Source: Enoplolaimus lenunculus
Taxonomy: Eukaryota
Assembly (NCBI GenBank): GCA_030248215.1
Contig: JASANG010001402.1
Span: 372,001 to 436,000, forward strand
Reading direction: 5' to 3'
DNA length: 64,000 nt
Every line of letters begins with the position of its first letter. Within the stretch, counting starts at the first letter, position 1. The notes beneath the pieces were generated by a model that saw only the letters and a program-made list of their open reading frames with translations, did not search any database and was not told where the DNA came from. Made by a program: the position numbers and the translations under genes. Of the stretch, positions 1 through 64,000 are shown one piece after another.

Positions 1-841
1 TCGACCGAGTTGGTCTCTACTAGGGAGCAGTCACGTTTCAATGGTGGCGGTTACATCAAAGACGAACATCAGACGTTAGCCGCCGACAATATATCAGACG
101 CTGAACGAAATAAAGCAAAGCGAACTCGTACATTTTTAATCCGCAACGCGGAAGAAACAACAAAACAAGCGATGAGAAGTCGCATTCCTCATCAAACGTC
201 AAACCAACACCGTCAAATCAACACAAGAAAAGCTGAAGGTAGTCGAATAAGTGAAGGAAGTATGAACTCTCAAAGAAAACTGCAAATAACTGATGATGAT
301 TCGTTTGTTACAATTGTGGCAACGCCGACTAAATTTAGCGACGGTACACAACGACAAAGAGGAACGGCGGCAACTACAAAGGAACGCGGCAATGGACAAG
401 AATACCAAAAACAGGCTAAGCAAATAAAGCAACACCTGTCGAAATCCACGTCACGGAAAATCGATTCTCGGCCGCAAAATACTTTGAAGGCAACCCATCA
501 AATAGACAACAGTAAAATTACAGCAAAACCAATACAAGCTATGAGAACAATTCAAAGCCGAGGCAAAAAGCAGGAAAATTTTGCATCAAACGGCAGTTTT
601 ATACCTCGAAGTGTGCAGAAATCAAAACCAAAGCCGCCACAAAGTTCAGCCCAAAATTCCAAAAACAAACAAGATGCCCGCAGGTCGGCTGGACTCAGTT
701 CATGGGGCTTAAAGACGTCAGATGCGTCTCTTCAGCTGACTACAGACTATCGCCAGATCAGAGAATACATGCCAACGAATTCAATACAACGCGGCGAGAA
801 ATCAGCACCAAGTCGATTGCCAACCCCAACTAGAAATACCG
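1..841 (+). CDS. Internal exon (5'-truncated by the window) of an unknown gene encoding a low-complexity S/T/K/Q/R-rich protein
   Basis: Frame is open from base 1 for 280 codons and ends at a consensus donor ACCG|GTGAGT (841/842, phase 1). No recognisable domain. Confidence 0.55.
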
Positions 842-1517
842 GTGAGTTATAACAGCAAGGACCATTGAATCAATAAATTTTATGGCTCTTGTACACTGCC
901 TCTCCAAAGCTTTATCCTAAGTGTTAGCTTGAGCCCAAAAGCCTAAGCTAGAACGCAATCATAAGCCAAAGGTTTGGCTTCCCCCAAACCAGGAAAACTT
1001 CGCCCATTCACATATTAAGATCTTCCTTAACTGGGTTCTCAGGGGGGCTGCCACCCTTCTTCACCCACAGTAAAAGTTCAGGGGGACTATAAGCAAGATA
1101 GCGAAGATCGACCCTCAACCAATCACAACATTAAGTAGTTTATTTTTGGATCACAAAATTTCTCGCGAATAATACTTTTAGACTGTGTTTTCACTATCGG
1201 CTTCCGTTTCGGTTATTTTTACTATCCGTTTACACCCTGATTAAAAAACTCGTTTATTTTGATATTTAAATATGAAATTTTCTGGAAATTTGAAAAAATT
1301 ATATGCATCGAATTTATATTTTCTCAACACATATACGATTTAGGCAGAGATCATACTAAACTTTTGTTTTACTTCTCCGACAAACTAATAATCCTAAGCC
1401 TAAAATAGCGCATAAATCTCTAGCATAAGTAAGTATCAGTCGAAGTTTTGCTGCGATTTGAAAACAACTTCAAAAACTGAACAAAGTGCAACGTGCAATT
1501 CTTGTAAATTATTTTAG

Positions 1518-2272
1518 CGAAAACCCACAAATCGCCAGTGCAACACAGCGCAGCATATTGCGATACAACAAAAAATACAAATGCTTCTGCAACAACTGCA
1601 GCAACAACCACAACTGAAACAACAACAACAACAGCAACAGAAACAACAACAGCAGCAACAGAAACAAACGCAAACACTTCGATGACCGAATCAGAAAGTT
1701 GTTCAGACACACTATGCACGTCTTCATTTGTATCATTCGACGACAATTGCGAATGCTCGCCTTTCGCCTGTCAACACCTAGCACCACTCCAAAGCGGAGG
1801 CCACGCCCCCAGCCGTAGCTTTTCTTCTACCCATCTCGGCGGTGCTTACCCCCTGTCGTTCGAACGAAGGCCGAAGCCGGAACCAACGCTTTCTGGTAAC
1901 ATTCTGGCTGCCAGTTTTTCCGGTTCCGCGAGTAACACAAAATTCAACAGCGAAAGCCTAAAAGCCGAAACTCTCACCGATATTCAACTTCCAGACCATG
2001 ATGGGTATGATTCAAGCTTAAGCGATAACGATTTTGAAGGCCTGGCACGGTATAGCAATGGAATTGGGACAGTAGCTAAAACTGGATTTGACAACTACCA
2101 AATGCCAGGAACTCACAAACCGTCAGACACGGGCACTCCAAATACTGCCGAATCGAGTTCGTTGGTGCTAACTTGGACGCCACAAGACGCACAAATTGAC
2201 GATAAAAGCACAACACCAAATAAAGAGGCGCAGTTTATTTCGATAGCAAAATGGACTCCAACAAAAACCTAG
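1518..2272 (+). CDS. Probable terminal exon of the same unknown gene (Thr-rich tract followed by an S/D-rich tail)
   Basis: Acceptor ATTTTAG| at 1517 is phase-compatible with the 841 donor and leads into ORF 1538..2272. ACA-rich poly-Thr tract at about 1590-1680; TAG at 2270-2272. Confidence 0.55.
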
Positions 2273-2320
2273 AATATTTGGAGCAAATAAGAAAGATTTG
2301 AAAAGTTAACTGTTAACTCC

Positions 2321-3265
2321 CAGGGTGCAACCGGAGGTGAAAAATGCCAGAGCCGGAGGTCAACAAAACCTGCCGGAGCCGGAGGTCAACAAAACCTGCC
2401 GGAGCCGGAGATGAGTCGAAATCAGGTATATAGTTAAAATGATGTTTAATTTGTTCATTTTTAGCAAATATCTGTATTAATGTGTTGTTAAATCGTTTGG
2501 TTTTACGCTTATTTTTTTACGAAATCTCAGAAATGTGCCAGAAGTTCAAACGAAACGCGCCAAACTGACCAATTTTGATAAACCATGCAAAATTTCACTG
2601 CCGAAATTTCGCAACCTTTGGCAAAAATTTTACCCAAACCAAGTAGATCTTTTGCCGGAATCAAAAGGCAGACCACCGTCTGTACCGTGTTAACACCATA
2701 ATTTTTCCAAGTACGTAAATCACGTTGACTGCAACGCTTTGGCCCTTAATTTGGAGCCTAACAGTAGGTATAGTATAAACATATTCCTAAGTGTAAGCCT
2801 CAGCACAAGAATAAGTCAATTAATTAAGCCTAAGCAAAAAATTCATCATAAGTTTACTCTACTCAGGTCTCGAGCAAAATCGAACTGGCCTCATCGATGC
2901 CTGGGCGAACGTTTTGTCGTAGCAACCAGGGTACAACCGGAGGTTTACCTCCGACTCTGACTTCGGCCGAAAATCAGTATTTTTTGCATAATTTTGCAAA
3001 ATTTATTTATTTAATAGCACATTCGTTTTACGTGTGTCACAATTTTCAGAAAGGAATTGGGGAAATTTCGCAGAAAATTAGCGTAAAATCAAACACCATA
3101 ACAACATATTGCAGGTATTGGCTAAAAGTAACCAATTATTAACCATCATTTTTTACTAAATAATTTCGCCTTATCTCCGGCTCCGGCAAGTTCCGTTGTC
3201 CTCCGGCTTCCGCAAGTTTCGTTGACCTCTGGCTCCGGCATTTTCCACCTCCGGTTGCACCATGG
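2321..3265. mobile_element. Foldback/hAT-like non-autonomous element(s) with CAGGGTGCAACCGGAGGT termini
   Basis: 2321-2410 and 3175-3265 are long imperfect inverted repeats with internal GCCGGAG units. Related termini at about 2927, 14938, 20264, 30266 and 43500-43780. Confidence 0.6.
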
Positions 3266-3632
3266 TAGCCACATATCAAAAATATGGCCCCTTTTTACTA
3301 GCATTTTGAATGGTCACGAAAATGGCTACATGAGTATTTTGAAGCATGCGACTGAAGCATGGCTCTACTACACAGCCTATTTTAAAAAAACGTTTAATAT
3401 ATTGATTCAGCACTTTAACAAGCGCTCCTGCGTGTTTCAATATTTGTTACCATATCAATTTTATAGTGTTTCTCGGAATACAAAAGCCCCGTTAAAGACG
3501 CTTGAACCGTAAATATCCTTTCAAATAGTTTGTTTTTGACTCAGTACCTTGATTCAAGTCGTATTAGTTTCCACTTTAACCAGACTACACAGGTTTGTAA
3601 AAAATTTTTTAAAATGAATTCGGTTCATATGA

Positions 3633-3808
3633 GGCCAAGTTACTTTAAGGGGCGACCAGATTTCTAGTGGGTCTATAAAAGACTAGGTTTGATTCGTTTA
3701 TATTTTTTGCTTAGCCTAAGCTTATAGGTTTAGGCTTAGGAACTCATTTTTCCAACGCTTAGGCTTAGGAATACGCTCAATCTAACGTCCCTTAAAGTAA
3801 CACTGGCC
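3633..3808. mobile_element. Merlin-like MITE containing TTAGGC repeats
   Basis: TIR GGCCAAGTTACTTTAAGGG...CCCTTAAAGTAACACTGGCC; 8-bp flanks TCATATGA/TCATATGG; degenerate TTAGGC core. Confidence 0.65.
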
Positions 3809-4841
3809 TCATATGGCATCACGATGATGTCCTGACAGCGCCTTTGGCCATAATTTTTTCAATAAACTTGTTTTAATGTTTGTAATTAAGAAAAACTGGT
3901 GTTCAAAACTAAAACACAATCAAATTTACTATTAAAACATTCCATATTGTTATAATTTTGCAAAACATCTGCTAAGCGCGTTTCGATTTACTTTTGTCAC
4001 AATTTTCAGGAAACAATTTCCCAAATTTCGCAGAAAATTACGGTAAAACCCAACAACTTATCAACATATTGCAGATATTGACTAAAATTTCACACCTCCG
4101 GCCCCAGATCCGTCTGTCCGGGAAAATGGACGGCCTTTAGGGTAACATTGGCCTACATGGCCATCCTTAGTATAACCTTGCATTATCGCTCAAGTTTTTG
4201 ATACAAGACATATAAACGTTTACTTCGATACTTACAATACCGGATATATTATCAGTAACGAACGGCGGCGGAGGGCAATTTTAAAATAAATAACAGTAAT
4301 TACGTAACCGAATAACACGGGGATACCCTCTCGAGAGCCCAAATAAATCGCAGTCCCCCCTCTTATTGGGGTCACTACAGTACAACAGCTATCAATTTTT
4401 AGAGGACATCTTTCAGAGAAACCAATCTCTGAAAATTTTTCCATGGTTATCTGCGCATGAAACCACCGAAGCCAAATCGAACCGTTAAAAAGATACGATT
4501 TCCATTCACCCCACAGTTTATCCAGATTTCTTCTTGAATGCCCTTAGCTGTCCTGGAACTCCCCCATTTATACACTGACACATATCATTACCTCTTGAAA
4601 TAATGTACGCCAAAAGCTGACGTCCGTCTAGAATTTCCCATCCCAACCAGAACACATACGTAGGGGTTCTTTTAACTTCAATCACATAGTCTATTCTATC
4701 AAAACCACTTTATTGTTACCTCGTGATTTGGTGGACACCTAAAACTCCCAAGATGCCAAAAATCCAAGCTCTGTCCATAATAACCCGAACTCAAATAAAT
4801 TCCTTTCCTAAACCTTAACTTTATCCTGCTGGATGCTTGCG

Positions 4842-7800
4842 TCAGTCATACCCTGACAACGCAACTACATCATCGTCATCATCAATAGTCATCACGGTTA
4901 CTTTATCATTACCACCTGCCCCTCTGTTCCCATCGCTATGATCGGACCCAATTCCACCATGGGGTTCGCCACCAGCCAATCCTATGTCTGAGTCCGAATC
5001 ACTCGAAGACGAAGAAACCGCTAGTTCATTGATTAGACCAGCCCCAAAACTTCCGTCTTTCTCCGGAGACGATTGTTCTACAGCCTCCGCGCCCCAACTT
5101 TGCTTTTCCTCTTCGGATGAGCCAAGCAGCGACGTCTCGTGTGATACTTTGTGCTAAACGCAAAATCCAAAAGTTTAAAGCACAGATGTTTTCGTAAATA
5201 ATCTGACATCATTTGAGCAAGTGTTAACTATAAGGGCCTGCCAGATTTGTAGCTCTTGGCTTGTGCCCTTTCTGATTTTTGCCCAAGGGTTTCAGAGAAT
5301 TTTTAGATTTTATACGTAACTTTTGAGACCCCCTGTCTAAATTTTTTAGAGACACTAAGTCTACTTCCCAAAATCATGGACACACTCTTGAAAGTAACAT
5401 CGAAAACTTACCGGTTTAGCTTTTCGTGGCCTTTTCTGGGCGGGTTCTGAAGATGACGTGGCTGTTTGTCCGGTTGTCCCACTTTCAGCACCGCCGACAC
5501 TGACACGAGTGCGTTTTAACGGTGTTTGAAACGAACTCGAATCGCTACCTCGTGTACTGTCATCTGAAACAACAAAACAATATTGCTATGGTATACAAAA
5601 TCCACAAAACCGCTGATCACAGCAACAATATCATATTAATTGATTACACGCCTATCAGTCCTGTAGCCTGCTTAACATGATAGAGATTGTCAAAATCTTT
5701 CTGGAGAGGCTAGTTGAGATTTACCATGGCGTAGAAGTAAGGTTTAACTTTCAGAGGGGCCGAACCTATCATTTAAAAACAGAAAAGAAACTAAATACCT
5801 ACGTGCATAATTAAGCATAATATTTGAAACCTCATCCACAAAACAAATATACTAAAATCGTCAAACATGACATTTCGCTTACCTTGCACAATATCTGTAC
5901 TCTGATCCGCTGCATCATTATCGCGCTTTCTTTCCTGAATATTCTTCTCCAGATTTTGCAACTGTTCTCGATTCTAAAAAAATCAATAAAATTACTACTA
6001 ACATTCAAACCATCACCTTAGGTATACCACTTTAATGAAGCTAAAACGCCCACAGTGCATAATTCTTACGCACAAGTCAGCAAGTTATAACTTAAGTAAA
6101 TGTATGTAGTGATGAACAAACATAAACAATATGCTAACCGAAAACAACAATTAAAACTAGTATAATTACTTAAAATAGATAGTATCAATGCACAAGAAGC
6201 AAAACCTGCTACAGCATGAACATTTCTATCTAACTATCTTAAATTTACTGCTCCACAAAACTGAAAACCACAAGTCCTACTGACTCACAAAAGTTCATGA
6301 ACACGTACCTCTTCAATCAACTTTTGCGCCGTGTCCCAAATCTCTTTCGCTTTGGCAGTATAGCTTGATTTATCAGCGCTTCCGTTAAACAGCTCCGAAT
6401 TTCGAAAAATCAGTTCGACATCGTACAAAAACTCCGCAATACTCGTATAAGATTCATTTCGAGATCGAATTTTCGCTTGCATTGTTCCCAAATCCATTGG
6501 TTCTTTGATTTTATCCTGGTACGTTTTGAACTGAAACATAACATAAAAACAATAACTGCCGATTGAAGCAATAACATTTCTAGAAAAGGAACGATCATTT
6601 TGTGCACTGGTTAAAAGTCAGCTGGAACAATGCCCAAATTAGGTATCAGGGATGTTATATACAGCTTTATAAAAATAGATGCAGCATGTTTTAAGCAATT
6701 ATGTCGCAAAATTAACCAAACAAAATGTTGCAGTACATGCAACACGAATATTTTTAAGGGAAACCGAAAATTATTTGCATACGTTACTATTTATAACTTA
6801 AACATAACAATGCGCTGGCGCATTCTGTAGGTATCCATGCACTGGATATACCGTACATAGTCTCTAACAAATTATACATAAAGGATACTGTGCAACCAAT
6901 TTTACGCTTAAGAATGAAACTGAGAGTATACCCTATACCTGGGAATTCGCTACTGGGGGCCAACATTCGGCCAACCCCACAACTCACGTCCCTTCTGTGT
7001 GAACCAATGGAAATTTAAAACATGCAAGCTTTATTACAGCAGATGTGTCTACTGCGCCCCAAATTTGCCTTGTCCAATAGCTCACTAGAACAGCAATGTG
7101 AGCAAGCGGAAAAGCAACAAGTTCACAGCAAAAATTAAAAAGGATGTCACAAAATCCAGCTACAACTCACTTCGGCCCTCTTTCGGCGCTGCTTACCCTC
7201 TTTTTATCTACCGGTGTATGAAACGCAAACGATTTGTTAATATTCTTCAACTGATCCACAATTCCAACAAATATGTGTGCAAACGCTTTCTCATCATCAT
7301 CTGAAAATGTAAAAATTTAAATAAAAAAACTTTTCATAAAACAAGTTTGTTGTTTCTGTTAGGAAAACCATATTTACCGCATTCAGTTTCTAGCTTATTT
7401 CCTGAAGGTAATCCGCCGTTTTAAATAATACACTGTGTCAGACTTTTACAAATTTTCCAGCGCATTTAGCTTTCAAATATACAATAATTCCTATATAAAT
7501 ATGCTTGAATACAGAAGGAAACCCATCCGACGATATCACAGGCAATGCAAAACGTTAAGCAAAATAATGATAGCATGTACAAAACTCAACAAAATATGGC
7601 TAAATTCCATACTGCACAAGCCAAAGACAAAACACAAACTCGGGGCAAAAAACTTACCAACTTGTAAAAATTTCAGCTCTAAACTCGCAGCTACGTCCAG
7701 ATATTAATTTCCCACAGTCTCCAATTGAATACGCTTTTCCTAGTCACACTCCAAGCTCCAGCATGCACCATTTTTCCACATTAAAAACCTATGGTTCTCA

Positions 7801-10800
7801 CCCCCGAATCCAGCAACTTCAATGCTCAACTTACCAAGCAACGGATTAATCGCCTTTTCAAGTCGCATGAGTTGATTTTCATTCGCTTCAATTTGTTTTG
7901 CGATATAACTGAACAGCCGTCGAGCACTTTCAGTCATTGGATTATTTTCGCCATTAAACTTTGCTGAATTACCAACAATTAAATTCGCATCCTAAAAGTT
8001 ATAAAACCGTAGTTAATGATTAATAGAAAAATAAATATAACGGTAGCGCTGCACTTGTTGTACGTCGATAGTTTGGCGCCGGAAGACCTTTTAACGGAGC
8101 ATAGCGCCACCCACAGTCGTCGTATAAATTTGCACAACGCCCAGTGATGCAAAGCTAGTTCTGCTGCCTTGAGTGGAGGCACAAAAATCTGTATGTATGT
8201 TTTCTTTTCATAGAACACGCACATTTATCCGCAACGTTGACAAATTATTTAAACCCAAAAACCCGATCTAACTAACCTTCAAAAACGCTTCGCGGGTCAA
8301 ATACGTCTGTTTGACGACATTCTCTCGCAGGGTTTGCAAATCCATTGGTTGTGAGATGATATCGTGATACGAGGGTGCGTCTTTGCGGTTGACCGGATAC
8401 AAAAACGGTGTCACATCCGCTGGGCCGAGTTCATCTTTGAGTTGAGCAATAATTGACTCAAAAATTGTCGCCATTGATACTTTGGGATCTGCTCGTGCCC
8501 GCATATGGGTGTGTGGTAGTAGAGACACTGGAAGTTGGGGTCGTTTTAAATAGTCCATACCAGCTGGAGCAGCAGGCGAGGCTGATGTGGCTGAGTTAGG
8601 TCCCGTCGGCGTTCCTGCTGATGCAGCTGATATAGCCGCTGTGTGAAACGGCGTAGCTGGCTTGCGCCGACCAAACGGCCGTCTGCCAGCGGCGGTTCCA
8701 CGATGAGTGCGGCCTAGATTTGAGGTACGGCCTCGCGTGCGCAAAGCGGCAGATCCAGGCGCGGTGCGGCCACGTATGGCAGGACTCCCGGCAGATGGTA
8801 AAGAAAGTTGATGCGCGAAATTTGCGCTACCAGGACGGCGTCGTTTAAATTTCATTTTCAAGCTCATCCTACCAGAAGTCGACGCCGTTGAATGAGTTGG
8901 GCTTGAAAATATCCGAGGGGTGCTAGCGCTACTGTTGGCACTGTTACTACTCGGTGATTTCATATCAGGGGTGGCAACCGACTGTGGCACTACACTAGAC
9001 GGATTCAACGGTACAGCTGGTACATTATCCGCTAACTCACCAGTATTGCCTAAACTAGGAAGAACACTGCCATCGGAAACAATACCAGGACACCCAGTCT
9101 GATCCGTTAAAGTTTGTCCTGTAATTAGAACAGTTTCAGATTTCGCAGGGGCAATCGAACCAGCTCCGTACGCTCCTATTCCCATCGCGGACACTCGAAT
9201 GTTATCAGCCAATCCTGGTACCATTGAAACGAAACCAGTTGTCCCAGCCGTGCCGTACGGAGGCCTGCCAGCGTTATTCCAGCTCGTTGCTATGATTTGC
9301 GGCGACGGCAAAGCCGCAGATGCAGGCAACATAGACCCTGGCATTGCAGGCACCATCGCTCCACCGGTGGCGCCGGCAAATCCAGTCACTGGCACCCCAG
9401 CAGCGGCCATACTGGCGATCTTGCGAGGCGCTCGTGGCATACGAACACGAGCACCCCGTGGTCGCCGCGTAGGAGGTCTACCGACCCGGTTACCCCCACC
9501 ACGACCAACGCCCCTCAGGTTGCTACTAATCAACGCTGCGGTGGCTGCGATATTGGACGTATCGATACCAGCAGCTGTAAGTGTTGCTAATGCTGCTGCA
9601 GTTGCGCTGGCGTCGCCAGATTGGCCGCTAGCAGCATTCAGCAACGCTAACAGCTGCTGGCGTTGGGCGACCGACGCTGTAGTGGTTGCTATTGGTGCGG
9701 TGACAATTTGCTGGCCTGTGGTTGCCGTCGCCGACAGCTGCGACGTGACAGCGCCATCACCGTCAACTGTATCTGGTAGCGACTGCGGAGCCGTTAAGGG
9801 CAAAACACCGCCGGCGCCAGCCGTAGCATTTGCCGACTGATTTCCACTCGCAGCTGAAGCCTCTTTCGCCGCTGCCGCGGCCTGCTGGACTGCGGTTTTC
9901 GGGAACTTCAGCACTAACGCGTCGCGAGCTACTCGTTGCGCGTGTCGAACAATTTCTTTTGTAAACTTAATTTTCGTACCTTCGACACTGATCAGGCGGC
10001 GGCGGCCACTGCCGTCTGCGGGCAGCTCTTCGCGAAGGCGCCGCTGCAGCTCGGCGTCCAACTGTTCGTCCGTTTTGGCGACACCACTAGAGGTCCCGCT
10101 GCCGGCGCCGCCTGGAAACGTGATAAAGTACTGTGGGCATTCGCGATTGGTCCTCATATGCCCTTGTTGACCGCACGCGGAACATTTCATTCGATACGCC
10201 GGTTTCAATTTCGGCTTACGACCAGCAGTGGAAGCCACCGCGTTCGGTCCTTGTCCATGCGGCGGCGGCCGACGAACTGGCTTCTTCCGAGGTCGACCTA
10301 TCGTCGGCGGGACGCCTGTGCCACCGGCAGGCCTGCCACGACGGGCTGCCGCCTTCTGGCCCTCATCGTGTTCACCACCCTCTCTTCTGCCGCCCACCCG
10401 CTCTTCGTTCTTCTTAATCCGTCTGAGCCGATCTTGAATTCTACGTTTTTCTCGTTGCTTTTCCGCTTTGTACTCAGCTGAGCTTGTGACAAAATGTCGT
10501 ATAAACGCATCGTCTTTAGCCGTTCGAACCCTCACATATGCGTCAATAACTTCTTGCTTGCTTACAATTTCTTCTGCCACTCTTTCCACTATGCCAACTC
10601 CAGTGCTGCTACTATCACGAAAAGTTCTAAATATCCTCAGTTTTCGATACTTACTACTCGGTGGGATGTTTGATGGTAACCCATTGCTCCCTTGAGTTAG
10701 CGATCCGCTTGGTCCAGGTCCACCGCCCAATTTTGATGCTGCATCGCTTGAAGCAGCTGTCACTGCTGTGGGCTTCCCGTGAATAAGCTCGTGTAATTCG

Positions 10801-13800
10801 CGTCTATCTTGTTCTTCTGGATCAAGAGTGGACTAAAAATTAACGGATAGAGCATTACCGACAGAACAGTATTGCAACACAAACAACATTTCTTGTACCC
10901 TATCCCGCTTAGCGATGGTAAGACGGCTTAAAATCACGCCTTTTGTCTAATGTTTATAAGAATATTGGATCTCGCTGCTTTGAGTGCAAGCAGCATACCA
11001 CGGTGGCATGGAACGCAAGATTTACCCAATTCCAAATCCGAACCCATTGCGATTTTGAAAAATCCATTACAGAATCCGAACCTTGACTTTGAAAAATCAT
11101 TCCATTTAGATAAAAGTAATGCATGCAATTGAAACTGAAGCCGTTTGACAAGTCGGCTTAGCGAATCTCATCTTATTCTGACAATACATGCATGTAAATT
11201 AAAATATCTACAGCAGAATTCAGTCAAACATGGATTGAACCCAAGCACTAAGTTTTTCAAAAATAGCACATTCTGTTAAAACTCTATTTAAAAACACAAT
11301 CATGTGATTCGGTACCTTGCTAGATTAAGTTGTTCTAAAACAGAATCCGAACCCGATTACGAACAATTAATATTTGCCGAATCTGAGACCAAACCTCATC
11401 TTAAAGAACAACAGTTATGATCTAAGCAATCACTGAAGAGACTGAATAATACCATATCAATGAAGTTCTAAATGTAACTGACAAGTTCATTTTCACCTCA
11501 ACAGACACTGCGGCACCAGCGTTATTTTTCTTCTCAGCATCATCGGTTGATTTTTGCTTCTTCAAACTCAACATCGATTCAATATTTTTACCCATTTCAT
11601 CCAAATCCGAGTCTTCGTCTCCAGTCGATTCGTCATCGGTGCTTAACGGTTCAGTGCACGACAACACTCTGAAGTATAAATTACATAGACATTAAATAGG
11701 CGAATAGTTGTTCGGGACACAATATATAGGCTATGTTTTCGCTTTCAGCGTTTAGTGCTCATATTCTCAAATGTATAGCTCCCATCCCCTGTTGGCGGTA
11801 ATACCTGCTATTCAAAATAATTCGAAATAGCAAAAGTATGGGTAATTTAACAATCGTTGGGCTGTAACCGTCTACTCTAAAATGCTGTTTCAGTTTCTAT
11901 TCCAAAAATCAATAACATCTAACGAAATACAGTATCGGATAAAATTAAGCGCAATCGCAATTGGGTTCCATTTTTTCGTTTTGAAACGCAATCGCTTGCA
12001 AACCGCAAGCAACAGACTTGCGAACATAGCAAAACCAAAGCACGATTATATAGGAACCCAAATGCAACAAGTCCACTCCCAATTTACCGAGCACTATTTC
12101 TGTTTGTGACAGTTGCAAAAACAACTAAATTATGTACTTGTTTTGGATTTCAAATATCCGCTGACAGTCTTTCTTAAATCGCTGATGGACCTCAGCCGAA
12201 CTAAACCTCGCACTTCCACGTGCAAACTTCGTAATTCCTAAAATATGCAAATATGAATAATTAACTTATCACAATTTGAGTAATTTTTCGGATTATGAAA
12301 CAAAAATTTGGAAGTTAAACTATACAACTTTCTTGTTTTAATGCTACAACAGCCATTACTAAGCAACCAGCAAGCAAAAATTAGCTTAGCTTCAATTCAT
12401 GCATAATTCTAGTAATTATAAAATGCCAAGCACTCGGATGAGACAAGTAAATGACAGGGATCGACCGGATATCCCGCACCGGTTTAATATGCGGCAAAAT
12501 CCGACATCCGCACCCGGTTCCGATACATATTTTTGCACGACTCAAATATTTCCAACATTGTACAAATTTAGATCCTATATCCGGTTAACATCGTGCTCCG
12601 GTTTCGGTCCAAAATTCACTATCTGGCTCCGGTTCCGGTAAAATTCATATCTGGTCGAGCTATGGTAAATGACACAACTAGCTATACGGCATGGATGACT
12701 TGTATATTTTATTTTTGCCTTTTCTTGTGGTTATTCATTGTATCATTCCTTTAAGAGGCTTCATATCATTTATGTTTTGCTCCTTCTGTTAACAATTCTA
12801 GCTTGTTGGAAAGTAAACTGCTTACCTGTACCGCCGGATTTCGCTTGCTGCGTCGACAGCGTCCGAATTACGTCGATAATTTCCCATCGTGATAGTTGTT
12901 TAATCTGAAACCAAAATAAAAAATTTCAATGCAGAACGAACGTTTTTTTTATGTTTCAAAGTAATCAATTGCTTTGGCAAGAAGGTAAAACAAAAATGCA
13001 GCAGACAAATTAATAATTTAACAGAAAAAATGTTTAAATCAGAAAATGGTACCATTCCAGTAGTCGAGTTGTAAAATTAACTAAAAAAGTTTGAACATCT
13101 AACTTACATCCTCATCCGCAATATCAAATTTGTTTTTCAACAGCGCCTTTGCATCCTTTAGTGACAGCTTTCGTAAATCCGCATCAGTTCCCGTTACACT
13201 CCGTTTCATTTGCTGCTTGAAACGTTCTGCTTGCTCTGGATCTTGCTGAACCTTAAACATTCATTCAAACACACCTCAATACAGCTGCTCTAATAACAAT
13301 ATTTTGTGTTTACTCCATCTATGTACGTATTTAATAATTTTTCACCGATTTGTTCATTTAAAACAAAGCACGGCGCTAAAAGTCTTGTAAATTTTGTTTA
13401 TCTTATTTATATTTTTCGTTTTATTAACAATGGTGCATTCTTCAACCTTCGTTGAAATGGCAGCTATTTTCCAGGTTTGAAACGAGAACCAAAATCTTCC
13501 TCAAGCACGAACAAGAACAGAGATTGAACTCATTACCATTACCACAATATATACACAACCCGAAATTTTAAAGAATCGTTACTACTATCCACGTCCACAA
13601 AAAATAAAATGCCAAAAACGGCATAACAGCAAAAGATCAGTGTTTGCCAAAAATTCCTTCCAGAATAGTTATTATTAAGTAGAACCATTATCACGGTCCC
13701 CGTGCAAATCGTTCAAAAACGAACCAACGCCCTAAAAGTTTTCTCTAACATGCAGAAAGCTTGCAGTTTCCACATTAAATCCAGATCCCGAACAGCCTAA

Positions 13801-16800
13801 GCTAGTCGGTTGTAGAGAAAAGTTTTGATTGTTATGTTTTATGGGGATGATCGCCTTCGTTTTAGGATACGACCCGCCGGCTCGGGCGATCATCCCCATA
13901 AAACATAACATGGTGACATGGTCACCATGTTATGTTTTATCGGGATGATCGCCCGAGCCGGCGGGTCGTATCCTAAAACTAAGGCGATCATCCCCATAAA
14001 ACATAACATTGATAAATTTACACGAGAAGCATACACCTTTTCAACAATTTACTGAAACTTAACCATCGTAACTTTGCTTTACCTTAGGTGGCTTGAACGA
14101 TTCTGGAATATACGAATACCCTTCTCCGCAGCCAGTTGGATCTGCAACGCCTGTTAAATCGAGAAGACACTTTTGTTTCATACACATTATATACGCGCGT
14201 GTTGTATTCCACGGTGCACACTTGACCTAAAAATATAAAACAATAAAATTTACATAATATATTATTGAAAAGTTAGTTACGTGCAATCACTCGTTTAGCA
14301 AAGGCCTTCGCCAAAGCCTAAAAGCATACTATTGGTCGGACTCATACGCTAGCAAACTCGCATATACAACTTAGCTTAACGCTTGCATCGTCTAAACACT
14401 GCAGAGTCTTAACAGCAACTATATTTCACAGGAAGCAGGAACAGAACAAGAACCGAAACAAAAATTGCCAATTTATGGCAGCACCGAATTACTTCTAACA
14501 GGCTGTGATTCAAAATGAAATATATTTCGATCGTCGACTGTCGTGCGTTTTCAGTAGCCAGTTTTCCAAGTTATTCAAAAACATGCATCGAGTACTTTAA
14601 AATGCTGAATATTTTCAAGAAAGTTGAGCAAAATTAATCGCCTGCATCCACCGACTACTACCCGACCCATACTCTACTACGGGCATCAATCAAGAAACCC
14701 TTGCAATAAGCGTTCAATTTCTACCAAAACAATCATACCTCATCCTCAATTTTAACCGGATGTTCTTCATCGTCGTCTTCTGGTGTGAAAAAATATTTCT
14801 CTCCGTATCCAGCATCCTGCAAAAATCATAATATTACATAACTTATGATACTTTCTGCACCATTCCTTAATTATTTGAAGCCGAGCGAGATCAACGCAAG
14901 CATTGAGAAATAAAATTGTGAGTACATCACCAGCTAACAGGGTACAAACGGAATTCCGTTCCCAGTATCATCTCCGATTCAAAATAAGTCCCGATTTCGT
15001 TTGTGATTGAAAATTCAATCTTAGTCGGGACAGTAAGCTTCAAATTTTGCGCTTCTTTTTATCGTTCTTACAAGAATAAGTACAAGAAGTTAGGAAACAC
15101 TTTTATAATTTGAAATAATTTCTCAGCTAACAGTCTTTATAACATTAGCAATACAAACCTTAAGCCTTTGCTCTGCGGACACCATACTATGATATGCGCA
15201 GTACATTTCCGGCGTGACCATTGCACGTAGTTCTTCTTGCGATGGCAACCGAAAATCATCACGTAGTGTCCAATAACCGGCATCAGAATCTAACATAAAA
15301 CATACTCGGGTGTAAAAATATTTTTTCTGAGAAGATAAACTCTTAGTGACACCTCAGAGTTAGTTAAATTGGTACGAATCCCGCAATACTAAAAGCGCAT
15401 CTGTAAATTGCTTACAGTAACAAGTACGTCTGGCGTTCGTAAACTGAGGTATGAATAAAGTTAATTTACAGCCACCGACAGAATTAGGAGCATTCGCAAT
15501 CACGTTCCATACTGCGGTTCTCATCACGATTAGTCGTTTCTTGATGGCGATTGCTCGTTTTTAAGCGCAATCGCTCGCAAACGCGATCTGAGCTACTCGC
15601 GTTTACTGAGACCATAACAGCGACATCAACCGTGGTTGCGTAGTATTAATTTTTTGTAAATGCGACTGCAGCCGCGCTTTGAGACGCGACAAGAATGGCG
15701 CCTGTAGACGCGACTGGTCGCATACAAAGAAAATTCATACCGCAATTATGAGGTTACGACTAAAGACGCAGTCGCAATTGTTTCACACTTAATTCTGTCA
15801 TACAAAGCTGCTAATATTTTCCGCGTCAGAACACTTAAATCAACTGATTTAAATCCGCGCGTGTATTCCAAAACACGAACCAGCATTCTTATATGGTTCA
15901 AGCACCTATCACCAGCTAGCAATACATTTTCAATCCATAGATCTAACGCATTATCACCTCACAGTTCGCTTACTTGTTACTCTTTGTTGTATTTCGTTCC
16001 CATAGCGGCGAAAGTCAGCACAAAGCTTCAGCCTTTTCCTAATCCCGCTCTCGGCGTGTTGAGGAAACGCGCGTCTTATATCGTCCATACACACGCGACG
16101 TGGTGTTTCATTAGATGCCCAGAACGCCCGATAAATATGAACCTATAAAATTCAAAATTCGTACTATTCAAATTCAACGAAACCTATAATTTATGTTGTC
16201 AATCAACTTGAATGACAAGAAAAAGAATACACATACAGCTGTATCTACGTTCTGCGTTTATCAATTTGAAACTGTTTTTCATTTAATGCTACGAAGACTG
16301 CATAAAACCAGGCACTTTTGACAATTAATACGACCTGCACCAACACACAAAACTTCAAAATATTACGTTATTCGAAAATAATGATAGCGTCCGTTAAGCT
16401 TAATTTTCATTCGCTAGTCTAAAATTGTAAATTGCATCTTGAATTTGAACGCAGACAAAGTTTGCCAACACATAAATCCAAGCGACTAAACCTACCCGAC
16501 ATTAACTACAGTCACTAGCAATTTCTCGCACTGCTTTACACCTCAAATTCATATACACAAAATTTCTTTACAAAAATTGCAGCAGCAAGCAATATCTGCA
16601 GTTTAAAATTTAACGACCGTTTTTCAACCTCAAATTTACCCGAACCTCCAAAATATACTTCACTAACAATTTGCAATTGTTGCAAATTGCACTTGTATAT
16701 GTAATTCTGAAAACAGAGCAACCACAATTTGACATACCAACAAAAAATCACGAACAAAATGTGTTGCGCGTTTTGAATTTGGTGACGGGACTTCGTACAG

Positions 16801-19800
16801 GGGGCACAGCTGTCCTGTGCAAAATATCGTTGGCACTTGTCGTATAGAATATCCGCTAGCACTCGACCGTATCACAAGGAAATCTGTCGCCGGACACACG
16901 TGTTGATAAACAGGAACACGATACAAGTTGTTTTCTAGCGCCTCAAATGAAAGCAATTTAAATACTTAAATGCTACAATCAAAACCATAGCAGGGCGATT
17001 GTCGGCCTATGCTGGTATTGCAAGTATTCAACCACTTTAGTCAGTTTTCAAAATTTACAAAAATACTTTCCAATAACAATATACTGAATTCATACGAAAA
17101 GCTTGCAGTTGTCGCAAACATTTCCACTCTGACAAGTTGTTACACACAGTTCGACCACTGCGAACCAGAAAAACATACCCTAACTTTATAGAAACACAAA
17201 CTGATCACCAACATGGCTAATCATAATAAACTCTAATGAAGCCTCTGCTGCAATGATCGAGCTAGCGCAGTTCATTCGGTCCATTTTTTTGAAAAATGTG
17301 TTAAACTTGTGGTATTGTTTATTCCGCACCCACTACGCAAATCAGCTTCCAAAACACACGAAAGGGCATGGACCGACCGAGTGAGCAATTGCTTCAATAG
17401 CTGATATTATCACATCCCAGACTTTCAGGTCCACACAGTGACTACCTGTAAGGCTTCGCCCTGCTGCAAACTGCCAAGGAACGGCGGTGAATGAGTGAAC
17501 GCAGTTTCGCCAAAATCAAATTTCGGCTCCGTAATATCCTTACCCGTAGGCTGAAAACAACTTAAATTAATATCAAAAATTAAATAAAGAATATGCTCCA
17601 AAACCTCGATAACGCACGTGTGGCCGCGGCGATCTCGTCGTGCACATTCCGTCAATTTCGTGTTTAGATGTTTTTAAAAAACTTGTATTCTCAAATGCGC
17701 ACTGCACCTATCTCAGTTGAAGACAGGTCTTGTAACTTTAGGATTATTGAATGGCGAAATACTAAACTAAGCGCATTAGTAGCATTAGAGTCGTACCAGT
17801 TATCGATACGTTTTACACTGACGAACTCCTGTAATTGCGAATCTTAAAATTGGCACAAAAGTATGTCTTTTGAGGATATGGGTCCTACTAACAGTTTCGT
17901 GGCATTATAAGTGTTGTGTCGATGCCAGTGTCATACTTAAAACCAACTATTATCCCGAACGCCCATAAAAATTGCTACGACCTTCAGCTACTGAACTTAA
18001 CACATTATCTCAAAGCTAAAGCACTCTTACCCTTTTGTAATAATTTTTAATCTTCGAAGCCATGCCAACATGGCCAAGCAGAGGCGGATGCTCTTCAGAA
18101 TACTCGCACAAAATCAACCTCCCATCGCGTGCGCTTAGGTCTTCTGGTGTTCGCATAAAGAATAACTCGCCGCCACCCAAGTCTTTTCGTTCTTTGTCAC
18201 GAGCCTACAACAGCAAAAACAACAATGTTTGAAATAGCACCACTCAAAGATTAAAAATTGCACTAAAATTTGACTATTTAAATTAAAATTCATTTTACTT
18301 AATTCGCTACAATTTACGGTTATGTGCGTACACGTATGTACCAGCGATGGGCGGTCTCGGTTAAAAAAGCGAGACCGAGACCGAGACCCAACCTACCGAG
18401 AATAAAAGTTCTCCAGTCAATTCAGTTTGCCCAGGACCAAAAACAACATTATAGCTTTGAATTAGGGTTGCACTGAGGTGGTTTTGAGACAGTGGGATTT
18501 GTCCCGAGTCTGTTCGAAGGGTATGGGGACAGTAGCCAAGTGCAAAATAAAGAATAAAGCAAAAAATAATGTTTGGCGGCGATTTATTAGTTTACTAAGA
18601 TATTCGAAACTTTTGTTGAAAAAATCTTACTTGTATTTTCGGTAACGGTTAAAAACTGGCCGAGGGATCCATGATCTCAAAATGGGGAGGGGGGCAAAAT
18701 TTCACAGGTAATAAAATTACTTTTGACTCACACATAAACCACGAACTATTGTCACAAAATTGCTAAGTATATAATTTTTGTCGAGATGCTGTTGGGGGGC
18801 ACGGCCGGGGTGGCCCCCCGTGGATCCGCCATTGCCACCAAGCAGCTGCTGTGAAACAATTTATCTTTAGCTTGGGTATAAACTGCTAATAGTATCATGT
18901 GCGTCGTTAAGATTTTGGAAAGGGGGTCACGTTCTATAAAAATTTCGAAAAGTTTTTCTCGTGTTACCATTTACCAACTAAAAATTCTCAAAACCAACAT
19001 AACAAAAATCCCAAAAAGTCCCTGGAAAGGGATTGGCGGTCTCGGTGTCCGTCTCGCTCTCGGCAAGTCTCAGGCTTTGGCTGGTCTCGGTCTCACTTTT
19101 TTCAGTCTCGTTGGTTTGCCAACCGAGACCAAAGAGGTGAAAAAGCGATAAGCAATGACAAAAATGTTTCTTGGATCGCAGCTTTGGTCCGGAAGTACTT
19201 GCACATTTCGCCCACCAATACAGATAACAAACGATTGTGGAGCACCGCTACCTGGTTATACAGCGATTTGAGAGCAGAATAACCCCCTAGGTTACCCCAA
19301 ATTCTACTTTTTGAAAGAAAACCCAAAACACTTTGATTTTATTGCGACAAAGCACAAATAGTTGCATTTTCGCGTTTAAAACATTTAAGGCGTGTAAAAA
19401 ATTATGGGTCATCATCCGCATTTATAACGTCAAATCTATGTTAACAAATTCTTTGCTCGGGACCAAAATCAGGACTATAGCTCGAAGGGTATGGGGAAAG
19501 TAGCCAAGTGAAAAATAAAGTAAAAAAATAAAGTTTGGCGGCGATTTATTAGTTTAATTGTATGAAACGGCAATTCAGAGCAGAGAAATAATGTTGAAAA
19601 CTTTGTTAAAAACCTTACTTCCATTTTCTAGAACGGTTAAAAATAGACAGAGACCTAAACAAGAATCTCGGTCTCGATAGGTTGGGCCTCGGTCTCGCTT
19701 TTTTGACTGAGACCGCTCACCCCTGCCCCTGGCTACGCACTTGACTCATATCCACAAACCGAATGTTACGTTCAGAAACGATTCCAGCACCCACCCCCAT

Positions 19801-22800
19801 TCACAAAAATGCGTTCACGTAACCAGCACAGTAGACTGCACCCGAGCCTTAAGCCAAACCACTACTCCAACAAAATACTTGTACTACAACTACAACAACC
19901 CAATCTGAAACCATTCAAAATACCGTACACTTTCTTTCGCCGCAATATTCTCCGTAAGCGACGACATGGAATGGAACGGCTGTTCGGGTGCAAAGCGTTT
20001 GACGGCCGAATAATGAACTGCGGCGAACGGACCACGTTTAGGCGGTCCCAATACAGGGCGATGGAACTGCCGTAGAGCGGCCGGTTTCAGGTACGTCGGG
20101 AAAAATAGTGGATAAATGTTTGAGGCCGGTGTAGAATGCTGAAACGAGCAAAAAATGTATTTCAGGTCAACCTATTAAGTAAATATTAAAGATTCTTAAT
20201 ATAACATTGAGAAAGAAAACAACGTAAATTCGGTATATTCATTTATTTATCACGAAATATACCAGGGTGCAACCGCAATTCCGATTCCGATTAGAATTCC
20301 GTTTTCAGTTTCGCAACCTGAGACTTTTCAAAAGCTGAGACAGAGACTGAGACTTGGGCTGAGACTACGCGAGTCTCAGGAATTTTCGAGACTTCAGATT
20401 GAGACTGACATTGAAACTTCCGTCATATAAAGTAGTGAATTACGGCTTTACTACAACTTCTCACGCTGTAAAAATGAAAAACTGTTTCAGTGTACCATAA
20501 CTCGTTGGTTAAGGCATTCAAATCATGCTAAAAGTAATCTTAGTTTTTCATAATTTTAATGTCACCCAGCGTTGTCCGGCGCCATAAATCACCGTACGCA
20601 AATTGCCATACGGAACCGCAACTAATTTATTAATATTTTTTGACTTGTGGGGCCACAAGTAGGGCGAACCAATATAACTCACTTGTAGATACCCTCCACG
20701 GATAGCTGCAAGACTTGCTGAACTTCGCGGAAGGTAATATTCATCGTTCGATAAATTGAATGGGTCTTTCGTTGCGACATCGCCGTCTGCAAAGCAGTTA
20801 TTCAAATTAGGAGCCGGCAATCTCAAAATATGTCTAACAGTGATATATGTATTCAAATTAGGAGCCGGCAATCTCAAAATATGTCTAACAGTGATATATG
20901 ATACAGTAATTCAGGATACCGTGAATAAAATTCTAAAACAACTTTCTTCTCTCTTCTGTCAAAAGGCTCAGATTCTCTCTCAAACTTTAACGTTTTAGTG
21001 TTAATCGCTCAAATCCTTCGCCACTCCAAAATCATACTGAACCCTTCTGCAAATATTCAAAATTGGAAAACGTTTACATTAACATCATGACTCACCTTGA
21101 GCATCTTTATCATCAGCGTCATCAAAACGACGCCGTCCACTGCCAGACCCACTTCCACCGCCTGTAAAGCGACCAGCAATCATCTGAGACTTCTTTGTAA
21201 ACTGATTATCCTAAAACCAAGTTCCAAAATGGTATGTCCTGCGCGAGCAAACAGCGTATTTCAGCCTAAACCCAAAAATTTTAAAACAATAAAGGTCTCT
21301 TATACAAATTTCTCAAATAAAACAACTGGTTTCTATGATCCTTTTCGAAAGAAAGTAGTTAAATACAAAAATATGTATAACAATAGCTCGTGCCTCACCA
21401 CCGAAATGTTTTTCTTACTAAGCCAGTGGTTTCGACTTACTTTTCTCGACCCACCGTCTGTTCCAGCTTTGGCAGGTGAATCTTCCGTTTCGGCACCAGG
21501 CTCACCTTCTCCTACAATGCCACTTTCCGCAACAGGTTTATCTTCAGGCAACGTTAATATAACGTCTTCATCCGTGAGATCAAATGTTAAAATTGCCGGT
21601 TCAGGCAAAACGTCCATAGCCTAAAAACAATGTATGTATACTATACAGTTGTTAACGCAATTAATGCTAATTTTCAAGAAAAAATACGTAAACAAAAATA
21701 TAAGACCCATGTTTTGAACCTCGAACGAAAAATGTGTCTTTTATCTGAATACAGTATCAGGAGAATAGAAATACAAGGTGCAATCTTTAATGTAATTTAT
21801 TTCGACGAAGAGAGGAAATAGTAAAGGCACCATCTGGCGATCCTACCAGAAAAAACTTACAATGTATCGGCCTGTATAACTTAGTATCACAATAACAACA
21901 ACCACAACAACAACAACAACAACAACGATAAAAATAATATAATTCCGAGCACATTACCAATAAGTATATTTTGTGTGAAAGTATACCACATTATACATAT
22001 CAAACCCTAGTATAAAGCAACAGGTTGGTTTTAAACTATCCCCAAAATCGCACGTAAATACACTACACTGACACAAGGCACAAACCAATCTATCTCGGCT
22101 AACAAACTTCAGGCAGCTTTACCTCCGGATCCCAAATAATCTCATCTTCCCACCGTCGCGATACAAAATCAATATTTTCCGGTGGGAAAACACAAAACGC
22201 CGGCGTAGGTTCGCCTCCTGTTTCTGAGCCGGCGCTGACTTCGAACGCCGCAGCATTAAACCCGGAAGTTCCCGCACACGAACTAGACGGCTGCATTGAA
22301 TTTGCAGCACTGCTGCTGCTGCTACCACCAAGCAACTGACTAAAACCGCCGCTTTTCACTGAAATTTGAACAATGTCAAGATTGAAAAACATTCAACCAC
22401 AATGGAATAAAATTGCCAGAAATAAACACAGAAATTCACTAAACCCCAGCTCTTCGGTCGCAAGATACATAATTGGCCATGTTAATTATAAAGGCCAGCT
22501 AACTAAATCTAAGACTAAACCTAAGCCTAAGCCTAAACCTACGGCTGAACGTAAGCTTAAATATAAACCTAATTTTAATCCCAACCCTAAGCCTCCCAGT
22601 CTCTAGGACTAGTCTTCAAATATCCCAAAGACAGGCGCCTATAGTTAATATTGGCCAGTAATTAAATACAATAAAAATTGCAATCAACGTAATGCCAAAT
22701 TAAATACAAACTCTCAATCACCAATTCGAGTTAATCTAGATAATGAAGCGTCAGCTCAGACTTTCAGATCTTTGTGCAGCGATAGCTTATTGGAAATCTA

Positions 22801-25800
22801 TCCAAAAAATAACTGGTCCCCAAATACAAAATTCCCAAATTTTTATCAACCCCTCAATCAAAATCGGAACTTATTTCGAACCGTAACGCTAACCAAAGCC
22901 AAAATTTTCATTGCATTCTGTCTTGCGAACAGCTAATAACCATCCAATTCCAGCCATAATGCCAGTAAAAAATTCGGAAACTTTTCATGCTATTCCAAAA
23001 ACTACAACTTGGCTCGTTACACAGAAGTGCGCAGTAGTTTTAGGAGTCAAAACCCCTATTAAAATTTTTATTAAGGAATTTTTAGATCCTTTTTCAGTTT
23101 GTAACACAATACAAGTCAAATCGAAATTTTCATACAAAGTAACCTCTCTTTACAAAATCCTGGTATAGCGGCACAATTTAACTACTTACACATAGTCATG
23201 AATTGTTGATAGGTCCTCGTTTGTTGAGTTGGAATCCATCCGCAGATAGGTTGCTTACCAGCAGCCAAGCGTGACAACATTTCATCGCGATACTCGTCGC
23301 CGTCGTAAATAATATCGTCTTCCCAGCGAATCTAATATAATTTATGGATTACATAGCCAAGAAAACAACTGTTGACAATGATCGATTCTTGTTCTGGAAT
23401 TCAAATACGCCCAAAAACAAGCTTCTTCCAATGAAAACCTGCGAATCTTGAAGTTAAAATAATGTGACCAAAGCAAATTATTACTGCTACAATGCATAGA
23501 AAGATGGTTAAACTAACCTGATTAAAAAGTAAGTAGCATTGCTCTGGATCAACTGCTGGTTTCAACGCCGCAAGTTCTTTAGCTTCGGCTGTCCTGGTAG
23601 TTTCCTAAAAAACGCCAATATTTTATAACCAAACCGATCAAAGTTAAGCTAAGCAAAAATTTCAACAAGGTTTTAATTTAGTCACTATAACTTCCACTAC
23701 AATCAGGGCGATATTTACCCGAACAAAAATTTACTCATCTCAAACAATAATTCTTTCCTATCAATTATTTAATACGTCGCTAACAAAAAGTGTGATAATC
23801 TTCTGAAAAAGGATGTAAATTTTGTATTCTCAGATAAAGCTGTGCTTTCAAAACTTTACATTTTCGTCATTTAATTGTTCGCCCTGCTTACAACAGGTAA
23901 TTTCCCTAAGTCTTTCTCAAAAATTTCAATCAAGGAATGAAAGATATCGAATGCCAAAACCTATTTTCTAGTTAAGTACTTACATCTTTCAATTTGAACC
24001 CAAGCGCACCAGCGTAACCACCGTTTGCTTCGATTTCAGTCGGCGACGAAGGCACACCGTACAAATCGTACCAGTACGAGGCGGGTCCAAACCGCCATGC
24101 TGCAATTGCTGCACGCCTCTCAGCTGTGGTCTGTTGGGCGGATGCAGCATAGCTACGGCTTCGTGAATTCGCCCATCCTTCAGGATTTGGAGTCGTAGAT
24201 ATTCCTGCATTTGGACCTGATGCCGACAATGCCCGGTTCCTTGCTTCACGCCGTATCCGTTCACTTCGTTCTGCGATAGTTTCCGGTCGAAGTTGTAAAA
24301 TCTACAAATATTTATAGGCACATATCAGCCATACTTTAAAAACTAACAATGAACAAACCGACTTTTCAAATTTCAACAACCATTTAACTCTATAAAATTT
24401 GGGATCGCCCCCAAGAGAGGAAGGGCAGTCAACTCCATTTTATTTATAGCATGAAAATAATAGTTCGGTCAGCCGTAAAAATGCTTAGAGCGAGCGATGG
24501 CAATACCACATACCACCTACTGTTAACCGGGGACCCCATCATCATCTGAATACCAAGTAAACTCAGGTGCAAACTTAGACTTCTGATTCCAAAAATAGCG
24601 ATCAATCTACATATACCTAATCTCAATATTTCAATCGACTATACAAAAACCTACCCCCGGTTCTCAGAGAAAACTTACAATAATGATTATGCCAAACAAT
24701 CAACAAAGGTATTACCCATAAACCCCAATGAACACAAATTCCTTACCTCTTCATCGATTTCACATTCCTCCATTGATGGTGGCGCTAATTTCTCGAAATC
24801 CAGCCGAAAATCATCGCTTTCCATTATTGTTTGAATAGCATCAACAGCTGCTAAAACGAAAATACAACGCAATGCACAAAGGTTAAAATTAAAAATACCA
24901 TTACAACAAAACCCACAAACGAATAAAATGTCACATAGCTATATACCAAACAAATAATTGCGAAAGATGTATTGCACACTCATCAAAAGTGAACCGACTG
25001 AAATAAAAACTAGTCAACGCAGTAGCCATATTATTTGAACACAAACATGCGCAAGACGTATCTCGAACGTTATCGCCGAAACGTAAACAGCTTGTAGCTC
25101 CACAAATGTTATCATCTAACCTAACAAGGCACAGTTTCAACAAGCCCGATTATCAGTATTTTACAACAATCTATTCACAACGCACCAAGCTCAATAACCT
25201 AAATGCCTTCCGCCCAATTACAAAACTTCAGAATCTTTACCGTTTGTTTCAGCTTCAGAAACAGGGGGTCTTTTCGACCCAAAATTCAGCTCCTTGGATC
25301 GTTCGTGCAAAGCTTCGATTTCAGTCCCTTGAACTTCTACCGCACCGCCATCCCCGGGACCTACTTCTCCTGTTTCTTGTTTACCACCAACAAGATTACT
25401 GCCCTCATCAAGTGGCTCTATTCCCATATCACTAACAAATGGTTTCACTTCTTGCCCATTTTCACCGTTGTCCGTAACTTCTGCAATGTTAAATTTTCCT
25501 TCGTTCTTTACACCGTCCTGCCTAGAATTACTCTGCAGCTCAACAGCTTTTTCGCTAACATCACGATTATCCAATAATTCAATGTTTGACTTCTCTATTG
25601 GTTGTTCCGAGACAACACTAGCTTGCGACTTTTGCTCTTCGTTCTGCTGTGTTTGGTGCTCTTCCTTTGCTTGTTGTTTTTCTTGTTCCTTTTGTTGTTG
25701 TTGCTGCTGCTGTTGTCGTTGCTTTTCTTGCATTTTCTTAAGTCGAGCTGAATGAGCACTGCGCCATATCTGCGGCTCGCTGTTCGATTTCAATGCACCA

Positions 25801-28800
25801 AACAGCCGATTAAATCGAAGTACCTAAAAATAAAAAAATAATTAAATATTTTAAAATCGGCAAATTGGCTATAAATCTTAAAGTTCCGAAAAACTAAGCC
25901 GATCAATTTTTCTTTTTCCTGTGCCTTTTGTATGTCTTTATGATCATTTTATTTTACATACTTACTCTTACTTTTATACAGTAACAGCTTTTGCTTACAG
26001 TCATACATTCCAATTTACCTTTCCTTTCTTGAATTCCGGAAAGAAACATCTAACATCCATATCTCGATACTGGTCTGGAAGTATGTTTGCCAGCGGATTA
26101 TGACTTTCGGTATCACATTTTTTACCCGATGCGCCATACCCGGTTGAATCTTGTGCTCCGCTATATGGCGGATAACTGCTATCTCGCATCTGAAACATAA
26201 AGCTAAGAAATATGTCAACCCCTAGGCATTTCCTCGGTTGTGGCAAAATAGCACCTACCATTAAACTATTTATTGTTTGTGGGTCTCGCTACTGGGTATG
26301 GTTGTTTTTGACAATGTGCTTTGTTGTAAGAACACCTAAACACTCTCACTGGCTAGTGGATCTGACGCTTAATTAAAAATTCTGCAACCCTCATACTCCG
26401 AAAGCTCCTCCCGGTTGCGAACCGGGGGCCAACCGGCTGATATCCCACTCCACCGTGACCCAGGGAATGCCCAGTATTTCTGAGCTAAATTACGTAGACC
26501 GTGAGTGATTAAACGATTAGTTGCGAATTTTACTTGCAAAATTATGCAATAGGCCACAGTAATTAAGTACACCAGGACGAAATAAGTAACACCAAAACCA
26601 TAACTAGTACAAGTTGTTAAGCAGAGTATTATAAAGTTAAGCGTAAGTTGCTAGGCAAAGAATTATGAAGTTATTGAGCGAACCTTAGAGTTTCGCGAAG
26701 CGTTTTATATTTTGTGCTGGGGGTCGAAAGTTGGATGTCCGCCCGTCCGTCCGTCCGTCTTTCCGAAAAGTATCTTAGGAACCTCAGAACCGATTTGGAT
26801 AAACTTTTTGTGTTTGAATGCCTGGCATCCTGGGGTGGTAACCGCGCACTGGTGTTTTATAATGTTACGCTGTTTATTAGCTACACGCTAATTTGCATAA
26901 TTGGTTTAAGCCTAAATTGTTTGCAAACCTCCAAAACCGATAAATGAATAGTTATCTAGTAACTAATTTGCATATTAGCATAATTGATAAGCCTAAATTA
27001 GGACTTTTTGTAATATGCACTACGTACTAAAGTTACTGACGGGTTTTTGGGTGCGCGAAATCTGAATAAATTGTTTACAAACCTCCAAAACCGATAATAA
27101 ATTGTTAGCTAATAAGTAGTTTGTATTTGCATATTAGCTTAATTTGCTAAGTGTGTTCGAGCTTTGCTCAATACATGTAGTCCCACTACTACTGGTTATA
27201 ATGCTAATTCATTCACTCATGTAATTAACATCCGGCACCGGCATATTTTCCCGTGCTCTGCTTCGCATTTTCTAGCATTTGGTCTCACTCACCGTAGCCT
27301 ATACCCAAACTAAAACAAACAAAACACATCTACCCTACATCCACCAACATACCGCTCCTTGCAAATCTGACTTATTGCTCGCGTTTTCACTATAATACTC
27401 AGCTTCAGCTTGACGGATCTCGTCCAACAAATACACGATATCCTCGCCATGATAATCACTACTTGTTGTATTGTCACTCGGACCATTCCCATTCTCATCA
27501 ATCATTTCTGTGTCCACCTGTAGGGCTGCACCTAACATCTCTTGTTCAAGTTCGTTGAGGTCGATGCTCGATTCCGACCCAGCGGAAGTTGAGTCTTCCG
27601 GATCAGACCCTAATGACGAGCCGTGATCACTAGTCCAAGCACCACTACGACGCACTGGAGCGATCACCGCTGGAGGTGGCGAGTTAAAATTGGCTCCTAA
27701 AACAAAACCCGAATTGACGCATGAGCGGCATAACAAATATTTTTAAACATTGCGACCGCCCCACTCACCAACTATAACTCCCCTGTTGCACGGTCCATCG
27801 ATTGAAACGGTTTAGCATCAACTATTTAGCCCACGTATAGAAGAGGGTCGGATCGTTTTCCGGAGGGGCTATAATAGAGTCCGTTTAAGCTTTAGACTAA
27901 TCTTTTTGCTTAGGCTGATGCTTAGGCTTAGGAATACCATACGCTTAGGCTTAGGCGTAGGAATATGCTTATACTACTGTTCCGGCCCTGTTCTATACAT
28001 GGTCCAACTAGTTTGTCTTTGATACATGGGGCGTTTTTGCGTCCGACCCGATCAACTTTTCCCACAGTATGGCAATGTATATATCGCATTCAGAACACAC
28101 CTATCCTCCTAGCAACCAACTAGTTCCAAACTGGATCTTAAATTCCATGAGATCCATCTAAATAGAAATAGGTGCTACACATACTTAAAAATTAATACCA
28201 ACCCGTTTGAAAAACTCGCTTACCTCGATGTTCATCAGTTTCATCATCATCAAGTATCGTTTGTGTAATATCAAACATTTCGTTACTGTTTGAATTTTCT
28301 GTAAATAAATAAATAAATAAATAATGGTTGAGACTTGAGACAAACATTACGAACAGAAACATATAATTCTTCTACTCCTACCAATAATACAACGTAAATA
28401 TTAACACTGTAGAAAAAGTTTCTCAGCTGTTACAGTGTTAATTCCTGGACAACACTCAGATAACAAAATGACAAACTCAGCTACGTAACCAGAAATTTGA
28501 GAGACAAGTTTCAATTGTTGCTTACGATATCGGCCTTCAAACACTATTGCGGCGATTATCCTCTTGACCTGGTCGGGTATTTAGAAACATTTTAATACAG
28601 ATTTCGCATACCAACCGACGTAATCAAACTATGCCGCAATACCCTTGAATATTATAACTCACATCTGCTGAACAATATATATTAACAAGACTTTCGGAAT
28701 AACATCAAAGTTACTCTGAGATTTCACCTCAAGTTTGATAGCCATCACAACTACAGTCGACACCGCCAGGGTGGCAACAAAAGGTTCGGATCGGATTCGG

Positions 28801-29309
28801 CAAAATTTGAGGTTCAGATTCGGATTCGGTTGTGGAAAAGCCGAACCAACAAAATTCGGCAATATGTTTTTCATTTTAAGCAATAAAATTTTTAAATACC
28901 TTGCTATAAAAATCAATATTTTTTTATTTCAGGTGAGAAATCTCAGAACCGACGTCGGGCCGAAATATATCAACGTATTAAAAGTTATACGGCTGGCATT
29001 GTGTTGATATTCTGAAACAAATTATAGATATATCTGAAAATTGCAACATGCAGGATTCGGAAAATTAGCACTGGATTAGGATTCGGTCAAATCGTGGATC
29101 CGATGCCACCCTGGAAACCCCCACCAAATATTACCTTCTACAGCGTCAGCGACCAGCCCAACCGTATCCAAACCAACGGGCGACGCGGCCGCCGTGGGCG
29201 TTGATATCAACTGCACCGATGAGCACTCACTTCCAGCTTCATTCTCATCGTTTTCGCCATGACTTCCATCCGCGCCAGACACATCACTATCAACTGCTCC
29301 GGAATCCAT
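4842..29309 (-). CDS. TAF1: Transcription initiation factor TFIID subunit 1 (TAF1), 32 coding exons, about 2645 aa
   Basis: Phase-consistent GT-AG exons assembled by hand: 29135-29309, 28224-28298, 27353-27696, 26019-26189, 25241-25823, 24747-24850, 23984-24301, 23518-23604, 23190-23331, 22123-22358, 21441-21620, 21096-21210, 20683-20786, 19929-20138, 18031-18204, 17446-17550, 16738-16941, 15974-16142, 15159-15289, 14739-14816, 14083-14226, 13108-13251, 12826-12904, 12138-12237, 11497-11668, 8277-10832, 7835-7991, 7197-7300, 6309-6530, 5883-5973, 5412-5563, 4842-5153. TAF1 signature motifs: [124 protein letters not shown], Zn knuckle [17 protein letters not shown], and a double bromodomain joined by [12 protein letters not shown]. 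The first three exons are acidic, lack conserved motifs and are less certain. Confidence 0.95.
6309..6530 (-). CDS. TAF1: TAF1 exon encoding the core of bromodomain 2
   Basis: [14 protein letters not shown]...[17 protein letters not shown], bounded by TTTCAG and GTACGT. Confidence 0.93.
8277..10832 (-). CDS. TAF1: TAF1 giant exon (852 codons): Zn knuckle, long low-complexity insertion, start of bromodomain 1
   Basis: ORF 8268..10763 extends to acceptor TTTTTAG at 10833 and donor GTTAGT at 8276. Motifs: [32 protein letters not shown], CxxCxxxGHxRTNxx[38 protein letters not shown]. Confidence 0.95.
13830..14008. mobile_element. Near-perfect palindromic MITE with TGT...ACA ends and 5-bp TSD (Ginger-like), in a TAF1 intron
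   Basis: 88-bp arms with 2 mismatches and a 3-nt loop; TTGAT at 13825-13829 and 14009-14013. Confidence 0.75.
18342..19725. mobile_element. hAT-like non-autonomous element with (GAGACC)n subterminal repeats, containing a nested MITE
   Basis: Inverted ends CAGCGATGGGCGGTCTCGG...TGAGACCGCTCACCCCTG; internal duplication of about 18512-18660 at about 19481-19645; nested 5'-damaged MITE at about 18660-18834. No TSD seen. Confidence 0.6.
20799..20900. repeat. Tandem duplication, 51 bp x2, next to a TAF1 acceptor
   Basis: TATTCAAATTAGGAGCCGGCAATCTCAAAATATGTCTAACAGTGATATATG repeated directly. Confidence 0.9.
22475..22656. mobile_element. GGCC-ended MITE with GCCTAA (telomere-like) core
   Basis: TIR GGCCATGTTAATTATA...TATAGTTAATATTGGCC; related end at about 33043. 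TSD unclear. Confidence 0.55.
26671..27197 (+). mobile_element. DINE-1/Helentron-like non-autonomous rolling-circle element
   Basis: Subterminal inverted repeat TATTGAGC(G)AA...TTGCTCAATA; (GTCC)n microsatellite followed by the GAACCGATTTGGATAAACTT core; 3' hairpin GTAGT-CCC-ACTAC (27177-27189). Confidence 0.6.
27828..28005. mobile_element. Merlin-like TTAGGC MITE
   Basis: About 25-bp TIR (CCATGTATAGAACAGGGCCGGA type); 8-bp flanks AACTATTT/AACTAGTT; close copy starting at about 63826. Confidence 0.7.
28767..29113. mobile_element. hAT-like MITE with (GGATTC)n motifs
   Basis: TIR CAGGGTGGCA...TGCCACCCTG; degenerate 8-bp flanks GACACCGC/GAAACCCC; second copy at about 47162-47627. Confidence 0.7.
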
Positions 29310-32300
29310 TGAGAAAAACTAGATTTTTTACAAAGTCGTGTTTGATTACGTCATGGTATTTTACCTCACATTAGTTATTCGAATACATCATTAAAAAATA
29401 TAGTTTTAACTGGTCACTCCGGAAGACCTGCGAACACTTTAACCCTCATCTATAACTTCAGAACTATTTATTATGAGAAAGCTAAGCATTTTTTCAGAAC
29501 TATAGTGCTTCTGTGATTTTTGACTGCCACTGTTGAGAGGGTTAGTACTATGGGCCCATGTAAAGATCAGAGGTGGAAACTAGAAGAGTAAGCTTAAGCT
29601 TTGGACTAATTTTTTTGCTTGGCTTTAGGCTTACGCTTAGGAAAATGCTCATGCTTACGCTTAGACTTAGCAATATGCTTTTATAATACGGTTCCACGTA
29701 TAAATCAGGTGCCGATCGGTTGCCAGCGGAGCTGCAATAGAATAAGCTTACGCCTAAAGCTAATGCTTTTCTGAGACTTCGGTTCAATTATAGGCCTATT
29801 CCTTACGCTTACGTTCAGCAATATGCTTATACTACTGCTGTTACAACCCTGATATAAATTGGCCCAATTTCTTATCAAACGATAATACTACTTCGCTCAT
29901 TTGACCATTTCAGCAGTAAAACGCAAAACAACACTGAGCTAATTTAATTTAATAGAGTGCAGCAACAGCAATGAATGCCAAACAGAAAACCAGTAGAGCA
30001 ATAGCATTTATCAGGGCGCAGCCAGATTTGCAGAATATCAGCCGCGGTCAACAAAATTTTTGGACCCGAGGCGAGGCGAAATTAGATAAGTTAATGTGTA
30101 CTTTGTTAATTTTAGCATTTATTGTAAGGAGTTGTTAAATCCTTGTTTTACGCTTATTTTTTAACGAAATCGCGGCAATTTCTTTCCACAAAACTGCACC
30201 AGAATTAAAAAGAAACTCAAGAAACGAAATAATTTTGGATTTCTCCGGCAGACTGAGGCAAACCTCCGGTTGTATCCTGGTGTTCACACGAAAACGATTT
30301 CCATTAATGCACAAAGTCGAAGAAACGATTAAAAGCACCAGTGTGGCTGAATATAACCCAAATGAAGCCACTTTACTAAGGCTGTTGATTCCTACATTGC
30401 ACTTGGAGTCTGTCAGCATGCCGAGTTTAACCAGTATCGTAAGCGTAAATAAATGCTTGCAAGATTAAAAATGATATCCGTCCCTTGGGTTTTGGCAGTA
30501 TTGACCCAGGTCTATTTAGCCAGTCCCAAATCGACAGTCTGTAAACAGAGCACTGCTAAATAAAATAACACATAATCAGTGCTGCTGCTATCACAAGCCT
30601 GCATTTTATCAATAACGTATTTTAACCAAAATCAACATGAAAATTATCATCACCGAAACGTACTATATTCTTGATTTATCCAAGATACAGCTTTCGAGTT
30701 GGTTTAAAACATAAAATACTGTGACAAATCATCCACAAACTTAAAATTGACCTTACAAACGGAGAACTTGGGGTACGAATAAAATTCTGCTGATACAGTA
30801 TTCCAACATTTACTTCTACAGTACTCAACCAAGTACAACAACGCGTTTGAACGGTCATTACGGCAGCTAGAGCCCAATGGTAAAGCTCTTGGACGACGAC
30901 AGCAACGACAGGTCTGTTGTAGAATTTTAAGGGCAACAACAAATTTCCAGATCATAAAAAATAAGGCATCAGTTGAATAAGCAACTGCGCAAACCAACGT
31001 CGCATACATAAACATTAAAGCACAATTAAAACAATAAATTTAAGATCAAAACCGCTAAAGTAGCAGCCGCAAACGCTAATGAAAAATTACAATTTTGTTG
31101 CTTCACCCGAAAGTAGTAAGGGTCGCGCTATACTCGCCGTGCGCGGCCGGAAGCTGCCCCGCGGCTCGATAAAATATATTTATTAAAAATTGGGCATGAA
31201 ATTAAATAGATTTTGTCTACGTTTCTGTTCGCAACGTATAGTTGCGTGCAGTGGCATCCGGTGACATACTAGACAGTAAAATATAGCGCAACCCTAACGC
31301 AGACACTGCTTTCTTACTAAGACGGAATCTGACAAAATTCTTAGAAAAATAGCACAGCGCTGTTTACAGCTTTGTAAGACAACCGCGTCCAAAAGACATC
31401 AAAAAGTTTCAAATGCATTATTGCTTTTTCCATTTAATGACATCCGAATTCACAAAACTTAATAGTAACTTTTGCCGGCTTTCAGCTGCGAAAGAAACCA
31501 ACCAAATAATCTTTGTTAATATCTGGCCATTAGATATGAAAACAAACAACAAAGTTGCAACTTTCTCAACTTAAAACAAGAATCAGTTCTATATCAAACC
31601 CATAATTTTAATTTGTTAGTCACTTCACTAATCATCACCAATAGCAGATCAGCCTATAGATAATACCAATAGCAGATCAGCCTTTAGATAATACAAAGTA
31701 TACCCGACTTCACTGACCGCTAATTAACGCCAAATTAAGCAAAAATATTTACGGATTAAGTAGCACTATTAATACGGGAAACAAACCAACAACATACCTA
31801 GGGATGTGCCGATTAATCGACATTGGTAATATTGGCACCTTCGTGAGTATCGGAATCGGCACTTCGAAAAATTGTCGATTCTTTGTCGATAATTTTTGTT
31901 TGTCGATAATTTTTGTACATAGCAATGTGCAGAATGCTTTTAATTTAACTAACTTGCTGGCTTATATAGCAGTGTGTCTGCCTGCCCATGAAACTGTGCT
32001 GTATCTTGCCTGTGTGTTTGAACAAAACGAACTGAAACGAACACTTCTCATATAAATCTGTATATCTGCGAGGTTATAAGTTTTCCCGTTTATATACACT
32101 GCAGTAATCGTAAAGAGTCGCTTAAGCGACAAGTACATATTAAAATTGGTAACGGGTCGGCATTCGCAAAGACTCTGTTGTCGGGTCAGCACATCCCTGA
32201 ACAAACATAACCAAAATATTGAACACAACTAAACAGGAATATAAATACAATCACAGATTGCAGAAACGGAAACAGAGTAGCAAGGAACGATTGAAGAAAA

Positions 32301-32834
32301 TGCACATAAACAAAGATTGAAATACATTCAATTTTTCATACATAAATTCTAATCTTTGCCTACATAATACGTCCTAATATTTAACGTAGCTATGAAGAAC
32401 TTTTTAAGTGCTCCTGATATCGTACGCAAATAATTAACTTACCTGTTCATTTTCTATCATTTTACCTTAAATTTCGAGGTGTGCGGAAAATATACAAATA
32501 TTTTTTGATAGAAAATTTTTGCGTAACTAAACACTTGTTTTGAATATTGGCTGAAAAAAACAATATCAAACCATAATAGTGGGGTTATTCTCAAACCGAT
32601 AGCAAATGCAGCAATTATTTTAAATAATCACAAACAGAATGGAAATCAACAACAGTTGCCTGACACATAAATAATTTGTTCAAACAAAAACTTATATAAT
32701 TTCTGTTACATTTTTCCAATATTGACTCGAACACCCCAAATTATTACTACGCATATTTATAGTTAACGTGCCACACGCACGAGAAAACTTCAGCCACAAT
32801 TTCAACAAATAAAACACATAGGTATTCTAAGCCA

Positions 32835-33904
32835 CTAAGAATCCTGAAGTTTTGTCAAAGTAAATTTTATTTCGGATGATTCAGCACATTCGACGTACGA
32901 CCTACCATCTGGTGCCTTTCCAGTATGATCAGCACCCTGAAATATACAATTCGTTGAAGCAGTAAAATACTGCGTTCGTGCAAAAATTGCAGACAGCACA
33001 ATATAAACGAAACTGCACGTATCATATTTGCACAAGGCGAGTGGCCCATGTTAATTATAGGGGCCTACTTATTACGAGACAAAGTTACCGATGGCGCACT
33101 GAGACTGAGAAGCTTATGCTTGATTATGTTTATACATAGGATTAGGTTAAGGGTAGTGGGCATGTAAATATAATAACATGTGATTGCGGTGCGCATTTTC
33201 AAAAGTTTGTAAAAAACAACATCAATACTTATCGAAACACGTTGTTTTAGTATTTATATTTAAAACGTAACTGAAGAAACTGCTTCATAACTAATTTAAG
33301 AACCGTGCGCATAAACAAACTTTGGAAAGTAGCAGCCTCACAGTAGACGGATGTCCTTCAAATACTGCAGCGAGTAACGGTGTTATACCAAACGAATCTT
33401 GTCTCTGAAAAATATAATAAAAGCAAGCACGTCGACAAAAGAGTAACACCGTTATTTTAGTCCAAATTCGTAACATGTAAGTCCCATTTGAAACTGTGAC
33501 AAACACATATTGTGTATTAGTTTTAAGTTAATACAATGAAATTATACGCATATATAATTCCATTTCAATACAACTCAAACAAACATTAACCGCTTTTACA
33601 ATATCTCAGAACGCTTACGTTAATTTCTGAGCCTTTAGAAAGTAAATATTCTATGATTGCATCTTGTCCAAAATCCGCCGCATAATGAATCGGTAATCTA
33701 CCTTTGATCGAGCTATGCACGTCAAACTCGCCCTAAAACTGGTGGTCATAATCAAAATTGAGAAAATACGTAATTTCAAAATCATAGTACGATTTTGAAC
33801 AGCGGGTTGTACCATTAATAACCATATAAACTAATAACCTTATCGATCATCTTCTTCACTTCATCCAAATTTCCAGTGGAAATGTTCCATTTTAGTTGGT
33901 CCAT
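32835..33904 (-). CDS. MTPN: Myotrophin (V-1), small ankyrin-repeat protein, 121 aa, 4 exons
   Basis: Exons 33839-33904, 33619-33732, 33321-33404 and 32835-32936 (all phase 0) give MDQLKWNISTGNLDEVKK...GRLPIHYAADFGQDAIIEYLLSKGSEIN-RQDSFGITPLLAAVFEGHPSTVRLLLSK-GADHTGKAPDGRSYVECAESSEIK, matching the myotrophin motif pattern and length. Confidence 0.93.
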
Positions 33905-34882
33905 TACTAAGCACGTTTGTAATCTTAAAAAATCTACAATCAAATCAAAAATAAACACTGAATCCGTAATCTTGGCCTGCAACAACTCAGTCAACCAACA
34001 CATGTCTAAAACGTTTCTGTTTCAATCCATGCATGAAAACACATATATAAGCACAGAAAATAAGCATCTGGTTGCTAACATCGCAAATCTCGCTTAAAGG
34101 CTGGTTTTGAATCAAACACCCACATCAAAGAGGCCGGACTTCGATAAATGATACATTTTTGAATTCAAACTCAGAAAATACCTATTCCAAACATCCTGGC
34201 CTAGCCAAATTACGAATGGCGTTTAAACATGAATTTGGGTACCCACGTAATATATTTACAATATATACTCTGCCACTTCTTAGTCTAGTATATATAACTA
34301 TGGCAGGGCGTGCAGGGATTTCTGTTCGGGAGGTGACAATTTATCCTAAAAAAACTTTTACGAGTGAGCATAGCGAGCGAAAAAAGTCTTGACCCCTGCA
34401 GATTATTCTACAACGTATAAAAATGTGCTTTTCGAGCTTCCTTTCTATTAATTTCGGGGAAATACGTCGTCCTATTCCCCTGCTGTTAAACGTGATGTTG
34501 ATGCGTATGTGCATAGTAGTATGTAATGTTAAGATACATGCATACACGTTCACATATATCGCTAGCAGATCCAGAGGGGATGTACGCCCCCCGTCAGAAA
34601 TTTTTTTTGTAATAAAATGGTAAGGTCTTTGTCGCACAAATTTAAGAAAAATTTTTGGTGATACAATGATACGTTCCCTACCTTACAAGTTTTCCCTTTC
34701 AGAAAATTTTTTGGTAACTAAGTTCCCTTGCGTTTCATAACATTTGCCAGCCCGCCCACTCCGTCAGAAATTTTTTGACCCGCCTCTGCATACGACGCGG
34801 TGCAGCTGTGTATGTGCATAATGTATGTAATGTTAAGAAACATGCATACACGTGCACATATAGCACCAGGGAAAATTATATC

Positions 34883-35060
34883 GTCAGCGTGGTGTAATGG
34901 GTAACGATGCTTGACTCGCGAAGCGACAGGTTTGAGGTTGAATTCCCGGAGTGACCATACGGTTCGGAGAAATTCCGGGGAAAGATCTATTATATTCGCC
35001 GTACTTCGGAGAAAGGGGGGGTCGTCCCGGCCGTGTAGTTCTGACACCGAGCAAGTAGTT
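34883..35060 (+). mobile_element. tRNA-derived SINE or tRNA pseudogene
   Basis: A-box TGGTGTAATGG, B-box-like GGTTGAATTCC, tRNA-like head ending GGAGTGACCA, then a GC-rich body. Acceptor stem imperfect. A reverse-complement fragment of the 3' end lies at about 29411-29435. Confidence 0.55.
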
Positions 35061-35520
35061 GTGAGACCTGAATGTATACACCTCTGAACTAAGCGCTATT
35101 AGCTCACATGTACACAAAACGTAGCCAAATTGAAATAAATCGCGATATTCTTATTAAATTTATGATTCCGTCAAGTTGCATAATGTTTGTACACTTCATT
35201 ATAACAAACACTAGCCATGTATCTTTTCGAGATCAATTTACTTTGCTGGCAAAGATTTTAAACCGGAATCTACTGGATTCAAAATACATTTGCTTGTTTT
35301 AAACTATTTAACGGAAATTGCTCGTCTTGTCTTGAAACACACGAACACGACATTTTAGTGCGGAGAACAGACTTTGAGGTCTCTATTATTAAGTCACCAG
35401 TCCCCCTGTCTTCCAGCTATTCATATGCTCTTATTCTTGACATGAGACTCGTGTTTATTAGATCAGTGTTCAGTTGAATGGCTGAAATCGGTTTGATAAA
35501 TGTTGTTGCTAGTATCAGTG

Positions 35521-35684
35521 TGTTCTGAAGAAGGAAAACAGGATTGAGGTATTTCTGGTTATTGCAAAACAGTGGCTATTTTGCATATTCAAAACCTCAG
35601 AAAAGTACTATAATTTTAATACAGTCAGTGTAAAAAGGTGAAAGTGTGTGATACGGTTTCTAATAAATACAATTTTTGCGTACA
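35521..35684 (+). repeat. 5' LTR (164 bp)
   Basis: Identical to the 3' LTR except one A/G substitution and one T indel; contains AATAAA near its 3' end. Confidence 0.97.
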
Positions 35685-35694
35685 TGGTCCTTCG
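35685..35694 (+). promoter_or_regulatory. Primer binding site complementary to the tRNA-Tyr 3' end
   Basis: TGGTCCTTCG immediately after the 5' LTR; complementary to the ...CGAAGGACCA end of eukaryotic tRNA-Tyr. Confidence 0.85.
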
Positions 35695-36150
35695 TCGTTG
35701 TTTATTTGAACCAGGGTTTAGTGTCGTGTTTGCGAAATCCGGTTAGCTATTGCACGTGTGGTGTTTAGTTAGCCTGAGCGCAGTGTGCTCGTGTTTTCGA
35801 ATCATCATTAGAACGTGGTGCTCGAATAAAATTATTTTATGAATGGAGCGTGTGTGAATGTTAACGTCTGGTGGATTTTTTTACACTGTTATTTACTTCG
35901 GGTTGCTTTGATCATTCTGCGTTTCATTGTGCTTTTTCAATACAACAAGGTGAGTGTGCCGTGTAGTTAAAAAATTTGTTTATGTCCGGACGTCACAGAT
36001 TAAAGTCCGACAAACACTGCTATTTATCTAAGTAAAGTTTGTATATTCTGTCGTGTCTGTTTCACGTGAAACTACACGCATGGATACGGCAGGTGATATA
36101 CCGGGGAAAAGACCTTAGAAACCCCTGCCCCATCAGTGAATGTAGCCAAA

Positions 36151-39100
36151 ATGGGGCGAAAGGTAGTTCGAACGGCTTCAACTAATTTGGTGAAAAAAGT
36201 TGTGGCAAGCTATAAGGATGTGACACAAGAAAATGTGCTTGACCTAAAAGTAGCTATTTCAAAACTCGACGGATACAGGGCGGAACTTAATATGTTAGAC
36301 ACCATCATTTTTGAAAGTGTCACCGAAGACACGCAATTAGAAGCTGAGGTTCAAAAGGCATTAGATTATCAGGATATGTTGTCAGATCATGGCAAACGAG
36401 TTCGTCTGCAAATTGAAATGCTCGATGCAAAAAGTGCTACACCCCAGACATTAACGCGGGAACCAGAGGTATCAGGAAACATCCGGGTGAAAACTCCTAA
36501 ACTTCAGTTAACTGAGTTCGCAGGAGACCCTCTTCGTTGGGATTAATTCTGGGATGATTTTTCGTGTAGTGTTGATAACAGGACAGATTTGTCTATCATT
36601 GACAAATTCAAAATTTTAAAACAATCGTTAAAAGGGGAAGCTCTGAGCGTTGCGGACGGGTATTTTTTAACCCAAAGAAACTACCAGGAAGTTAAGGATG
36701 CTTTGAAAGATCGCTTTGGGGACTCTCAGGTTGCAATTTTTGCTCACTTTGAGGCGTTACTGGATTTACCCGCTGCCTCTCATGACGTCGATCAACTGAT
36801 AAAAATTAGAGACAAGTGTGAAGCTCATATTCGGAGCATTACAGCCCTTGGTTTATCGGAAGATACGTTTGGCCAGGTTTTTGCACCAATTCTTCTGTCC
36901 AAATTTCCTCGATTCGTAAAAATGGAGTTGCATAGACGCAACGGTTCGAGGAAATGGACTTTATCAGCCCTGAGGGAGCACCTCAGGGATGAAATTAGTG
37001 TTCGGACCAAAAGTGATCGGTGTTTTGGAGCAAATAATTTGACCTCTACTCATGATAATAGTTCTTTTAAAGCAAAGTCGGAGCGTAAAAAGAAAGATAA
37101 CCCCAGAACCGGATCAGCGTTGCTTGTTCAAACAAAAAAACCAAAGACAAAGAATTCAAATCAGATTCGAGCTCTTCTAAAACTCGAACATGCGTGTTTT
37201 GTGGCGAAAGTCATGCAAACTGGGAATGCACGAGATATGCAACTGCACAGGAGCGAATAAAACATATTAAGGACAGGTGTTTCAACTGTTTGAGCAAAGG
37301 CCATCAAAAGGCAGATTGCAAGAGCACCAGGTTGTGTTACTATTGCTCCCGTGCGGACCATAACAGCAGCTTGTGCTACAAGCAGTTCGGGAAACCAGAC
37401 ACCAAGGCAGATCACGCTAATTTAGTGTGCACGGGCTTGCTGAATCCTAGTGCCCCAGTGTTCGTTCCTACAACTGGAGTTGAGTCGAATGATCAGTCTG
37501 CGCTAGCACAGTGTTCATCTATGCGTAAAGGGGTTGCGATATTAGAATCTGCAGTAGCAACAGTCATAGGAATGGCAAAAAGTGCTAAAGGACGCTTAGT
37601 TTTCGATACAGGCAGTACGTTGTCTTTTATACGTGCAACGTTTGCGGAACGTATTGGCGCGACACCCATTGGCATTTCGGTGACGTCGTTGAGCCGCTTT
37701 GGGGAAACCAAAGCGATGCGTACTAATCATTCTGAAGTTTCGGTTGAATTGCAACAAAGAGATGGTTCATCGATTGAGCTTTGCCTGAAGGTAGTTAAAA
37801 ATGTTTCGATGCCTATTCAGTTGACACCGTTAGATTTGTCCGGAACATCTATCCCGTTATCGCCGAAAGATTTTGCAGAGATTTTAGTGGATAGGCAACA
37901 ATCCGCGGAAGTCGATATTTTGATTGGTCTTGATCATTACTATGACATAGCGACAATGCAGCAATGGAGATGTGACGGTGGCCTAGTAATTAAGGACACA
38001 ACTATTGGGAAAATCGTAACCGGGTTTTCTAATTCAGTTGTAAAGCCCAATTCGCTCGTACCACATCATCAGATGTTGGTTTTAGAGGATGCCGAGCAGG
38101 CACGAAAATTCAATCTTGACCAAATTTGGAGCTTGGAAAATATTGGAATCGTCGAACATCCAGGTTCGCGGGATGATGATCTCGCCCTTGAGCATTTTAG
38201 TCGAACTGTTCGGTTTCGTGACAACCGTTACGAAGTGCAGTGGCCTTTTAAATCGGAGCATCCGGAAATTGCAAATAACTACCAGTTGTCGTTACGCCGG
38301 TTGAAATCAGTTCACAAGAGGCTGATAGCTGACTCGGAATTGCTGCATAAGTATGATGAAATTTTTAGCCAACAGCTAGAAAGTGGAGTTATTGAACCAG
38401 CTCCTGAAATTGCGCAAGGCGTTGTTTCGTACATGCCGCATCATGCGGTCGTTACTTTGCAGAAAGAAACTACGAAGGTTCGGATTGTTTTTGATGCCTC
38501 GGCAAAAGAAAACGGTGATCAACAGAGTTTAAATGAGGCAATGTATCGTGGTCCGGTATTTCTGAATGACCTGGTCGGAATGTTGTTGCGATCTAGGCTG
38601 TTTCCAATCTTATTGTCAAGCGATGTGGAGAAAGCTTTCTTGCAAATCGCTGTGCAATATCACCACAGGGATTGTACTCGGTTTTTATTGCTCAAGGATC
38701 CCCTCATCGAGCCAAAACCTAGCAATTTGATAGTGTATCGTTACGCTAGGGTGCCGTTTGGAATCAAAGCAAGTCCGTTTCTTTTAGCTGCAACAATAAT
38801 ATACCATTTAAATCATCAAAGCAGTCAAATTTCAACCGAAATTAGAACAAACATCTACATGGACAACATATTAACCGGGCGATTTGCTCCTAAAGCCGCT
38901 TTAAAGCTCTTCCACGACGCCAAGGAATTATTTAGTTTAATATCTACCGTCTGTTCTGGGAATAAAGTGGGACATATCTAAGGATTGTTTCCATTGTTAT
39001 GCTGTGAAGAAACCATCAAGTGATATCGTCTGCAAACGCACCGTTTTGAGCGGTGTGGCCGCGTTATTTGATCCTTGTGGGTGGTTCAGCGGAGTTCTTG

Positions 39101-41520
39101 TGCGTGGTAAAATGCTACTCCAAAAAATTTGGAAACTTAAAGTAGGTTGGGATGACAAGCTTCCCGACAGTCTTTGTGCTGAATGGAGCCGCATTGCTAG
39201 TGACATCAATAACATAGCGAGCTTTGCTTTACCACGAAACATTTCTCCATGGAACGCGTTCAAATCAGATTCGGTAAGTCTCGAGTGTTTTTGTGATGCG
39301 TCACAAGATGCATACGCGGCATGTGTGTACCTTCGCACAACGAAGGGTAACGTGGTGCATTCAGGTCTTTATTTTGCTAAGTCACGAGTTAGTCCTGTTA
39401 AACCAATCACAATTCCGAAGCTGGAACTTTTAGCTGTGCTACTAGGAGTTCGAATACTGAAATTTGTAACAAAGCAGCTTTGTCCGAAATTGGTGAACAA
39501 CTTGCACATTTGGACCGATTCTAAATGTGTTCTCAGTTTAATTGCTAGTGAAAAAGTGCAGCCAAGATTTGTTCAAAATCGACTACAGGCGATCAGAGAC
39601 GCAAGTCTAAAGTATCACTATCTACCTACTTCTGAAAATCCAGCAGATATTCCAACAAGGGGAATTTCTTTTGACAAACTGCGCGATTGCGAACTTTGAT
39701 GGCAAGGCCCGGTTTGCATGAAATCGAATTCGTTGTACAATGACCGGCTTAGGTCGTCAGTTGTATCAATTTGCGATACGCCAATCAGCCAACATTCTTC
39801 CATTGAAATGACAATGAGGGTATCGATTCATAAGTATCAACCTCGGTCTGACGAAATGTTTGATCTTTGTAGATACGCGAGTACGGGAAAGCTTTATAGA
39901 ATGACATGTTTTCTACTCCGATTCATAAAACGATGTCGGAAAGAGTTAATTAACCGGGGACCACTTTCAGCAATTGAGATAAATCAAGCGCGGTTGTTTT
40001 GGATTCAACGAATTCAGAGACAATTTTTCGGCCCGCTTCTGGGATTTAAGCCACCTACGGAATGGAAACAAATACAACGCCAACTTGGAGTTTTTAAGGA
40101 TAGTGATGGTGTTCTTAGATGTCGAGGCCGATATCAGCAGGCCGATAATCTGAACTATGCTGCTAAAGAACCAATATTGCTACCGTACCGTGGCGAATTC
40201 ACTGATTTAGTTATTCAACAAGCTCATTCTATAGTGCTTCATGCAGGCATAAAGAGGACTTTAGCCGAGTTAAGGGCCACATACTGGATAATTTGTGGGA
40301 GGTCTGCCGTAAAACGTGTGATATCGAGGTGTGTTACATGCCGACGTCACGTCGCCAATTCGTACAGGGTTCCCGAAGCCCCACCGCTTCCGGATTTTCG
40401 AGCAAATATTAAGCGACCGTTTTCGTACGTTGGTATGGACTACTTGGGGCCGCTTTTCGTAAAACCTGTTTCAGACCAACGGGAGACAAAGAAAGTTTGG
40501 ATCGCATTATTTACGTGTGCGATTGTGCGAGCCGTCCATTTAGAGGTTGTAGAGAGCTTATCTGCTGCTGATTTTTTGCTGGCTCCGCGAAAATTTATGT
40601 CGCTGCAAGGGAAACCCGATATGATTATATGTGATAACGCTAAGCAATTTAAGGCAGCCGAACGTACCCTCCGACGGATTTTTGATGACATGCTGCAGGA
40701 ACCCGACATTCAAGATTATTCCAGTATGAAGGGCGTTTCATGGAAGTTCATTGTTGAGAAGGCACCTTGGATGGGGGGCTTCTACGAAAGATTGGTCGCT
40801 TCTGTCAAAGATGCTTTAAGGAAGAGTTTAGGCACGTGGACTGTAACATTAGCAGAACTGCAAACGTTGGCATACGAAATCTCCTTTATGATAAATGGCC
40901 GCCCTTTGTTGTACCAAGAAGACGATCCGGGCGATAAACTGCTGACGCCCTTGCACTTTCTGTTTCGCTCTACCGATATGTTTCCATGTGGACAGCAGTC
41001 TACTGAGTATCCGGTAGAGTCGGCTAGCGCCAATACTCTTATAGCTCATTGGAAAGCAGGTCAGTGCCTGTTAGCACAGGTTTGGAACACCTGGTTGAAA
41101 TGTTACTTGTTATCGTTGCGTGAACATTGGAATCAACGAGCGCTTAAAATCAGAGGAGAAGGCGACATGTCGGCAAAGATAGGTGATATCGTTCTAATCG
41201 GAGATAATATGCCGCGAGGGTCTTGGAAAATCGGTCGTGTATCCAAATTAAGAGTTTCCAGCGACTCAAAGGTTCGTTCAGTCGAAGTAAGATTGCCAAA
41301 TGGGAATACTATTGTGCGACCGGTGAGGCTATTGTATCCAATCGAGGTTAGCGTATCAAACGGAATAGGTGACAAACGGTGTAGCGGAATGGCGAACGAG
41401 GCTAGAGAGGAGCTTCTTTCTAGTCCCGAGCTTCTTCCTAGTCCCCCTAATTGTGTTCGCCAAACTCGAACGGCTGCAGTAGTAGCCAGAGAGCGCATTA
41501 ATCGCCAAGTAAGCAATTAG
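36151..41520 (+). pseudogene. Disrupted BEL/Pao gag-pol polyprotein
   Basis: Gag F.GDPLRWD*FWDDF; CVFCGESHANWEC, CFNCLSKGHQKADC, CYYCSRADHNSSLC; protease FDTGS; RT YMPHHAV, VRIVFDAS, DVEKAFLQI, VPFG, YMDN; RNase H FDPCGW, FCDAS, PKLEL, WTDS, NPAD; integrase HHCC, DYLGP, DNAKQF, APWMGGFYERLV. Lesions: TAA at 36544, frameshift at about 37134-37190, deletion plus frameshift at about 38945, TGA at 39697. Confidence 0.95.
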
Positions 41521-41834
41521 TAGCAATACTTCAATTTGTTCAATAGGTACTTGCAGAATAGTGCTGCTATACCTGGCATATTTAATTACTTTGTGTGTGC
41601 AAAATAATATTGCTAACATTGATGCGCATGTTTGCTGAGTTTAAATTTAAGTATAAACTTTGGGGTTGCGATTAATATGGTGAATGTGATGCATCTGCAG
41701 GTGTGCTGCTATGCAATCACAATTAGTACAAAAATCTTAGTTTAAATATCGTTTGTTATGTGGCACTAAGCTTTAAAGTGAGATGCACCTGCAGAATTGT
41801 GCTGCTATGCATCTATATTTACATTTTAGTGAAA

Positions 41835-42152
41835 ATGAGTGCAATCGAAGTGGTGCCAAATCACCCGCTTTCGCTTAATCATTGCTTCGCTGAAGGTCTG
41901 GCATTGGGCAACGTCCGAGGTATCAAATCTTTGCGTCAAGCGTATTTCTATATCTTGCTTTTACATCACGATAAACCGAAAGAAGCCCAACAGCTATTGG
42001 TTGATGAGGTAATGCATGGAATCCAGAGAGAATCGCCCAGTACGTGCAAAAAGTTGTTCCCGAGCCAAATGTCAATTTTTTATGTCACAGCGGGATATTT
42101 ACAAGTCAATTATGGCGCATCAATTGCAAATACCGGGAAATCCGTTTTGTGA
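41835..42152 (+). CDS. Small accessory ORF (105 aa) of the retrotransposon, or the frameshifted N-terminus of the SGNH ORF
   Basis: ATG at 41835 lies 5 nt after acceptor-like TTTACATTTTAG (41829); overlaps ORF 42016 in a different frame. No recognisable domain. Confidence 0.45.
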   Translation: MSAIEVVPNHPLSLNHCFAEGLALGNVRGIKSLRQAYFYILLLHHDKPKEAQQLLVDEVMHGIQRESPSTCKKLFPSQMSIFYVTAGYLQVNYGASIANTGKSVL

Positions 42153-43188
42153 AGTTTTTGAATCTGTTTTACTGCAGATTGAAGATCTGCAAAGTGTTGA
42201 ATTTCGTGTTTATACAGCAAAACACGACCTCGTATTTACATCTGGACTCAAATTTGGCGAATGGAAAACTCCGGTGCCAGGATTTGATGTCCATGGTATA
42301 AATCTGAAACAGCTCGCGCAAAGTCTAGCAAAAAGCAATGAGGTAGAAAACCCCATGTTTCAAGATATCATCACAAATTTTAAATTTTTCCATCCTGTTG
42401 TTAAAAAATCCGTACTTATTATTGGGGACAGCCAACCGCGTTTTTTCAAAAGCATTACATCTGGGGATGTCGTTCCAGTAAGTGGTGGAAAATACGGGGA
42501 TATGTTGCGTGTAATAAATTCTGGTCGCTTCCAACTATCAGACTACAAATGGATCCTAGTGTATTGTGGTACCAACTGCGCTATTAAGTTGACATATTCA
42601 GCTGCACAGCGAAGTCATGAATGGCGTTTGTTGCGTCAGGCGCTAATGACGGAAGCGTTAGCGCGCGATAAACCGACAGTGGTGTTCTGCTGCTCATTTG
42701 ATCACCCGAGTAATCCGCATAATGCCGCTCAGTGTTCTTTTGTGGAGCAACAGCTACAAGGCACTCCAGTTGTATGCATCAGTTGGAGGGACATTTCAAA
42801 CCCTTTTTTATTGCCTAATGGTCGCATAAATCTGGATTTTTTTCAAGTACGGCAAAAACGGGGTGTTATGGCGCGCGAAAAAGAAATTCATTTGAACCAC
42901 AACGGATTACGTATTCTTTGGGAAACATGGTGTCGCTATCTGCCCGATTTGAAATTTATCTCGTATTCGCTGTCGCCTGAACCACATAGTGTTATGAAAT
43001 CGGTATTCCAGCCGACAGAGTCAAATCCAAGTGAACCAGTGCGGGAAACTTCTGGAGCGGTTGGCAGTTGTACAACAGTGCGAAGTGTTGTGGTGCCATG
43101 TTCAAGCACAAACGAAGACTTTCGGGTATTTAATGAAGGGCACAGAAACCGTCCCTATAAACGTGGTTGGGACAGTCAGCAAAAATAA
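42016..43188 (+). CDS. SGNH/GDSL hydrolase-like (esterase/OSK-like) accessory protein inside the LTR element
   Basis: Intact 390-aa ORF between integrase and PPT. Block I VLIIGDS (42424-42432), block II VSGG, block III ILVYCGTN (42568-42576), block V EKEIHLNxxG (His at 42889), in the correct order and spacing. Confidence 0.8.
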   Translation: MESRENRPVRAKSCSRAKCQFFMSQRDIYKSIMAHQLQIPGNPFCEVFESVLLQIEDLQSVEFRVYTAKHDLVFTSGLKFGEWKTPVPGFDVHGINLKQLAQSLAKSNEVENPMFQDIITNFKFFHPVVKKSVLIIGDSQPRFFKSITSGDVVPVSGGKYGDMLRVINSGRFQLSDYKWILVYCGTNCAIKLTYSAAQRSHEWRLLRQALMTEALARDKPTVVFCCSFDHPSNPHNAAQCSFVEQQLQGTPVVCISWRDISNPFLLPNGRINLDFFQVRQKRGVMAREKEIHLNHNGLRILWETWCRYLPDLKFISYSLSPEPHSVMKSVFQPTESNPSEPVRETSGAVGSCTTVRSVVVPCSSTNEDFRVFNEGHRNRPYKRGWDSQQK

Positions 43189-43254
43189 TACAACGGGAGT
43201 TAACTTTATGCCAATGCGTAATTGCTAAGATTTATGGGTGTGGAGTCACGTTTT

Positions 43255-43263
43255 GAGGGGGAA
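43255..43263 (+). promoter_or_regulatory. Polypurine tract
   Basis: GAGGGGGAA directly before the 3' LTR. Confidence 0.85.
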
Positions 43264-43426
43264 TGTTCTGAAGAAGGAAAACAGGATTGAGGTATTTCTG
43301 GTTATTGCAAAGCAGTGGCTATTTTGCATATTCAAAACCTCAGAAAAGTACTATAATTTTAATACAGTCAGTGTAAAAAGGTGAAAGTGTGTGATACGGT
43401 TTCTAATAAATACAATTTTGCGTACA
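43264..43426 (+). repeat. 3' LTR (163 bp)
   Basis: Direct repeat of 35521-35684, followed by TSD CAGTG. Confidence 0.97.
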
Positions 43427-44329
43427 CAGTGCATGATCACTCTTTAGCATTCGTGCGCAATTTTGCCGAAATTTGCGTCGTACAAAATGTGTGACCGAGC
43501 AGGGTGTAAAATGATATGCTTTTTCGTTTCCGTTTCCGGCAAAAAACAGTATCCGTTTCCGTTCCTGTTATAGAAATACCGGAAATTCATTTATTTTTAC
43601 GTTCAAAATTAGTTATAAGTTTTACGAATAAATTTCTCGCATTTTTTCATTACAGATGTGCTGCAATTGTCCGCACTGAAACAAAAAATACGATGAGAAA
43701 AATACCGGATTTTATTACCGGAACTGGATTGTGAATATATCGGACTTTCTCAACGGAACCGGGTTTCCGGTTGCACCCTGATTTTATGAATTTATGTATG
43801 TATGATTATGATGTATAAAAAGCCACTTATTTACCGAAAAATTCATTTTTAACGCTATTTAATTGAAATCCTATGTGTTAAACACACTATACTGTCAAGA
43901 AACAAATGTAGTAGCAGGGAAACGTTTATGGAGTATGACAAGCTTTAAAAATTATAGTAAAACGCGCTCAGACAATGTTAAAAAATAAATTGCGCCAACC
44001 TGCTATTTTACGTAACAGCAGTTTGGCCTGGGTCAAAACTACGTTTCACCTCAAAGACCAATCATATATGATTATAGACACACAATACCGTTTAGCCAAT
44101 CAAAGTTGGTGTTTATACATCACATTTGTTTTGCGGCATCTCACAATCGATATTTGGCTTATGCCAAACTGCTATTTGCTTCTAAAGCGATTTGGCATAT
44201 GCCAATTGGTATTAATTGGCCTGCCGAAAAGGAGTCTACTCTAGTAAAGTTATATGTAAAAGTCGGCTTGTTAAAGTTTGTGGCCCACGTTACGCTTTTA
44301 GCACAACAAACAGGCTGCTTTATTGTGTT

Positions 44330-44530
44330 TCAGGCTAGGCTTAGGCTATCCTTAGGACTTCGGGTAAGGCTTAATAGGCTTAGCCTTAGTCATAATAGGC
44401 TAAGGGTTTAGGCTAAGCTTAGGCTATGGCTTAGGATTAGGCGAGGGTTTAGGCTTCCGCTTAGGCTAAGGCTTAGGCTTCAGCTATGGCTTACACTTTA
44501 GGCTAGGGCTTAAGCCAACGCTTAGGCTCT
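44330..44530 (+). repeat. Degenerate interstitial TTAGGC array
   Basis: About 200 bp of TTAGGC/TTAGGG/TAAGGC variants. Confidence 0.8.
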
Positions 44531-44904
44531 GGTTTGCGAGTAATTTACTGAGTTCAAATTCATTTCTTCGCCGCTTTATTCACACCCTCGAAAAAACCTC
44601 TGGTGCCCAACCCTGTCATGAAGTAATGAAGTCAATTAAGTTTCTTTTTGAACTGTCAATATTTGATTTTATACTGTCTCTGCATCATAACAAATATGTA
44701 TCGTACTTTATTTGACGGAAAAATTTCAATTGCTGTCTAACGGATTATAGTCATTGCACAAATTACAAATATTTTAAAATTATCATTTTCGAAGAATACT
44801 TCACTTTAAATTGAACGCAACATAAAAACGCTAATTGAATACTAGGTTCTACTTTGCTTACAAGGCGTTAAATAGAAGCATTTACTATAGCCAAGGTCGT
44901 CTTA

Positions 44905-45167
44905 TTATTCAGAACAAGTATATGTGTTTTCGCTCGCTTCTTTGCCCCATTTTCTCGGCTTGAAACTACATTCTTTCAGTATTGCTTTATGCTTTTTTAA
45001 GTGTCCTCTCATTTCGTCAGCGTACGCGTAAAACGCCGGTTCGCAACCTTTCCATACGTCATTTTGTTCGAGACAGTCAGTAACACATTGCACCCATTGT
45101 TCGTACGCCGAACAGTCTTTTTTCTCCAATTCACTGTCAGTGTTGCATTTGTTCCAACAGCTCTCTG
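44905..45167 (-). CDS. Terminal exon of an unknown Cys-rich, probably extracellular protein
   Basis: Acceptor TTCACTTTTCTAG| (phase 1); ESCWNKC...DCSAYEQWVQCVTDCL...GCEPAFY...KECSF...TCSE* with protein-like composition and 8 Cys. Confidence 0.6.
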
Positions 45168-45186
45168 CTAGAAAAGTGAACATTAA

Positions 45187-45449
45187 CCCTTTCTCAGATG
45201 AATATTTACAATTTCACATGAGATGTAATTTCAAGGTGAGATTCGAACCCCAGTCTCACGGGTGGGAGGCGTTTACGATGACCACTGAGCTATAGGAGCA
45301 TGACGCTCGAGCCCGAGGGGGCTCTTACGTCTTGTGGAGATTTAAAACTGCGCATATATGTTATAAATGTGAAACACTGCTCACAGTGTGTGTATTGCTT
45401 ATACATTATTGTATTTAGTTGCTCATAGTGTACTCTAGGAGCGAAAGGG
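45187..45449. mobile_element. piggyBac-type MITE carrying a tRNA-like segment
   Basis: TTAA|CCCTTTC...GAAAGGG|TTAA; minus-strand A-box TAGCTCAGTGG and B-box GGTTCGAATCTC; a diverged inverted copy with an insertion lies at about 45499-46033. Confidence 0.75.
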
Positions 45450-46288
45450 TTAAAGATGAAACAGAAATATTCATGTGAAAAGGTCAAACGGACAATTTTT
45501 TAACTCTTTCACTTTTAGAGTATACTATGAGTAACTAAACACAAATAATATACAAACAATACAGACAGTGTGAGCAGTGCGTAATAATTTTAACAAATAT
45601 GCGCTGTGCAAAATCTCTGTCAGTCTGGGTTGGAACTGGGACTTCAGACCTTTCTACTAAGCAGCTGAAAAGCGAGTTACGGGTGGTGTCAAACTAACCA
45701 CCTTCTGCGTGTCATGCAGACGCTGTTATCTCTGCGCCACGTAGCCCGCCTCTCCAACTGCATTTTCGTCGAATATGTGTCGGTTGACCGTATGATGTCA
45801 GCTAGCATACATACGTGCACTGCACTATATTGCATGTGCATCTAACGGACAAGCATGTCTCACATGCTTACAATCTCTAAAAGACGTGAGAGCCCCGTCA
45901 GTCTCGAGCGTCAAGTTACTACAGCTGAGTGGTCATTGTAAACGTCTCCCACCAGAGAGGCTCGTTATCGAATCTTACTTTGACATTAATACATCACATA
46001 TGAAATTAAAAATATTCATGTGACAAAGGCTTAAATTAATACTGTCGTTAATGGGAAAAAAGTTTTAGTCAAAAACAGTTTGCCAACCAAGAATCGTACG
46101 CGAGATAATTTTGATACAAGTCCATCATGTCTGCAGCATTTCGAAATTTTTTGACTTGAGATTATTTAGATTTTATGACAAAAATCCTTAGTCGCTACTT
46201 TGATTATGACTAGCAGAATTTCGATCCAAGTGTATGTTAAAAACACTAACGTATAGAACACGTTCTACACAGGGATGACTAATATCCA

Positions 46289-48389
46289 CAGCGCCGAATT
46301 AAAAAGGGGGCGGGGGGGCCGGGCCCCGGGCCTCCCATCAAAAGGGGCCATCCACCAACCGAAAACCGACGATATGTTTCAATTGTTAACAAGACAACAA
46401 AAATTTTTGCGCGAACCACGAAGTTATGCAAGCTTTGAAACATTTCATTGGTGAGCCCTCTCGGACATGCTCGGAGCGGCCAACTACTCTTATTCTAACG
46501 GCGTTTGTACCACTACGGCAGTTTTGTGGAGTACTGATTGCGTTCTTCAGTAGGGTTATATACAGCGGTGTACAAAATACCTTTCCAAATGTTGAGAAAG
46601 GTCTCGAGATTTATCTTATTTTCTGGTTTCTGCAAGGTCAGGACTAGTCAGATAAGCCTACGCCACCAGTGGCGGATCCAGGATGTCAAAATGGGGGGCC
46701 AAAATTTCACAGGTAATAAACTTACTTTTGACCCGCACACAAACCACGAATTATTGTCATAAAATTGCTATATAATTTTTGTCGAGATGCTGTTGGGGGG
46801 GCCACGGCCGGGGTGGCCCCCATGGATCCGCCATTGTACGCCACCTATAATTTGCGATTTCATACTTATGGTAGTACGATCAAAAGTTGTGTAGTCAGAT
46901 TAGCTCTATTCAGGACAGGAACTTTGCATTCCGACCTTAGAGCGCCCGTGCAATGGCAATCCTTATCCGTCATCATTGGACTATTTTAGACTAAATTTAA
47001 AAAATCATCAAGAATATTTATATTGACCCGGAGAGCAACAGTAAATATATAGACACATGTTCCTACTTTTTGTCAATGGCCCTTTCGGAGCACCAAATGT
47101 CCTCGCATATTCTTGCTCCTGGATAAAACTTCTGACCACCGAAGTAGGGTGAACACTCATACCAGGAAACAAAGGTTCGGATTCGGATTCAGCAAAAAGT
47201 TGCGGTTCATATTCGGATCCGGTTTCGGTTCTGAAAAACCGAATCAAAAAGCCGAATCCAGCAGTGTTTTGCAGTATGTTTTTCATTCGGATCCGGTTTC
47301 GGTTCTGAAAAACCGAATCAAAAAGCCGAATCCAGCAGTGTTTTGCAGTATGTTTTTCATTTTTTAAACAATAAAATTCAAGTAAATTGTTATAGAAATC
47401 AATTTTTTTGCATGTGGCATATCTCAGAACTGAGGTCGAGTTCGAAATATGTATATATTTACGAACGTTTAAAGTTATCCTGCTGGCATTGCGGTGATAT
47501 TCTGAAACAAACTATAGATATAAGTGAAATTCGCAACATGCAAGATTTGGTTTGAGATTCTGCAAATTAGCAATGGATTCGGATTCGGTTTCGGATTCGG
47601 TTGAATCGTGGATTCGGTGCCACCTCAGGTGTGTTGAAAGAAACTTTTGGAAAATATAGTGGTCGAAAAAGCAAGAATATGAAAGAAAACGAGACCCGCA
47701 TCGTCCATTTTCGGACGTCAGAAAATTTCTAGACTGGTGGAATTGTAAGTGACTTCTCTAAGGGCAAATCTAGAACAGTCTCTTGGCCGTAAATTTTGTT
47801 TCGTACTTTTGCTACAATTTCTTTTACTAAAATGTATCACTTTAAGCTTTGCACACAAAACACATTTTCGATATTTGAAGAAATATTTTCTTAAATTCAA
47901 GACAGTTATGTCTTAATTTAGACTCCAGATATATATTTCTTGAATGCAAGACATTACTTTCTGAAATTTTTCAGAAATATGTGTCTTAAATTCTTAAAAC
48001 TTAAATGTGTTAAATTTAAGAGTCTCTTTCATAAACGATTAAGACAATATTTCTGAAATATAAGACAAATGTGACTGAAATAAAAGACATGTTTTACATC
48101 AAGATTTGTCAGGGGAGTTGCGTTCTAAGTTGGGAGCTAAGCTCAACCAAATTCCTCAATTTTACAACCTAAGATACGTCCAAGACGTAAACTTAGGTTT
48201 GTGGGGAACCTGAGCTCAACCCGAAATATCTCTGAAATTCGATTATTTATATACTCTTTCAAGAATATAAATTGAGGAACTTTTTTTACATACATAAAAA
48301 TCAGAGGACCCCGGGCTCCTAGTCATAAGGACGCCCTGACCTCCTGGTCATATGGGCCCCGGGCCTCCTACCACCTTAATCCGGCCCTG
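46289..48389. mobile_element. 2.1-kb hAT-like non-autonomous element with nested MITEs
   Basis: TIR CAGCGCCGAATTAA...TTAATCCGGCCCTG; subterminal GGGCCCCGGGCCTCC at both ends; 8-bp flanks AATATCCA/AATATTCA. Confidence 0.65.
46667..46836. mobile_element. 170-bp hAT MITE
   Basis: TIR CAGTGGCGGATCC...GGATCCGCCATTG; perfect 8-bp TSD TACGCCAC; copies at about 18660 and 62765. Confidence 0.9.
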
Positions 48390-49039
48390 AATATTCATAA
48401 CGAATGGTGAAAGCCAGAACTTAAACAGGCCCGTGAGACTAAACCTAATTCTAAGCCTATACTTAAACTTAAACCAAAGCACAAGCTGTCGGCCCATTTA
48501 AGAGCGTCTGGTTATTTCTCTGAAAGCCAACAGTGTAAACTTAGGAAATTAGTATTTATGTTGAAGCTTACGTACGCTTGTGCTTTATAGGCTTATGCTT
48601 AGGAATACAGCTGACGTTTAGAGTTTACACCTTTGAAAATGGCATAGGTCTGCCATTTGTTATAAAAACTATTTCTGCGTCAAAGGATTTTCATTGCCAA
48701 AATATTTGATGTGGCTAAAATACTTAACTGCCTAAAATTTTGTAGGCTGCCATGCTTCAGACTCAATTGCGTCGCATGCTTATTGCATGCGAGCAGTTTT
48801 GCTTGAGTATAGAATTTACAAATTTCTAACCTGATGCAGTCGTCGCTAAAACTGTGATTACGACAAGCAAACGAAGCCTGAAATGTAAGCCATATTCAGA
48901 ATCAGCTAAGGCACGCAATCGCTAGAATCCTCCTGGTAAATTTTTTTAAACAACCGTCAAAAAATTCTCTGTTTAGACAGAGTGGGTAGGGATAACGCGG
49001 GCACCCAAAAGGGAGGGTCATTTTCTACAAATGAGCGTA

Positions 49040-49270
49040 TTTTCCCGCCGAGATTTGAATTTGCCGCCAAAATTTGAAAGATTTTCGAACAAAAAAATAC
49101 GTTTTGCCACAAAATCGTAAATTCACGAACAGAATTTGAGTCTTTCCGCCAAAATTTAAATTTCCCGCCCAAAAAATAATTTTTCCAGCAAAATTTAATT
49201 TTTCCGCCAAAATTTGAATTTTCCGCCAAAATTTGAAATTCTCTCAAGATTTAAACTTCCCGTTAAAAAT
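49040..49270. repeat. Minisatellite of roughly 20-bp GAATTTTCCGCCAAAATTT units
   Basis: Repeated CCGCCAAAATTT(G/A)AA motifs. Confidence 0.7.
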
Positions 49271-49929
49271 TTTCAAGTAAATTTTTTCCTCGAACTTAAA
49301 TTACTAGCTTCATCGTCTGTTCCGCAAAATATAAACGGTAAGAACGGTACGCTTAATTTTGTTAGTTTGAATAAGTTTTAACTGTACTTAAGAATATTCG
49401 CCAGCGGGAAGTAATAATTTTCACAGAGTACAATTTTAGTACAGTGCTGTGTAAAACTAACGGGGGGTTTCTTTTAACAGGGGTCATTTTTTCATTTGTC
49501 GCAGAGTAAAAATGACCAGGGGTGTTTTTAACGAGGTCATTTTTTCACACGACAGTTATTTAAAAATCAGACCCCTATGAAAATGTGTCTGGGGGTGATT
49601 TTTGCATGCGACACCGGTAATTCTGAGAAAGTTTAAATTGAAACTGTCGGCTAAAAGGTCCATTTTCTTCCGTAGCCCAATGCTGTCGGAAGCGGTCATT
49701 GTAAACGCTTGAATACAAAGACCTTAAAAATCGCGAATTACGTCACTGCCTTACGGAACCTCTATAAATATCCCAAGGACAACGTCACTTTCCTTTCGAA
49801 GTTGGGCCCATGTATACAACAGGGGCTTCCAGATTTCCAGGGTGGAGAACTTATGGCCAAGAGCGCAGCACAGCCACTCCTGTATGACGACTAGGAACTC
49901 CGCTGGTTTGGTAGGAGAAATCACAAGCA

Positions 49930-51195
49930 TAAAGTTTGCCTTGGAAAACTGGAAAAGTTAAAAATTCATAGCCTTAATACTCCCTGATTAGGTAGGGAAG
50001 ATCTGTAAATACTGGAAAAATGGAAAATTGAAAACGTATAGGTTTTCCACGGTTAGGTAGGAAAAGTTTGGAAGTAGTTTTTATTTGGAAAACGGGAAAA
50101 GTGGAAAATTTAAACGCCTACGATTTTCCCTGGGTTGGTAGGGAAAATTTGAACCATAGGTTTTGTATGGAAAACGGGAAAAGCTGAAAATTGAAAACGT
50201 ATAGAATTCAAGCACTATTCCAGTTTACCCCCACAATGAAACAGTTTCCCCCTCTACAATCTTTCACGTATATAAAGACAGATTGTGGGACCCCACTGCT
50301 ATTTGAAGGGATACAAAGAAGGATGGGGGGTGTCACCCCTCTCTTCCCCCACAATAAAAACCTCATTCCCCGCCACAATCTTTCACGTTTATTAAGTCAA
50401 ATTGTGGCCCCCTCCGACGATTTGGAATGATAATAATGCAGGATGAGCACCACAGTGTTCAAAACTGTTTCAGTCATTTTAACGGTTTCAATAACAAAAT
50501 GCTTAATGCAGGGGGCTTGGTGGGTGGTAGCCCCCATCCTGCCGGGGGTGTGGGGGGCGGCAACCCCATGAGGACCATAACGCAAAATTGACGAAAAATT
50601 TTCGCACTACAAACTAGTTTTAAAACAGGAAAACAAAACATTTTTTATGTTACGAGTGAAAAAGTAACTCACCCTCTCCACATTTGATTAGTGGCAACTA
50701 AAAACTTCAAAATTACCGGTATTCAAACACTAGGATATTGCCAGATTTCGTGGGAAAAATTCGAAGCGTAAAATGAAAACAAACGTTCAAATTTTCCACT
50801 TTTTTCGTTTTCCTGACCTCGCCTACACCTCTAATTCTGCCTACCAACCAAAATGAATCATATACCTAGGCTTTAATTTTTAACTTTTTCCATTGTCCGC
50901 ACCACACCACACATGCCAATTTTCCAGCCAGACCAACCGAACGGTTCCATCCCAACTAGACCTAGAGAAAAGCTATAAAGTTTTCCACTTTCCCGGTTTA
51001 CGAAACTCGCCTACGCTTCCAACTTTCCCTACCAACCAAAAGAAATCATATAGCTAGACTTGAATTTTCTACTTTTCGCGTTTTCCGAATCAATCCACAC
51101 ATCCCAATTTTCCAGCAAGACCAACCCAAACAGTTCCTTACCTGCCAGAACTATAGGAAACCTATACCATACGTTTCCCTTTGCCAAACTTAAAA
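49930..51195. mobile_element. Foldback-like element: modular GGAAAA-rich arms in inverted orientation
   Basis: 49930-50200 (GGTAGGGAAA...GGAAAAGTGGAAAATT units) is mirrored by 50790-51195 (AATTTTCCACTTTT...CCTACCAACC units). Confidence 0.5.
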
Positions 51196-51633
51196 TTTGA
51201 AATTTGTAGTTTCAAATATAATTTCTACCGGAACTTTCAAAATTGTGAGGTATATTGATTTTGTATTTAAGGTTGTCTTCAGAACAGTGAAAATATTTAT
51301 ACTACGGCTAGACTACTGAACAAATAAACAAACATACACCTGGGTACGCATGTTCAACAATGTTACGTCTACGTGTAAGTTGATGCAAATTGAACATTTA
51401 GTCGACTCTGCTATACTATTGGCTATTTATAATTTGAGTCAATTTTTACAGTCAAGAAGTCGATACAAAAGTGATGTAAGAGCCTGAGCCTAAGCCTAAA
51501 CATTACCAAAAATTAATTACCGGAATGTGTGGATTTTATGACGACGCAACAAATATCTAACAAGCATTCAGACTCGAAATTGGTACAATGACGACCATAA
51601 TAGAAATATATGGACAATGTATAAAACCTTTCT

Positions 51634-51932
51634 AAAGCCCCATTCACACGTGCAAGTTTTTGCAGCGAGAACTCGCAGCTGCAAATTGCACGAAATACTT
51701 GCAGCAGGAAACATTTTCAAAGGAACATTCCGATTGGCCAATCAAACTGCAGGTGCAGAAATTCACGCGACTTGCAACTACGTTGTCAGGTGCGAATTAA
51801 ACTCAATAGCATAAATTTCAGTGAATAATTTGCAGCTGCAAGAACTTCAAAGTTGTTTGTAACCAAATTTGCGCGTGCAAGTTGCACGTGCAAGTTTTTG
51901 CTGCAAAAACTTGCACGTGTGAATCACGCTTT
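51634..51932. mobile_element. PIF/Harbinger-like MITE
   Basis: TIR AGCCCCATTCACACGTGCAAGTTTTTGCAGC...GCTGCAAAAACTTGCACGTGTGAATCACGCT, flanked by TAA/TTA. Confidence 0.65.
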
Positions 51933-52430
51933 AACGTCTAAAATATTTCTGGATTCCAGGGAACAATAAATTTTCTCGCTCGCAATGCACGCGCCACAAA
52001 ACAACTTTTGGATGTTGCCGTACCCAGCGGAAATTATCCTCCCAATTTTTAAGGGCCCCCACCCTAACCGGTTAAAACAAAATCCGCCGAAGTTGGAGTT
52101 TGGGAGCAGCCCCACACCTGTCTGCTCCGACACTGCGCCCAACCTGTATGCAACAGATTGCTCTGTAAATTTTACGCCTTCAGTAAGACTGGAATCTTAA
52201 ACGTTTTCCTTTTGTATTCATCCGGTTGTTCCAGATGTGGAGCGGTACCAGCGGAAGTGCCCCCAAACCCCTAATTGGGGGATGTGCTCGTGGACCACAA
52301 AGTCATAGAGCTGTGAAACGTTCTATTAGAATCCCTTCGGATATTTTAGATGGACTGTCTTTCATGCCGCACATATTTCGGAGCGACAAACTTAACGCCG
52401 GACATGTTTGTGGGGCATTAATCCTAACGG

Positions 52431-52648
52431 CACACTGCAAAAAATGGTGAGTCAAGTTGACTCTCTCTCAAAAGTAGGATTTTCCTGACACCACAAACTG
52501 TGAGTCAAAATTGGACTCCGCAAGAGCCAAACATGCTACTCAGTGAGTCGAATTTGAATCTGGCGGAGTCGAATTTTGACTCAGCTTGTGCAGTAAGGAA
52601 AAGCCTATTTCGGAGAGAATCAATTTGACTCACCATTTTTTGCAGTGT
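52431..52648. mobile_element. MITE with ACACTGCAAAAAATGGTGAGTCAA TIRs
   Basis: Inverted ends with internal GAGTC/GACTC repeats; partial copy at about 54860-54945. Confidence 0.7.
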
Positions 52649-53173
52649 AGAATTGTGGTGGAGCCATTATTTTACAGTGGGGAATCGAGAATATTGTTTG
52701 TGTTTTGGAATTTGACAGTTTAAATACAGATTTTAGCAAGTTTTTTGATATTTGAACAATATTTCGGCTTCTGCTATCGCCATATTTTTCTTTTATTTTG
52801 TTATCAAAACATATTGTGAGCATCAGATGAACCATTTACATGGCAAAATTTCAGCACTGCAAAGCGGATGACAAAGGTTACATTGCCACACCACTGGATT
52901 CGCTAATGGCTTTTTTGGCCTTTGTAAAGATGGGGTGGAATGCTTTTCTGCGCGACTGCAATAGAGTAAGCTTAAACTTTAGACCATTTTTTGCTTATGC
53001 TTAGAGGCTTAGGGGTAGGCTTGAGCATAACCTCTTTCTAGGCTTATGCTTTACGCTTAGGCTAAGAAATAGCTTATACCACTGTTACAGCCGTGTTCTA
53101 TTCATTGACCGTATGTTCAATCTAATTATCAATTGTACAACAAACAACAGGTTTTTATTAAAGTCGTATTCTA

Positions 53174-53822
53174 CAAAGGCGGATCCAAGGGGGATGGCAG
53201 GATGCATCGCCCCACCGGCTGCCGAGTGTATTTTTTTCAAGGTTAAAATAAAACTTACTATGCAAATTTTTGTTCCGGTATCTCAAGATTTCACAGTTGT
53301 TTAGGGCTTCGCCCCGAAACTCAGCACAAATAATTTTCTATGTGCTTTGACCAATTTTAAAACGAGTTTAGCTTATTGCTCGCTCTTCTGGCGAGTTCCG
53401 GACTCCCACTCAGGAGTTTGGGAGGGCCCACACAAGTGTGTGGGAATAAAAGTGCCAATTTGGCTAAAATAGGGCTGCCCCCCTGCACCCGTCTACCTAT
53501 GAACCCTTAGCCTATGCGCAAACCTAAGCTTACACCTAAACTTTGGCCTAAAACGTATACTAAAGCTTGAACCTAAACCTGACTCTAATCCTAAACTTCT
53601 GAATAGCCTAACCTTTTAGAAATTGAGATATTATCCGGGAAATTTTGTGAATTTGAGAAATTACTCAGAAAATTGGGATGGACCTGTTCTATACACAATA
53701 CAGTGTGCCTGTGACTTGGTTGTTTTTATTTGCATAAAAATATGTATGACCTTGTGCCAAAGCTTAACATTTTTCCACTTGTGCGACTCCCCCCCCACAA
53801 ACACCTTCTGGACCAGCCACTG
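53174..53822. mobile_element. About 650-bp hAT-type MITE (inverted sister of 56619-57755)
   Basis: Ends CAAAGGCGGATCC...GGACCAGCCACTG; collinear in reverse complement with 56619-57005 plus 57453-57755. Confidence 0.65.
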
Positions 53823-54296
53823 ATAAACTGCTATGTACTACCAGTCTTAAAACCCGGCCCTTCTTGCAATTAATTGCTAATGATTTGATCAAATTGCAAT
53901 TAATTAATTAATTAATTGCCATTTGATCAAATCATTAGCGGCCGCTCCTTTATAAAGGTGCAATGATTTGTACCTACATTCGTTCGCTATTACTGACTGC
54001 AGAAAGCTTGCACTACAACGGCATTTGCGTCGCTAAGTTGTTTAGCCGATCGCTTCAAAATTTTGTAATCTTTTACTGTAGCTCACTCCTTTCGTTTTAA
54101 GTGTAAGCTTCAATGCTGTCACAACTTGGATACAGCAATTAGACTACATAACAGTTTCTAGTGTCTATAGTCATTTTGAGGTATAAAGATATGTTATGTA
54201 TACGCCTATTGTGGATTCGTGCTCCTTATTTAACGTTGATATATGACTTTCAAGCCTTAATATTGTTTTTTGCATTAATTTTTTGATTCGTTACAG

Positions 54297-54552
54297 GGCC
54301 AATATAAGGAACAGGGGCGGAACAGTATTATTAGCAATACTCCGAAGCCTAAGCCTAAGCCTAAGCCTAAGCCTAAGCCTAAGCCTAAGCGTAAGAATGA
54401 GCATATTCCTAAGCCTAAGCCTAAGCCTAAGCGTAAGAATGTGCATATTCCTAAGCCTAATTCTAAGCCAAGCAAAAAATTAGGCTAAAGCTTAAGCTTA
54501 CTCTATTGCAGTCCTACAGAAAAGCGTTTCGCCCCTGATCTTTACATAGGCC
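54297..54552. mobile_element. Merlin-like TTAGGC MITE
   Basis: GGCC ends; perfect (GCCTAA)n tracts; 8-bp flanks CGTTACAG/ATTTACAG. Further copies at about 55004-55197, 55259-55445, 56245-56372 and 58700-59052. Confidence 0.75.
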
Positions 54553-56618
54553 ATTTACAGTAGATACTAGTCAGCCAACTTTGCGCTATGCGCAAAAGTG
54601 TTTAACAAATGCCAAAAATTTGCATGCAAATCCTTTAAATTATACAACAGTTAATACGTTTATGTGCTATGAAACTATTGTAAACAAAGTATGCTAGAAA
54701 CTTGCCCAAAATATGTATATGGGGCGTTCCAGGTTTAATCATGTAGATTTTTTAAGTTTATATTTGGATTTAACGATTTCTCAATTGGTACACGACAAGC
54801 AATTCCAAGGATCAGCGGAGGTATCGTTTCTATTGCTTCGGCAAACACTTTTTGCTTTCACACACGGCAAAAAATGGTGAGTCAAATTAACTCTCTATGA
54901 AATAGGCTCTACAGTATTATCTAAACTGAGTCGAATTTGACTCTGAAATTTTAGCCTGTAGCTTTTCAGTTACTTATGTTTTTTACCTACAATCGAATGT
55001 ATGGGCCCATACAGAGATCAGATGCGGAACGTTTTCTGTGGGACTAGAAAAGAGTGAGCTTAGGTTTTAGAGTAATTTTTTGCTTGGCTTAGGCTTAGGC
55101 TTAGGCTTATTAATAAACTCATTCTTACGCTTAGACTTAGGCTTACGCTTAGGAATATGCTTATAATACTGTTCCGCCACAGTTCTTTAAATTGGCCAAA
55201 TTATGTATGGGAGTGCATTTTCTTGCGATTGGAAAAAGTAAAAAAAGTACAATCGTTGACGGAACAGTAATATAAGCATATTCCTAAGCCAAAGCATAAG
55301 CCTAAAGCCTAAGCGTATTAAGAATGAGTCGATTGCTAAACCTAAAGCGTAAGCCTAATCAAAGCAAAAAATTCCTCTAAAGCCTTTAGCTTACTCTATT
55401 GCAGTGCCACAGAAAAACATTCCGCCCCTGCTCTTTACATGGGCCAACCTTTCTAAGCAGAATTGGTGCTAAATGTTTCGCTAATTTGATAGTGTAATGT
55501 TAAAAGTTGTTCAATGAATTTGCTTAAAATGTGTTTTAAAATTAAAAATAACATGATATTATCCATGATGAACTCAACGCTAGCGGGCATAATTTTGAAC
55601 TATCAAATTGTTTTTGCTTTCAGTTGCATAAAGCTGTTTACAGTCGTCCTACGCGTTAAAAATTGCACTTATTTCGTTTGTAAACTTTATGTCTTGCCTT
55701 CAAGCCATAAACTATAACAACAACTCCCGCATAATTTTGAGTTTAAATTTGAAAACAGTCACTCACACAATCGAATATCTCCGTCGAGCGATCGGGTTTC
55801 AAATAATTTCAACAGCATTTTGAGCCAAAACCACACAAAACTTTTCCTCGCGTGTTTCCGTACGATTAAAGATCAGTAAGCCAGTCTCACCTAGCTAACT
55901 ATATATGTCTGTCAAGCGTATTTAATTATTACACGAATGTCAATATAAAATTGAGGCATTGAGTTGTCTGCGGTCACACAAAATTTGTATATGCTTGAAA
56001 TTTAATACTGACAGAGTTTCTTTGCTCAACGGTTGCATCCGGGTGCCCCTGGCACGTGGCGTTTCCGGGCCTATCAAATATCGTGTGGTAGAGTATAGTG
56101 ACTTTGCAAATTTCAAATATTCTAGTCGAAGTAGCAAGAATAAAGTATATTTCAATATGCATCTTCATATATTATTTGATGTAAGAAATTGTCTTTTACA
56201 AATCTGAGCTAATATAAAGATCAATGGCGGAATGATTTCCTGTGAGAGTAAGCTTAAGCTTTTGACTATTTTTTCGTTAAGCTGAGGTATAAGCTCATTC
56301 TTACGCTTTACGCTTAGGCTAAGGCTTGAGGATATGCTTACACTATTGTTACGGCCCTGTTCTATATATTTGCCGGTATTGTTTTTAGTTATATTTAAGC
56401 AGAAAATCGAAGCTAGGATGGGTCAACCCATCTACGTCGCTATGTTTATTAAGCTTATTTGTTATAGTTTCTGAAATCTTTTACCAACATAGGAAATAAA
56501 TCTACAAGAGACCATTGAAGTTACGCTCCGGTTCCGGAAACTAATTCGATTCATTTCGACAAATATCTCGTCCAGTTTCTAATCGGTGTTCAGAAGGAAA
56601 ATCTGATTTTTCTTACGG

Positions 56619-57755
56619 CAGTGGCGGATCCAGAAATTTCTGGTGTGGGGAAGTACAAGTGGAAAATGTTAAGTTTTCGCACATGTTCATACATATTTTT
56701 GCGCATATAAAAACATCCACGAGCCACACACGCACAGACACACACACTGGCCCATGTATGGAACAGGTCAATCCCAATTTCCTGGGTAATATCCCAATTT
56801 CCCAATATCCTAATTTCCTGGGTAATATCCCAATTTCCCAATATCCTAATTTCCCGGGTAATATTCTAATTTTCCATAAGCTTAGGCTATTCAGAAGTTT
56901 AGGGTTAGACTCGAGTTTAGGCTTAAGCTTGAGCCTAGGCGTTAGGCAATCGTTTATGTGTAGAATTTAGGTTCGCGCATAGACTGGAGGGTCCATCGGC
57001 AGACAGGCCCATGTTACTGTAACGGGCGTCCAGGTTTCTGGTGGATCTATAAAAGAGTGTGTTTAGATTCTAGATTACATTTTTTGCATAGGCTAAGGCT
57101 TGGGCTTAGGTTCAGGCTTAGGAATCTATTTTTGCAACGTTTACACACAAAAAATATATCTGAATTTAATCAGAAAAGTATTTTCTGTGGCAAATCTGAC
57201 AAGTTTTTCTGAGATTTAAAACAATTTTTCAAAAAGTAGCTGGACAACGTTTATTTTCAGACTTTATTCCAAAACTTTCAGAAATCTTTTCTGTTATAAG
57301 GAAATACTTTTCAAGTGCACCTTGCTAATTATATTTCTTAAATGTAAGAAATTTTTTCTTATATATCAGAAATATTATATTGAGTATAGGCTTAGGCTTA
57401 CGTTTAGGAATACGCTTAATCTACAGTTACGCCCCTTAAAGTAACACTGGCCGGCAGACGGATTCAGGGGGCAGTCCCTCTGCAGCCAAATCGGCACTTT
57501 TTATTCCTCCACGCTTGACCGCTCCCCCAAACTCGCGAGCGAAGCGAACGAGAAGTTAGACGCATTTTAAAACTTGTCAAAGCACATGGAAAAATAGTTA
57601 CGCTGAGATTCGGGGCAAAGGCCCTAAACATCTGTGAAATAACGAGATATCGGGACAAAAATTTGCATTGTAAGTTTGATTTGAACCCTGAAAAAATTAC
57701 ACTCGGTAGCCGGTGGGGGGGCTGCATCCCCGCATCCCTCCTTGATCCGCCCTTG
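56619..57755. mobile_element. hAT MITE with two levels of nested insertions
   Basis: Perfect TSD TCTTACGG. Contains a GG-ended MITE at 57006-57452 (flanks GGCAGACA/GGCAGACG), which in turn contains an element at about 57142-57385 (inverted copy at about 59890-60141). Confidence 0.85.
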
Positions 57756-57773
57756 TCTTACGGCCGAACATAC

Positions 57774-58354
57774 CTCTTCTACATGTGCAAGAAGGATAAG
57801 TTTTCTTTTTTCAAAAGCATTCTCGTATGTTTCCTTTCTTCAATTTCCTGCCCATAAATTTAAGCTTGTACCATTTGAAATTGTTACAGCTTGGCAAATA
57901 ACGTAAACAGCTGTCGAATGCTGCTAATCTCTTGTGTTCAACCCCAAAAAATTATAAATCTGTCAGATTCGATGACGAATTCATCAAAAATTTCTACTCA
58001 ATGATCATAACCGAAAATGCCATATTTATCATTCGTATATAAAAATATATACATATACATGTATATTTACATATAATATATAAATATATATACATATATA
58101 TGATGTATTATATATATGATGTATTATATATATACATATATATATATATACATGTATATGTGTATTATATATCAGAGTGCTGACAGATCTGAAATGAGCG
58201 ATATTTCTTTGCAATAATTGCAACTTGCACAACGTTAAGATGATTTGAACACAAAATCATTATTAATAAGCTGAGAGTGAGTATGCTTAAAGTTGCAATG
58301 AGTGCAACCACAACAACAACTTTTACGAGAAAACAACGCGAGGTAAAAACGCAT
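57774..58354 (-). pseudogene. Possible decayed exon: hydrophobic anchor plus Cys-rich segment
   Basis: Pieces MRFYLALFSRK / VVVVVALIATLSILTLSLLIMILC / AFDSCLRYLPSC...MGRKLKKGNIRECF*KKKTYPSCTCRR ending at donor GAG|GTATGT; interrupted by frameshifts, stops and a (TA)n tract. Confidence 0.3.
58035..58172. repeat. Imperfect (TA)n microsatellite
   Basis: TATA/TACA-rich run. Confidence 0.9.
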
Positions 58355-60243
58355 CTTCAAAGCTGTCAAATCGAATGATGAGAGACTGTTTTTGATCGCG
58401 AAATATGCCCTGGGTACATCGCTAATCGACGAATTAAACCACAGGAAATTAATATATATATTCGATACTACTGTAGAGTGTAACTTGTCAGGCAAGTCAA
58501 GTTTATAAATGCTTACAAGGGCTTTTTTGTGCTTGTGGTTTAGGATGTTAGGATGTGATGGACCTATTTAGAGATTATAAAATGTTGATAAAGTTGGTGA
58601 AAAATAAGTCTAAAGCTAATGCTTACTCTATTCTAGTACCACAAAAAACTCTCCGCCCCTGATCTTTACATGGGCCCGGTGTGTTACAACACTGCGCAGC
58701 GTCGTTCAATTTTAGACTAATTTTTTGGTTTATGATGCTTCTCTAATGCACACGACCTCTCTTAAGCCTAAGCTAAATCGGTCAATGTAAAGAATAGAGG
58801 CGGCGCAGTATTTAAGCATATTCCTAAGCCTAAAGCATAAGCCTAAGCCTAAGCCTAAGCCTAAGCGTAAGGGTGAGCCTATTCTTAAGCCTAAGCCTAA
58901 GCCTAAGCCTAAGCGTAAGGGTGAGTCTATTCCTAAGCCTAAGCCAAAGCCTAAGCCTAAGCCTAAGCCTAAGCAAGTTAGTCTAAAGCTTAAACTGACT
59001 GTATTGCAGCCACGCCGTAAAACGATCCTGCCGTGTTCTATACATGGGGCACACACCGCAACATCACCGTTTTGTTTTTTGTATTCTGATCAGTATCCGG
59101 TTCCGGTTCTGTTAGTTTACATCTCTTATTTCCGCCTAAGGATTAGCCACAATATAAGGTTTCAACTTTAATTGTCGAGTTGAAACATTAAATTTATGAA
59201 ATATGCGTACCTCCTTAGCAGATTTACACAATAGTTTTCCAGTCGGTCGTAGCTGGTTACATTTTCGCTCAAGTACGTATGGTTTCGTAACTGCAACCTT
59301 CAGAACCGTTTACGAGTATAAACCTGGTGCGTAACCGATATTTTGGTTCGACAGGGTATACGTTCATACCGTAGAAAAGTTGTTTCGACTTCTAAAAGCC
59401 ACAAGTTATACTCTAAAGCCTGTGAAATGTATTTGCTATGGTCTTTCGAAACATTTCAAGAGGAAATGCATATATTCCTCAATCCGCCCCCCTTTGTATA
59501 CGCCGAACCTAAACGCTATGATTGCGGCATTCTTTAAAGTAGCTTTTACTATATAAAGTTGGACGTCTGTCAACGTCGATAATTTGAAAATCGTGTCACA
59601 CATTGACTGATCGGTACAAAGCATTAAATTTGACCAGAAACCATTTTTCTGCCGTAAAATCTCAACAACCCGCGGGCTCTTCGTTGTCATAAAGACCCGG
59701 TCAAAAACACGAGTCAAGCCAGATTATCTGCACCTTTATACCCTGAACCAAGATAAACTCCTCTTTGGGTCGACACAATTTTGTTTGTCAAAGATTGAAT
59801 TTTGGCAGACTAAATTTGGTGACATTACAGTGGTAAAGACGCAGTTGTATCAAGAGACTAGTGAAAGTTAAGCAATTTTTCATTACAAACACACTCAAAA
59901 TAATATTTCTGATATTTAACAAAAAATTTCTTACATTTGAGAAATATGATTAGCAAGGTGCACTTGAAAAGTATTTCTGTTATATAACAAAAATGTTTTC
60001 AAAAAACGTTTTGAAATAAAGTCTGAAAATAAACGTTTTCCAATTATTTTAAGAAAAATTGTCTTAAATATCAGCAAAACTTTTCAGGTTTGCCACAGAA
60101 AACACTTTTCTGAATAAATTCAGAAATACTTTTTTTGTGTGCACTTTTAAATTAGCTGGGTTTGTAATACATTTCTCAGATCTATTGGCGGCCCGACGGA
60201 TCAAGGATTTTCTGGTTGGGAAGGATCCGAGATTGGACTTTTT

Positions 60244-60499
60244 GACCAGTGTAAGGAACAGGAGCGGAAAAGTATTATAAGCGTATTCCCAAGCCTAAAG
60301 CCTAAGCCTAAGCGTAGGAATAAGCATATTTCTAAGCCTAAGCCTAAGCCTAACCTAAGCCTAAGCGTAAGAATGATCATATTCCTAAGTTTGCGAATAA
60401 GCCTAATCCTTAGCCAGGCAACAGAATTAGTCTAATCTTTAAGCTTACTGTATTCTAGTCGCACAGAAAAACGTTCCGCCCCTGATCTTTACATGTACC
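60244..60499. mobile_element. Merlin-like TTAGGC MITE
   Basis: Same body as 54297-54552; perfect 8-bp TSD GACTTTTT (60236-60243 and 60500-60507). Confidence 0.8.
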
Positions 60500-61494
60500 G
60501 ACTTTTTATATATATCAGCGCCGCCTCTAGAGTATCCGAGACCAGACCTGCGAGCATGGGACCCCATCCTAAGACATTTTGTCACCTTTTGAAAAATGAA
60601 AATTTAAAAATTGATGTTTCAACACCTGGTCCCTCACAGTAGCCGAAAATTTTGGTTTATGGTTAACCATGGGCACATTTGAACTCTTGCGTAGGAAGTA
60701 AAATTCGCGAGCCAAGCGAGCGAAAATCCGCAGACGCTTTCTGAACAAAGCTTGTTTTTGGATCAAATGGAGGTTTTCGAAATTGATTTGGTTCGAGGTC
60801 GTGCCTATGGCTGCTCTGACCTCGTCCGAAAAACAAATCACGGGACCATTGGATGGATTAGGTAAACATAGGTTAAATTTGCGCGAACGAGAGTGCCAGA
60901 CGCTTGTTTTGGCATTCAAACTGACTTAACTTTTGCTTTACTTGATGAGGAGTTTTTGTAAACTTGATCTTGTCGCCCAGCGACTGGATTGGTCGATCCC
61001 ATGCTGTCCTGTGCAAAATTATGTTTGATCAAAGCGAGCAAAATGCTATATGTACGCAAAATGTTTAGATAATCAAGAGTCAAAAATAGTGGAATCCCTA
61101 ATAAAACTTGCGGGTGTAAAGTCCGACGCGAAATTCGTACTCAATTATGAAGAAAAATTTCATTTCATTGGGGTCTGGTAGGGGGGATCGATTCTAGAAT
61201 CGCCCCCAAGATCCGTCCTTGCGGCGGCCTATGTTGCTTTAGCAGGTCTACCGCTAGTTTTTGACTAATTTTTCGGCTTAGACTTTCTCTTACGTTTAGG
61301 CCAATGCTTAGTTATAGGCTTATCTTTACTCTGAGTCAGAGGAGCCCGTATCCATTCCCCATGCGCCCTCCAGCTTCTGGGGCACCTCATGATATGAGCT
61401 TGAAATTGTTATTTGATTGTACTGTTGTGACCGAATAAGAAGGAATAAAGGGGGTGCCTTCTGGAGAGGCCAAATAAATATTAGCCTCCCTCTT

Positions 61495-61944
61495 ACTGTA
61501 GTAACCCGAATAAGAGGGGGACTGATATTTATTTGGCCTCTCCAGATAGTATCCCCCCTTGTTATTCGGTTATGGACTGTTATTTATTTTTAACCCACGC
61601 TCCGCCGCCCTACTCTATTCATATATATCCGGTACTGCAATTATCCGTTGAATTAAACGTTTATTTGTCTTGTGTCAATAACTTGAGCGATAATACAAGG
61701 TTGTACTTAGGAATGTACTTTCGAAAATTAAGTACGATTTAAAGTTTCGAACTCAAATTATTTGATCCTGGAGTCATTTATGCGCTACAATTAGGGTTAA
61801 TTCACATTTATGGACCCTAATTAGGGTTTAAGCACTCTATCCGCTTACGGACTCTTATTAGGGATACGGACTCCTATTGATTCGGACCCAAAATGGGGAC
61901 CCCCGTCTTATTACCCCTCCCCCTCTTATTCGGGCCACTACAGT
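61495..61944. mobile_element. Tc1/pogo-like MITE
   Basis: TA|CTGTAGTAACCCGAATAAGAGGGG...CCCCTCTTATTCGGGCCACTACAG|TA; inverted partial copy at about 4170-4382. Confidence 0.7.
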
Positions 61945-62764
61945 ATATATATTTTGGTCGTTCTGTAACCATTTTTATCGAAAAATTCTAAGACAGCAGA
62001 TCGCACGCTGATAATATCATATTCTTTTGCAAGAAAGACTGCACACGGTAGTGTGCAAGTAAACCGTGTCCAAATGTGACATAAATTTGTTCAAAAGCGA
62101 CAAAACCGGATATTTTATAAATTTCCGGCAAATAATTCGCCACAAACTCATACGGGTTTTAAGTTCAAATTTGAGGATCGGCCGGCCGAAAACTGAATTT
62201 TGAAGGGTGACATTTTTTTTGCAATTGTGTCATGAACCAGAGTTGAAACCGGTTCTCGGTAGGGTTGGATTCAAAGTCCGGGCCCGTTGGGCATATTTCA
62301 GCCAGAGCCATGCCACGAGCGTAGCCAGCTCAACCTGCTGTCGAAACGACAGAACAATTTTAGGATGAGCAATCCTGTTGAAATTGTAAGCTGTTTATAC
62401 AGGTGGGGATAAATGTTTTCTGGGGGGTGGGGCTTACTTATTTCTTGGCCCCCTCTGGCTGACTTGATGCGTATGATTGTTTTTCGCAAAGATCGGTACG
62501 TTTTTAAGCTTTTTTTGAAAATTTGAAAATATTTGTTTGATTTTACAGTAAAAAAACACGCCAATTTTATCACCCAGGCGAAAAAGGCTAAGAACACAGT
62601 CAGATCAAGAAAAAAACACATTCCTGACCCATTCCTCATAAACAAATCCTTTAAAAGCGGCATCTGGTTTGCGATTAAACGGCGTACCTCAAACTGTGAT
62701 GAACATAAACTTTCTAAGCACTTTTCGCAACCACAGGTCAATCCAACGAAAGGTCAGCCATATC

Positions 62765-62941
62765 CAGTGGCGGATCCAGGATCTCAAAATGGGAGGGGCC
62801 AAAATTTCACAGGTAATAAACTTATTTTTGACCCATACACAAACCACGAACTATTGTCACAAAATTGCTATAGAATTTTTGTCGAGATGCTGTTGGGGGG
62901 GAGGCCCACGACCGGGGTGGCTCCCCATGGATCCGCCATTG
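62765..62941. mobile_element. hAT MITE (same family as 46667)
   Basis: TIR CAGTGGCGGATCC; perfect 8-bp TSD GCCATATC. Confidence 0.9.
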
Positions 62942-63683
62942 GCCATATCATACCTCGAACACGAATCAAAGCTGAAATTTTGTATTAATAAGATCCAGTA
63001 CTAAAATGGCGTTTGGGCTGTTTTGTGTCGATTCGCTCGCAAAACTACGTTCGCTATCACATATTGTGCTCGCAGGCCCTCGACTAAAGTGTCTGTTACT
63101 CGCGACACTACTAATCTCACAACAGACTCGAAAAATATTTCAGAAGTTTTCGTTATAAGACAAGGAATGTTTTGGCAACGTCTTTGAAAATAGTTTAACT
63201 TTCAATCTTCAAACTATGCCGCTATTTGGTTGAAGAACCGCTCGAGCAGATCGGCAAATCTTTTAACTTTAGCTGCGATTTCATGACGTTGTGACCGGCT
63301 TTGAATTTAACCGCCTGGTTGACTTGAACTCATGTTCTCTCGTGTTTGTTTTTAAAGTATCTCGACAGGTCTGTGACGTATTACAATCCGCCGTCAATCT
63401 TCAAGCTGCGTTACCATTGCGTGCGCGACTTGGTTAGCGGGTCGCAAGCTATTTTGGAAAAAATTTATTCAGCACTTTTAAGAAAATATTTATTTAGCAC
63501 TAAATTTTTGGAGGTTTTTACGTTAAAAGTTTTGAACGATTTTTATTTGCTATAAAATGAAACGTTAGTCTAGCAGTCTCGCGGAGTGCTATTTTGATTC
63601 TTTGCTAGAATTTTGATTTGTTTCAAATTCGAACGTTTTAGTTTTCTTGCATCTATTAAATTTGAGGCTCAATGCAAAAAACA

Positions 63684-64000
63684 TGGCCGTAACAGTAGTA
63701 TAAGCATATTCCTAAGCCTAAGCGTAAGAGTGAGTTCATACTTAAGCCTAAGGATAAGCCTAAGCTTAAGCAAAACAATCAATCTAAAGCTTCAGTTTGC
63801 TTTATCGCAGTTCTACAGAAAAACGGACCCATGTATAGAACAGGGCCGGATCGTATTCCGGAGAGGCTATAATAGTGTCCGTTTAAGCTTTAGACTAATT
63901 TTTTGCTTAGGCTTACGCTTAGGCTTAGGCTTAGGCTTAGGGATAGGCTTATCCATACGCTTAGGCTTAGGGACAGGCTCATCCATACGCTTAGGCTTAG
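63684..64000. mobile_element. Two abutting TTAGGC MITEs; the second is cut by the window edge
   Basis: 63684-63825 has a GCCTAA-oriented body. From about 63826 the sequence closely matches the 27828 copy and carries TTAGGC tracts. Confidence 0.7.

What the first reader, a model, noticed from the sequence alone, without database searches (positions are those of the whole stretch)
42016..43188. BEL/Pao LTR retrotransposon carrying an SGNH-hydrolase-like gene in the env position
Seen: an uninterrupted 390-aa ORF between integrase and PPT, inside TSD-bounded LTRs, with GDS / G / GTN / HLN blocks and no obvious signal peptide or transmembrane segment. Known: extra 3' ORFs in BEL/Pao elements are typically viral-type fusion glycoproteins (roo, Tas, some Cer elements). 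SGNH esterase domains are known from ORF1 of non-LTR elements (CR1/L2), where lipid or membrane interaction has been proposed, and as the RNA-binding OSK domain of Oskar. Inference: this may be an LTR lineage that captured an esterase-fold accessory factor for membrane targeting, RNP assembly or host-defence evasion instead of an envelope. I do not know of a described example but cannot exclude one.
Basis: partly seen in the sequence, partly recalled or inferred. Interest (0 to 1): 0.88.

Follow-up and report, generated by a model that had tools for sequence, protein, structure and literature searches.

The report
Retrotransposon carrying fused NADAR–esterase gene
A broken copy of a jumping gene, likely from a nematode, carries where an envelope gene would sit an extra gene predicted to join two enzyme folds, an ADP-ribose-handling (NADAR) fold that has likely lost its cutting residue and a likely active esterase; each fold was already known in other jumping genes, but their fusion was not found in the papers searched.

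Summary
The element is real: a 7.9-kb BEL/Pao LTR retrotransposon (35521-43426) with near-identical LTRs, a 5-bp target-site duplication and an empty site in another sample. The SGNH fold is confirmed. The missed N-terminal ~170 residues have a NADAR/YbiA fold (Z 13.9 on an intact homolog; profile match 92.7%). Forty-six homologs, mostly 23-47% identical, keep the SGNH Ser/Gly/Asn/His, while the NADAR catalytic glutamate is gone. Two of the 46 are fused to BEL/Pao pol; the context of the other 44 could not be fetched. A splice donor in the leader, an acceptor before the start codon and C-terminal basic clusters point to a spliced, nuclear accessory protein rather than an envelope substitute. 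SGNH third ORFs (rotifer Vesta) and NADAR domains (Ectocarpus Gypsy, oyster Tx1) are each published in retroelements; the fusion, and its place in BEL/Pao, were not found. New variant of a known kind; function inferred only.

The parts
35516..35520 (+). left target-site duplication CAGTG
   Evidence: empty-site joint
35521..35684 (+). 5' LTR, 164 bp, TG..CA
35685..35702 (+). primer-binding-site position, begins TGG right after the LTR; tRNA match not tested
35948..35955 (+). predicted splice donor AG/GTGAGT in the leader, the only AGGTRAGT on the + strand of the window
   Evidence: use inferred, no RNA data
36151..37520 (+). gag region (DUF1759, zinc knuckle), broken by a stop and a frame change
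37521..41520 (+). pol: protease, RT (YMDN motif), Peptidase_A17/RNase H, integrase with DUF5641; broken near 38946 and 39699
41549..41811 (+). three short copies of a TGCAG..TGCTGCTAT motif in the non-coding spacer; role unknown
41824..41829 (+). predicted splice acceptor TTTTAG, 5 nt before the ORF3 start codon
   Evidence: inferred
41835..42345 (+). ORF3 N-terminal NADAR/YbiA-fold domain (about 170 aa), broken near 42014 and 42091; catalytic glutamates not kept
   Evidence: fold shown on intact homolog P0007
42400..42960 (+). ORF3 SGNH hydrolase domain; Ser (GDS), Gly, Asn (GTN), His (HLN) kept; Lys at the DxxH acid position, Glu one residue later
42961..43188 (+). ORF3 variable C-terminal tail, basic near the end, and stop codon
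43253..43263 (+). polypurine tract
43264..43426 (+). 3' LTR, 163 bp
43427..43431 (+). right target-site duplication CAGTG

Best explanation
This is a broken copy of a BEL/Pao retrotransposon whose third gene, in the env position, encodes a predicted two-domain NADAR-fold plus SGNH-esterase protein that is likely made from a spliced RNA and likely works in the nucleus as an accessory factor, the probably non-catalytic NADAR pocket binding a nucleotide- or ADP-ribose-bearing target and the likely active esterase cutting an ester on or near it. Shown here: element anatomy, gene extent and breaks, the homolog family and its residue conservation. Predicted: both folds (about 0.9). Inferred: spliced expression (about 0.7), nuclear location (about 0.6), an active esterase (about 0.7), a non-catalytic NADAR (about 0.7). 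The substrate is a guess.
For: Folds: the model of intact homolog P0007 (pLDDT 92.6, pTM 0.89) matches NADAR 8BAU at Z 13.9, rmsd 2.7, 156 aligned over residues 1-170 and YbiA 2B3W at Z 12.2, and SGNH 7E16 at Z 14.4 over 190-369; 8 of the top 50 viral-structure matches are named NADAR. Profile of the N-terminal region against 13 NADARs: probability 92.7%, E 4e-7; SGNH region as control 0.7%; best of 40 column shuffles 0.84%. The window's own frame-1 part folds as SGNH. In 37 aligned rows (36 of the 46 homologs plus the window): SGNH Ser 36, Gly 35, Asn 34, His 34. YbiA E125, invariant in 13 of 13 reference NADARs, has no acidic residue in its column or the one before; E48 is Glu in 14 of the 28 rows that reach it (Arg in the window); D130 stays Asp/Glu in 34 of 37. 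Loss of the equivalent glutamate abolishes NADAR activity (PMC12945103, passages). Splicing: unique donor in the leader, acceptor 5 nt before the ATG, and 8 of 10 homologs with N-terminal read-through have FQ/LQ/FR (compatible with TTTCAG/TTCAG) within 3 residues of the conserved Met against 3.7% by chance. Nuclear: NLS-like basic cluster in the last 25 residues of 17 of 34 rows against 3.4% of core windows. Precedents: CERV, the spliced nuclear env-position protein of Cer1 (PMC10309623, passages); SNA-3, a nuclear nematode NADAR protein (PMC9303266, passages).
Against: No activity, binding, location or transcript was observed. The window's own tail does not meet the basic-cluster pattern, and 17 of 34 rows lack it. 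The acceptor patterns and start methionines were chosen after seeing the sequences; TTTTAG occurs 7 times in the element and four ATGs precede the donor. The E125 column comes from a 12%-identity profile alignment, not from a structural superposition I could inspect. The DxxH acid is Asp in only 21 of 37 rows and Lys in the window, so the esterase could be weak. No Pfam NADAR hit was listed for any of the 46 homologs at E 0.05, only 13 of 46 hit Lipase_GDSL_2 and 1 passed its cut-off; the Atlas NADAR score was only 0.77 and YbiA alone did not match. The NADAR fold was tested on P0007, 29% identical to the window in that domain. Only 2 of 46 homologs have a known BEL/Pao context. The best-studied retroelement esterase binds lipids, not RNA (PMC3905857, passages).
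Confidence: 0.5

Rival explanations
1. Membrane-targeting esterase: the SGNH domain binds acidic lipids and helps particles or RNPs assemble on or cross membranes in place of an envelope, with the NADAR fold as an RNA or nucleotide tether.
For: The family profile finds the ZfL2-1 ORF1 esterase 4C1B (E 3.4e-4), which binds acidic phospholipids and liposomes (PMC3905857, passages). The window's SGNH part is basic, pI 9.4. The env position and the same proposal for rotifer Vesta (PMC5408684).
Against: NLS-like C-terminal clusters in 17 of 34 rows. No signal peptide at the conserved start; only 2 of 37 rows have a 19-residue hydropathy above 1.9. PMC5408684 itself doubts an env-like role for GDSL ORFs without coiled-coil or TM segments. 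4C1B ranks only 30th in Foldseek.
Confidence: 0.25
2. Active counter-defence hydrolase: the N-terminal domain still removes ADP-ribose from bases of the element's RNA or cDNA with a remodelled active site, and the esterase has a separate job.
For: D130 is Asp/Glu in 34 of 37 rows and the G-x-N-x-x-G motif is largely kept; 7 of 37 rows keep E48, an acid at 130 and W133 together. NADARs occur in RNA viruses, including nematode nidoviruses, and are proposed to counter host ADP-ribosylation (PMC9503650, passages).
Against: No acidic residue at the E125 column in any row; K55 not conserved; the window's subgroup has also lost E48 and W133.
Confidence: 0.12
3. The family is mostly a host or other-element gene that BEL/Pao elements captured a few times and carry without using it.
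For: Context is unknown for 44 of 46 homologs; dN/dS could not be computed; the 18 listed differences of one diverged sister contig were 5 synonymous and 13 non-synonymous.
Against: BEL/Pao linkage occurs in the window, in P0008 (same clade) and in P0022 (another clade, sister to P0044) whose pol parts are only about 40% identical to the window's. None of 30 clusters looked up had an NCBI or UniRef member or a name beyond 'hypothetical protein'. Catalytic SGNH residues persist at about 25% identity. The sister contig is itself decayed (internal deletion, many gaps).
Confidence: 0.1

Closest known systems
GDSL/SGNH ORF3 of bdelloid rotifer Vesta LTR retrotransposons (PMC5408684; parts 1-3 of 5 read)
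   Same: SGNH esterase with intact catalytic residues as third ORF after pol; no TM segment; one Adineta ORF3 even joins GDSL to a second enzyme (DEDDy nuclease).
   Different: The Vesta elements described there carry dUTPase and a GPY/F-type integrase and are not described as BEL/Pao (that they are Gypsy-like is recalled); the partner domain here is NADAR; host likely a nematode.
YbiA-family NADAR in Ectocarpus Gypsy Pol and Crassostrea gigas Tx1 LINE ORF1 (PMC12477816; passages)
   Same: NADAR domain carried by a retroelement, RNA-processing role proposed.
   Different: There it is highly conserved and inside Pol or ORF1; here it is divergent (no Pfam hit), lacks the catalytic glutamate, and is fused to SGNH in a separate third gene.
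ZfL2-1 ORF1 esterase, PDB 4C1B (PMC3905857; passages)
   Same: Retroelement-encoded SGNH fold; weak profile match.
   Different: Non-LTR ORF1 with a coiled coil; no NADAR.
CERV of C. elegans Cer1 (PMC10309623; passages)
   Same: Non-envelope ORF in the env position of a nematode LTR element, made by splicing, nuclear.
   Different: Gypsy/Ty3-related element; different domains described; shares exons with gag. Functional analogy only; no sequence comparison was run.
Nematode belpaoviruses with phlebovirus-like Env (Atlas, Cer13; PMC9094657 passages, PMC8742986 whole text)
   Same: Same family, pol order and Y-x-D-N RT motif.
   Different: No fusion glycoprotein; a soluble two-domain ORF3 instead.

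Membership tests
Belpaoviridae (BEL/Pao) | LTRs, PBS position, PPT, target-site duplication, 4-10 kb | tested here: met
   7.9 kb; LTRs 164/163 bp (slightly under the 0.2-1.2 kb of PMC8742986); TSD and empty site
Belpaoviridae (BEL/Pao) | gag then PR-RT-RH-IN with Pao-type domains | tested here: met
   DUF1759, zinc knuckle, DUF1758/protease, RVT_1, Peptidase_A17 (E 1.8e-38), integrase, DUF5641
Belpaoviridae (BEL/Pao) | RT phylogeny and PBS complementary to tRNA-Arg or tRNA-Gly | not tested
   no reference RT set or host tRNAs held; YMDN motif resembles the YVDN of nematode members (PMC9094657)
SGNH hydrolase | SGNH fold | tested here: met
   Foldseek E 2.8e-6 to PAF-AH for the window model; Z 14.4 for P0007
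SGNH hydrolase | Ser, Gly, Asn, His in blocks I, II, III, V | tested here: met
   present in the window; 36, 35, 34, 34 of 37 rows
SGNH hydrolase | acid of DxxH | tested here: inconclusive
   Asp in 21 of 37 rows; the window has Lys there and Glu at the next position
SGNH hydrolase | ester hydrolysis | not testable with these tools
   needs an assay
NADAR/YbiA superfamily | NADAR fold | tested here: met
   on homolog P0007: Z 13.9 to 8BAU, 12.2 to 2B3W; family profile 92.7%. The window's own domain is broken and was not folded whole
active NADAR hydrolase (YbiA, BC4488 or phage type) | catalytic Glu, Asp or His in the last strand plus the first Glu (YbiA E125, E48) | tested here: not met
   E125 column: no acid in 36 rows, His in 1; E48 Glu in 14 of 28, Arg in the window; mapping from a profile alignment
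OSK domain (Oskar) | SGNH fold with catalytic residues lost (recalled) | tested here: not met
   fold match Z 11.6, below active esterases; Ser and His are kept here
Env fusion glycoprotein | signal peptide, TM anchor, fusion-protein fold | tested here: not met
   hydropathy maximum 1.12; both domains match soluble enzyme folds

The most novel reading that the evidence does not exclude
The fusion is a new kind of ADP-ribose reader-eraser: the disarmed NADAR pocket holds ADP-ribose and the serine esterase cleaves an ester on it (glutamate- or aspartate-linked ADP-ribose on proteins, or O-acetyl-ADP-ribose made by sirtuins). A whole clade of nematode BEL/Pao elements would then carry a nuclear counter-defence against host ADP-ribose or sirtuin silencing in place of an envelope, which would imply an unrecognised ADP-ribose-based defence against retrotransposons.
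Probability: 0.12. Interest if true: 0.87.

Novelty: new variant of a known kind. Interest (0 to 1): 0.6.

Why it matters
It adds a third kind of env-position gene to BEL/Pao elements and shows two accessory domains, so far reported separately in retroelements, joined in one protein and kept across elements only about 25% identical. A fusion suggests that the two act on the same target, which makes the open question of why retroelements carry esterases and NADAR domains testable with one small soluble protein.

Tried and rejected
No whole genome is held, so no genome-wide copy survey. Pfam gave no hit on the 390-aa ORF or the upstream piece; single-sequence PDB search gave one chance hit; YbiA alone against the family profile was not significant. 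Word-based homolog searches found 1, 2 and 0 proteins. Scans for DNA context found nothing: viral contigs, metagenome contigs; two alignments were too divergent to give patterns. No RNA holder was listed. Rfam found no match in the element. Foldseek against the PDB listed only SGNH-type rows and did not show the NADAR domain. A VIA search of the window's own model could not be run. dN/dS: not computed; the only diverged sister contig is decayed and only 18 of its differences were listed. The careful tree did not finish; quick and FastTree trees were used. Rejected: start at 42016; sequencing error as the likely cause of the breaks (flank pieces of X1 match with 0 differences while the element differs at 31 positions); OSK-type pseudo-esterase; env glycoprotein; the hydrophobic N-terminus of P0002 as a signal peptide (it lies upstream of the conserved start).

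Full report
Element. The window holds a 7.9-kb LTR element at 35521-43426. The LTRs (164 and 163 bp, TG..CA) differ by one substitution and one indel and are flanked by CAGTG on both sides. A contig of run X3 joins 35515 to 43427 with five letters fitting either side, the empty site, while X1 has the LTR-flank junctions, so the insertion is polymorphic (the three runs are at most two samples of one study and may include the window's source). Pfam finds DUF1759, a zinc knuckle, protease, RT, Peptidase_A17, integrase and DUF5641 in BEL/Pao order. The RT motif is YMDN, close to the YVDN given for nematode belpaoviruses (PMC9094657, passages). TTAGGC arrays are abundant (27 matches of the doubled unit against 0.01 expected); that this is the nematode telomere repeat is recalled, so the host is likely a nematode.

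The gene is larger than reported and broken. The 390-aa frame exists. Its closest homolog P0002 aligns in three frames: from the ATG at 41835, then 42017-42091, then frame 1. The gene is about 450 codons and is broken near 42014 and 42091; contigs of all three runs differ from the window by an indel at both places. gag and pol are broken too. Over the element the X1 contigs differ from the window at 31 positions plus several gaps, while two X1 pieces that are mostly flank match with none, so decay of this copy is likelier than sequencing error. Contig depth over the element is about four to five times that of the left flank in X1 and X2, a hint of a few copies (the tool warns that depth is no copy number). 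A diverged, partly deleted sister is also present.

Family. HMMER over 50%-identity representatives gave 46 proteins at E 0.001 or better, 23-47% identical. Of 30 clusters looked up, 28 are singletons and 2 have two members; all come from Logan, ENA or JGI and none has a name beyond 'hypothetical protein'. Two of the 46 reveal context: P0008 has a BEL integrase end (DUF5641) in frame with a complete ORF3, and P0022 is a Pao pol fused to a truncated ORF3. Their pol parts are 39-45% identical to the window's, and P0022 falls outside the clade that holds the window and P0008 (FastTree). Scans for the DNA of the others found nothing, so 44 of 46 have no known context.

SGNH domain. The window's frame-1 part (pLDDT 89.9) matches PAF acetylhydrolase and GDSL esterases (best E 2.8e-6). 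The family profile finds the ZfL2-1 esterase 4C1B at E 3.4e-4. In 37 rows (36 of the 46 homologs plus the window; ten fragments or fusions left out) Ser is kept in 36, Gly in 35, Asn in 34 and His in 34; the DxxH acid is Asp in 21 and Lys in the window, which has Glu one residue later. Only 13 of 46 homologs hit Pfam Lipase_GDSL_2 and one passes the cut-off.

The intact homolog P0007 (pLDDT 92.6, pTM 0.89) aligns over residues 1-170 to Phytophthora NADAR 8BAU (Z 13.9, rmsd 2.7, 156 residues) and E. coli YbiA (Z 12.2), and over 190-369 to SGNH esterases (Z 14.4; OSK 11.6). Eight of the top 50 viral matches are named NADAR. A profile of the N-terminal region matches 13 reference NADARs at 92.7%, against 0.7% for the SGNH region, at most 0.84% for 40 shuffles and 1.3% for the reversed alignment. 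Against this: no Pfam NADAR hit was listed, the Atlas score was 0.77, and YbiA alone did not match. The window's domain is 29% identical to that of P0007 and 47% to that of P0002. The glutamate of the last strand (taken as YbiA E125, invariant in the 13 references) has no acidic counterpart; E48 is Glu in 14 of 28 rows and Arg in the window; D130 is acidic in 34 of 37. That position is catalytic (PMC11125620, PMC12945103, passages), so the domain is likely a binder. The mapping rests on a low-identity profile alignment.

Expression and location, inferred. The only AGGTRAGT on the + strand of the window lies in the element's leader (35948), and TTTTAG lies five bases before the ORF3 ATG. Eight of ten homologs whose predicted protein runs upstream of the conserved Met show FQ, LQ or FR just before it (chance 3.7%; pattern and Met chosen after inspection). 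Four ATGs precede the donor, one opening 37 codons that would end at a stop directly after the acceptor. Seventeen of 34 rows end in an NLS-like basic cluster against 3.4% of core windows; the window's own tail does not meet the pattern. The window's ORF has no hydrophobic segment. No RNA holder was listed.

Mechanism. I favour a spliced, nuclear accessory protein in which a disarmed NADAR pocket binds a nucleotide- or ADP-ribose-bearing target and the esterase cuts an ester on or near it (0.5 for the whole; the substrate is a guess). Rivals: membrane targeting as for ZfL2-1 (0.25), a still active NADAR (0.12), passive cargo (0.1).

Prior art. GDSL/SGNH ORF3s are described in rotifer Vesta elements (PMC5408684; parts 1-3 of 5 read), NADAR in Ectocarpus Gypsy Pol and oyster Tx1 ORF1 (PMC12477816, passages), and a spliced nuclear env-position protein in Cer1 (PMC10309623, passages). 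Also read: PMC8742986 (whole), and passages of PMC3905857, PMC9303266, PMC9503650, PMC3118150 and bioRxiv 10.64898/2026.03.22.711591 (no SGNH, NADAR or esterase in its main text). Searches for the combination: GDSL + BEL Pao + retrotransposon, 0 papers; NADAR + SGNH + transpos, 2 unrelated by listing; retrotransposon + NADAR domain + esterase, 0; Belpaoviridae + esterase, 0; YbiA + LTR retrotransposon, only the Ectocarpus paper; further listings. Unchecked notes of this scan report an SGNH gene in the LTR of another BEL/Pao element, SGNH and NADAR in Gypsy elements, and LINEs with a disarmed NADAR next to an esterase gene: leads that each part is common cargo and that the pair may recur; none was tested here.

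Verdict. Real, partly misread, and richer than reported: a new arrangement of two known retroelement cargo domains in a diverse family, function untested. New variant of a known kind; interest 0.6.

Noticed in passing
window 8268-10832 (-): 854-codon open frame with zf-CCHC_6 and the start of a bromodomain; resembles a TAF1-like host gene exon (name recalled).
   Followed up: partly
window 22499-22594, 27830-28007, 44380-44511, 53001-63993: Many interstitial TTAGGC arrays, several embedded in a dispersed repeat with conserved flanks; probably a non-autonomous DNA element family.
   Followed up: no
window 43430-44000: Very high-copy repeat right of the 3' LTR (summed contig depth in the thousands); the element inserted next to or into it.
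   Followed up: no
window 41549-41811: Three copies of a short TGCAG..TGCTGCTAT motif in the spacer between integrase and ORF3, each containing an AG that could act as an alternative acceptor.
   Followed up: partly
window 35839-35949: 37-codon upstream frame in the leader that ends exactly at the predicted donor and would meet a stop right after the acceptor.
   Followed up: partly
window 43262-43419: Several diverged LTR variants (about 80-90% identical) in the run contigs, pointing to related families or solo LTRs in the same species.
   Followed up: no
window 47211-47358: Exact tandem duplication of a 74-bp unit.
   Followed up: no
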